Origin: Squalus acanthias
Taxonomy: Eukaryota
DNA: 64,000 bases
Direction: 5' to 3'
Assembly: GCA_030390025.1 (NCBI GenBank)
Contig: CM059431.1
Span: 114,950,001 to 115,014,000 of the forward strand
The notes below the pieces were generated by a model, which saw nothing but the letters and a program-made list of their open reading frames with translations, made no database searches and was not told where the DNA came from. The position numbers were made by a program, and so were the translations under genes. Numbering within the stretch: the first letter of the stretch is position 1; the number at the start of each line of letters is the position of its first letter. This document shows, piece by piece, positions 1 through 64,000 of this stretch.

Positions 1-115
1 GAGGATGAACCAGACTGTTCGCAACCTTGGTGTCGTATTTGACCCCGAGATGAGCTTCCGACCACATATTTGCGCCAACAGTAAGTCCACCTACTTCCAC
101 CTCCATAACATCGCT
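1..115 (+). mobile_element. L2-clade LINE ORF2 fragment
   Basis: Translates as MNQTVRNLGVVFDPEMSFRPHI...YFHLHNIA, typical of the L2 RT thumb region. Confidence 0.75.
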
Positions 116-712
116 AATGATCTTTCTAGCAGAACCTTATCAAATGCCTTCTGCAAGTCCACATAGCCAACATCCATAGACACTGCACTATCCACCATTC
201 TAGTGAACACTTCAAAAACATTCAACTAGATTAGTCAGCAGTGACCTACCCATCACAAATTCATGCTGACTCTCTTTGATCAATTCATACTTGTCCAAGT
301 TCTCAGTCACTGTCTCTGATGACAGATTCCAGTAACTTCCCCAAAAATGTGCGGGTTAGGTTGATTTGGCTATGATAAATTGACCCTTAGTGTTAGGGGG
401 GGGATTAAATATGTGGGGTTACGGGGATAGGATGGGATATGTTAGGGGGAATTAAATACGTGGGGTTACGGGGATAGGGTGGGATATGTGTCGGTGCAGG
501 CTCGATGGGGATTCTGTGTGGGAAAGCAGGGACAGGGTACTGGATTTGGATGATCAGCCATGATCGTATTGAATGGTGGAGCAGGCTCGATGGGCCGAAT
601 GGCCTACTCCTGCTCCTAGTTTCTATGTTTCTATGTTTCTATGATGTTAAACTGATGGGTTTGTAGCTACCTGGTTTCTCCCTCCCTCCCTTCTTAAATA
701 ATTAGGGACATT
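116..712 (-). mobile_element. Old CR1 ORF2 fragment interrupted by a SINE (pieces ~116-340 and ~643-712)
   Basis: Minus strand gives YVDLQKAFDK and FKKGGREKPGSYKPISLT motifs on either side of the SINE. Confidence 0.7.
341..642 (+). mobile_element. 5'-truncated HE1-like SINE with CR1-derived 3' tail
   Basis: Body nearly identical to 28052-28330; ends in GGCCGAATGGCCTACTCCTGCTCC plus (TTTCTATG)n. Confidence 0.85.
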
Positions 713-717
713 TTCAA

Positions 718-2175
718 AAGTTTATTCTTGGAATATGAGCATCACTAGCAAGGCAGCATTTATTGCCCATCCCTAGTTGCCCTTGAGAAGGTGGTGATGA
801 GCTGCCTTCTTAAACCGCTGCAATCCATGTGGTGAAGGTACTCCCACAGTGCTGTTAGGGAGGGAGTCCCAGGATTTTGACCCAGCTACGATGAAGGAAC
901 GGCAATACATGACCAAGTCAGGATGGTGTGTGACTTGGAGGGGAACCTGGAAGTGATGGTATTCGCATGTGCCTGCTGCCCTTTTCCTTTTAGGTGGTGG
1001 AGGTCGCGGGTTTGGGAGTTGCTTTTGAAGAAGCCTTGGCGAGTTGCTGCCGTGCATCCTGTAGATAGCGTACACTGCAGCCGCTGAATGCTGGTGGTGG
1101 AGGGAGTGGATATTTAAGGTGGTGGATAGGCTGCTGATCAAGCAGACTGCTTTATCCTGGATGATGTTGAGCTTCTTGAGTGTTTTTGCAGCTGCACCTA
1201 TCCAGATAAGTGGAGAGTATTCCATCACACTCCTGACTTGTGCCCTGTAGGTAGTGGAGAGGTTTTGGGTAGTCAAGCGGTGAGCCATTCGCTGCAGAAT
1301 ACCCAGCATCTAACCTGCTCTAGTAACCATAACATTTATGTGGCTGGTCCAATTGAGTTTCTGGTCAGTGGTGACCCCAGGTTACTGATGGTGAACGATT
1401 TGGCGCTGGTGTTTAAATTCTCTCTTGTTGGAGATGGTCATTGCCTGGCAGTTGTGTGGTGTGAATGTTTACTTGCCACTTTTCAGCCTAAGTCTGGATG
1501 TTGTCCAGGTCTTGCTGCATGCAGATATGGACTGCTTCATAATCTTACGAATTGGGAATGGAACTGAACACTGTGCAAACAGCCCCACTTCTGACCTTGT
1601 GGTGTAGGGAAGGACATTGATGAAGGGGATGAAGATAATTGGGCCTAGGTCCTGAGGAACTCCTGCAGCGATGTCGTGGGGCTGCGATGATTGGCCTCCA
1701 ACAACCACAACCATCTTCCTTTGTTCTAGGTATGACTCCAGTCACTGGAGAGCTTTCCCCCTGATCCCCATTGACTTCAGTTTTACTAGGGCTCCTTTGT
1801 GCCACACTTGATCGAATGCGGCACACTTATCGGGTAGATATCAGTGAGCAGGTTATTTGTGAGTAAGTACCGCTTGATAGCACTGTTGTTGACTCCTTCC
1901 ATCACTTTGTTGATGATTGAGAGTAGGTTGTTGAGGCGGTAATTGGCTGGGCTGGATTTGTCCTGTTTTTTGTGGTCAGGACATACCTGAGTAATTTTCC
2001 ACATTGTCGGGTAGATATCAGTGTTGTAGCTGTACTGGAACAGCTTGGCTGGTTCTCGAGCACTGGTCTTCAGCACTACAGCTGGGATGTTGTTGGGATC
2101 CTATGCCTTTGCTGTGTCCAGTGCGTTCAGCCTTTGATATCACATGGAGTGAATGAAATTGGCTGAAGACTGACT
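718..2175 (-). mobile_element. CR1/L2-group LINE (Zenon-like), 5'-truncated and frameshifted
   Basis: ORF pieces 1786-2076 (PTMWKITQVCP..KKQDKSSPANYR), 1469-1714 (AGVPQ..LGP) and 773-1309 (YRAQVRSVMEYSPL..HHHLLKGN). The same 3' end recurs at ~50045 and ~61460. Confidence 0.85.
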
Positions 2176-3865
2176 TTCGCAGTTTTCGAATCCAAAGGCA
2201 TAATTCCTCTAACTAGAGAGCATTGGAAATGATGACTAATGCATCTGCAATTTCTTCACCTAAATTTGAGGGATATCTCCCAGGTGGCAGCAGACAGCTG
2301 ATTTAAGAGATCTGCTGGTACCTCCCTGTTTAAGTGGAGGAAGGGTGCTTAAGCCTCTAAACGAAAGATATTCTTGTAAGCCGATTTACCGTATAATGCA
2401 AGATACAAAGCTGGTGAACCTGAGGTGCAATGAGAAGATGGGCTTGTGCATTAGAAGAGCTTCCCAGATATAGGAACAGAATTCAAGTCTTTGATGGCAC
2501 TGGGCTTGATGTAGAGTTAAGAGCTGAGAAAGAACCATTTGGTGTGAAAGAGGAAACTCGATTCTTGGGGTCAGTTTTAGCAGTGGAGGCGATGTGGGAA
2601 TTCTCTTAGAGATCAGTGACGGTAGTGAGGCCATCAAAGGTAACAAGTGGTGGATGTTGGTTATGCTTGTAAGGAACATGAATTAACAAATGACTGTGAA
2701 ATCACAATAATGTGTTCATCTGAAATTCCTAACCGCTATTTTAGTGGAGGTGTTAAATCATTTAGTGTGCATCTTCTAGTGTTCCATTGAATAATTTCAG
2801 GGCCTGTTTTTTCAGGAATTAAAGAAATCAAGATTTTTGTTGTGCCAATTGGAGAGATGAAGATGTAGTAACAGTTATTGCACTGCGTGAGAAACAGAGA
2901 TTGCGTGTTCTGGTGATGAGGAATCATCAGCAAAACAATGTATAGTGGGTGATGAGTGGAGAAGGTGTTTGTCACGAAGCAAGAACAGAATGGGGAGAGG
3001 ACATGGCCTTGGGGATCTCAGAGTTAATGGAGAAATAGTCAGAGGATGAGCCATCAGCTATACCACAGATGAAGCAATCTGAGAAGACTCTGCAACAAGG
3101 TAATTAGAGTTGAAGAATCTTCCCATGTGGGAAGAAAACAGCCCAAATTAATTATTCAAGATGTCTTTTATTGTGGAAACAGTGAAAGCATTATGGGATT
3201 AATGAAGATATTACAATTGAAATTCCAAACTGCTGTTTCATCTCCAATTTGGTTTGTGCCAGATGTCAAAATGGGTGGTGCAGTAAATTTAAAAAAAATG
3301 TTTCCCCCCCTCACCCCACCACCGAGTGACACCATGGGAAATGAAATAGTAAATGTTTAGAAACTGTGGCCTTATAAGGGAACTTACAGAATCGGCAATA
3401 TGTTTGTTGGTGAATACCTGTGCTATTTTCAACAAATGAAGAAACTCTCAACGATTGCATATTTACATTTTTTTTTAAATAAGTTCTGTACAAATGTCAG
3501 TACATCTGCATTGGATAAATACCACTTCCTGTTCACATATAATTAATTAAAAATGAAAAGAATAACTGTAGAACATATGAGACAATTTCCCAAATGCGTA
3601 AGAGACAGTGTGGCTGAAGTTGGTCTTTGACAGTAGAGCAAAATGGCCGATAATGAATTGGCAGCCAGTTTGACTTCAGTAGCCATTTTTGCGTTACCGC
3701 CTAAGACTGATGTCGCCCCTTAATTTTCCAAATGCGTACTACATGTGGTGGCTCATGCCTGCCATCCATGGATATCAGGAAGCCCTCGATATCCCCACAT
3801 GATAAGTGAGGCTGTTGCAAGATTTCCCCATTCATTATATCAGCTCAATATTTTCAGAATATGTT

Positions 3866-4036
3866 CTTTGAGTATATTCAAGGCTGAGATAGATAGACTT
3901 TTGGACTCTAGGGGAATCAAGTGATATGGAGAGTGGGCGGGAAAGTGGAGTCGAGGTCGCTGATCAGCCACGATCTTATTGAATGGCGGAGCAGGCCCGA
4001 GGGGCTGTATGGCCTACTCCTGCTCCTATTTCTTAG
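3866..4036 (+). mobile_element. CR1 3' tail fragment
   Basis: TTCAAGGCTGAGATAGATAG...GGCCTACTCCTGCTCCTATTTCTT matches the other CR1 3' ends in the window. Confidence 0.8.
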
Positions 4037-4450
4037 AACAGATGCAATTTGCTAAATAACCTGACATTGCGGATGATATTTAGGAAAGACACATTGAATT
4101 TACAGTTTGTTCAATTTAAAATTAGAATGTAGAATTTACTTGTTGGACTGAGAAGGGCTAATTTTCTGGAGGTGAACTCCAAGCCTGGAGCCTCCCTCTC
4201 CATGAGGGAATATGGGGAAATCACAGGCATGTTCTCCATGAAGTTCTGTCCATTCATTTTTTTTAGGAAGGATAATCATGCGGAGTGTGCGCCTGATTCC
4301 CCACTATGCACTCCTGGAGGGTTAGGCTTTGCACCAGGAGCACACATTTGTAAAATTTGCCAAATTAAACGGGGCGGGGGTGGGGTGGGGGCGGTGATTT
4401 TAATCCTCCTCGCTCAGCAGAAACCTGGTGGGTGGGCAGTTAAAATCATC

Positions 4451-4837
4451 CTGGCAAACATTTAAAGAGCTAATTCATAATTCGCAAGGAATATGCATTC
4501 CCTTAAGGAATAAAAACACCACGAGAAAAATAGTCCACCTGTGGCTAACGAGAAATTAAAGATCGTATTAGATGAAAGGAAGAGGTCTATAATGTTGCCA
4601 AAAAGAGTAGTAAGCCTAAGGATTGGGAGGATTTTAGAATTCAGCAAAGGAGGACCAAGAAATTGATAAAGAAACGGAAAAAAAATATGAGAGTAAACGA
4701 GCGAGAGACATAAAAACAGACTGTATAAACTTCTATAGATATGTAAAAAGGAAAAGATGGGTCCCTTACAGGCTGAGACAGGAGAAATTATAATGGGGAA
4801 TTAGGAATTGGCAGAGAAATTAAACAAATGCTTTGGT
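4451..4837 (+). mobile_element. CR1 ORF2 internal fragment upstream of the RT domain
   Basis: Degenerate CR1 tether region ending in AEKLNKCFG (first half of the LNxYFxSVFT motif). Confidence 0.8.
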
Positions 4838-5373
4838 AACGATTTTGCCGGCGCTCAGAGGGCGGGTTTGGTGGCGGGTCCGGAGTTAAAATCAAAATGA
4901 TTGACGGTGGGTTGCGAACCCGCCGCCATCCCACCTCCATGCAACTTTACAAAGTGTTGGGTCTGCGAGTTCCAATCCGACCCGACACCAAGCGGTGGGA
5001 GAGCCACTTAAGGCAGGTAACAGCTTGTTAACTGCCTGGATAATCCTATTTTGAGAGGCTCTTCCCATTTTGCAACATTTTCAGCGTGTTCCACGTCGTG
5101 CGACAAACACGCCAACTGATTGTGCCGGGTTCAACAACTAGCTGAATAGTTGACAGCTGCACCTATAGCATAAAAGCTGACCTGCAACATGAGTTCACTT
5201 TCAGATACCGAACTTTCTGTTTTGAGGTTTTGGAACACATTTTGCAGATCTATTGAGCTTGTAAGTATTTAATCTGAGAACCATATGCACTGTGACCTCC
5301 TTGGAGTACCCTCTCCCCACATTGACTGAACGCTTATAACATCTCTTTCTCAACTGAAATATATACCAGCAGA

Positions 5374-6582
5374 ATGGGAACCATTTATACCCTCTCATCC
5401 TGGTCCTCAGAATCGGAGGAAGAGCAGCCGTGGCAGCAGCAGAACCAGGCACAACAGCAGCACCGACAACAAGAGCGCCAACCTTCTCCTCAGCCACCTG
5501 ATGCTGCACCGCGCCACAGGAGATACCCCCAACACAGGGTTTACAGGCCGAGGATGAGCTTCCTCAACATGAGTGAGCAGCAGTGCCAAAGGAGACTGAG
5601 ACTATCGCGAGAGGTAGTCGCTGACATCTGCACAATGCTGCACCAAGACCTGGAGCCCAGAGGAGCGGGTGGACACTCCTTACCAGTGGCTGTCAAAGTC
5701 ACCACCACACTCAACTTCTTTGCTTCAGGGTCCTTCCAGGGATCAGCAGCAGACATCAGCAGCATTTCCCAGTCGGCCGCACATAGTTGCATCATGCAGG
5801 TTACCGATGCCCTCTTTGCCAAGTCGCACAATTACATTCACTTCTCCACGGATGAAGCAAGTGTTACCGCGCGTGCGGTTGGCTTTGCAAATATGGCAGG
5901 CTTCCCAAGGGTGCAGGTCGTTGTAGACTGCACACATGTGGCCATTGGGGCACCCCATCACAACCCAGCTGTGAACCACAAGGGCTTCCACTCCCTTAAC
6001 ATCCAGCTGGTGTGTAACCACAGGAAGAACATTATGCGTGTTTGCGCCAAGTTCCCTGCCAGCTGCCATGACTCATTCATCCTGCGGCAGTCTACTGTGC
6101 CTCAGCTCTTCAATCCGCCAACCCAACTTTCCGGATGGCTCCTTGGAGACAAGGGCTATCTTCTGAAGATGTGGCTAATGACATCGATGAGGAGGCCATC
6201 AAACGAAGCTGAGGAGCGCTGCAATGACAGCCACATTTCCACCAGAATCTTCATAGAGCAAACCATCGGCTTGCTCAAAATGCGCTTCAGATGCCTCAAA
6301 AGATCTGGTGGAGCCCTACAGTACGCACCAGCCAGGGTGTCCAGAATCATCGTGGTCTGCTGTGCCCTGCACAACATCGTACAGCAGCATGGCTTACCGC
6401 TGCCTGAGGAACAAGTGGCTCAGCGCAGAGCTTCCTCCTCCTCCTCCTTAGAGGAGGAGGAGCCGAATGAGGCGGCAGATAAGGAAGACCTTGCGGAGGC
6501 GGCTGTGCCAGCGCCACCATCACGTGAGCACATTGCTGGCTGTGAGGCAAGAGATACACTAATCCATACCAGATTTGTGTAA
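5374..6582 (+). CDS. Harbinger (HARBI1-like) DDE transposase, 402 aa, open frame
   Basis: Motifs [16 protein letters not shown] (D1), [25 protein letters not shown] (D2), [18 protein letters not shown] (E), CCALHN; single intronless ORF inside the element. Confidence 0.9.
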
Positions 6583-6868
6583 CTTTACGCAGCAAACACA
6601 TGTGGCTGCCACATGGAAATGAATGTTTGCACGACCTTCTTAACACACCATACAGCATCTGTACAATAAACTGTGGTTTCCTATCACTCTTCCGACCATC
6701 ACTACAGATGAAAGATGCCCTGACCCCTCACTGTGCAACTTCCATTTCTGAGCACACATAGGCCAACTCTTTGAATCTTTGACATTGCATTTCTTTAATA
6801 CAATTGAAATAACGATGACAAACGTAACTTTGTATGATATCAAAACACCCAAGTGACTACCCTTGTGA

Positions 6869-7665
6869 CTATTTGTGTGTTAACTTTCTCTTACGCGTGC
6901 TTCTACATGGTGCTTCCCCTGTGGCTTCAGCAGATGTAGAGGCACCTTGCTCACTTCTTGGTTTGGGAACCTGTGAGGGCTCGGCAACAGTCTGCTTCTC
7001 CTGCGGCTGTGTAGGGGCTGAGACGGCCATCTCAGTTGGGTGAGGAAGCTGGGGCTCTGACCGAGGGCTCCGCAGTGGCATGGGAGTGTGAGCGCTTGGA
7101 GAGGAGCCCTTGTTATCGACCACCAACACCCCTCTTATGGGTCACCCGCACTTCACTGCTAGCAAGTGACTGGAGAGCACCTTGCTGCACATCAGTGGGG
7201 CCATGAGGACCCATCTCTGTACTGACAGTCCTGTGTGTTGTTAGTTGTTGTCATTGCATAACAGTGATAGCGAGTGTGAGGGGTGCATAGTAGAATGGTG
7301 AAGTGATTCTGTACATAGAGAGAGAGGGATGGTTAAGGGTGCAAGTGATGTAAGGGTAAATTGGGATGTGCAGGAGTAGATTGACAATGCAGAGTGCTGG
7401 TGATGAGAGGAGATGGGGAGCAGATTGAAGGTAAGTGTGATGTTATACTCACTTTTGCTGAGCGTAGCAGATCATTGAACCTTTTGCGGCACTGAACCCA
7501 GGTGCGAACACACCAAGACCTGGCGCGAACCTCCTCAGCAATATGCAGCCAGGCACCTTGGTTTGCTGAGGAGGCTTCCTCCGTCCATTGGAGAGGAACA
7601 GAACCTCCTTGTGCCCTCTTACTCCCTCCACAAGAGCATTGAGGGAGTCATCATCAAAGCAGGGA
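6869..7665 (-). pseudogene. Harbinger Myb/SANT-like (MSANTD-type) partner gene, disrupted
   Basis: Minus strand PCFDDDSLNALVEGVRGHKEVLF..., then after a 1-nt frameshift AWLHIAEEV...RTWVQCRKRFNDLLRSAK followed by a GTGAGT donor (~7447-7452). Basic C-terminal piece RSTRKRKLTHK at 6869-7129. Confidence 0.8.
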
Positions 7666-7829
7666 GAAGCGGAGTTAAAATCGGGGCCAAATTGTACAGG
7701 ACATATTTATGAAAATCTTTTGGAATCAGGTTTTGAAGTGGGAATTTATATGAGAGATGGAAGCAGTAGTTATTAATACTGATACAGTATTAAGCAACGA
7801 TTGTAGAGTGTAAGTGAACATTTTGCATG

Positions 7830-8460
7830 TACAACAACAACTTACAATTATATAGCACCTTTAATATAGAAAATGTCCCAAGGAACCTCATAGAGGAGAA
7901 ATGGATGCAGAGCAATAGGGGAAAATGACTGAAGATACATTTTAAGGAGGCTTTGAAAGGTGGGGCGAGAAGTAAGGAGATGGAAGGGTTTAGGAAAGGA
8001 GTTCCAGACAGTAGTGCTGAGATGATTAAAGGCTGGTGCAGCAGAGGAAGGGCAGAAGGTCAAAGTCGGAGGCTGGGACTTAGGTGTGCACGAGGTTTCA
8101 AAGGAAATGGTGGGATGGGGCCACGGACAGGTTTTGTAAATGCCGATGAGGATTTTGAATTGAATGCGCTGGGGGATCGGGAATCAATGGAGGTTGGCGA
8201 GTATGAGGTTGATGGGCAAGCGGGACTTAATGCAGGATAGCATTTGGATGGGAGTTTGTTTAGGGTGGAGCTCAGGAGGCCAACTTACTGTGTTGGAAAT
8301 GCTGAATCTGGAGGTAAAAAAAACATACATAAGGTTTTAACTGCAGTGAAATAAGTAAGGGCAGAGGCGGGTAATCTTGTGGCAGTGGAGTTAAGTATTC
8401 AGTTTTTAGGTTTTTAAGGTAGATTTTTTGAGTCCTTGCTCGTGGTGAATGTCACGTTCT
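7830..8460 (-). mobile_element. L2 LINE 3' fragment
   Basis: CAACAACAACTT..TATATAGCACCTTT tail and degenerate AFNHL..VWNSFP C-terminal motif. Confidence 0.7.
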
Positions 8461-8499
8461 GCAATTTCTATTGATTTTTGCAACAGAAGGATCTGGATA

Positions 8500-9146
8500 T
8501 GATATATGTCGAAGTGTTACTTGTGGATTAAATTAGCTCTCCAAGGGTTTAAAACCCTCACTGCATCCAAAAGCTGAGAGGGAGGGGGAGTGAGGAGGAG
8601 ATGTGTATTCAGCCCAAGGCAGACTGTGAAATATTGCCTGTCTCCAGCTGAGACAATGGAAAGCCATTAACACCTTCCTGTGAACCATCCAGACACGTTG
8701 CGGATGAACATGTTCATTTTGAGAGCAGCCGCGGATAGTTTCTAGGGAATTCCACCCAGACGGGAGCTGGTTTCATCAGCATCTCAACCTGTCAACCCCT
8801 GGGATTGGAGTCAGTGGTCACAATGCCAATTTCCTGTCCAACGAGGAGACAAAGGGGACAGGAAAACACGTGTTCTCGGTAAGTTCTAGAAAGTTTACTT
8901 AGGGAGACAGGTAGGAGGTCAGTATACGTTAAGAAAAGAGCTGCTTCGGCCCAGAGCAAGGCTAGGCCTAATACAGAGAACAGGCTGACCAGAAAAAAGT
9001 TACGTTAGCCTGTTAACAGGAATGGTATGCTTTGTTATTTTATATGTTATGGGGAGCATAAAGGAAGAGCATAAAAATTTTGGATTTACTACTCTGTTCA
9101 ATCACGTCATCTTTCTTTGAACCTCGCCTCACCAGAGTGTTCATCA
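8500..9146 (+). mobile_element. Possible old solo LTR
   Basis: ~650 bp block distinct from the flanking L2 pieces, with an LTR-like 3' end (A-rich signal, pyrimidine tract, terminal CA). No clean TSD found. Confidence 0.3.
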
Positions 9147-9279
9147 GTTAGTTGATTTTTTTCCCCCATCATTAATCTCTAATTTAAATATACCTGTCCA
9201 AATATGGACAGGAAATGTGGCAGCAAACACCAGAGCTGTAGAATGGCTCAGTGGCTCATCTCCCCTCTCCCCCATCTGC

Positions 9280-9620
9280 CTCGTTACAGTCAGGGAGTCT
9301 AGGGTCCTGGTGAAGAGGTAAAATAGGGTATCATCAGTGTAGACATGGAAATGGAGGCTCAGTTTATCACTGAGGGGCAATATGTAAATGAGGAAAAAGA
9401 TGGGGCCAAGAATGGAACCTGGTAGTATTGTACCAGGTGCATTGCTATACAAGGGGAGACACCATTGCTGGCAATATGCTGATCACGTTAGGACAAGTAG
9501 GAGTGGGATCACGTGAGGGCCATCTTGCAGAGGTGGATCATAGAGAAGTGAAGGAGGGTGCAGTGGTTGATCATGTTGAACATAGAGGACTAGATGTGCC
9601 AAAACAAACAATAATGTAGC
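9280..9620 (-). mobile_element. L2 RT fragment
   Basis: GSILGPIFFLIYILPL...FHVYTDDTLFY (degenerate YADD). Confidence 0.75.
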
Positions 9621-9629
9621 TTAGCTGAG

Positions 9630-10790
9630 TATGTAGGAACATAAACACTTTTAGAGACAGGAAATTACCATTAAACCCTGAAAGCCTGTCCCTTTTCTGA
9701 CATTTTATTTGCATTTACCCACCTTCTCATCCTATCCCTCAAGCCTTCTCCTCCAGGCAGATGTACAAATGTTTCTTGAATCCATTTATGCTTCAATTGC
9801 TTTTCTTATTGTATAAGTCTTTTATCCTTTACATGAACATGTTCCAGTGACTTTCCTTTTTATTCCTAAATTCCTAATTTTTAATTAGTGTCCCCTGATA
9901 CCTGAACCCTTCACCATGGTTAATAATTTACCTGAATCAGTTTAGTCAATTCCCTCCATAATCATGAAAACTTCAGCTCGATAACCTTGAAGTTTTCTCT
10001 TTTCCAAACAACACAATGCCAGCTTCCGTTCGTTTTCCTCATAATTTAAATTCCCGATTCCTGGGATTATTTTCATTTCTTTGCTATGTACCCTCTCAAG
10101 GACAATAACATTCTTTCTATGATTACACGACCAGGACTGAACACAGTATTCCAGGTGGAATCTGTCAATTAAACCTCCTTAGATTTAAGCAGTATTCCTC
10201 TGCTAATCCAACCAGTCCTGTCTTTTCACTTTTATTGTATAGCTTTTCCTTCTAATCAGCATACTGTATCACTCTTCCATTTAATGCATACTCTCTCGCT
10301 GGTTCCTTGCTGCTGTACTAATTTATTTACAATTATTCACATTGTATTGCACTTACTACTGATTTGCCAAGCTTTCTGAGAATCCAAGACCCTAAAATCA
10401 TAATATAGGACACCTAATGTAACGTGCTTTTCTTAAATTCCCTTCTCCACTATTTTAGTGGAGGCATTAGCTCACTTAGTTAAAATGGGTTACTGTTTCT
10501 ACTAAAATAGTGAGGGAATTTAGGTGAACAAATTTAGCCATTATGCTCGTATCACACCGTGTAAATTCAGAGCTCAAGTGTATAATATTAAACTGCATTT
10601 CTATGTTTACCATGCCAGTAATGTCTGTGAAAAATTCCAGAAGGAGATCCCATTCCAGAAGGACATCCCATTCCTGAATCCATGCTGACTGTTCTTTAAC
10701 GACATGTGCTTTTCCCAGTGGTCATCCACCAGATCTGTCAAAATGCTTTACAAATTCCAGTCTGCCATAGATAACTTCTCAGGTACATTG
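9630..10790 (-). mobile_element. Heavily decayed CR1 fragments
   Basis: CR1-like tail at the left end, GACTGAACACAGTATTCCAG (LEYCVQ) and TCCATGCTGACT (SQHG) on the minus strand. Confidence 0.55.
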
Positions 10791-11596
10791 GCGCCGGTCG
10801 CTCTTGTTAGCGGTTTGTGCGTATTACTTTTATGGGAGTTGACACACTGCCCTATATCTCCTTGTATGATAGCATAACGTAGGGATGTAACAATAGGCTC
10901 CCCTTATGATCTGGACTGGATAATCATGTCTTTCAATTTATGTATTTCTTCAATCTCTCTGAATGTGGACCATTTGGTGGGATGAGACGTGATGTGACTG
11001 TTAAGCTGCTTTATTTCTCATCAGATGAACATACAGAACTACCGTTGTAATCAGATTCACTTATTTCCATCAATACAACTTACAATAACATAAAAATAAT
11101 AAATATGCCATGCTACCCCACTTCAGTGTTATTTTGCTTGACTTGAAACTAATTTTCTAACTCCTCCCTGCTGTGTTCCATCCATCTTGCTGCCTGACTC
11201 TCTCGAGCTTTAGATTCTCTGACTTCAGTGTCACATTTTAGCCAAACTTTTGAAATGACTGGTGTCAGGTGTTTAAATGAATAGAGTTGTCACTGCAGCA
11301 ATAACAATCACTGGAATGTCAAACTATCTTGCATTGTCTCCAGCACATTGGTTCAAATGCTTCATCTGAAATGTAATCTTTACTTGCAAGCTCTGCTGTG
11401 CAATGTCACGAGAGAGCCAATGATATTTTATTAAAATTTTAACACCTATGTGCACTTCCGGTCTAAAAATCATGACTTCCTGTTGTCACATTTTTTGTCT
11501 CACTTTTGTGTCATCTTTTCACGTTATAAAAAACCTACATCCACATTTATATTGGAATGTGCCTAAGTAAACTTATCACCTAGTAATTGTATTATC

Positions 11597-11615
11597 TGAC
11601 CACTAGGTGGCAGTG
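11597..11615 (+). promoter_or_regulatory. CTCF core motif
   Basis: TGACCACTAGGTGGCAGTG matches the CCASYAGRKGGCRS consensus in non-repeat DNA. Confidence 0.6.
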
Positions 11616-12531
11616 TATCATCTTTTCTTCCATAATTGCTCAAAATACTTTCTGAAAACTTTTCATCACGCTGGGCTTGGATATAATATTTGTGCCCAGA
11701 GCCGTGAAGCTGTGAGCTGAACTTGGATCGTACAGTTTGAGCATATGCAGGGTACCTAATTTCCCAGAACCAGTTCTGTACAGCCAGCTATACTGATGGA
11801 ATACTTTACTGCAGCTTCTAGCAGTATTTGCTCAGTTGTTCAAAAATTATTTGAAGAGAAACTAGAGGACAATATCAAAACCATTATTCGTGTAAAGGAT
11901 ATATTGTGTATTTCATAACAGAGAGAATGATCTTTTTAAAACAGAGGCTGAGCATGTGTATGAGATAAAGCAAATGGACAGAACACTGAGTACACGCTTG
12001 TTGTAGCTTTTGGTTTGTGTTCCATAACCTTCATAAAGCACATTAAACTAAGAGAGACAGTTCATTTAAAAAAACGAATATTGAAGCAAACAGTTTCTAA
12101 TTATTTCTGTTTATCATCTGTTATGGTGGTAGATAGAACATCTCTATTTACCAATTGCTTTTCATCTGGGTTTTGTTGATAATTAGGAAATGTAACCATT
12201 CTAAATTTTTATTAGCTGTCAGGAACAGAGAAACAGAGAGAAAGAGAGATACACAGAGTGACTTACCTCATCTTATTTTGAATTTTTGAAACATTGAAAG
12301 ACGAATGAGTTGAATTTAGAAGGCTGTTATTATCACTTGTGTCTTGCTGATAGTCCGTAATTAGAATGTGCACAAACTCTTATAGCAGTATGACAAAGAG
12401 AAAGAGAGAGATCAGGAGAGAGACATGTTCAGGGATTAATCAACAAATTCAATGTTTACAGAGATCCCTTAGAAAATGACAAATCAGTGTTGCCAGATGT
12501 GGGAACCCCGATCTAGTGTTGTCAGACATCA

Positions 12532-13163
12532 GGGGCAGAATTTTCATTGACCTGTGGAGGTGGGTTTGGAGGCGTGTGGGGGGTTAAAATTGTGAAAACT
12601 GGCGGGTGGGCACAAGCCCGCCTCCATGCAATTTTCATTAAATCGTGTCTGCTGGTCCCGACTCCGTCCCGCTTCTAAGAGGCGGGATAGGCTGTTAAGG
12701 CCCTTAACAAGCATTAAATTGCCTCTATAATGCCATTTTGAAAGGCCTTTGTGATTTTAACCTTTTTTCTACGTGAAGCACGCCTGTTCTGAACCACAAA
12801 TGTGAAACCTGGCGGGAGCACATTTGGATAGCTGACTATCAGCTGCCGGTCCACTATTACAACGGAGATGTGGTGGTGGCGGCGGCGGCGGTGGTGGTAT
12901 AGGTATATCTGGGAGCAGACTTAGGGCTGCTGCTGCTCATTTTGCCTCCAGGTCCTCTCACAGCAAAGGCCAGGCAGTCGTTGCAGACCTTCAATGCAGC
13001 AGCAATGATGACATCATCAGAGGCGACTTTTAGACTGAAAACACGAATTGGGTCATGGGTTCCCACATGCTGGAACTCAATTGCCCAATTAGGTGAAAAT
13101 CGCATCAATCTCCCACATCCAATTGCACGACCCCAGCCCGCCCCAGTATCAAAATCCAGCCCC
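12532..13163. mobile_element. Non-autonomous Harbinger derivative (MITE)
   Basis: Ends GGGGCAGAATTTT / AAAATCCAGCCCC; the left ~250 bp resembles the left end of the 4835 Harbinger. Confidence 0.7.
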
Positions 13164-14231
13164 AGGAATTCAACATCAATCGAAACTCAAATTCTGCTCT
13201 CAGTTATGCCAAATGTCAGGTTCACCTTGCACAGTTCTGGCAAACTCAGGTTCCCCTCTCCCCCCCGCCCCAATGATACAAGATCAAGGGATCCCCCCCT
13301 TGCTGTCAAACTCCAGCAGCCCCGCTGCAGTACTGCCAAATCCAGGACTCCCCACCCCTCATTCTGTCAAGTTTTAGGATCATGCCCAGGACTATCTCCA
13401 GTGCTACCAAAGTGCTGGACTGCCCCAAGTGCAGCTAAACCCCATTCCCTATCACCATTTCTGCTAGATAGCAGATAGCTACTTCCAGTTGGTGCATTTT
13501 GGATGCCATCTTGCAGTGTATGCTCAGTATTAAATTGGTAAGGGTTAAAAATTAAATACATAGGTAATAGAATGTACATAAAATAAAGGCCACTCATTTA
13601 CAGTTTTCTCTAAATAATGAACAGAGCTGTGGAATTCAATCCTCAAAAAACCAGAAAAATATGATGTAATAAAAATGGAATTTGACGCAGTCACAGGAAA
13701 CCAATGGGTCTTGCTGTTATCACCTACATAGCATAAAAGCCTCTATTATTGGGAAACAACAAAACCTCTGACTTATGAGGAATGCCACGGGAGACCTACT
13801 AACTATACTACTCATTATTTGCGCATTGTCTAGCAGCCCTCTGCTGTCCCTGGAAATCTCGGGGTAGAATCTCCTGAGGGTGTTGGGGGGGGGTGGTGTT
13901 GCCCCAATCTGCCGCCTTAACTTCAGCAGATACCCCAGAGAAATGGGGCAATTGGCCGTTTCTCCGGGGATTCCGTCAACCTTCCCCTGAAGAAACGGCG
14001 GGAGATCAGTAGAACCTCTGCAGTAATTCTACCCCGGTATTTCACTTGGAATTTCCCTCCTTTCTGAATAAAGAAAGATGCGAAGATCGATTTTCTGAAT
14101 TTGTGCTTTGTGCACCAGGACTGCATATTGGGAAGTTACAGGAGGCCAGCAATATTTCTCGGTCTGAAAAATCTTGCGGGGCCTGCTGCCCTCCATGCTC
14201 AAATTCCCAAAGTGCACTCCCAGCACGCATC

Positions 14232-14520
14232 TTCTTCTTAGGCAATCCCTCAGGACCGAGGATGACTTGCTTCCACATTAAAAATCAGTTCTTAGGTGAC
14301 TGATGAGTCCAATGCGGGATCTACAGTCTCTGTCACAGGTGGGGCAGACGGTGGTTGAAGGGGCGGGTGGGTGGGGTGCTTGGGTTGACGTGCTTGCGCT
14401 TGGCTTCCGCTTGCTCCCGGCGAAGAGACTCGAGGTGTTCGGCGCCTTCCCGGATGCTTCTCCTCCACTTTGTGTGGTCTTGGGCCAGGGATTCCCAGGT
14501 GTCGGTGGGGATGTTGGCTC
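14232..14520 (-). mobile_element. RTE LINE 3' end fragment, inside a Harbinger-like MITE remnant (~13861-14620)
   Basis: Near-identical to 28485-28785 (NIPTDTWESLAQD..KWRRSI). Confidence 0.85.
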
Positions 14521-14740
14521 TGTGCCAGGAGCACATTTGTAAAACCGATCCCATGTTTACAACATGTCCCTTTTCTCAACAATTTTCAGATTGAAACATC
14601 CCAGAAAAGAGTTACCGGGACTGCTGGATTTTGAATATCTGATCGCTCACATCTAAAAAAGAACCAAACTAACTACACATCAGTGATTAAGTTTGAATTA
14701 TTCCCCTCTCAACCCTATAACAGCCAAAGCTTGAAACATT

Positions 14741-15505
14741 GGGCCAGATTTTGCTGTAGCAAGGCATCTAATGGCATCTGCTGATAGCTGGACTTGCCCC
14801 TGCACCATTCAGCTCAAAACATTTTTGCCCACTAAGTTGCTGAAAGTGTGAGCTGATAACGTCACAGTGGGGGAAACGGCATCTGGGACCTGAGTGAACA
14901 GGGCAATCATTAGGGTATCTCCTCAACCAATGAGATTTAAGGATTGGAAAATAAACACAGGGAGGACTGAGAAGGAGGGTGAATTAAAAAGGTGAATCCA
15001 ATATTAAATTAGGTACTGAAAGAAATAATTAGAGGGAAAGAAAGATTAGATTAAGAGAGAGAGGGGAAAAAAAGACAGAAAGGAAAAGTAAGAAACAAAG
15101 TGACATTTTTTTAAATTTCCTAAAACAAGTCACAACCTGAAGGAATGAGATTCCATACTTATAACAGTTAATTTTTGGTTCCCGAGAGATTGATGGGCAG
15201 TCATTAACACTTATCATGTCGTTAAATCGGTACTTATCGGTACTGGCCCTAAATATCTGCGACGGATTTAGTTCATATCTACCGTGCAAATACAGCAACT
15301 GCACGACCTTCAATACATGTCCATGGTGAGGCAGACAGCGCAATGTAGTTTTCGAGAAGCTAACAGTGGAGTGGCGCAACTCAGAGAGCAACTTTTGGCA
15401 TTTAACCGCGCATCTGCCCCTCGCCTGAAGTTGCTGCACCATTTACGCATAAATAACGGTGAGCGCCATTACCCTCACCGTTATTTTGACAGCAAAATCT
15501 GGCCC
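14741..15505. mobile_element. Harbinger-type MITE with perfect TIRs
   Basis: GGGCCAGATTTTGCTGT / ACAGCAAAATCTGGCCC with a 3-bp ATT TSD on both sides. Confidence 0.85.
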
Positions 15506-16599
15506 ATTTTATTGAGATAAGCTCGGTGCAAGAGTTTGAACTGCAGACAATTTTGTTAATGCTTATGCACTATGATGGATTTAAAGAAACAGCTACTAAA
15601 TCAAAACTAGAACTAGAATAGAATAGAACAGAATAGCCTCTGCCCACATTGGCTGTTTTACAAATTGAGTGAAGAAGCAATCCTGCACTACCTCCAGTTA
15701 CACGCATTTCTCCTTAGTTTTTCCACTGTTCTTTTCCTTCCTATCTGGATAATCGGAATTCTCCCATTATTAGTGTTCCAAGCTTGCAAATTACTATTTA
15801 AGATATTAATGGGCAAATGATTAACGTACTCCTACTACATTCTTCTGTTCGTTAACCATGCTGTTTTGCCCAATGTCCAGTTGTTGCTAGGCAGGTAGGA
15901 ACATAAGCAGTACCAATCAGGAACCAGCAATCTGCACAAAACCAACCAATTGAATTGTTCATTTTCCCCCTTAAATCCACCAATCAGGAATCAACAACTA
16001 ACACAAAACCAAACAATTGAATCACTCAAACAGTTTCTTTCTCATTTCTTTGAGTGCCATTTTGTTTCTTCAGCCAGATAACCATAAAATTCATAACATA
16101 AACACATAAATTTTTTTAATCACTTACAAAAGTCTTTAAACTCACCCATAAAATTGTTATGTCCTGTTGGAAATTCATCCAATATGTTTTCTTCAAGAGA
16201 CCCATGCTCCCTCAGGGCTTAGGGATTAGGTTTTACTCCTTACTTGGAGCTTGTCTTGTTCAGCTGTGCCTTGCTTCCTGATGTTTTTTTGTACATCAAC
16301 ACATGTGCAGCCTTTCAAGTCTTTGCACATGTATGACTTCAGTGTCCAGTGCCTATCCGATCATCCCACATCCCCGTTGTTCCTTCCCTGTGGAGGTCGG
16401 TGCAGCCTGCTCTCAATTTCCCATGACAGCGGCAAAGATCATGCAAGGCCACATGATTGAAAGCTAATGAAAGAATGAAATGACTGTCACTTAATAAGTA
16501 GGGCTCTGTGGTTTTTCACGGGCAAAAGTGCAGAATAGATAAATATAATTAAAAAAGGAATACACTTCAATTTCAGGGTGCTGTTAACAAATAAAGAGG

Positions 16600-18235
16600 T
16601 TAGAAATAAACTAAAATTGAAGACGAAGGCATATGGGGTATGATAAAAGTATGATGAGAATATAGGAACATAAGGAAAGAGGTTAAGAGAGAGAGAAGGA
16701 AAGCAAAGAGGGAGTATGTGAAGAGATTCTCAAAGGTTATTAAGTGGAAGAGTAAAGTATTCTGCAAGTTGTTAAATGTGAGGTGGGACCTCTGACAGGA
16801 GAGAATAATGTTAGGACAGGATAAATGGAATTTGGTGGTACTTCACATCAGCTATTGGGAGACGTAAACCCTGAATTGGTTAAAAACAGGATAAGAAATA
16901 TCATAATAAATAAAAATATTAGAGAAGCTAGTTAAACTAAAGGAGAACAAAGTGCTGATACATCCAAGAATCCTGCAGAAAATGAGGGCTAAAATAACGG
17001 AGGCCCTGGAAATTATATCTTAAGGTTCTAGTGAGAGTGGATGTGTGCGGGAGGACTGGAAAGTGGCCAATCTAATATCCATTTTTAAAAAGGGAGACAG
17101 AACTAACCCCAGGTAATTACAAGCCAGTTAGTTTAACATCTGTGTTGGTGAACATTTTGGAATTTAGATGAAATTGCTAAATATCTGGATGAAGAAAAAG
17201 TAATTAGAGACAGCTAACTTGAATTTCAGAAAGGAATATCATGCTTGATAAACCTGCTTTCGTTCTTTGAGGAGGTTACAAATATGGTAATTAGGGGAAA
17301 TGCAGTGGATGTGGCGTACATGAACTTTTAGAAAGTCTTTGACAAGATACCACATGGGAGACTACTGGAGAAGATTAAGGGGTATGGAATTAGGGGAATG
17401 GTAGCAAATTAAATTAAAAACTGGTTAGAAGGGAGGAAGCAGAGAATAGGAGTTAAGGACAGTTTCTCGGAGTGGATGGAAGATGATAGCAATGTCCCAC
17501 AGGGTTCTGTTCTGGGACCACTTCTGTTCTCTGTGGACATAAATGTTTTGGATATGGGCTAGAGACAGTGGTGTCCAAATTTGCAGATAATACTAAAACA
17601 GGAGGCATAGAAAATAAATCTGAGGACCAAAGAAAGCTGCAAGGAGATATTAATAAGATGGAGAATGGGGGGGGCGGAGGGGAAATGGAATTCAATGTCA
17701 GTAAGTGTGAGGTAGTACATGGCAAAACAAATTTTTTTTTTAAAGTAATTCTACTTTGATGGGGACAGGCTGGGTAATGTGGAAGGGATTCTGGAGTTCA
17801 GGTTCACAAGATATTAAAAGCAGCACCTCAAGTGGATAAGGCCATTAAAAAAAATCTAATGGAATGTCGGGTTTTATGACAAGAGGTGTAGAATACAAAA
17901 AGTAGAGATGTAATGGTGAATCTATATAAAACCTTAGTAGGACCATAGTTGGAGTACTATGTGCAGTTTTGGGCTCCATACTATAGGAGGGATGTTGAGG
18001 CAATAGAGAGGGTACAGCGCAGATTCGTTAGGATGTTGCCTGGCATGAGGGAATGCAAATACAAAGAAAGACTTGGAAAAATTGGGGATGTTTTTGTTAC
18101 AACAGAGGAGATTATGGAGTGATTTGAGGAATAAAGGGATATGGGAACAGGCCTGGTATATGAATTAGAACTATTGCTCATAGAGAGGATAAACAACAGT
18201 ACTGAATTGTAGGACCGAATGGTTTCCGTATTCTA
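16600..18235 (+). mobile_element. Old CR1 LINE (decayed ORF2 and tail)
   Basis: DWKVANL, FKKGDR, DKIPH, VPQGSVLGP, SKFADNTK and FNVSKCEVVH motifs with many stops and frameshifts. Confidence 0.85.
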
Positions 18236-19568
18236 ATTTGATGTATTTGAACTGTTCAAAAGAAATTGGACAGATTTTTGATTCAACAGTTGAGAAGTTT
18301 GGCCCTGGACACAGAGGCAGGAATGAAATAAAATTGGTCTGTTCAAATTCTGAACAGGAATTGAACTGATACAATGGGGTGGAAGGGCTCATCAGCCACT
18401 TCATTTCCATCTTTTTCAGTTCTTTTGTTCTTATCAGAGATAATGTGACCTCTCTGCATTTGGGGTGGCAATCGACAGTATACAGCCTGTGGTACCAACT
18501 TTATTCTTCATATAGAAAAAAAACGACTTGAATGTAAGTGCAAAATATCTTTTCCGATTTGAATGGTGGCTTATCATTTACTGTGTGTGGCAGAACCTAA
18601 GTACCTAACAGGCAGATTCGAACTTATTATGGGTCACATTTTTTAAGGTATAGACATGAATGGTGTTTTATGTTTTACCTTTTTTTTAATGTTGACAGAG
18701 TATAGAGTGATGGTGTCCCTGCCTCAGGAATGTTGCCTGGGTTGGACTACTGCTCTTGTTGTTTGTTCTTTTTGGTTCTTGTTGCTTCTGTTACTATGGG
18801 AAACCCAACGTACAGTATATTATGTATCATCTGATATGTAGCTACTTGTATGATAAATTAGTGCAAAAATGCAGTAGACATTTTGATATATATGTAGATG
18901 ATGAAGGGGCGGTTTGAAATAAAGTCAAGTTTCTACCTTACTCTTATCTTCAGGGCTGTAAAGATATCTTTTAAGAATGCATTGACTCAATGCCCGAAGT
19001 CGTCTTCCACAGTTTTACTGGATTTCAAATCATGCTGTACATTCACAACTATTATATATGGGAAAATCCTCGATGGCTAAAGATAAAGGAAACTGTAGCC
19101 ATGTTAATGATGGGTTACCAAACTACCTATTCCAGAAATTCCAATCCAAGGTGAAATGTTTGTGGGTGTCAGTAATTGGGCAGAACTCCAATAGGAATAA
19201 TGAAATGGCCTAAAGAAAAATGTATCACATGTGGACTAAATGAAAGTTGGTGAGTCTGCCAAAGGAAATACCTGGTTTTAAAATCTCTTTACATGTGAAT
19301 AAAGGATAATTTATTAAGAGTCTTGAAGAGAGAAGACAGGGAATTACAGATTAGACAGAATGTGAATTGAATCTTGCATTTACAAAAGGAAGATATTATA
19401 TTAGGGGAATTCTGTGTGGGGAAAAAAATAATACAGCATGACTGGTTAGAGTTAAGGCCAAGAAGACTCAAATAAGGTTTCAATGGAAGAAAAAGCTCAA
19501 ATTCAGGCTATCTGCAGAATATCCAGGGAAAGTATTTCAGGTATTAGGGGAACTTACGTAGAGTCATA

Positions 19569-20382
19569 GGGCGCGATCTTGCCAACGGGGAGCTTTTGGA
19601 GGCGGGACTCCCACTTGTCGGGTTTCAGTCCCGCCTCCATCGACTTCTGGCCAACCCACACTATTTTCCCTTGATTGACCTTGTGAAGCTCGCCCAGTGG
19701 GCTTAGCAGGCCAAATAAGGAGAAGCCGGTTACAGAGAACGTCAGCGTATGATGTTTCATCTGTCAAAAATTTTTGACAGATGAATTGTCATCGTTTGAC
19801 AGCTCTGTGAAGCTGTCAAACACTGACATTCTCTGTAGTTTGATGAGTTCTTGTATTCAAGACTCATCAAACCTCTTTCTTCAGCAGAAATTAGATGGTT
19901 GTTGCATTGGAGAATGCAGCAGCCATCTGTCATCTCTGCCGCGGAGATGCGAGACTCTCCGCATCCCCAACGATTGAAGCCTGCAGGAAGAAACAAAGGT
20001 AAGTAAACTTTTTCTAACACTTTCCACTTACTTCACATACTCACCTCTCCACACTTGCACCCATCACTTACCTTCACAGCGCACTTATGCACCCCTCCAA
20101 CCCCCGCAGACCCACTGCTCGCCTCGATGACCCTGGCGGGGTTCGCAGCCTTCGGGAAGCCCACACTTGTGTGGGCAAAATGGGGATAATCCTCTTATCT
20201 GCCTGTTAACTACCTGTTAACAGGCAGTTAAGTGGCTGTAATCCCCTTCCCACTACCCGCCTCCTGGGAAGATAGCACAGAGGTGGGTTGGGGGTGGGAT
20301 AAGTACCTGCCCCCAGATTCTGCCATTTTCCCAGCAGTCCCGCCTCCAAACCCGCCTCCCCAGGGCTGGCAAGATCGCGCCC
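19569..20382 (+). mobile_element. Harbinger-type MITE, palindrome-rich family, copy 1 (814 bp)
   Basis: TIR GGGCGCGATCTTGCCA / TGGCAAGATCGCGCCC; homologous to 62054-62899 and, inverted, to 51116-51959. Confidence 0.88.
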
Positions 20383-20490
20383 AGAGAGTCATAGTCATGT
20401 CTGTAAATGGTATCTCTCTAAACCTTAAGAAGACATGGAATAAGAAAAGGGTATTTGGCCCATTACGCCATTCATTTCTACAGACTATGT

Positions 20491-22194
20491 TCTGTCTTCA
20501 CAAAAGAGGACACAAATAACCTCCCAGAGATGTCGGGGAACATAGGGTCTAATGAGAGGGAGAAACTGAATGAAATCAGTATTTGTAGGGAAATGGTGTT
20601 AGGGAAATTGATGGGATTGAAGGCCGATAAATCCCCAGGGCCTGATAATCTACATCCTAGGGTACTTAAGGAAGTGGCCCTAGAAATAGTAGATGCATTG
20701 CTGGTCATCTTCCAAAATTCTATAGACTCTGAAACAGTTCCCATGGATTGGAGGGTAGCTAATGTAACCCCACTATTTAAAAAAGGTGGTAGAGAGAAAA
20801 CGGGGAATTATAGACCGGTAAGCCTGACATCGGTAGTGGGGAAAATGCTAGAGTCCATTATAAAAGATGTAATAGCAGAGCACTTGGAAAACAGTGACAG
20901 GATCGGACAAAGTCAACATGGATTTACAAAAGGTAAATCATGCTTGACTAATCTACTGGAATTTTTTGAGGATGTAACTGGTAGAATAGATAAGGGAGAA
21001 CCAGTGGATGTGGTGTATTTGGACTTCCAGAAGGCTTTCGATAAGGTCCCACATAAGAGATTAGCGTGCAAAGTTAAAGCACATGGGATTGGGGGTGAGG
21101 TACTGACTTGGATAGAGAACTGGTTGGCAGACAGGAAGCAAAGAGTTGGAATAAACGGGTCTTTTTCCGAGTGGCAGGCAGTGACTAGTACCACAGGGAT
21201 CGGTGCTAGGACCCCAGTTATTCACAATATATATTAATGATCGAGATGTAATATCTCCAAGTTTGCAGACAACACAAAGCTGGGTGGGCGTGTGTGCTGT
21301 GAGGAGGATGCAGATAAACTCCAGTATGATTTGGACAGGTTGAGTGATTGGGCAGATGCACGGCAGATGCAGTATAATGTTGATAAATGCGAGGTTATCC
21401 ACTTTGGTGGCAAAAACAGGAAGGCAGATTGTTATCTGAACGGCAATAGATTGGGAAAAGGGGAAGTGCAATGAGACCTGGGTGTCCTTGTGCACCAGTC
21501 GCTGAAGGTAAGCATGCAGGTGCAGCAGGCAGTTAAGAAGGCAAATGGTATGTTGGCCTTATAGCGAGAGGATTCAAGTACAGGAGCAAGGATGTCTTGC
21601 TGCAGTTGTACAGGGCCTTGGTGAGACCACACCTTTAGTATTGTGTGTAGTTTTGGTCACCTTATCTGAGGAAGGATGTTCTTGCCATGGAGGGAGTGCA
21701 GCGAAGATTCACCAGACTGATACCTGGGATGGCAGGAATGATGTATGAAGAGAGATTGGGTCGATTAGGCTTATATTTGCTAGAGTTTAGAAGAATGAGA
21801 GGGGATCTCATTGAAACTTATAAAATTCTAACAGGACTAGACAGACTAGATGCAGGAAGGATGTTCCCGATGGCGGGAGAGTCCAGAACCAGGGGTCACA
21901 GTCTAAGGATAAGGGGTAAGCCATTTAGGACTGAGATGAGGAGGAATTTCTTCACCCAGAGAGTGGTGAACCTATGGAATTCTCTACCACAGAAGGCAGT
22001 TGAGGCCAATTCATTAAATATATTCAAGAAGGAGTTAGATATATTTCTTAAGGCTAAAGGGATCAAGGGATATGGGGAGGAAGCAGGGACAGGGTACTGA
22101 ATTTGGATGATCAGCCATGATCTCATTAAATGGCGGAACAGGCTCGAGGGGCCGAATGGCCTACTCCTGCTCCTATCTTCTATGTTTCTATGTT
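20491..22194 (+). mobile_element. CR1 LINE (RT domain to 3' tail), young, with small deletions
   Basis: KSPGPDNLHPRVLKE, NYRPVSLTS, SQHGF, YLDFQKAFDKVPH, LEFRRMRGDLIE; (TTCTATGT)n tail. Confidence 0.95.
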
Positions 22195-23135
22195 AAGTCC
22201 CCAACTTAGTTATTCATATATTTGACTTTTTTTTGGTGAACTTTATGCTCATCAAGGTGAGGGATGTTGGTGCTGGGAAATGGGGAACACTTTCCATTTT
22301 GGGCACAAGGTATCAGCAGCAAGTACTTCCAGCCATTCCCATTTCCTGTACGAGCCACCTTGAGTCTTCTCTGGGTGATTTGTTGATTTTGTGTGAATCG
22401 ATGTGAAATTAGAACCCTTTTGTGCTGTGGAAACTAGATTAAGTAAACCCATTTTGATTTACACTCAAACGTTTTTGATATCCATCTCAATCTTTCATTA
22501 GTCTTCTTGATAACCACTTCAAATTGACTTGATAATTTCAATGTACGGTTCATAATCATACCCAACTCTTTTCCCTTTCACAAGCTTTGCCAATGAACAC
22601 CTATCCATTATGTACACATAATCTATGTTCCCTGTTCCAGCATGCATAACTTTACATTGATCCGCAGCACAGGGCCATTTCCGCAGTCTGGTGCACTGGC
22701 AGAGCAGGTGTGCAGCCGGTGCAGGGGAAGTGCCTAGTTGACACAACAAGCTTCGTGCCAACTTCTTTCTGGCATTCAATGCTGCACTTTTCTATTATTA
22801 GTGTGCTTGAAGTGCTTGTCCCTTTTTCTTTCAAAAGCCTCCTTGATGGCCCATGCAAATGCGAAAATATTTAGATGATTACCCAGCACAATGGCATTTG
22901 TGCTAGGCTTGCTCTTTTTTTTCTTTGTACACCCACTTTGAATAGGAACAAGGGGAAGATTCATGGGCGCAGGAGCTCTTAAATAGCCTTTGCCGTTTTT
23001 TGTAAAGTACCTATTTATTGCAGTGTTCTTTGTTAGACATTTGTTTCCGGATTTCTGACATTTTTATTCATGTAATTTAAAAAAAATCTTTATTCACCCC
23101 GTAATATTTTTTTGAAGCTTCTCAAATATAACATT

Positions 23136-23637
23136 AAAGCAAAATACTGCGGATGCTGGAAATCTGAAATAAAAACAAAAAATGCTGGAAATACTCAGCA
23201 GGTCAGGCAACGTCTGTGGAGAGTGAAACAGAGTTCACGTTTCAGGTCGATGAGCTTTTGTCAGAACTGGAAAAGGTTAGAGATTGAACAGGTTTTAAGC
23301 AAGTACAGAGGCAGGGAAAGCGGGAGGGGAGGAAAGAACAAAAGGGAAGGCCTGTGATAGGGTGGAAGGCAGGAGTGGTTAAATGACAAAAGGGATGATG
23401 GTGCGAGGCGAAAGGAAATGGTAATGGGACAAAGTGAAGAAACAAAAGATGGGTCGAGAGGAGGTGTAAATGGGAATATCAGAATCATGAGCAGCAGCTG
23501 TGGTCTGAAAAAAATGGGGGTAGAGGTTATGATCTGAAATTGTTGAACTCAATGTTCAGTCTCGAAGGTTGTAAAGTGCCTAATAGAAAGATAAGGTGCT
23601 GTTCCTCGAGCTTACGTTGAACTTCACTGGAACAGTG
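23136..23637 (-). mobile_element. Penelope-like element 3' fragment with pseudo-LTR and degenerate hammerhead
   Basis: Minus strand encodes the GIY-YIG C-terminus (RKLEEQHLIF..LNIEFNNFRS). Imperfect 15-bp TSD CTCAAATATAACATT / CTCAAATACAATATT. Hammerhead core mutated to CTGACAA at 23233-23267. Confidence 0.85.
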
Positions 23638-23699
23638 CTCAAATACAATATTTTGTGGTTGAGATGAAAGAAGGAATGCCAGAAAGATCAGCAGACTCC

Positions 23700-23960
23700 T
23701 GAGTTATCTGCCAACCACTCTGGACAGCCTCTGTAATTTGCTACAGTTTACCAGGACAAAGTTTTGTCACCTGCAACATAGGGGCAGCACTACCAATGGT
23801 TGGCAAGGTCACTGCTGCTCTCAATTATTATGCCTTTGGCTTATCCTTGCTAGCACTGCAATATCATGTACTGTATGGATCAAAAAGGTGACTGATGCTT
23901 TAAACAACATGGCCTGCACTTTTAATTCCTTTAAAACTGAATATTATGTCATGCATGTCT
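23700..23960 (+). pseudogene. Very decayed Harbinger transposase remnant
   Basis: Residual LNYYAFG and IKKVTDAL motifs homologous to the 5374 transposase. Confidence 0.45.
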
Positions 23961-25229
23961 ACTGCCACCACACTGGTGAATTCTAAAAGTGCAGACATCA
24001 CTGACTGTGACCACCCTCATGTCCTCGGAAGATGCGAGTGTGACAAGGCTTTCAATTGTTGGTACCATCTTGGCTGTGTGTCTGCTGAGATATGAGTAAA
24101 AATGAGATGCACTGAAAGAGCTGTACAGTCGTTTGAAGGCTTGGCATGGGTGAACAGTAAACATGGAAGAGACTGACAGGCTACACTTTGTAGCATGTAT
24201 CATCTCCTTAGTGCCTAATACTACTGGTTAGATTTACCTTGCCAGACTGTTTGAGAGCAGTGCCACTCAGACTTTTGCCCACATAATCCATTTTGTGCCT
24301 CCTTATTGCGCTGTTTGTCTTTTCAACTATTGCTCTTCAGCTCTTCCCCCCCCACCCCCAACAGCCTTTTCGAAGACCAAAAATTGTTGTGATCATTTTT
24401 GAAACTTGAAAAGGCTTCAATATTTTTATCCCCTATATGTGACTATTTACATTTAACTGGCTGCATCCCTTTAATCTTGCGCGGAAGCCCTTTAAGGACT
24501 GTATGTTCCGAAACAGTGCCCCGCCCCCTCATCTTCATTACACTCCATATGCAAGGGAGCAGACAGCACAGATAAATTATTAAAATTACCTGGCCTGCCA
24601 AGTCTAGCTCCATGTTCCAGTTCCAGTTCGTGTGCTTTCACACACAACAATCTCTAGGTCATTTGCCCCAGAAATAGGGAATTGGCTCTTATATTTCATC
24701 CATTGTTTCAATGTCAATCAATTTAATTTGTTCATATTTATTTGAATACCAACAAATGCCCTTACATTCATCAACCAGTTACATAACTTTCTTTCATTAT
24801 TATTAGAAATATTCTATCGTCATCCCTTCCAAACAAAGCCTTCTATATTTACTTTCAGCCTGTGATTTCTCTCTTACCAAGATTTTCAGTCTGGTAGTTA
24901 ATTTGCCATTAATTACTTTAAGCGTCCTGGGGCACTGCCACTATATTCTCAAGATTCACAAATAATAATTTTTTTTTGGTCACAGAAAGGTTTGATTTAG
25001 TCATGTTTATAGGGCGTTTGGTTTAATGTTATCTTAGTATTTGATATTTTTTATTAGAAGGGACAAAATGGCCTTACTAATTAGAAAAATTGGAAGAAAA
25101 CAGAATCAAAGTTAGCAGTGGAGGAAGGCCTCAGCTAAAAATTCCACTTAGCCCATCCAGCAGAGATAACCCTGACCCGAGACAGCAAGAAGCTGCTTCC
25201 CGCTGTTTGTCCAGCTAGGACAATCCTAC

Positions 25230-25431
25230 CCATTGAAGTAATGACTTGCAGGGTTGTCTGGAGCCGAGTGGGAAGAGTCCTGGCTGCCAGTGACAGGTCT
25301 GTCGCTCCATGTTTCATTAACGAGCCAGACTGACTGGTCAATCATTGACATTGCCCTGGAGTACTGCAGACCTGCCTGGATCAGGTATTGGGTTACCGAG
25401 TCTGCCAAAGAGGGTTGCCTTAGTGGTGAGC
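25230..25431 (-). other. Candidate exon of an unidentified minus-strand transcript
   Basis: Strong acceptor CCATTTCCATCTCTCCTTCTCAG; open frame SPLRQPSLADSVTQYLIQAGLQYSRAMSMIDQSVWLVNETW...HYFNG; possible GTAGGA donor; non-repeat sequence. Confidence 0.35.
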
Positions 25432-26899
25432 CTGAGAAGGAGAGATGGAAATGGAGGCTGTCATTTAGTTGTGAATTCTGGCCTTACCGTCTGGAAGAAA
25501 TGTCATCTAATTCATGTTTAGCTCAAGAATACTGCGATTACCCACTTGCACTTTCTAAATGACGCTGGCCAATAAATGTTTCACTTTATGGTATAATAGT
25601 GGCAGTAATATTTGGATCAGAAGTCATAAAACATCAGAAAAAGCAGTGAGGAAAACGTTTTGTTTGCGAGGCGCCACTTGTAAATTTGATGTCACCTAAT
25701 ACAATAATAGAAGGATTACATGTTGTAAACCCAGTTGATTAAAATACTTTTATTTTCCAAAAATGGATTAGCCTTATTTGATCTGCCTCATAGAATGTGT
25801 TGACATATTAAAGAAGCTAAAGTATAATGCATTAATGCAATACAAATAGATAGCTTTCTTTTATTATTTATGTGTAAATCATTGCATGCTTTTGCGACAA
25901 AGCAATATAAAATTGCAATGTATTGTTTACACAGTACACCCGAAGCTTTAGTTTTTTCCCCCCCACAGAACACAACACTTAATGGGGCCAAACTACTGAG
26001 CAATTCCAGTGCAAAATATTTATTGTTAGTCATCCTTCTTAGTAGAGGCACTCTGACCTACACTCAGTATATGTCACCAGCATACTTTATGGTACAAACT
26101 GATGTTACGGGATTTCTAAGGAGTTCACCAACTTCTGCGAATACAGTTTCCATTCTCATACTTGTGTGGGGAGCTGACATTTGAAAGTAGCCACTGCTGT
26201 GTGTGCCTTTCCAACTGGCCTCATGCTGTTTTGTTTCCCAACTGGGTCAGCGCAGTGGGAACTCGATACCTACTGTTAATCTTGCGCTGGCCATTACAGA
26301 AATTTTAGATCCACTTATGCGCGGTGATGAATCACTTCAATGTTTGGCAAATATTGAATAACATCATTTTGCTAAAATGGAAGTGTGACCTGCAGGCTGC
26401 AGCTGGTTGTACCTAAGTTTTACTCTCCGAGGCCCAGCTTGCCCATTCCTCCTCACTATCAAAGCACAGTTGGTTTCTGTCTGTCACAATCAAGGCAAAG
26501 ACATTTCCGAACTGGTAATTACTGAGTGGATCCAGTTCTGACGGCTGTTGCAGCTGCCAGTCTGTGGTGTGCTCCAGGCTCCTTGCTGAGAACAGTGAGT
26601 CTCCAGTATGCTAATTTATCTCACTTAACCTATAAGAACTGGATGTTTGTGCAGGCTCCCTACATGTGCCATGCAATAACAATTTTCCATGGCTATGTTA
26701 AAAATGTAAAGTCCACCCTGTGTGAGGGTTTGAGGTCCTTATTAGCTGAGTTTGTTAGTACATGGATTTGTACTTTATATGCACATTTTAGCATTTGTTT
26801 TCAAAGTGTAAGGATCCCTTTTTCTGTGCCTTTATGGATTGATAATTGTTCCTATAATATATTAAATAACTTATATCTGCATGCACTTCCTGCCTATAG

Positions 26900-27770
26900 A
26901 TAGGATTACATAGGATATGCGGCACAGAAACAGGCCATTCGGCCCAACCAGTCCATGCCGGTGTTTATGCTCCACTCGAGCCTCCTCCCATCTTTCCTCA
27001 TCTAAATCTATCGGCATAACCCTCTGTTCCCTTCTCCCTCATATGCTTGTCTAGCCTCCCCTTAAATGCATCTACACTATTCGCTTCAACCACTCCCTGT
27101 GGTAGCGAGTTCCACATTCTCACCACTTTTTGGGTAAAGAAGTTTCTTCTGAATTCCCTATTGGATTTCTTGGTGACTTTCTTATATTGATGGCCTTTAG
27201 TTGTGCTCTTCCCCACAAGTGGAAACACTCTCTCTGTATCCACTCTATCAAAACCTTTCATAATTTTAAAAGACCTCTATTAGGTCACCACTCAGCCTTT
27301 TTTCAAGAGAAAAGAGACCCAGCCTGTTCATCCTTTCCTGATAGGTGTACCCTCACATTTCTGGTATCATCCTTGTAAATCTTCTCTGCACCCTCTCCAG
27401 TGCCTCTACATTCTCTTTATAATATGGCGACCAGAACTGTATGCAGTACTCCAAGTGTGGTCTAACCAAGGTTCGATACAGGTTTAGCATAACTTCCCTA
27501 CTTTTCAATTCTATACCTCTAGAAATAAACCCTAGTGCTTGGTTTGCTTTTTTTTATGGCCTTCCTAACCTGTGTCACAACTTTTAGTGATTTATGTATT
27601 TGTATTCCGAGATCCCTTTGTTCCTCTACCTCACCGAGACTCGCACCCACCAAGTAATAAGTGACCTCCCTATTCTTCCTACCAAATGTAATACCTCACA
27701 TTTATCTGTGTTGAACTTAATTTGCCAATTATATGCCCATTCTGCAAGTTTATTAATAGCCTCCTGTATA
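26900..27770 (-). mobile_element. CR1 LINE 3' fragment
   Basis: KGFDRVD..FP, RNFFTQKVVRMWNSLP; CR1 tail at the left end. Confidence 0.9.
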
Positions 27771-27897
27771 AAATCTTACTTGCTGTTATCATGACAATTT
27801 TATTTGTCAAATTTTCCCATTATAAATTCTTATATGCAATTTATAATGAAAACTGTTCATGTAAACTTGTCACGCTGTCATTGCACCCTCTGCCAGA

Positions 27898-28330
27898 GGG
27901 CAACACGGTGGCATAGTGGTTAGCACTGGTGCCTCACAGCGCCAGAGACCCGGGTTCGAATCTGGCCTCGGGTGACTGTCTGTGTGGAGTTTGCACATTC
28001 TCCCCGTGTCTGCGTGGGTTTCCTCCGGGTGCTCCGGTTTCCTCCCACAGTCCAAAAATGTGCGGGTTAGGTTGATTTGGCTATGATAAATTGACCCTTA
28101 GTGTAAGGGGGGGATTAAATATGTGGGGTTACGGGGATAGGATGGGATATGTTAGGGGGAATTAAATACGTGGGGTTACGGGGGTAGGGTGGGATATGTG
28201 TACTGTGGGGATTAAAGCAGGGACAGGGTACTGGATTTGGATGATCAGCCATGATCGTATTGAATGGTGGAGCAGGCTCGACGGGCCGAATGGCCTACTC
28301 CTGCTCCTAGTTTCTATGTCTATGTCTATG
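27898..28330 (+). mobile_element. Full-length tRNA-derived HE1-like SINE with CR1 tail
   Basis: A box TGGCATAGTGG, B box GGTTCGAATC, V-SINE-type body (TGTGTGGAGTTTGCACATTCTCCCCGTG); 3' end matches the CR1 tail at 22080-22194. Confidence 0.92.
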
Positions 28331-28484
28331 CCAGGGAAGCCTCAGTTTTGGGTCTCCCAGTTCCTCCACTGTACTACAGAGAAACTCACATGCTCCATCC
28401 AATTCCAGTTCTCAATTTCCCAAATTACCATACGTTTTGCTACTTAATTATAAATAATCATATAAAATAAAAGTATATGAAAAT

Positions 28485-30792
28485 CTTTCTTCTCAGGCAG
28501 TCCCTCAGAACCGAGGATGACTTGCTTCCACATTAAAAATGAGTTTGCAGGTGACTGATGAGTCCAATGCGGGACCTACAGTCTCTGTCACAGGTGGGGC
28601 AGACGGTGGTTGAAGGGGCGGGTGGGTGGGGTGCTTGGGTTGACGTGCGCTCCTTGCGCTGCCTGCGCTTGGCTTCTGCTTGCTCCCGGCGAAGAGACGC
28701 GAGGTGTTTGGCGCCTTCCTGGATGCTTCTCCTCCACTTTGTGCGGTCTTGGGCCAGGGATTCCCAGGTGTCGGTGGGGATGTTACACTTTTTCAAGGAG
28801 GCTTTGAGGGTGTCCTTGAAGCGTTTCCTCTGCCCACCTGGGGCTCTCTTGCCGTGCCGGAGCTCCAAGTAGAGCGCTTGTTTTGGGAGTCTCGTATCGG
28901 GCATGCGGACAATGTGACCTGTCCATCGGAGCTGATCGAGCGTGGGCAAAGCTTCGATGCTGGGGATGTTGGCCTGAGCAAGAACACTGACATTGGTGCG
29001 CCTATCCTGCCAATGGATTTGCAGGATCTTGCGGAGGCAGCGTTGGTGGTACCTCTCCAGTGCTTTGAGGTGCCTGCTGTACATGGTCCATGTCTCTGAG
29101 GCATACAGCAGGGCGGGTATCACTGCTGCTCTGTAGACCATGAGCTTAGTGCCAGGTTTGAGGTTCTGGTCTTCAAACACTCTCTTCCTCAGGTGACCGA
29201 AGGCTGCACTGGCACACTGAAGGCAGTGTTGGACTTCGTCATCGACGTCTGCCCTTGTTGACAGTAGGCTTCCGAGGTATGGAAAGTGGTCCACGTTGTC
29301 CAAGGCCTTGTCATGGATTTTGATAATCGGGGGGCAGTACTGTGTGGTGGGGGCAGGTTGGTAGAGGTCCTTTGTCTTACAGATGTTTAGTGTAAGGCCC
29401 ATGCTCTCGTACGCTTCGGTGAAGGTGTTGCCGATGGTTTGGAGTTCGACCTCCGAGTGAGCGCAGACGCAAGCGTCGTCTGCATACTGTAATTCGACGA
29501 CAGAGGATGGGACGACCTTGGATCTGGACTGGAGGTGACGGAGGTTGAACAGTTTCCCGTTTATTCTGTAAATTAGCTCCACTCCGGTGGGGAGCTTACT
29601 GAGGGTGAGATGGAGCATTGCAGCAAGGAAGATCGAGAAGAGCGTTGGTGCGATGACACAGCCTTGCTTGACCCCGGTTCGTACGTGAATTGGGTCTGTG
29701 GTGGAACCGTTGGTCAGGATCACGGCTTGCATGTCGTCGTGAAGCAGGCGGAGGATGGTGACAAACTTTTGAGGGCAGCCGAATTTGAGGAGGACACTCC
29801 ATAATCCCTCACGGTTGACAGTGTCGAAGGCCTTTGTGAGATCAAAGAAGGCCATGTACAGTGGTAGTTGCTGTTCCCTGCATTTGTCTTGTAATTGACG
29901 TGCAGTGAAGATCATGTCCATTGTGCCCCTTAGTGGGCGGAATCCACATTGCGACTCTGGGAGGAGCTCTTCGGCCACTGGGAGAAGGCGATTGAGGAGG
30001 ATTCTTGCGATAACTTTCCCTGTGGCAGACAGCAGGGAAACTCCTCTGTAATTACCGCAATCGGACTTGTCACCTTTCTTGAAGATGGTCACAATTATGG
30101 TGTCTCTGAGATCCCCTGGCATGCTCGCCTCCTTCCAGATAAGAGAAATGAGTTAATGAATTCGCGCCAGTAGTGCTTCTCCGCCATGCTTTAGTGCCTC
30201 GGCGGGGATTCCATCTGCTCCTGAGGCCTTGTTGTTCTTCAGTTGTCGGATGGCCTTTTCAACCTCATGCCGGGCTGGGGTTGTGCTGAGATGGTGGCGG
30301 GTAGCATGCTGCGGGATGGAGTTGAGGACACTCGCGTCGAAGACAGAGTCGCGGTTAAGGAGATCTTCGAAGTGCTCCTTCCAGCAGGCACTGACTGCCT
30401 CTCTGTCCTTGATGAGTCCCTCTCCATTCTTGGCCCGCAGTGGGGTAGGGCCTTGGGTGCTTGGGTCGTAGATGGTCTTGACTGCGCTAAAGAATCCACG
30501 CACGTCGTGGTTGTCGGCTAGCTGCTGGATCTCCTGCGCTTTCTCCACCACCATCTGTTCTTTAGGTCGCGAGTTTTTTGTTGGACCTCGGCCTTCAGGC
30601 GTCTGTAGAGCTGCTTTCTTGCTCTCGAGTTCTGTTGCTGTTTCCAGATCAGGAATGCCTTGCGCTTGCGGCTTATTAGCTCCTGGATCTCCTGGTCATT
30701 CTCATCGAACCAGTCTTAGTGTTTCCTGGTCGAGTGACCGAGCGTCTCTTCACAGGTGCTGATTATGGAGGCCTTGAGTGCAGACCAGGCGC
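28485..30792 (-). mobile_element. RTE-clade (BovB-like) LINE, 5'-truncated
   Basis: 11-bp TSD TATATGAAAAT (28474-28484 / 30793-30803); ORF pieces 30153-30554 and 28533-30122. Confidence 0.93.
28533..30122 (-). CDS. RTE reverse transcriptase domain with C-terminal C2H2 finger (529-aa open segment)
   Basis: FKKGDKSDCGNYRGVSLL, ESQCGFR, FDLTKAFD, GVKQGCVIAP, LQYADD, CPTC..SHLQTH. Confidence 0.9.
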   Translation of the reverse strand: MPGDLRDTIIVTIFKKGDKSDCGNYRGVSLLSATGKVIARILLNRLLPVAEELLPESQCGFRPLRGTMDMIFTARQLQDKCREQQLPLYMAFFDLTKAFDTVNREGLWSVLLKFGCPQKFVTILRLLHDDMQAVILTNGSTTDPIHVRTGVKQGCVIAPTLFSIFLAAMLHLTLSKLPTGVELIYRINGKLFNLRHLQSRSKVVPSSVVELQYADDACVCAHSEVELQTIGNTFTEAYESMGLTLNICKTKDLYQPAPTTQYCPPIIKIHDKALDNVDHFPYLGSLLSTRADVDDEVQHCLQCASAAFGHLRKRVFEDQNLKPGTKLMVYRAAVIPALLYASETWTMYSRHLKALERYHQRCLRKILQIHWQDRRTNVSVLAQANIPSIEALPTLDQLRWTGHIVRMPDTRLPKQALYLELRHGKRAPGGQRKRFKDTLKASLKKCNIPTDTWESLAQDRTKWRRSIQEGAKHLASLRREQAEAKRRQRKERTSTQAPHPPAPSTTVCPTCDRDCRSRIGLISHLQTHF

Positions 30793-30906
30793 TATATGAA
30801 AATAAAGACAGAATGTATGACTTTAAAATGTGGAGTGGATTACATCTGTGAGCTCTGGTTAAATTATCTCTCACCCTCTAACCTTGCTTTGCCTGAAGGT
30901 TATATT

Positions 30907-31698
30907 GGCCCAGAAATGGGACTTCGATGGTTGCCGCGGGGGTAAGGATCCCCCGCGATATCGCACTCCGCGCCTGCCTTTATGGTTTTGGCCCACACGA
31001 ACTTCAGTTCCTGGGCCTCTCCCTGGTGCCGGCGCGCAGTGTGTGCGTGTCCTAGAGGCACAGTTAGTTCGATGTGACCTCTGGGATCACGTGGGCCAGT
31101 TAGAGCCAATGGCAGCACATCATCTTTCATTCATAGTTTTGACATGAGACCTGTCAAAACTATGAATACAACTTGCCCCCAAAAGAACAGCTAAACCTCA
31201 ATTAAATTTTAAAAAAAACCCATCACATTAATAAAATAACTATAGTTAAATAAATTAACCACTTTAAACAAAAATTTAAATTTTTGAAAAAATTTAAATT
31301 CTTTTTAAAAGTTATAAAAATAATTTAAATTTTTGAAAAAATTTAAATTCTTTTTAAAAGTTATAAAAATAAACTTACCTTTCTTTAAAGTCTCTAAAAA
31401 AGATAAACCTGTTGAAAAAAATTTAAAATAATACTTAATTAACTACTTACCTTGTTAAAAGGGGGTCTTACGCTTGCATTTTTCATGTGTAAAATACCCT
31501 TGCGTTGAAACCTGAAAAAAAAACTAAGTGTGCTGCGTGCGCACAGCCTGTAGTGCGCACACGGTTCACTTAGGAACCGCCCCCTTCGCAATATCGGAAG
31601 TGCTGGTTTCCCGCGCATGCAGGAAACCGGCACTTCGGGACCGAATACGGGTGAGTACACAGTGCGTACTCTCCTGTATTTGGCCGAATTTCTGGGCC
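30907..31698. mobile_element. Harbinger-type MITE with internal tandem duplication
   Basis: GGCCCAGAAAT / ATTTCTGGGCC TIRs and ATT TSD; ~49-bp AT-rich unit duplicated at ~31274-31372. Confidence 0.85.
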
Positions 31699-32369
31699 AT
31701 TATACTAAGAGTCTTCTACATGCATGTACTTCCTGTTGCCATGCTTACTTAATACCTGTGTCATGATTTTGTCATACCTATGTGACACTTTCTCTTGCCT
31801 GAATAGTGGGCTGGAGTGCAATACCTTGGTTAGTGTCTGGGTATGTTACTTTTCCAAGTTCAAAATGATAATGTACCTTGCAATGCAGGCCTCCCAACAG
31901 TGGGTGACACTATTTGCATCTCTCTTTTTTTTGTTTCCAAACCAGAGGCCCACTTCATGCTGATCTGCTACTCCTGGCTTTACTCTTTGTTCAGCTGTAC
32001 TGGCCATTTCAACTTTTGTCTCACCATCTGCCTTGGCTGTCCTGGCCTTCTCAACTCTACCCTCACTTCCTATTCTCCTGGCTTGACCCATCCACCATCC
32101 TGGGCACTTAATTTATTTTTGCTGTTCTGTTGTGACTGTCCCTGGGGGAACATAGATCTGCTGTGTGTCTCCAACATGGCAGCCTCCGGAGGCTTGCGTA
32201 GCAGTTATCTTCAACAATCCTCCTCCAGCAAATGTTCTTCAGATGTCTCACCTGGGTAATTAAACCTGCTGTGATCATACCTGTGTGTTTTGTAATAAAA
32301 ATAGAAAATGCTGGAAACACTCAGCAGGTGTTGAGAGAGAAACCTTTCAGGTCGATGCGTTTTGTATTG

Positions 32370-32690
32370 TGAGGCAGAGGGAGAAACAGAGGCAGGGAGA
32401 GTTGAGGACAAAAATTGAAAGGGAGAGATGGAGAGAAGAGATCAGGGGAGAGACAAAAGTGCAGAAGCGATCATGGCGAGAGATTGGTGAGAGAGGTTGG
32501 GAAGAGAATGATCTGAGCAAACAAAGAGAGATCAGGGAGAGAGAGCAAATTTGAAAATGGGGTAAGATTGTATGGAGAGATCAAGGGACAATGAAAGAGA
32601 TTGGGCAGAAAGAGAGAGAGAGATGGGGTAAGTGAGAGAGAGGAGAGAGAGATATAGAGAGACGGAATGGGAGAGATACGAAGATTGAGG
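32370..32690 (+). repeat. GA-rich low-complexity tract after a PLE pseudo-LTR remnant (~32290-32360)
   Basis: Purine-rich (GA)n-like sequence preceded by AAAATGCTGGAAACACTCAGCAGG. Confidence 0.6.
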
Positions 32691-33261
32691 GCAGAGGACT
32701 CACCATGAGCAATGCCAAAGGAAAATTGCCAGTCCATTTAAAAAGTACTGTATTCAGTTCTTTTATTTCAGTGTTAATTATCTAACTCTGAGAAAATAAC
32801 CTGCATTTTTGAGCCTCTAAATAACAACTATCATAGAATAATAACCACAGCCCTGAATTTTCTTGGGGCCTGGGGCGGATTGCTGGTGTGAAGGTGGGGT
32901 GTGGCGGGGGGGACGGTGAGAGGGGGGAAGAAGACAGACCGGGGACAGGAAATCAGGTGGGACTTGGAAACATCAGGTCTCTGCCCCAAAACACAAAGTA
33001 TGGGAATTCCCGCTGGTGGTTTGGGTGGGTGGAAATTGTGAGCACTCCATTGATTGCCGAGCTTCAAGAAGAAGGCAGGGCTGGTGGGATGCCAATACCC
33101 ATCGGAGTTCCCGATGCTTCTGCCTGAAGTGAACTGGATGGCAGGAAATTCCCATTGTCCAGGTCAAAGCAGCAACATAGTTGGGATTGGGATGTTCCAG
33201 GCCATCAACACACTACAGGCAGCCACAATGAAATCAGTCCTGTTGCAGCGGGAGCTGATTT

Positions 33262-33419
33262 AAATCTGAGATTGATAGCTTTTTGTTAACTAAAGGTATT
33301 AAGGGATATGGGCCAAAGGCGGGTATATGGAGTTAGGTTGCAGATCAGCCATGATCTCATTGAATGGCGGAACAGGCTCGAGGGGCTGAATGGCCTACTC
33401 CTGTTCCTACGTTCCTATG
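33262..33419 (+). mobile_element. CR1 3' tail fragment
   Basis: GATCAGCCATGATCTCATTGAATGGCGGAACAGGCTCGAGGGGCTGAATGGCCTACTCCTG. Confidence 0.85.
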
Positions 33420-33599
33420 CAGTGGGAGCTGATTTCCACCCCTTCAATTTTAAACTAGACTTGCCAGCCTTGCCCTCATGCAGCTTTTAAGCATCGCATT
33501 CTGCTACCCCCAACAGGTGCCCAAGATGCATCTATACTGGCATAGGTGCTCACGTATTTTATGTAAATTTCTTGACCTAAGAAATGCCGTAGGATCAGG

Positions 33600-33880
33600 C
33601 ACTCTTCCCACAGACAGTGGGTGGAGGATGGGAGGCCAATCAGGAGAGTATTGGAATTTTCGAGACTAAAGGTGACAAAGGCATGGGTGAGTGTTTCAGC
33701 TACAGATGAGCTGAGGCAGGGGCAGAAACGAGCAATGTTGCGGAGGCAGAAGAAGGCGATCTTTGTGATGGAGAGGATATGGGGTCAGAATCTTATCTCA
33801 GGGTCGAATGGGACTCCAAGGTTGCGAACAGTTTGGTTCAGCCTAAGACAGTATCCAGGGAGCGGATAGAATCAATGGCA
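33600..33880 (-). mobile_element. L2 fragment
   Basis: Reverse complement of the TVRNLGV..D motif also seen at 1-115. Confidence 0.7.
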
Positions 33881-35965
33881 AGACTATCAACCAAAGAAAC
33901 TTCTCAGTACAGATTATAATTGTTACTTTAATTTCTTATCTGCCTCAAGGAAAAATATGAATGTGATTATTTGAAACTGCTTCCAATTTATTTTTGTTTA
34001 TGTGCTATTAGTAATAATTGTGTACGTTTCCCAGTTAAACCCAGAAAATATTAAATGCTGTCCGCTAAAATATTTTCTGTGTGGTTTTTGCAATTTTGAA
34101 TTTCAAAAATCAGTACTTTCCTTCAGTGAAACTTACTAAGTGAACATATTGATTTAATTTCACTATAGTGTGTGCCACAGCTGTAATCCATTTAAATTTC
34201 CCACGCTCCCATCCATTCCAGTAACCCTCTACCTATGCTCCAGTGAAAAATGACATGAATTTAGTTGGGGATATAAGAAAGAATCCACCCAAAAGCTTGA
34301 ACCAGTTTTACAGAGGTGCAATCTTAAATAAATGTACTTGTTGAAAAAACGTTGAATAAAATGAAGCTGAGATCAAACACGCTGTTTGTTATGTTACTTA
34401 AATTTCACCAGAATATTAAATGGGAGTAATGTGTTCTGACAATACAAATTTTGACTTCATTCAATTGAAAGAACTCACTTGTGAAGCAAGACATGACACT
34501 GATCATGCATTGTCCTCCGCTTACCACACCTATGTCAGCTGGGAGCTGTAGAAGTATTTTCTGTTATTTTTGCATTACGCTGAGATCGTTCTGATGGTTT
34601 CGAATGATTATCAGAGGAAAAAAACCATGAATGCTGGAAACCTGAAAGAAAAATAGAAAGCTTGTGAGTTCTAATGAAGGTTGCCACTTGAAACTTTTAA
34701 CCTATCTTTCTCGTTCAGGTGCTAGCAGACTTGTGCATTTTCTGTTTATACCTGTGACGATTGTCTTCATTTTGACTTCTTAATAAAATCAGTGTTTACA
34801 GTCTGGGAAAGAAATATTGCGTGTGTGGAACAGAATATGCAAGGCCTTCCCTGTGAGATAAGTCTTTTTGGTTCCACCTATGTTATCCAGTCAGCCTCAC
34901 CTGTGCAAATAAAGCTGATATCTCATGACAAAGCACTGATTATCCTATTTATGATTTAGTTTGAGTTTGTGTGATACATCTGTGTCATTTGGAAAGGTAA
35001 ATATTTGTTTCTGTTTTATATGAGGGTGTTGTAGTTTTAAATATGAAATTAGTGGTATAAAAATTGCGCTGTATAAATTTCTTCTGGTGTGCTACATGAA
35101 ATGTCCCTTGGTGGCACAGGCTGTTGGTGCTTCAACAGACTGGACCATGACTGGGTGAAAAGAGTGCACGTTTGAGCCTGTGATTTCCACATAGCGTGTT
35201 CCTGATATCAGCCATATGCTCAGATGGAGATACAGAATAGAGGCCGGAGGAGGAAGGAAATCCAGAATCGTGCTAGAGTCATCTCCGAGCAATCAGCCCA
35301 ACAGCTTTATTGGTACAGGCTGCGGAATCCGCTTGCTTTCCACCATCTTGATTGGGGAACAATGTGCAGCCAGAAAACACGCCAAATCTTTTTGCTGCGA
35401 AATCAAGGTGAAGGGATGAGCTCCATTGTGTAGGACATCACTAAGACTGCAAGAGTAGCAGAGAAGACAAGGCAAATCAAGAAGTAGTTATGAGGTGATC
35501 TTAAGCTTGGGTTTTCAAACTTTATAGGTTGTAGGTTGAGGTGAAGCCTGATGCAGGTAAGGAGTTCCATAGTTTTGAACTCCTGGGGAAAAAATAATTT
35601 AGAGTAGGAATCAGTGTGGTGGGGCAGAACTTGGAACTCCTGCGCCTGTTTTACGGATGTAAAATGGGCGCAATAAAGACCAATTTCTGGGGTACATCCT
35701 AGAAAGTGGCCTCCACCAAAAAGGTAAGTAAAAAAAAATAAAAACTTAGGTTTAATGTGGAGCCACGAGGAGCAGGAGTGCTCCTCCCGGCTCCACTGCA
35801 CTCCTGAGGGCCTCTGCCATCCTGCGATCGCCTCCTTCCTGTTCTTCTCCCTCCCCCCAGCACTTACCCAAGGGCTGCTCCTGGTGAGGCAGGCGGCCCG
35901 AAATGGGATCCCTCAATGTGGGCAAGCTGCCTCTGGAGGCGTGGCAGGCGGCCGCAGCTCACCCG

Positions 35966-36841
35966 CAAGCTGTGAGGAGGACGCAAAGAGACTTCAAAGG
36001 GATATAATGATTGGGCAAGAAGGTGGCAGATGGAGTATAATGTGGGGAAGTGCGAAATTATCCACTTTGGTAGGAAGAACGGAAAAGCAGAATTTTTTTA
36101 AGAGGTGAGAGACCAGTAAATGTTAGTATTGAGTGTCGTTGTACACGAATCACAGAAAGTTAACATGCAGGTACTGCAAGCAATTAGGAAGGCAAATGGT
36201 ATGTTAGCCTTTATTGCAAGGGGATTGGAGTATAAGAGTAAGGAAGTCTTGCTGCAATTATATAGGGCTTTGATGAGACCACACCTGGAGTACTGTGCAC
36301 AGTTTTGGTCTCCTTACCTAAGGAAGGTTATATTTGGCTTGGAGGCGGTGCAACAAAGGTTCATTAGATTGATTCCTAGGATGAGAGGGTTGTCCTATGA
36401 GGAGAGATTGAGTAGAATGGGTCTCTGCCCTCTGGAGTTTAGAAGAATGAGAGGTGATCTCATTGAAATGTATAAAATTCTTAGAGGGCTTGACAGGGTA
36501 GACGCTGAGAGGCTGTTTCCCCTGGCTGGAGAGTCTAGAGCTAGGGGTCATAGTCTTAGGATAAGGGGTCGGCCATTTAACACTGAGATGAGGAAATTTC
36601 TTCACTCAGCAGGTTGTGAATCTTTGGAATTCTCTACCCCAGAGGGCTGTGGATACTGAGCCGTTGAGTGTATTCAAGACACAGATCGATAGATTTTTGG
36701 GTACTAAGGGAGTCCAGGGATATGGGGATAGGGCGGGGCAGTGAAGTTGATGTAAAAGTTCAGCCATGATCTTACTGAATGATGGAGCAGGCTCAAGGGG
36801 TCACATGGCCTGCTGCTGCTCCTATTACTCATGTTCTTATA
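35966..36841 (+). mobile_element. CR1 LINE 3' fragment
   Basis: RKANGMLAFIARGLEYKSKEV, RPHLEYCAQFWSP, LEFRRMRGDLIE; CR1 tail. Confidence 0.92.
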
Positions 36842-38429
36842 TTAAAATGAGGCCTGAGGATCAATTTCAGGTGGTCTCTTCTGGAGTGTGTAGGGTGTGT
36901 GCCACCCGGTTCACGCCTGAAAATGGGCGGGAACTAATTATCCCCTGGTGAATCCTGATTTCAACAAGGTGCAGACGAAGGGAGGAGGAAGAGTGTGAAG
37001 TATTGTGCAAAAGGTAAATTTTTGCTTCAGAGGAACAAAAAGGGAAGGTTCAGAAGGGCAATGGTCAGAGTAATAGCAACAAAATAGGGAAAGACAAGAA
37101 CGATTACAACAGAGTGAAAGTTCGGAGGTCAGAGTTGATCACCTATCAAATAACAAGCAAATGAAGCAACAAAAGCAAAGCACATCTGAAAAGGGCAAAA
37201 CTAGAGTGGGAGGGTATCAAATATCGTTCAACAAATCTTTGCTAAATTTTACTGAGTTAGTGTTGGTTGTAAGAAATAATATATTCACATGCATTAGAAA
37301 GTAATTTATTCACATTAATATTGATTAACTCTACAGCACAGGGACGGTATTGTACTGGCGAGGTTTATATAGCCTGTGGGAGAATGTTAACATTGCACAG
37401 TACTGGGCTCCAGTAATTTGTATGAAAAAAAGGAAAAACAGTGTAAAAGCTGAGAAACAGGCAGAACTAAAATTAACTATTCCTGAAACATCAGAATAGA
37501 ATACTGATAACAATCACTTCGATTCTAATATTTGTCTTGATATAATTTACTGACCTATATTGCCATAAATTAGAGTATTGTGTTTTATTAAAATCTGGAT
37601 GAAAATATGAATTGAATGACAGCTGTGTGCTACTTATCCTTTAGATCACACAGTGTTGCAGGAAACCAAAAATAACAATTAGCGTGTTGCAGTTTTCTTT
37701 AGATCTAAATGCCAGCTATCCCAGTGAGCAACCATTCTGCTCATTGTGCTTTCTTTGATTTAATATCCTTGGCGCAGCCGAATATTAAATTATAGAGGAG
37801 ACCGGCGTAATAGTTTCAAACTCCTCCATTCACATGAAAATTATTGCTTTTAAATTTGCTTGCAGGTCTCATCAAATGACACAATTATAGCTCTGAATGC
37901 TAGTTAATAGTTGCGTCTTTTTGAAGTGTCAAATATTTAAAATATTTCTTCTGACATCAAAACTAATTGCTGTAAAAAGTCGCACAATGTGTATACATTT
38001 TCAAATCTTTCCGGGCAGATGCTTCCATGTTTAAAGCGGCTCCACTCCATAATCAACTGTTTGTGGTTTTTAAAGTTCATAATTATACTTGCTTATGCAC
38101 CAACAACCACATTTCATTTGAACTCTCTTTTCAAGATATTTAGGGCTAAATTCTATTCTAAAGAGAGATTCGGTGATGCAGCGAACTAGGGACACTGCCC
38201 TTTCACCTCTACCTTTTGAATCTGATTGCATAAAACTCTTTTTTGTCCACTGGATGTAGGGGTCCGATGCAAAATAATTTTGGGCCGTCTCCATCCATTT
38301 CCTGGTAGCTGTGAATCCAGAGAAAACCCTATCCATACATTGAGAATCATAAAGGTAACAGCAAAACAAAGAAGCCACCTACTGGCTCCTGCTCTCTCGA
38401 CCCTATTCCCACAAAACCGCTGATGACTC

Positions 38430-39170
38430 AACTTCCCTTCCTGGCTGGCAAAGTTGTAAACGGTTCCCTCTCTTCAGGTACTGCCCCCCTCCCCTTAAAT
38501 TCTGCCATCCTCAGCACCCACTCATAAAAAGCCACCCTTGACCCCTCTGTCCTGAAAATTGCCACCCCATCTCCCTTTCCTCTTCAAAGCCCTTGAACAT
38601 GTTGTCGCCTCCCAAATCCGTGCCCATCTTTCCAGTAATTCCATGTTTGAACCTCTCCAATCAGGTTTCCGCCTGTGCCACAGAACAGAAATGGCCCGAA
38701 TCAAAGTTACAAATAACATGCTCTGTAACTGTGACCGTGGTGCACTATCACGCTTCAACCTTTTCGACCTCTCTGCAGCCTTTGAGATGGTTGGCCACAT
38801 TATCCTCCTCCAATGCCTCTCCTCTGTTGTCCAGGTAAGAGGGATTGCCCTCACTTGGCTCCACTCGTACCTATCCAGTCATAGCCAGAAAATTCTCCTG
38901 TAATGGCTTCTTTTCCCACCCCCGCACTATTACCTCAGGAGGTCTCCAGGATTTATCCTTGTCCCCCCTCCTATTTCTCATCTACATACTTCCCCCCGGT
39001 GACATCAGCCGAAGACATGAAGTCAGGTACTACATATACGCTGATGACAACAAACTACCTCACTACCACCTCTCTCGAACCCGCCACTGCTTCTGTATTG
39101 TCAGCCTGCTTGTCCAACTTCCTGGATAAGCCACAATTTTGTCCAATCAAATAATGTGAAGACAAAAGAC
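38430..39170 (+). mobile_element. L2 RT fragment
   Basis: LPFLFKALEHVVASQI, LQSGFR, FDLSAAF, YIYADD. Confidence 0.85.
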
Positions 39171-39173
39171 ATT

Positions 39174-40650
39174 GGCCGGAATTTTCCAGGGGGTCAGCGG
39201 GCAGGATCGGTGGCGGGGCAGGTGGGAAATTTGATTTTTTTTTGACAGCGGGTCAGGACCCCGCTGTCAACCCGCCTTTCCCAATGTCGGGTCTGTCAGC
39301 GCTGAGCAGACCCGACAGGCAGCGGCAGGCGACCCAATCAAACTCATTAGCATCTAGTTGACAGATCATTAACAGGTGTTTTTAACTTACCTTTTCACTT
39401 TAACTTTATGGCCACGGGAACCACGCTGTTCGGGGACCACGTCTGTGAACCTGAGGCAGGAGTTGAATGGCCATTGCTCCAACTGATTACTTGACAACTT
39501 CAAATGTACAGTAAAAGCTCCCACCTGGCAGATGATCACTTTCCTCAGCCACAAGCTGTTTCTCAGTCCATTTCCAGCACAGATTCTGCAGGCTTTCCAC
39601 TTTCCACTCTCCATCCACTCTTACCTCATTGGAAGAACTCTCTCACCATTGACAGATCGCTTCTGTCATCTCTACTTTACCTGCCATCTATTCCATCAAC
39701 ATGGGTGCCCTTTATACTGTCTCACCTTGGTCCTCAGAATCCGACCACGATGAGCCCCAACATCAGCAGCACCAGGCACACCAGCAGCACCAACAACAAC
39801 ACCAACCTTCTCCACAATCACCTGACGCTGCATAGGACAGAGGGCATCAGCATCTGACTACATTGCTGCCTGGGAGGCCAGGGATGGCCTCACCACGGCC
39901 AGATATACTTCATTTGACCCTGTACACCCTGGCTGCCACATGATGAACCAGGTTGGCACCACCCCACACCAAAACCATAAAGCATCCCTACAATGTCCAA
40001 GCCATTCCTTTCACACTCACCACCATTGCGGGGGGTACCGTTATGTCTCACCATTCTCTGCAACTCACTAAGCCGCTTCCAAAGGTGCACACTGATCTGT
40101 CCAAGAACGGAAAGTGTAAAAATAAAGGCTTCAATGTTTGACAGCACATTAACAGAAACTTTACATGAACATTGGATGAAAGACCAAAGTGGCTACCCTT
40201 GTGTGTTGTTAGTTGGTATGATTGCACTAGGATGAGGGTGAGTGTGAGGGGTGGCTAGTGAGATGGGGATGTGATAATGTGGATAGAGAGAGAGGGATGG
40301 GTGGAGGTGCAAGGTAAGTTGGGTAAGGATGTGCAGGAGTAGGGTAGGGAAGGCAGAGTGATGGGGATGTGATGAGTGGCACAGCAGGATGAAGGTAAGT
40401 GTGGCTTTGTACTAACGTTTCCTGATCTAATGAGATAATTGAAAGGTTTGCGCCACTGCACCCAGGTCCTTCTGACGACATCCCTGCTTGTGACCTCCTC
40501 GGCAATGTGCAGCCAGGCTGCGTTGGTCTCCTGGGGAGATGTCTTCCGCCCATGGTAAGGGAAGAGGACCTCCATAAACATATGGAGGGAGTCGTGGGAG
40601 AACCTGGGTGCAGCCCTCTGCCTCAGTCATTGTCAGTGTTTGCAGCACTT
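39174..40650 (+). mobile_element. Internally deleted Harbinger related to the 4835 element
   Basis: Left end GGCCGGAATTTTCC. Transposase N-terminus from 39701 (MGALYTVSPWSSES..) is fused to its C-terminus. Minus-strand SANT exon (AWLHIAEEV..RTWVQWRKPFN..RSGN) has a GTTAGT donor at the same position as in the 4835 element. Confidence 0.82.
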
Positions 40651-40654
40651 CAAT

Positions 40655-40965
40655 GCTGGAGGAGAGAGAGGTAGAAAGGAGGATAGGTTAAGGGAGGGAA
40701 TTCTAGAGCTTAAGGTCTAGATAGCTGAAGCCACGGCTGCCAATGGTGGGGCAAAGAAAGTGCGGGATGCACAAGAGGCCAGAGCTAGAGGAATGCAGAG
40801 TTCTTGGAGGATTGTAGGGCTGGAGGAGGTTACAAATATAGGCAGGGACAAGGCCATAAAAGGATTTGAACACGAGGATGAAAATTTAAAAATTGAAGCA
40901 GGGAGCCAATATAGGTCAGTGAGCAAAGGGGTAATGGGCAAGCGGGACTTGGTGTGAGTTAGGAT
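40655..40965 (-). mobile_element. L2 3' fragment
   Basis: ILTHTKSRLPITPLLTDLYWLP motif. Confidence 0.8.
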
Positions 40966-41139
40966 ATGAATAAGGGTTGTATATGTGAATGCATCCAAAC
41001 CTGTGTGGTTGGGGTGTACCCCTTCATAAACTTGTTTGATGCTACAGTGGCTGGAGTGTCAAAATTGAAAATAGTGAGGCCGTGTGGAAAAGCTGCTTAA
41101 TGCACTGGGCTAGCCAATCAGAATTGTCAAAGTACTGTA

Positions 41140-42140
41140 AAACCTAGAAGGATGCTCATGTAGTTCCAATTTTCAAAAAGGAGACAAAGCAGTCACTGGG
41201 AACTATAGGCCTATTAGTTTGACTTCAGTTATAGGAAAAATGCTCAAAGGAATCATGAGTGATGCTCTATATGATCAACTAGACAGAGAAGGAGCCATTC
41301 GGGTCACCCAACATGGCTTCTGGAAAAGAAGGTCATGTCTTACTAATTTGATTGAGTTTTTTGAAGAAGTCACTAGGACTATCCATTACAAAATTAAACA
41401 TCCCATTTTGTACTTGCACAAGACCTTGGCAAGGCCTCATTTAGAATACTGTGTCTAGTTTTTGTCCTCTCAAATGATGCGTGATATTGAGGCTCTGGAA
41501 AAGGTTCAGAGGAGGGCCACAAGAATGATTTCCAGTTTAAAACCCCTTACCTACCCAAATAGGTTTAAGGAGCTGGGTCAATATACTTCAGAGAATCGCA
41601 GACTCAGGGCGATTTGATTGAGGTCAGTAAAATAATGAATGGACTAGGTAGTGTGCACACTGACAAATTATTTCAATTTCATTGGTTGGGGAGGACCAAG
41701 GGTTATGCATATAAATTCCGCAAGAGAAGAAATAGGTTAGATGATAAGTGATTCTTCTTTTCCCAGATCATAGTGGACCTGTGGAACATTGCGGTGAATG
41801 CTGATTTACTGTGCACCTTCAAGAGAGAGCTGGACCCATTCCTGTGTAGGGCAGAGATCGCATAATAAAAGATGTAGGCGCCAATTAATATGTCATGGTC
41901 GATGTGGTCTCCTGGACTAGTTTTGATCATCTAGAGGGATTTGAGAGGAATTTTCTAGATTTTGTTTCGCTAATAGGCTAATATGTCAAACTAATAGGCT
42001 TATAGTTCCCTGGGACTGTTTTTCTCCTCTTCCAGGAGACTAGGGAGTAGGGAGTTTCTTGACCTGATGCTTACGGCATCACAACTGTACGGGACAGGCT
42101 AACTGGTCTTTACCTGTCTAATGCTTTTGTATATTCGTGA
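41140..42140 (+). mobile_element. Old, internally deleted CR1
   Basis: NYRPISLTSVIGKML, QHGF, SCLTNLIEFFEEVT joined to ARPHLEYCV. Confidence 0.8.
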
Positions 42141-42991
42141 CAGTGTTTTTAAATCAGTGTCTGGAGGGCAGATAATAACCTAAAGCTGCTCTAAAATAAA
42201 ACTGGGAAAAATATTTTTTCCTTATCTTCTGTTTTACTCTTTTGCACTGGGAGAGGAGAGAGATTTTAAGTGGGGTTGAATATTTGTGTGGAGAGTATAT
42301 TCACCCTTAGTCGTGTGACATTCTGCACCCTTGGCATTCAATCAACATGGAGGCTGCTTATTGGCTCAAATGCCTTAAAAAATAGAAATTATTGCTTAAT
42401 TATCAGCTACAGAGAGCAGGCAAAGATAATTAAACTTCAACCAGAATTTATACCTCTTGTTTGTAGTGAGTCATTACATTTGATGTAGGATCAGTAGCCA
42501 AATCTATGCTGATTGACAAAGTGCACCAAGTGCATCTTCATAACCGTACATATAGTCCACACACAGCAGCTGAAAAGGTGCAGGTGCAGTGGGAGTAAAT
42601 TATAAGGGAGAATGGAACAGATGTGGGGGTAAATATTGTCCCTGTTTACACTTTGTGACCTGTGAGAGTTTGCATTACACCAGGACAGATTGAGAGTGTA
42701 GAATTTGTCAAGTTTACACTGGTAATTGAAGATTAGATTTCAGAAGTCATTGAATCCACTCTGAATTCTACTTCCCAATATAAGGAGAGAGTACTTAATT
42801 TACATATATTTGTAGATGTTACCCTGAGCGAAGATGAGCACAGGTAGCTGCCAAATTCTTTCTTTCCTAAATGTCCAACAGATCCATTATTAGATTGTCC
42901 TTCCCCACTGGCGTTCCTCCACTCACGACTGAAAGAGGTGAAAGTAGTCCTTAGGACTGCAATTCAAGCTTCGTAGCATAGGAGGTGGAGC

Positions 42992-43620
42992 ATGAAATTG
43001 GTTTTGGTGGGTTGTGGTGTGTTTCTTGTAGTTAGAACTGCGGAGGTCAGACGCAATTTTTGTTGTAAGCAGTGTCTTCAAATTAAAGTTCTGAAGAGAC
43101 AGACAGTATTATTATACAGTGGGGTTGATATGTGTAGGGAGATCAGTGAATGTGAACTATTCGTTAACGAGGCATGGCTTTTGTTGGATGCAGTAGGTGA
43201 GACAGATGAGAGGGGTGGACTACTTCAATGAGCTGCACAAAGTACCTGTTTGTGAAATGACAAAGGAAGAAGAAGCAGTGAGTGAGTAACAGTACAGAGA
43301 AGCAGCAACATGGAAAGATCAATTCAGTACTGCAGAGAATAGAAGGGTTGAACAAATTTCAGATAGGAAGATGAAACAAAACAATGTAGATTAGAGGAAT
43401 TAAGGAGAAAACAGTGCTTGAAAAAGGATAAGGGAGGGTAATGGTATTAGGAGGTTTAAAGGTATAATATATGGACCGTTCTTCCTATCGTAAAAGAATT
43501 GTCTGCCATTGGCAAAGGTTGGGACTAAAGGTGAGAAGGTGGATAAACTAATACAAAGCCATTGGAATTAAAGATAACTAGGACTGTTTCTAGGATCAAA
43601 CTGACAGAAGCAGGCAGATC
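42992..43620 (+). pseudogene. Decayed CR1 ORF1 (zinc-finger/leucine-zipper N-terminus and esterase remnant)
   Basis: FCCKQCLQIKVL...CREISECELFVNEAW resembles the CR1 ORF1 CxKCxQLxxL..LRxIRE pattern; degenerate esterase-like segment near 43440-43520. Confidence 0.55.
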
Positions 43621-43762
43621 AGCCACTAATACAGAAAATTACACAGGAGTCAAGGAGCCTGCTTTTTCACGAACTTGTTTTGGGGTGGGCGGAGTCAGAA
43701 AATCCAACAGTGCCACATCCCCACCCCTAGCAACATGACTTGTGACTTTCTGCCCCAAGTGA

Positions 43763-46045
43763 GGTCAGCAGTGGAACACTAAAGCCCCTCCGGAACCTTC
43801 TTCCCCTTCACTTTCCTCTGACCCCCCTTCTCCCAATCTCACCCCCTGCCGCGTTTTCACTATCCCCTCTGACCTTCCCCTCTCTGACTCCGAACGATCA
43901 GTCCTCAGCAAAGGCCTGAGCTTCATCCCCTTACGCCCCCATCTCAATGAATTTCGAGCTCGGCACGATGCTGAGCTCTTTTTCCGCCGCCTCCGTCTCC
44001 GTGCCCACTTCTCTGGCCAGGAGTCTTCCCCCCGCACGGCTGACCCTTTCTCCCGCTTTCAGAATTCTCGTTCCACCTGGACCCCTCCCTCTGGCCTCTT
44101 ACCCTCTCTTGATCTTTTCATTGCTAACTGCCGCCGTGACATCGGCCAGCTCAATTTCTCTGCTCCCCTCACTCACTCCAACCTACCTCCCTCTGAACTT
44201 GCAGCACTCCATTCTCTCCGATCCAACCCTGACATTGTCATTAAACCTGCTGACAAGGGTGGCGCTGTTGTTGTTTGGCGAACCGACCTCTACCTAGCGG
44301 AAGTTGAACGCCAACTCTCTGACACCTCCTCCTACCTCCACCTGGACCATGACCCCACTACCGAACATCAAGCCACCGTGTCCAAGACTGTCACTGACCT
44401 CATCTCCTCTGGAGATCTTCCCCCCACGGCCGCCAACCTCATAGTTCCCCAAACCCGCACAGCCCGCTTCTACCTCCTTCCCAAGATCCACAAACAGGAC
44501 TGCCCCGGTAGACCCATCGTTTCAGCCTGTTCTTGCCCCACGGAACTTATCTCTTCCTATCTCGACTCTATTTTTTCTCCCCTTGTCCAGTCTCTTCCCA
44601 CCTACATCCGCGACTCTTCCGATGCCCTCCGCCATTTTAACAGTTTCCAGTTTCCCGGCCCCAACCGTCTCCTCTTCACTATGGACGTACAATCCCTCTA
44701 CACCTCCATTCCCCACCAGGATGGCCTGAGGGCGCTCCGCTTCTTCCTTGAACAGAGGCCCAACCAGTCCCCATCCACCACCACCCTCCTCCGCCTGGCT
44801 GAACTTGTTCTCACATTGAACAACTTCTCCTTTGACTCTACCCATTTCCTCCAAATTAAAGGTGTTGCTATGGGTACCCGCATGGGTCCTAGCTATGCCT
44901 GCCTTTTCGTGGGATATGTGGAACACTCTTTGTTCCAGTCCTACTCGGGTCCCCTCCCTCACCTCTTTTTCCGGTACATTGATGACTGTATCGGTGCCGT
45001 CTCCTGCTCTCGCCCTGAACTAGAACATTTCATTCACTATGCTTCCAATTTCCACCCTTCCCTCACCTTCACATGGTCCATCTCCGACTCTTCCCTTCCC
45101 TTCCTCGACTTCTCCATCTCCATCTCTGGGGATAGGTTATTGACTAACATTCACTACAAGCCCACCGACTCCCACAGCTACCTGGACTACACTTCCTCCC
45201 ACCCCGCCTCCTGTAAGGACTCTATTCCATTCTCCCAGTTTCTCCGTCTCCGCCGCATCTGCTCTGATGATGCCACCTTCCATACTAGTGCTTCCGACAT
45301 GTCTTCTTTTTTCCTCAACCGAGGATTCCCCTCTACCGTGGTCGACACGGCCCTCGACCGTGTCCGTTCTATCTCCCGCACATCTGCCCTCACCCCTGCC
45401 CCTCCCTCCCGGAACCATGACAGGGTTCCCCTTGTCCTCACCTTTCACCCCACCAGCCTCCACATTCAACGGATCATCCTCCGCCATTTCCGCCACCTCC
45501 AGCGTGATCCCACCACCAAACACATCTTCCCCTCACCTCCCCTTTCAGCATTCCGCAGGGACCGCTCCCTCCGCGACACCCTAGTCCACTCCTCTACCAC
45601 CCCCAGCACCCCTTCCCCTTCGCCCGGCACCTTCCCGTGCACGCGCAGGAGATGCAACACATGCCCTTATACCTCCCCTCTTCCCACTGTCCAGGGCCCC
45701 AAACACCCCTTCCAGGTGAAACAGCGATTTACTTGTACTTCCTGCAATTTAGTATACTGTATTCGCTGCTCACGATGTGGACTCCTCTACATTGGGGAGA
45801 CCAAACGCAGATTGGGTGACCGCTTTGCGGAACACCTCCGTTCAGTCCGTAAGGGGGACCCCGAGCTCCCGGTGGCCTGTCACTTTAATTCACCGCTTCA
45901 CTCCCACTCTGACCTCACCGTCCTCGGCCTATTACACTGTTCCACGGAAGCTCAGCGTAAGCTCGAGGAACAGCACCTCATCTTTCGTTTAGGCACGCTA
46001 CAGCCCTCTGGACTCAATATCGAGTTCAACAATTTTAGATCATAA
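43763..46045 (+). CDS. PLE polyprotein: RT + GIY-YIG endonuclease (760 open codons, no native start)
   Basis: The 44378 ORF frame stays open back to 43763: VLSKGLSF, KPADKGGAVVV, YLLPKIHK, PGRPIVS, MDVQSLYT, GVAMGT, RYIDD, LPFLD, CxxC/H motifs, VYCIRC..LLYIGET. Confidence 0.92.
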   Translation, partial: GQQWNTKAPPEPSSPSLSSDPPSPNLTPCRVFTIPSDLPLSDSERSVLSKGLSFIPLRPHLNEFRARHDAELFFRRLRLRAHFSGQESSPRTADPFSRFQNSRSTWTPPSGLLPSLDLFIANCRRDIGQLNFSAPLTHSNLPPSELAALHSLRSNPDIVIKPADKGGAVVVWRTDLYLAEVERQLSDTSSYLHLDHDPTTEHQATVSKTVTDLISSGDLPPTAANLIVPQTRTARFYLLPKIHKQDCPGRPIVSACSCPTELISSYLDSIFSPLVQSLPTYIRDSSDALRHFNSFQFPGPNRLLFTMDVQSLYTSIPHQDGLRALRFFLEQRPNQSPSTTTLLRLAELVLTLNNFSFDSTHFLQIKGVAMGTRMGPSYACLFVGYVEHSLFQSYSGPLPHLFFRYIDDCIGAVSCSRPELEHFIHYASNFHPSLTFTWSISDSSLPFLDFSISISGDRLLTNIHYKPTDSHSYLDYTSSHPASCKDSIPFSQFLRLRRICSDDATFHTSASDMSSFFLNRGFPSTVVDTALDRVRSISRTSALTPAPPSRNHDRVPLVLTFHPTSLHIQRIILRHFRHLQRDPTTKHIFPSPPLSAFRRDRSLRDTLVHSSTTPSTPSPSPGTFPCTRRRCNTCPYTSPLPTVQGPKHPFQVKQRFTCTSCNLVYCIRCSRCGLLYIGETKRRLGDRFAEHLRSVRKGDPELPVACHFNSPLHSHSDLTVLGLLHCSTEAQRKLEEQHLIFRLGTLQPSGLNIEFNNFRS

Positions 46046-46150
46046 CCTCAGCTCCAATCACATTTATATTTTATTTTATCCACCCTTTTATTTGTCCCCC
46101 CCACCTTTTTTTTTCCTCCTAGAAGCTGGCAGCTGTCCTTCATTCTGCCA
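43777..46150 (+). mobile_element. Penelope-like retroelement, 5'-truncated, young
   Basis: Perfect 11-bp TSD CAGCAGTGGAA (43766-43776 / 46151-46161) around an uninterrupted RT-EN frame. Confidence 0.93.
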
Positions 46151-46418
46151 CAGCAGTGGAAGCTCCTATCCAAATCTTGGTGCTCCTCGGTGATTTCACA
46201 GTGGCAGCAGGGTGTGAGGTGTTTTTCTTCAGGATCTTTTTGGGATTGTTGTGGGCCTTATCTCAGGACAGGATCGATCCCAGAGGGACCTGCTGCAGTC
46301 TGTGTTTCACCTGCTGCTGCAGAGGCCAGCTTAATTCTGGCTGCTTTCTGCCATATGTGCAGGCATCCGAGGGGTCTGACAGGCGGGCACCACACTGTTA
46401 CTTCTTGATTTACCTCAT

Positions 46419-46732
46419 AGAATCACAGAATCACAGAATCCCCACAGTGCAGATAGAGGCCATTTCGGCCCATCGAGCCTGCACCGACACATATCCCACC
46501 CTATCCCCGTATTTAATCCCCCCTAACACTAAGGGTCAATTTATCATAGCCAAATCAACCTAACCCGCACATCTTTGGACTGTGGGAGGAAACCGGAGCA
46601 CCCGGAGGAAACCCACGCAGACACGGGGAGAATGTGCAAACTCCACACAGACATTCACCCGGGGCCGGATTCGAACCCGGGTCCCTGGCGCTGTGAGGCA
46701 ACAGTGCTAACCACTATGCCACCGTGTTGCCC
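46419..46732 (-). mobile_element. HE1-like tRNA-derived SINE with (GATTCTGT)n tail
   Basis: Same head and body as the 27898 copy but a different 3' tail; short (C)TCAT duplication at the flanks. Confidence 0.9.
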
Positions 46733-47475
46733 TCATCTTCTGTTTTTCTCTTTTAAACCTTGGTACTATCTTACACGCTAATCAGGCCCTTGGTTTTTCA
46801 TCCTGGTTCATCACGAAAAAGTCAAACAAACTTAAAAACAGAAAGAGGCATACTCACACAAATACAAAAACAGAGAGATACGTGTATATAGTGAGAGAGA
46901 AAGTCCCACACAGGAAAACATATACATTCATCACTCATGGACCAAGATGGTGGACAGGCAACGCACCTCTGTCTATGATGCATTGAACTGAGTGACATCT
47001 GATGTTAACATTGCCTATGCTCAGTGACGTTTTTTCTTCCGACTAGTTTCCATTTTAAAAATTAGTAAGCAATATCAAAATATCAAAAAGTCAGAAAATA
47101 ATGATTAATGAAGGCAATAAAACAACACAGTCAGCAAGTATAAACACACAAGTCTTGCTACAGGAACTAATTTCAGCACCCGAGTGTTAAAAACCAGATT
47201 TTAGCATTAAATTCAAATGGACGTATTGAAAGGATTGCTAAACACCTCTAACAAAATGCTGCATATACAGTTTGACTCTTTATTTGTGATCTCTGATATA
47301 TTATTGCTGAGATGATAAAGGGCTAAAAGTTATGAACAGTAAGGATTACTAATTATATATATTTTTAATTATTACTTTGCCAAGGCCCTAATGCTCATTC
47401 TATTTGTTTTTAGATTGACTGGTTTCACAGTACACAATAATAGTGACTGCATTTCCATCTTCCTCCTCCTCTAAG

Positions 47476-47681
47476 GTTACTCTTTGGGCTGTGTTTGCCA
47501 AGGTATCCTATCTCTCCCCGGTACATTCTTTCCCAAGTAGCTACAGAGGCTGTTCATATCCGGCAGGCCCAGAAACTCCATGGTGACTGCATGAACAATT
47601 GCAATGATGTGACAAAAAATCATAAAAAGGCTATTTGCTTTGGGGCGGATATTGAGGGACCTCTGATATGTGACTACACAG
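47476..47681 (+). other. Candidate exon of an unidentified plus-strand transcript
   Basis: Pyrimidine tract + AAG acceptor, consensus donor CAG|GTAAGT, one fully open frame (LLFGLCLPRYPISPRY...FGADIEGPLICDYT). Confidence 0.35.
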
Positions 47682-48165
47682 GTAAGTGTGTGCAAACATC
47701 CCTTCCAAGTACACAGACAAGGAAAGCTTAAAATGTGCATAGTTACTTATCATCATTGTTTACTTATGCATATGGGTGGATGACAGGAACTGGACTGAAA
47801 CTAATTTTTTTTTCCATTCAGAGGAAGACTATACAGAGATTAAAGCAATCTGGATTCAGGAACCTTGTTTTCGCATTGCATATTGTATGTTACTCTTAGA
47901 CAGTGACGTGTTACTGATAATTTCCTCTGCTCAATGCTTATACAGTAAACCTTGTAATAATTCGAGAATATGAGAATATGATATATGGAGTGGTCAGATA
48001 TGAATTATATCACTACACATGATCTGACCTAATAACTCACCTTTGCCACGAATTACTTGTCGAGTCAGGTCGCAAGTGATATACTTCATCACTCACAAGT
48101 AAATAAACATGTTGTGGAAATGTTTATATTTTAATAATACACACTATTCTACAACTATGTATATA

Positions 48166-49988
48166 AGTGAGAAGTCACACAACACCAGGTTATAGTCCAA
48201 CAGCTTTATTTGAAATCACAAGCTTTCGGAGCACTGCTCCTTCGTCGGATGAAGTGAAGGTATTTCTTCACTTCACCCGACGAAGGAGTGTAAAATTCGC
48301 AAATTATCGCGATTCAAAAATAACGAGAGAGAGATACAGTTTCGTTCAAGTAGTTTTATTTCAGCGAAATGCTGTCATGTTTCAAAACGGACACAAGAAG
48401 CCTGTAAAATGGCCGCCGGGCCTCGTGGCAGAAGTTTCTAGAATTTCCAGTAGACAGACAAGATGGCGTTCGAATAAACATTTCAGAGTAAGATTGGATA
48501 ATACTCTGCAAACATTGGTAAAGACAGGATGCAACCTGTCGGCATTCGACACAATAGCAAAGATATAAGTGCTGGAATCGTTTTCCATGTACAAGTGAGG
48601 ACTATTGTACTGGGCAATCAGAGGCCCCATCAAAAAGACATCAATACGCAAATTCCCCGCAAGCTCTACAAGAGAGAGCCATTCGCGGGTGCTTACACAA
48701 ATATTTCGGAGGCCCCCAATACACCGCCAGGGAAGCTCCCAGCCGGTTCCACAATGGGAGAAACATTAACGGGTATTTGGCCAGTTACAAGTGTCACCGA
48801 AACCCATTACAAACAAGAATCACCCCATACTGAGAAGTTTGAGTGCCAAGATTTTACAAAAAGATGAACATTAAGATTGGGCGGGAGATAAGGGAACCGA
48901 GTACTATAACTATAGACAACAAATGTCCATCACTCTCTTATTCTCTTGGCTCTTGACTCTTATCTCTGCTGACTATGGACTCGGGCTGAACTCTTATCCT
49001 TTCATTCGCTTGGAATCGACTCTTGGCTCTTATCCCGGACGACCGTTATTCTCTCTTGTTCCGCTGATCCCTTTTGGGGTCGACCTCGTGGCGCGCTGCG
49101 AAATCGGGTGCACCATCCCGAAGGTCGGTAAACAGTGTATGGACCCGAAGGCCCGAGGAGATGAGATGAGATGAGAAGAGAAGAAGAAGAATCCACGTGC
49201 CGCCGCGGTCAGTAAACCCTGACCGCGCCCAAAATATATGAACATTGTTAAGCTATATAAGTTTTGATCGGGAATCCGAGGTCAACACAGATCTTCATAA
49301 CAGCAGACGATTTAGCCTGCTAGCCGGAGCAGAGCAAATAAACAAGTGGGGTACAGAGACCCCATGTCAACACATGAACGGTCAGGTGTTGCAGCGAAAA
49401 CAGCCGAGCGCCGTTTTAGAATTCTCCGAGGTATTACGAGTGGTGAGCATGTTTCTCGATCCTACAGATCTAGATTAGAGCAGGCATTGATTGGGGAGGG
49501 GGGTTTATTAAGGATAATTATAATGTGTGTCCCCTTTTTTGACGTGTCGTGCGCTCCTCGTTTCCCTAAACCTAGTTTAATAAATGTATGTAAGCTTGTA
49601 CTGTCATTAATTTGTGCCTATGACATGTACTTCATAATTTTGGACGCTATGCAATAAAGATTTCCATTTCGTACTATTCAACCGGGTCTATTTGAGTTTT
49701 TCTCTGCATTACTGCTCTCGCACCTAAGTCCAGTGTTAGAACCGTAAGGGCGAGTGGGTCGAACCACTCACAGGTGCTTATTGCAATAAGGCTGGCAGGA
49801 GACCAGAGCAAGCAATAGTATTAGGCAACGAAGGCCTAACCCCGCACAAGCACCCTGAACCGAACCCCTTACAGGAGCAGCGCTCCGAAAGCTTGTGATT
49901 TCAAATAAAGCTGTTGGACTATAACCTGGTGTTGTGCAACTTCTCACTTTTGTCCACCCCAGTCCAACACCGGCATCTCCGCATCATG
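48166..49988 (+). mobile_element. Fold-back PLE-derived element with hammerhead motifs, copy 1 (split by a solo LTR)
   Basis: ~94-bp inverted arms around loop GTATTT plus a ~40-bp tail; 12-bp TSD ACTATGTATATA (48154-48165 / 49989-50000). Confidence 0.85.
48289..49873 (+). mobile_element. Solo LTR copy 1 (1585 bp; ERV or Gypsy, unresolved)
   Basis: TGTAA...TTACA termini, 4-bp TSD GGAG, ATTGG/GC box and TATA-like at ~48875-48915, AATAAA at ~49653. Confidence 0.88.
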
Positions 49989-50044
49989 ACTATGTATATA
50001 GGCACTCGCACATTCCCAAACATTCTTTGCAAGATGGCTTTTTT

Positions 50045-50466
50045 AAATTCATTCATGGGATGAGGACATTGCTGGCAAGGCCAGCATTTATTGCCCATCC
50101 CTAATTGCCCTTGAGAAAGTGGTGGTGAGCCGCCTTCTTGAACTGCTGCAGTCCGTGTGGTGAAGGTACTCCTACAGAGCTGTTAGGGAGGGAGTTCCAG
50201 AATTTTGACCCAACGACAATGAAGGATCGGCGATATATTTCCAAGTCAGGATGGCATGTAACTTGGAGGGGAACTTGCAGGTGATGATGTTCCCATGCGC
50301 CTGCTGCCCTTGTCCTTCTAAGTGGCAGAGGTCGTGGGTTTGGGAAGTGCTGACAAAGAAGCCTTGGCGAGTTGCTGCGGTGCATCTTGTAGATGGTACA
50401 CACTGCAGCCACGGTACGCCGGTGGTGGAGGGAGTGAATGTTTAAGGTGGTGGATGGGGTGCCAAT
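50045..50466 (-). mobile_element. Zenon-like LINE 3' fragment
   Basis: Homologous to 718-1140 (KKAAHHHFLKGN). Confidence 0.85.
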
Positions 50467-51115
50467 TTTAACGTATGTAACATCTGTTCATGTTTTCTAC
50501 CATATTGAGTTCTATGTCATACTACCTTTAAACTGCCAGGGACACCAATGAATAAGCATAACACTTGTATGTTAAGGATCATAAATGTATGCCTCTCTAT
50601 CATTGGACTGACAGAAATTAGATGCAGCATAACCACTAAGTCCCTAGGAAGTAAAAGTGCAACCTCTACCTACACTGTATTGCTATGGTGTATTATTTAC
50701 TAGACTGCCAGGATTAGATACATACACACCATTGCTTTTTCAGGGAATACAAATGCATTCTACCTCTTTCCCTCCCCTCACCCCAAATAATAGTACCCTT
50801 CAGTGATGGCGCATATGAACGATAGTTCACACCCTCCCCATAAGGCTGTCAGGCATCAGATGTGCAATTACCACTTAAGAGTACGGTTGTGTCCAATCTT
50901 GGACCAGCTCCTGCTCCCTTTTTCAGCAATTTTCTCCCCTTCTCGTCCCCTGAAAACATCGATCGTGGTAACGTTCAGTTTCTTGGGCTTTAGGTAACTG
51001 CTGATACCTGAAAAACATAACACTGCGGATGCTGAAAATCTGAAATAAAAACCAGAAAATGCTGGAAATACTCAGCAAGCCAGGCAACATCTGTGGAGAG
51101 AGAAACAGAGTTAAC

Positions 51116-51959
51116 GGGCTTGATTTTCTCAGCCCGAGGAGGCGGGCATTGGGGCGGGACTACCGGTAAAGTTGCAGAAAGTGGGGGCGGATGGCAAACC
51201 CGCCCCCATCCCGCCGCCGTACCCTTTTGCCAGGAGGCGGGAAGATGTCCTGTTTTGGGTCCCATCTCCTCGAGGTGATAAAAGGGAGTAAATCCTTTTA
51301 ACTGCCTGTTAACAGGTAGTTAACAGGCAGAAAAAAGGATTAGTGCCATTTTACCTTCTCAGGTGAAAGCTTCCCGACCTCGGAGAACCCCGCCAGGTTG
51401 GAGGAGTCGAGTAGGAGGTCTGTGGGGGTCGGAGGGGCCTGAAAGGGAGATGTAGAGGTGAGTGATGGGTGCAAGTGTGGAGTGGTAAGTTAGTGAGGTG
51501 AGTGTAAAGTGTTAGAAAATGTTCACTTACCTTTGTTTCTCCCTACAGCCTTCAGCCGTGGTGGTTCCGGAGTCCCGACATCTTCGTTGTAGATTTCACA
51601 GACTGGCTGTTGGATCCTCCGAACCAACAGTCATCTGCTTTCTACAAAGTTGAAAGGTTTGATGAGTCCTGAACACAAGCACTCATCAAACTACACAGAA
51701 TGTCAGTGTTTGACAGCTTCACAGAGCTGTCAAACGCTGACATTTTTTCTTTCAAGAAGTCTTGACAGATGGCACGTCAGATGTTGATGTGCTCTGTCAG
51801 TGACTTTCCCCTAATTGGCCTGCTGAGCCCGCAGGGTGGGTTTAACAAGGTCAATCAGGGAAAATCCCTCTGGTTGGCCAGAACATGATGGAGGCAGGAC
51901 TGAGACCCAACAAGCAACAGTCCTGCCTCTAGCACGTCTCCATTCACAAAATCCAGCCC
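51116..51959 (-). mobile_element. Harbinger-type MITE, palindrome-rich family, diverged inverted copy
   Basis: GGGCTTGATTTT / AAAATCCAGCCC ends and 3-bp TSD AAC; internal homology to 19569-20382. Confidence 0.85.
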
Positions 51960-51991
51960 AACGTTTCAGGTCTGTGACCTTTCATCAGAAC
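51960..51991 (-). ncRNA. Minimal hammerhead ribozyme core in a PLE pseudo-LTR, disrupted at the cleavage site
   Basis: Minus strand GUU-CUGAUGA-A-AGGUC-ACA-GACCU-GAA-ACGU-U; the 3' strand of stem I (AAC) now lies beyond the MITE. Confidence 0.7.
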
Positions 51992-53280
51992 TGGAAAAAA
52001 TTTAGAGATGTAACGGGTTTTAAGCAAGTACAGAGGCAGGGAAAGGACAGAGGGGAGGAAAGAACAAAAGGGAAGGTCTGTGATAGGGTGGAAGGCAGGA
52101 GAGATTAAATGACAAAAGGGATGATGGTGCAAGGCAAAAGGGGATGGTAATGGGACAAGTAAAGAAACAAAAGATAAGTCTAGAAGAGGTGTAAATGGGA
52201 ATAATAGAATCATTACCAACAGCTGCTGTCTGAAAAAATGGGGGCAGTGGTTATGATTTGAAATTGCTGAACTTAATGTTGAGTCCAGAAGGCTGTAAAG
52301 TGCCTAATTGAAAGATGAGGTGCTGTTCCTCAAGCTTACGTTGAGCTTCATTGGAATAGTGCAGGAGGCCGAGGACAGAGAAGTGAGATTGGGAGTGGGG
52401 TGGAGAATTAAAATGACAGGCGCTTGCGGACTGAACAGAGGTGTTCCGCAAAGCGGTCACTCAGTCTGCGTTTGGTCTCCCCAATGTAGAGGAGACCGCA
52501 TCATGAGCAGCGAATACAGTATACTAAATTAAAAGTACAAGTAAATCGCTGTTTCACCTAGAAGGAGTGTTTGGGGCTTTGGACGATGGGAAGGGAGGAG
52601 GTGAAAGGGCAGGTGTTGCATCTCTTGTGTTTGCATGGGAAGGTGCCTTGGGAAGTGGAGGGGATGTTGGAGGATATTGAAGAGTGGACCAGGGTGTTGC
52701 AGAGGGAACGGTCACTTCGGAATCCAGAAAGAACATAAGAACATAATAAATAGGAGCAGGAGTAGGCCATACGGCCCCTCGAGCCTGCTCTGCCATTCAA
52801 TAAGATCATGGCTGATTATCGACCTCAACTCCACTTTCCCACCTGATCTTCATATTCCCCTAGAGTCCAAAAATCTATCTATCTCAGCCTTGAGTATACT
52901 CAAAGACTCAGCATCCACAGCCCTCTGGGGCAGAGAATTCCAAAGATTCACAACCCTCTGAGTGATGAAATTCCTCCTCATCTCATTCTTAAATGGCCTA
53001 CCCCTTATCCTGAGACTATGCCCCCTAGTTCTAGACACTCCAGCCAGGGGAAACAACCTCTCAGCATCTACCCTGTCAATCCCTTTCAGGATCTTGTATG
53101 TTTCAATGACATCACCTCTCATTCTTCTAAACTCCAGAGAGTTTAGGCACATTCTACACAATCTCTCATCATAGGACAGACCTCTTGTAAAATTCGCAAT
53201 TATCGCGATTCGAAATAACGAGATAAAGCAGATTTGTTTCATCAGTTTTATTTCAACGAAATGCTGTCATGATTAAACAG

Positions 53281-53507
53281 AGGTCATGATGTGGAGATGC
53301 CGGCGTTGGACTGGGGTGGACAAAAATGAGAAGTCGCACAACACCAGGTTATAGTCCAACAGATTTATTTAATTTTACAAGCTTTTGGAGCTGTCGCTCA
53401 TTCCTCAGGTAAGTTAGCAGTAACTTACCTGAGGAAGGAGCGACAGCTCCGAAAGCTTGTAAAATTAAATAAATCTGTTGGACTATAACCTGGTGTTGTG
53501 CGACTTC
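53281..53507 (-). mobile_element. Fold-back PLE-derived element with hammerhead motifs, copy 2 (inside LTR copy 2)
   Basis: 91-bp arms (53326-53416 / 53421-53511) around loop GCAG, with the tail on the left; 14-bp TSD TCATGATTAAACAG (53267-53280 / 53508-53521). Confidence 0.88.
53425..53462 (+). ncRNA. Minimal type I hammerhead ribozyme with intact core
   Basis: UUAC-CUGAGGA-A-GGAGC-GACA-GCUCC-GAA-AGCU-U-GUAA: stem I UUAC/GUAA, stem II GGAGC/GCUCC, palindromic stem III AGCU, CUU cleavage triplet. Confidence 0.75.
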
Positions 53508-56340
53508 TCATGATTAAACAGGACACAGAAGCCTGTAAAATGGCTGCTGCGCCTCGTGGCAGAAGCTTCCAGAATTTTCAGTGGGCAGACAAAATGGCGT
53601 TCGAATAAACATTTCAGAGTAAGATTGGATAATACTCTGCAAACACTGGTAAAGACAGGATGCAACCTGTCTGCATTCGACACAATAGCAAAGATATAAG
53701 TGCTGGAATCGTTTTCCATGTACAAGGCAATCAGAGGCCCATCCAAAAGACATCAATACGCAAATTCCCCGCAGCTCTACAATGAGAGAGCCATTCGCGG
53801 GTGCTTACACAAATATTTCGAGGAGGCCCCAAAACCAGTCAGGGAGACTCCTAGCCGGTTCGACAATGGGGAAAACATTAATGGGTATTTGGCCAGTTAC
53901 AAGTGTCACCGAAACCCATTACAAACAAGAATCACCCCATACTGAGAAGTTTGAGCGCCAAGATTTTACAAAAGATGAACATTAAGATTGAGCGGGAGAT
54001 AAGGGAACACAGCACTTTAACTATAGTGAACAAACGTCCATCGCTCTCTTATCTCTGCTGACTATTGACTCGGGCTGAACTCTTGTGCTCTTGCTGCCCA
54101 GCGAACTCTGGTTCTGCTGATTTTTCGGGAGTCAACCTCGTGGCTCGCCGAGAAGATCTGTGAAGAGCTGGACTGCGAAGGCCGGTAAGCGGGTGCACCA
54201 TCCCGAGGGTCGGTAAACGGTGTAGGGACTCGAAGGCCCGACGAAACAAGACAAGACAAGAAGAAGAAGACGACGCCACGTGCCGCCGCGGTCAGTAAAC
54301 CCCGACCGCGCCCGAAATATAAGAACATTGTTGAACTCTATAGGTTTTGATCAGGAATCCGAGGTCAACACAGATCTTCATAACAGCAGACAATTTAGCC
54401 TGCTAGCCGGAGCAGAGCAAATAAACAAGTGGGGTACAGAGACCCCTGGTCAACACGTGAACGGTCAGGTGTTGCAGCGAAAACAGCCGAGCGCCGTTTT
54501 AGAATTCTCCGAGGTATTACGAGTGGTGAGCATGTTTCTCGATCCTACAGATCTAGATTAGAGCAGGCATTGAGAGGGGAGGGGGGTTTTATTAAGGATA
54601 ATTATAATGTGTGTCCCCTTTTACGATGTGTCATGCGCTCCTCGTTTCCCTAAACCTAGTTTTATAAATGTATGTATACTTGTACTGTCATTAATTTGTG
54701 CCTATGACATGTACTTCATGATTTTAGACGTTATGCAATAAAGATTTCCATTTCGTACTATTCAACCGGGTCTATTTGAGTTTTCTCTGCATTACTACTC
54801 TCGCACCTAAGTCCAGTGTTAGAACCGTAAGGGCGAGTGGGTCGAACCACTCACAGGTGCTTATTGCAACAAGGCTGGCCGGAGACCAGAGCAAGCAATA
54901 GTATTAGGCAACGAAGGCCTAACCCCGCACAAGCACCTACGAACCGAACCCCTTACACTCTCATCCTAGGAATCAATCTAATGAACCTTCGTTGCACCGC
55001 CTCCAAGGCAAGTATATCCTTCCTTAGTTAAGGAGACCAAAACTGTGCACAGTACTCCAGGTGTAGCAAGACTTCCTTACTCTTATACTCCAACCCCCTT
55101 CAATAAAGGCCAACCTGCCATTTGCCTTCCTTATTGCTTGCTGTACCTGCATGCTAGCTTCCTGTGTTTCTTGCACGAGGACATCCAAATCTCCAAAGTG
55201 GAGGGGAGGGGAAGATGTGTTTGGTGGAGGCATCACGCTGTAGGTGGCAGAAATGATGAAGGATAATCCATTGAATGTGGAGGCTTGCGGGGTGGAATTA
55301 GAGGACAAGGGGAACCCTATCGTGGTTCTGGGAGGACGGGAAGAGGTGAGAGCAGAAGTGCGGAAATGGGATGGACACGGTCGAGGGCCATGTCAATCAC
55401 GGAGGGAAATCCTCAGTTGAGGAAAAGGGAAGACATGTTGGAAGCACTGGTATGTAAGGTGGCATCGTCAGAACAGATGCGACGGAGATTGAGAAACTGG
55501 GAGAATGGAATAGAATCCTTACAGGAAGCGGGGTGGGAGGAAGTGTAGTCAAGGTAGCTGTGGGAATAAGTGGGCTTATAGTGGATGTTGGTCGATAGCC
55601 TATCCTCAGAAATGGAGATGGAGAAGTCGAGGAAGGGAAGGGAGGAGTCATAGATGAACCATGTGAAGGTGAAGGAAGGGTGGAAATTGGCAGCAAAGTT
55701 GATGACATTTTCCAGTTTGGGGCGAGAGCAGGAAATGGCACCAATACAGTCATCAATGTAATGGAAACAGAGGTGAGGGAGGGGACCTTAGTAGGACTGG
55801 AACAAAGAATGTTCCGCATATCCCACGAAAAGGCAGGCATAGCTCGGACCCATGCGGGTTCCCACCTTTTATTTGGAGGAAGTGAGCAGAGTCAAAGGAG
55901 AAGTTGTTCAATGTGAGAACAAGTTTAGCCAGACGGAGGAGGGTGATGGTGGATGGGGACTGGTTGGGCCTCTGTTCAAGGAAGAAGTGGAGCGCCCTCA
56001 GGCTGTCCTGGTGGGGGATAGAGGTGTAGAGGGATTGGACATCCATGGTGAAAAGGAGACGGTTGGGGCCAGGAAACTGGAAACTGTTGAAGTGGCGGAA
56101 GGCGTCGGAAGAGTTGCAGATGTAGGTGGGAAGAGACTGGACAAGGGGAGAATAAATAGAGTCGAGATAGGAAGAAATCAGTTCCGTGGGGCAAGAACAG
56201 GATGAAACGATGGGTCTACCAGGGCAGTCCTGTTTGTGGATCTTGGGAAGGAGGTAGAAGCGGGCTGTGCGGGATTGGAGAGATTATAAGGTTGGAGGCT
56301 GCCTGACCTGCTGAGTATTTCCAGCATTTTCTGTTTTTAT

Positions 56341-56620
56341 TGCTGGTACCTCACGTAAGTGGCCGTCCTCCTTGTATGAGGGTAGACTACAGACAGGCTA
56401 TTTAACTGTGGGTGTACCGTAGCTCAGCCCGATCCAGTCCTCCCATCTGCGCTTTCCGGCAAAACTCCAGAGTAAAAACCACGGATAATATTTTCCCCCT
56501 CCCTAGCCCATGGCTGCTGAGGGCATTTGGAGCACCCCAGCTACAATGCTAGCTGAGATAGGTGACTTAGAACAGGCTGTGAATTTAAACTGGCACCCTC
56601 TGGTCTATATGACTCAGTTA
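56341..56620 (-). mobile_element. Old tRNA-derived SINE (5' part); its 3' part appears to lie at ~50850-51009
   Basis: Degenerate SINE-like sequence that continues across the PLE TSD; family assignment from recall only. Confidence 0.4.
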
Positions 56621-56823
56621 CATCCTGTATGTAAAATAGGTGTGTATATGTATACCTTTAATTCTACTTACAGTTGCCAATTATTGTATGGTCTGACAGT
56701 TAAAGGCAGCACTATGAAAAGTATATTTCCCATCATTAGGAGGAAATTTTGTCCACTTTAGCACGGATGCTACTCTGGTGGGACAGCAAAAAAAGAGCCA
56801 TTATGCATGCACAGAGAGATATT

Positions 56824-57011
56824 GGAGATAATTTTGACTTTGTGTGATGGTGTAAAAAGGGTGATAGCAAATCAGCAGCCGGTTTTACATCCCTCCCGAC
56901 AATTATTTTCATTGAAGTCAATCGGAATAAAAATCGGGAGAGAGATGTAAAACGGGCTGTCGATTTGCTATCGCCCGTTTTATACTAACGCACAAAGTCA
57001 AAATTAACCCC
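56824..57011. mobile_element. Short fold-back MITE (Harbinger-type ends)
   Basis: GGAGATAATTTTGACTTTG / CAAAGTCAAAATTAACCCC, largely palindromic, ATT TSD; relative at 61194-61338. Confidence 0.8.
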
Positions 57012-58049
57012 ATTGTGTTCTTGGTGCAATTTGTTTAAAGAGACAGTTTCATTCCAAATTCAACTATTTGCACATTCATTCAAAGTACTCTCATTTGATT
57101 GTTTCAAGTTCTCCGATCATTTCAGTGCTCACCTCTATCCCACTTCCTAGATGTGATTGCCACTGTCCAGCATTGGCTGACGTGACTTTTCTCTGTGGCA
57201 TCTTAGAACAGCAATTTCTTCTGCAAAATATGTAATATTAATACACAACTTTTATTTAATAAATTTGTTTTTCTTTCTACGGGGTATCAGTAAATTGGTT
57301 ATTTCTCTGAATTTCAAAGAGCCAGCGTTATGTGGTATATTTTAGCCTGTGACATTCTCGCTGAAACTGTGTGCCCACTGTGGTGCTTTGACCTTGCTAA
57401 TCTCTCCTGTCTGGACAACCAATTTGTGCCAGTTTTGTAAGACATTTTGCAGGTCAACCAAGGTAATACAGGCTATTGAAAATGTTACAGCTATTGTCAG
57501 TAGTGAGACCGTTCTCTTTTTCCTTGCTGAATAAGCAACTCTACTTTTTCCGTTCTTGTGTGTGCCGGTTACAAAAGCAAATACCAAGCTGCACATTCTT
57601 GTTGCTGACAGGCCCATGAAGCCTTTGCTTTTCTGTTTATGAGCGTACACAGACAATTCAGAACTTATTGGAGCCAGTGACATTTGCAGATTGCAAAACA
57701 GAGTCTTTTTTAAAAGTAACTTCCTTAAATCAGATTGCTACCTGTCCAGTTTTGCAACCAATCACAAATGCTTTGCTTACCATTAACCAGATGACTTTTG
57801 TCAGGGAAGAAATAATAAGGCATTCCATGCCAGCAGACTTTCAGGTATTAGGTAATTATCGACTTGCTAGCGGCAGTTGACTGCTGAATGTTACTTCCAG
57901 TCTAGCTTGGGAGTGGTTCTGTCAGTAAGAGCACATACCAGGAACATATATTAGCCTCAAACTGCATTTACTTTATCTCCATTTACACTGATCCAGATTG
58001 AACCCTAGTCAGGATTTAAGCACCAAAGTATTGAATGACCATGAATTAT

Positions 58050-58905
58050 AACATAAGAACATAAGAAATAGGAGCAGGAGTAGGCCATACGGCCCCTCGA
58101 GCCTGCTCCACCATTCAATAAGATCATGGCTGATCATCCACCTCAACTCAACTTTCCCACCTGATCCCCATATCGCTTGATTCCCGTAGAGTCCAAAAAT
58201 CTATCGATCTCAGCCTTGAATATACTCAATGACTCAGCATTCACAGCCCTTTGGGGTAGAGAATTCCAAAAATTCACAACCCTCTAAGTGAAGAAATTCC
58301 TCCTCATCTCAGTCTTAAATGGCCGACCCTTTATCCTGAGATTATGCCCCCTAGTTCTAGACTCTCCAGCCAGGAGAAACAACCTCTCAGCATCTACCCT
58401 GTCAATCCCCCTCAGTATCTTATATGTTTCAATGAGATCACCTCTCATTCTTCTAAACTCCAGAGAGTATAGGCCCATTCTACACAATCTCTCCTCATAG
58501 GACAACCCTCTCATACGAACATACGAATTAGGAGCAGGAGTAGGCCACTCGGCCCCTCGAGCCTGCTCCGCCATTCAATAAGATCATGGCTGATCTGATT
58601 ACTCCACATTTCCGCCTACTCCCGATAACCTTTCACCCCCTTGCTTATCAAGAATCTATCTACCTCTGCCTTAAAAATATTCAAAGACTCTGCTTCCACC
58701 GCCCTCTGAGGAAGAGAGTTCCAAAGACTCACGACCCTCTGTGGGGAAAAAAAATTCTCCTCATCCCAGGAATCAATCTAGTGAACCTTTGTTGCACTGC
58801 CTCTAAGACAAGTATGTCCTTCCTCAGGTGAGGAGACCAAAACTGTACACAGTACTCCAGGTGTGGACTCCAAAGCCCTGTACAATTGTAGTAAGACTTC
58901 CTTAA
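58050..58905 (-). mobile_element. CR1 3' fragment with a second CR1 tail (~58512-58764) nested inside
   Basis: Two tails, (ACATAAGA)n and (CATACGAA)n; the first element resumes at ~58765. Confidence 0.88.
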
Positions 58906-59439
58906 TTATTGTTATATATGCAAGGTTGTGGAATCATTCAGTGTTACACTGATAGTTATTTAGCTAAAATAAAAGTACTTGCATCTATTTGACCCACATT
59001 CATTTTGGAGTTTATGTCCCTCCAATTCCCCCTGTGCCAGCAATATTTTTAAGTAGACTTATGTAAAACTAGGAATATAGATATGGATAAACAGGATGGT
59101 TCTATAGCAGAATGAAAGGGAAAGATATTCATTGATTATTATTATGCATTATTACTTTTTCTTCACGGAAAAGATTACGTTTAAGTGTTGTGTTTTTAAA
59201 AAAATGTGATTTTGCTCAGGTATAAAAAGCCACAAGTTGTGACCACTGGGACAAAACATTTACTTATTAATGGGACATGCACTGAAGCTGGGTATTAAAG
59301 ATAGACAAGCCAGTTTGTGCAATGTCGTGGCTCATAGCTTACTTCCAACTGAGCCAATGGGAGTCAATGCACCTAGGCTCATTAAGCTAGAATGGTCCCT
59401 GTACATTTGAGAACAGCAGGAGTTAGTTCTTGAGACCCA

Positions 59440-60735
59440 TACCCCATGATGGCCAAGTTGTGAAGCATACAGCAGAGCACCACGAAATGGGACACCCACT
59501 CCGGCGTGTACTGGAGGGCTCCTCCCGAGCAGTCAAGGCAGCGGAACCGTTGCTTCAGCAGCCTGATGGTCTGCTCGATGATGTTCCTGGTGGAAGCATG
59601 GCTCTCATTATATGAGAGCTGGGCAGGAATAGTGGGGTTGCAGAGGGGAGTCATGAGCTAGGTGCAGAGCGGATAGCCCTTGTCTCCAAGCAGCCACCCT
59701 CGCATTTCATGTGGTGGCTGGAAGAGTGCTGGCACACCAGACTGATGCGTCCTACACCATGGGGAACCCCGCTATCCTGGCAAAGCCACATGCGTGCTCC
59801 TCCTGCTTCTCTCTGCTCAGAGAAGAAAACGTAGTCCCTTCTCCTGGTGTACAGAGCCTCAGTGACCTCCCGGATGCAGCGATGGATGGCGAAATGTGAG
59901 ATGTTAGCTATGTCTCCTGTGGCAGACTGGAAGGATCCACTGGCGAAGAAATTGAGGACCATGGTGACCTTGACTGCCACAGAGAGCCGTGGTCGCCCTG
60001 CTCTCAGGTTGCAGAGTTCTGTGACCACCTCCTTGGTGAAGCATAACCTCCTAATACACTGCTCCTCACTTAAGTGGATCTAAAAGAAATGCTCTTGGAA
60101 GACCCTAGGTAGGTAAAGCCTCCTGTTGAGAGCCCTCCTGGCCCTCCTCCTCCTCCCTCTGCACGCATCTTCTCCTCTTCTTCGCTGCCTCTGCTCCCTC
60201 TCCCGAAGGTAGTCGAGTGCAAGGGGGACTGCTAGTAGAGCCCCCAAGACTGTGAGCAAGTGGTGTGAGCAGAAGCCTTTAAATAAGAAGGAAGCTGTTC
60301 TCCACTTGCAATAACACTCCCTGTTACCTTATAACCTTGAAAGAAGTTAATAAAGCTTCTGGAGTTGAAGAAAGTTTCACAGAGCCAGTCAAATTGAACA
60401 AACATGTCAGCTGCAAGTAGTTGCTGATGATCCCTTTAAATACCATTGCTGGAGCCTCCTTCCTGCTTGTCAATGCTTGCTCAGCTTGTCGCACTTAAGG
60501 CATGTAAGTGGAGCGGCAAAGTCGAAACTCATAGATTCGGCGTCAAGTGAGCTTGCACACGCACTGACGTCACGATCTGTATAATATACATACCCCTAGC
60601 GAGCGCAGACATCGGCAGCGCTGCCGGCCATCTGAAAATTGCGGCCACCGGCATGGGGCGAAAGAGCGGCCGCCGCCATTTTTTCGGTCAAATTTGGCGG
60701 TAATGGGTGGGGCTAAATCCCCGAATTTCTCGGCC
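59440..60735 (-). mobile_element. Decayed Harbinger with frameshifted transposase
   Basis: [20 protein letters not shown] (59651-60028) and TRNIIEQTIRLLKQRFRCL..CCMLHN (59382-59654); end GAATTTCTCGGCC. Confidence 0.85.
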
Positions 60736-61193
60736 ATAGACACGCCACAATGTATGTGTGCGTGTGTGTGTATAGTCTAAAACTGTGTGCACAATAGTCA
60801 GTGTCATGTGAGCAATATCATACAGAGCTCATGGCAACCAGGCTGTTTAGTTAGTCCTGTTTGTTTTTCCTTCACAAAATCAGAAGACAGGTTTGGATGA
60901 AGAAGGCCCTTTGACTTATTTGATCTCATTCATCCAGAATGTGATACAATAATTTATGGAGCAGCATAATTCTGTCTGTTTCTGCCATAAAACTGGAGAT
61001 TGCTTATGATGGGTAAAAGAATGGGTTTTCTATATAAAGCAATAAGGTGGATTTGCAGAGTTGTTGCCTGTGGTGAAGTGCGTGTACACCATGAACGCCC
61101 ATTGGAAAATTCTAGGCCCAGTGCCCACAAAGTCAAGATATCTCACCATGGGCGAGGAGTTGTATATAATTTAGCCAAATGTTAAAACGCAAT

Positions 61194-61338
61194 GGGGATA
61201 ATTTTGACATTGGGTGATGATGTAAAATGGGCGATAATGATTCATGTCAATAGAAATAAAATTCAGGAGAGATGTATAACGGGCGGCCTAATCGACATTG
61301 CCTGTTTAACACTATCGCCCAAAGTCAAAATTTCCCCC
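61194..61338. mobile_element. Short fold-back MITE, internally deleted
   Basis: GGGGATAATTTTGAC / GTCAAAATTTCCCCC; homologous to 56824-57011. Confidence 0.75.
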
Positions 61339-61459
61339 AAAATGAGAAATATTGCATCCTTTGGGGTTGTTTTCAGCTTTGGAAGCACTTGGATGAGAAA
61401 CCGAATAATAAATATGGAATAAATTAATGAAGCTAAGAGAGAAAGCAGACACTTTTTTC

Positions 61460-61870
61460 TTTTTATTTGTTCATGGGATGTGGGCATCGCTGGCAAGGCC
61501 GGCATTTATTGCCCATCCCTAATTGCCCTTCAGAAGGTGGTGGTGAGCCACCTTCTTGAACCGCTGCAGCCTGAGAGGTGAAGGTGCTCCCACAGTGCTG
61601 TTAACTAGGGAGTTCTAGGATTTTGACACAGCAACGATGAAGGAACGGCGATATATTTCCAAGTCAGGATTATGTGTGACTTGGAGGGGAACGTGCAGGT
61701 GCTGCCCTTGTCCATCTTGGTGGTAGAGGTCGCGGGCTTGGGAGGTGCTGCCGAAGAAGCCTTGACGAGTTGCTGCTGTGCATTTTGTAGATAGTACACA
61801 TGGTGCGCCAGTGGTGGAGGGAGTGAATGTTTAAGGTGGTGGATGGGGTGCCAATTAAGTAGGCTGCTTG
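61460..61870 (-). mobile_element. Zenon-like LINE 3' fragment
   Basis: Homologous to 718-1150 and 50045-50466. Confidence 0.85.
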
Positions 61871-62053
61871 TTTCATTTTGAGTAGGAATATGTGTATTTC
61901 AAAATGCAAAGAATTACAGTTGAAATATGGAACTATCCCTGGTTAAATCAAACTTAAATGCTTTATAATAATTTGTTCCTTTTCTTATAAGGTCCCATTC
62001 CACCAAACTCCCCCCTCCTCCTCAAAAACCAGGAACAAAAGTTTGGTCTTTCT

Positions 62054-62899
62054 GGGCTGGATTTTGCCAATGGGGAGCTTTTGGAGGCGGGACTCCCACT
62101 TGTCGGGTTTTAGTCCCGCCTCCATCGACTTCTGGCCAACCCAAGCTATTTTCCCTTGATTGACCTTGTTAAGCCCGCCCAGCGGGCTCAGCAGGCCAAT
62201 TAAGGGGAAGCCGGTTACAGAGAACGTCAGCGTATGACGTTTCATCTGTCAAAATATTTTGACAGATGAATTGTCATCGTTTGACTGCTCTGTGAAGCTG
62301 TCAAACACTGACATTCTCTGTTGTTTGATGAGTTCTTGTATTCAAGACTCATCAAACCTCTTTTGTGAGCAGAAATTAGATGGTTGTTGCATTGGAGAAT
62401 GCAGCAGCCATCTGTCATCTCTGCCGGTGAGATGCGAGAGTCTCCGCACCCCCAACGTTTGAAGCCTGCAGGAAGAAACAAAGGTAAGTAAACATTTTCT
62501 ATCACTTTCCACTCACCTCACATAATTACCGCTCCACACTTGCACCCATCACTTACCTTCACAGAGCACTTTTGCACCCCTCCGACCCCTGCAAGACCCA
62601 CTGCTTGCCTCGATAACACTGGCGGGATTCGCAGCCTTTGGGAAGCCTGCACTTGTGTGGGTAAAATGGGGATAATCCTCTTATCTGCCTGTTAACTACC
62701 TGTTAACAAGCAGTTAAGTGGCTGTAATCCCCTTCCCACCTCCAGGAGACGGGACCCGGCGTGGGTCAGCAACCTGCCTCCTGGGAAGATGGCATGGAGG
62801 CGAGTTGGGGGCGGGATGGGTACCCGCTCCCAGATTCTGCCATTTTCCCGGCAGTCCTGCCTCCAAACCCGCCTCCCCAGGGCTGGCAAGATCGCGCCC
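62054..62899 (+). mobile_element. Harbinger-type MITE, palindrome-rich family, copy 2 (846 bp)
   Basis: GGGCTGGATTTTGCCA / TGGCAAGATCGCGCCC; colinear with 19569-20382. Confidence 0.88.
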
Positions 62900-64000
62900 T
62901 TACTTTCTGTCATTAAAATGTACCTCTAACATTGGTTTACTGGATCAGATTGGAAGAAGAATAGGATCAGAATTACTTCATGCTTTGGACTATCCTTTTT
63001 ATCATCACCAGTTTAGAACCATTATTTATGACATATATATCTGGTAGCATATTTATCTAAGGCAGCAGTTACTACAGCAATTGTTGCCATAAAAAATAAA
63101 CAGAGGTGACTAAAATGCCCTGTCATTTGTGTAATACGCAATTTTATTCTGCACACTTACCTCTTTGTTATGTTAGTTGTATTATGACTTTGCTGTACAA
63201 GCCTTCTCAAAGTAGGAATATAAAAAAACAATATTGATACCATATCATAATTACATACACGGCGCATATAATAGCTACCACATGGCAGCTAATTCAGGTA
63301 ATAAAAAGTAGGTGTGGGGCAGAGAAAGGAATGCACGGCGTTTATTCAAGTGAGACAGTATATGGGGCAATAAAATTTGACTGCATTGGATAAATGGCAA
63401 GGCGGAAAGTTTTTATGCTAAATAAATTAGCTCATACCGGATTTTATTGCTATTGTAGCCTACTTTTTGTAAAATTATTGGAAAAACTAGGAATGAGATC
63501 TAAATCAAAGTGAACACCCAGAATGATCTAAATTTGGTAGTTTGGGGATTCTTTGGGAGTAGTTGAATTTTGTCCGATTTGCACCATTTTGGTTTTAGCC
63601 TGTTTATTTAAAAACTGCTGATGCACTTATACAGATACAAAATGTTACTCTGCATAGGTACCACCATTTTGCTATTGTGTTGTAAAATTTCTATGCCATT
63701 AAAGGCTTGCAGCAAAGAAAGAAATGACATCCGTGGCTAAACTATCCATAACATTGAGAGATTACCATCAAAATATGAAAAAGAGACATACAAACTATTG
63801 AAAAAATAAGTATGGTTTCTCATCGCTGCTAGTGTACACTTGGTAACACTGCTGTTTTACACGATAATTGATGCTTATTTGGGTGGGTCTGAAATCTCTA
63901 TTTTTCTCTCAATCCAGGTCTCACTCAGCCACATACTTCCTACAACTAGATGGTCAGGCAGGGGATCTACTCCCAGGCTTCAACCAGAGCAACTTGTCAC

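Follow-up and report, generated by a model that had tools for sequence, protein, structure and literature searches.

Judged from their sequence, both of the small hairpin elements, or stubs, in the window (the whole 64,000-nucleotide stretch of DNA analysed here) are the 3' end of a Penelope-like element (PLE) that bears an endonuclease, and consist of a pseudo-LTR with a minimal hammerhead motif together with a tail. The reading favoured here, with a probability of about 0.75, is that the stubs are short PLE 3'-end insertions which are built anew at the landing site from two head-to-head cDNAs and which end at the 5' end of the RNA, upstream of the hammerhead. In such a process the PLE protein would likely nick both strands in a staggered cut of 12-14 bp, and reverse transcription would start at two sites on the RNA, giving one arm with a tail and one without. 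Having run for ~95 and ~135 nt, the two cDNAs would end close to where the transcript begins, prior to being joined head-to-head, either bluntly or on 1-6 nt of microhomology.

The two elements lie where a first-pass annotation had placed them, and their arms, one-sided tails and TSDs are all present (Table 1). In copy 2 the 91-nt arms are 98% complementary and are separated by a loop of 4 nt, and the whole is flanked on both sides by the repeat TCATGATTAAACAG. Since the first 4 nt of this repeat double as the arm end, the TSD of copy 2 is 10-14 bp rather than the 14 bp originally given, while the 12 bp given for copy 1 stands. Copy 2 is a true insertion because the paralogue of its host LTR, also within the window, shows the target only once and hence represents the empty site. 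Copy 1 (48166-49988) is interrupted within stem II of its hammerhead, where a solo LTR of 1585 bp (TG..CA) has inserted with a duplication of GGAG. The two solo LTR-like copies, both TG..CA with 4-bp duplications, are ~90-98% alike in blocks and show a reciprocal nesting, where one sits inside a PLE stub and the other hosts one, so that the solo-LTR and stub families would have been active over overlapping periods.

Table 1. Features of the two stubs and of the repeats associated with them, in window coordinates.
Feature	Position	Strand	Basis or remark
Left TSD, copy 1 (12 bp)	48154-48165		
Inverted arm, copy 1 (core CCGACGA)	48166-48259	-	
Tail-bearing arm, 5' part, copy 1 (stem I 5' strand, U4>C core, stem II start)	48260-48288	+	
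Solo LTR-like repeat inside stem II of copy 1 (GGAG duplication)	48289-49873	+	
Tail-bearing arm, 3' part, and tail, copy 1	49874-49988	+	tail ends at the ORF-start ATG, 49986-49988
Right TSD, copy 1	49989-50000		
Solo LTR-like repeat hosting copy 2 (TG..CA, CTCT duplication)	53186-54957	+	
Left TSD, copy 2 (10-14 bp)	53267-53280		empty site in paralogous LTR
PLE tail, copy 2 (45 nt, one-sided)	53281-53325	-	ends a few bases beyond the ORF-start ATG, 53287-53285 on the minus strand
Tail-bearing arm, copy 2 (3' part of pseudo-LTR, sense on the minus strand)	53326-53416	-	inverted-repeat search; blast against parent
Damaged minimal type I hammerhead motif, copy 2	53375-53412	-	G12>A, G10.1>U
Tail-less inverted arm, copy 2	53421-53511	+	inverted-repeat search
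Putative minimal type I hammerhead, canonical core, copy 2	53425-53462	+	predicted cut after 53458
Right TSD, copy 2	53508-53521		

What is the parent of these stubs? A 29-nt pattern from the tail has 42,236 exact matches in the 3.7-Gb genome, against none for the reversed control, and in one of the first 30 matches the sequence continues into an ORF beginning with the tail ATG. The ORF-start pattern itself has 527 genome matches, and all eight of the full-copy loci fetched contain an ORF of 892 aa (891 aa in one) whose start is the ATG in the tail; two of the eight are tandem arrays with a unit of ~3138 nt. The ORF has Pfam matches to RVT_1 (E 2.7e-8) and GIY-YIG (E 6.2e-5), both above the Pfam cut-offs, the latter also from the last 112 aa alone, and so the parent carries, in a single ORF, the RT and C-terminal GIY-YIG that define an EN+ PLE. 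The DKG motif is present as KPADKGG, whilst VVYLIRCRKECTAAWYIG provides two cysteines between GIY and YIG which, with downstream histidines, correspond to the CCHH finger (both motifs as defined in PMC8557442). A PDB sequence search with the parent ORF returned 0 matches. The CX4CxxC linker, CHGKLCKTC in the ORF of locus L081, belongs to the CX2-5CxxC type that PMC8557442 describes between RT and endonuclease in Neptune/Nematis and not in Penelope/Poseidon, and the sequence of the parent therefore points to the former clade.

The insertions of the parent also have the PLE layout, with pseudo-LTRs arising from partial tandems, an inverted 5'-truncated copy, a 30-40 bp tail and a TSD; the inverted truncated copy and the tail are given as typical of PLEs in PMC8557442 and PMC3846280, and the layout is described too in PMC2377424. 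Locus L081, with a pseudo-LTR-ORF-pseudo-LTR-tail order, a 2.9-kb inverted arm and a 14-bp TSD, represents the stub layout at 25 times the size. Among the ORF-start copies (L144-L229), 23 of 90 matches are short insertions that reach only ~30-180 nt into the ORF, which suggests that RT also starts, to a minor extent, beyond the tail on its downstream side. The window contains a second, distinct PLE ORF at 43763-46045 (+), of 760 aa, with RVT_1 (E 1.8e-5) and GIY-YIG (E 4e-4) matches and 35% identity to the parent ORF; inverted pieces matching this second PLE, at 52238-52731 and 55195-56281, flank the second solo LTR. Also in the window are a MITE-like 88-nt inverted repeat at 56823-57012, 78% complementary and unrelated to the PLE, and one DDE_Tnp_4 transposase-like ORF and two RT-bearing ORFs at 5326-6582, 20422-21237 and 28533-30152.

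The population of copies was sampled from 96 of 100 listed tail matches, which after collapsing an exact duplicate gave 95 exact-tail copies, all from the first 7 Mb of contig 1; two further exact-tail copies found in twenty random 10-kb stretches were kept out of this set. An inverted arm is present, within the DNA fetched, in at least 70 of the 95 consecutive copies, three of which were mis-paired or double-counted and were excluded from the end statistics. The best TSD is of 12-14 bp in 52 of the 70, where mispaired flanks never give more than 8 bp. Arm lengths across the sample form a continuous series from tens of bases to 2.9 kb, with the inverted arm no more than 260 nt from the tail in 43 of the 95, a figure that scales to roughly 17,000-19,000 stubs genome-wide if the sampled region is typical. 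The suggestion that the elements are extremely short PLE insertions with an inverted pseudo-LTR and a tail is thus borne out by the parent, by the continuous size series and by centres that vary between copies.

The key question concerning the hairpin is how the inverted arm comes to be made. In 57 of the 70 copies this arm extends 11-16 nt beyond the arm motif and there adjoins the TSD, whereas the tail-bearing outer end lies around the ORF-start ATG, giving two fixed outer ends ~40 nt apart; several full copies end at the tail-less site. De novo assembly of every hairpin during insertion would give such a fixed outer end beside the TSD. The inner ends are unequal: at 56 clean junctions the tail-less arm is longer by at least 5 nt in 26 and the tail-bearing arm in 17, with the two within 4 nt of each other in 13, and the arms are joined either bluntly or with an overlap of a few bases. 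In eight copies the arms differ by loop-II or stem variants that are common in the family. Together the fixed outer ends, the unequal inner ends and the haplotype differences between arms favour two separately primed cDNAs. The PAc element of the anole provides a precedent, as both strands are reported to be cut and extended from two internal RT start sites in vitro (PMC11167929).

A somewhat unlikely alternative keeps the same parent and has the inverted arm formed by self-priming, or snap-back, followed by asymmetric deletion at the unstable centre and occasional gene conversion. PMC3846280 reads junction palindromes as the product of self-priming, and the centre of copy 2 is compatible with a snap-back loop of 4 nt. 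The two arms of a copy are correlated in length (Spearman 0.79, n=48) and most arm pairs, many of them identical, are of one haplotype, both of which also fit self-priming with subsequent loss at the centre of the palindrome; gene conversion, apparent at L098/L101, could explain the other arm mismatches, L101 being one of the eight mismatched copies. However, a snap-back copy should either reach the tail end or stop at random, and not at the fixed site seen in those 57 copies, which is ~40 nt before the tail end and coincides with the 3' end of tail-less full copies. Moreover, a plain snap-back copy never exceeds its template in length, yet the tail-less arm is the longer in those 26 of 56 junctions. 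An AT-rich site, TT[CT]ATAAA[CT]AGA or its reverse complement, underlies many PLE copies (L002, L004, L020, L026, L044, L053, L097, L105, L109, L121, L148, L152), apparently within another repeat, and is possibly a target hot spot.

If two cDNAs are indeed joined, where do they stop? Among arms that reach the core, 38 of 115 stop 0-9 nt upstream of it, an interval chosen after the data had been seen, as against 0 of 46 copies that are longer than a unit (p 6e-7), and the contrast holds within two subfamily groups (26/50 vs 0/16 and 7/31 vs 0/30). The long set comprises 90 of 100 listed ORF-start copies, 64 of which extend into the ORF by 600 nt or more; of these 64, 46 reach the core, 8 begin between it and the arm motif, and the remaining 10 begin downstream of the motif, extents in divergent subfamilies being lower bounds. 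Full-length copies had initially been expected to share the starting point of the stubs, which proved wrong.

Of 150 arm ends 88 lie within 40 nt, and 27 of the 88 at -3 to +2, of an initiator-like A, which follows a TATA-like box by 27-32 nt in 25 of 25 long reference copies (a degenerate box being accepted in two). The commonest subfamily has 16,871 matches, and among the first 100 of these, 26 have their end exactly at the A 30 nt past the TATA box, as do 18 of 72 outside the discovery region, matches preceded by T being uncounted. The base before this +1 A, where a cap-derived G may show, is G in 21 and A in 5, although the other arm, or renewed priming on the core, accounts for most of the G's. 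At six junctions (L246, L248, L249, L254, L255, L256) there is a recurrent extra TG before the +1 A, which may have come about where the end of the cDNA primed again on the CUGAC core. The initiator was also predicted to be a universal stop and this was rejected: in the subfamily of copy 2, where the TATA box is degenerate and sampled ends are scattered 6-21 nt upstream of the core, only 47 of 2,901 arms reaching the +1 A stop there, so the initiator assignment is not general.

The pile-up of ends likely reflects the 5' end of an RNA rather than stalling of the RT, because stalling should affect the long copies too. That the pile-up is due to stalling at the folded ribozyme, with no RNA end involved, is an unlikely explanation, even though in both subfamily groups the 5' strand of stem I is a more consistent position for the ends than the predicted initiator; the longer-than-unit copies cross the motif without stopping (0/46), and an RT that stalled should do so where it first encounters the structure, at its 3' base. 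An RNA 5' end generated by the ribozyme itself, with the stubs copied from RNA cut at the cleavage site, is very improbable. Genome-wide there are 222 ends at the predicted cut compared with 156 at +3 and 95 at -3 nt, an excess of ~2-3 fold after correction for pattern acceptance, but small deletions, or microhomology to the other arm through GTGA, seem to account for many of the 100 listed matches, and most arms, including those of both copies in the window, keep the whole ribozyme. These weak and confounded cut-site ends are in line with the use of uncleaved RNA by PAc.

On the reading of an RNA 5' end, the long copies would need a template that extends past the stop, which read-through of an array, a template jump or a circle could each provide; circular PLE RNA has been proposed (PMC4209133). 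One doubtful scheme would have two classes of template, with a linear uncleaved RNA, beginning just ahead of the hammerhead, giving rise to ~95- and ~135-nt strong-stop-like cDNAs, and so to the ~17,000 or more stubs, and a 3138-nt circle, which lacks an end at this position and is produced when the hammerhead cuts at both pseudo-LTRs, giving full and multi-unit copies.

The least credible alternative, raised in the first-pass annotation and already largely refuted, is an independently mobile family of fixed ribozyme hairpins, for although 10 of the 29 near matches to copy 2 that were parsed have a 9-nt centre in common and one long junction is common to two loci with different flanks, those 10 carry several core and loop haplotypes with a junction on 3-nt microhomology, the near-match search is biased towards copy 2, the copy 2 centre occurs once genome-wide, the shared junction has three genome matches all within 0.55 Mb, 51 of the 56 clean junctions have distinct end pairs, and the outer arm end is fixed beside the TSD. 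The bias arises because end words were too common and were skipped (a DNA search with the element 3' end alone gave no matches for the same reason), and the near-match set, with 15 centres among the 29, was excluded from the end statistics; three of the 10 loci with the recurrent centre share flanks and are duplicates. The loci that share the long junction, L098 and L101/L102 (G000:C1, 3.43-3.98 Mb), have the same asymmetric centre with different flanks and TSDs. L101 is 0.53 Mb from L098, one match being a duplicate, and the shared centre is likely the outcome of local gene conversion between stubs. As far as the sequences go there is no fixed-centre family, and the centres of the sampled copies are variable yet non-random, in that they cluster just upstream of the hammerhead, an outcome that the first-pass annotation had not foreseen. 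Nor do the elements have the fixed length, fixed centre and inverted repeats at both termini of fold-back or MITE-like elements, as the tail lies outside the inverted repeat. The head-to-tail hammerhead units of non-LTR retrozymes are likewise missing, the arms being head-to-head, with a short direct tandem in 1 of 95 copies (L116).

How intact is the hammerhead that is carried along? The motif strings and the predicted cut are as first written, and a motif is found on every arm, yet a canonical uninterrupted core is present on only one of the four, that on the plus strand of copy 2; its minus-strand counterpart has G12>A at 53386 and G10.1>U at 53400, and both arms of copy 1 have the U4>C core CCGACGA. 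This variant, seen in the window at 48277-48283, occurs in 19 of 215 parsed family motifs, and hence a subfamily whose core is non-canonical has spread. Among these 215, which are related rather than independent copies and were parsed with core and stem II letters constrained so that the figures lean towards the model, stem I pairs 1-3 are standard in 95-99% and loop II has 25 sequences. The covariation noted in stem I extends to the family, with pair 3 being C-G in 164, U-A in 36 and other in 15, whereas stem II, thought to be invariant, varies between A-U and G-U at pair 3 and between C-G and U-A at pair 5. Family-wide the motif displays the CUGANGA/GAAA core, stems I and II, the palindromic stem III and the compensatory changes of a minimal type I hammerhead. 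It looks maintained, which would reflect selection on the parent and not on the stubs. An Rfam scan of 44000-58000 gave no hammerhead model match, and five chance miRNA-hairpin matches below the gathering score.

Within the stub the hammerhead fold is predicted to be strongly disfavoured, at -110 kcal/mol when enforced compared with -171 kcal/mol, a cost of ~61 kcal/mol. On each transcript strand only one hammerhead is in sense and the 91-bp hairpin is predicted to bury it, whilst cofolding of the motif yielded no active-type dimer. On either strand the antisense arm is transcribed first, and because it precedes and pairs with the ribozyme, the self-cleaving transcripts that had been envisaged are unlikely for read-through RNA. 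The hammerheads in stubs would then be passengers, buried in this way in any read-through transcript.

The closest described relatives share much of this organisation. Pen2a of Adineta vaga, as presented in PMC3846280 and in the scheme of PMC8557442 (Fig. 2), has partial tandems, an inverted 5'-truncated copy, a one-sided tail, a TSD, junction palindromes, a TATA and initiator-like motif in the pseudo-LTR, and overlap of the pseudo-LTR and tail with the ORF start. The commonest product here, by comparison, is an ORF-less stub of ~150-250 bp (the 43 of 95 copies above), and the TSD is of 12-14 bp as against the 8-10 bp given for Adineta (PMC3846280). With PAc (Poseidon, Anolis carolinensis) the likeness, according to PMC11167929, lies in a tail defined by two internal RT start sites, the cutting and extension of both strands, a hammerhead at the pseudo-LTR/ORF junction and a main template of uncleaved RNA. 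In PAc the ORF is reported to start inside the hammerhead and RT to start 111-118 nt into the ORF, whereas here the ATG, at the end of the tail, follows the core by ~120 nt, and the parent has the CX4CxxC linker that PMC8557442 assigns to Neptune/Nematis.

The metazoan PLE minimal type I hammerheads of PMC4209133 are similar in their short stem I, extra nucleotide between 9 and 10.1, G10.1-C11.1 pair, palindromic stem III, high loop variability and thousands of dispersed copies, and pairs of hammerheads on opposite strands 100-700 bp apart are noted there. The motifs here, which are putative, differ from those described in having a 5-bp stem II and a U4>C subfamily. Non-LTR retrozymes (bioRxiv 10.64898/2026.07.22.740005) are also non-coding, hammerhead-bearing and PLE-derived, but are described as head-to-tail tandem units with a ribozyme in each, whereas the stubs are head-to-head with no sign of being copied as a unit. 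A literature search of partial coverage, judged by title and abstract, found no paper on such PLE hairpin stubs.

As the layout of the stubs is already known for PLEs, both copies are ordinary by-products of a known class of retrotransposon, and their extra value as mechanistic evidence is modest. The one useful addition is that short copies mostly stop just before the ribozyme motif and extra-long copies run past it, and from their ends the two were likely copied from two different forms of RNA. The young insertions, which number tens of thousands and whose ends can be measured, constitute a fossil record in which this can be tested by counting, and the contrast between short and long copies predicts a capped 5' end just before stem I together with a circular or multimeric 3.1-kb RNA. 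If true, the two-template reading would support, from the genome, the rolling-circle role that has been proposed but not proven for PLE ribozymes, and would account for the regeneration of the pseudo-LTR. Finally, siRNAs from inverted Penelope copies are reported in Drosophila (PMC3681739), and the thousands of near-perfect 90-bp hairpins in this genome would, if transcribed, be a likely source of siRNAs against the family.
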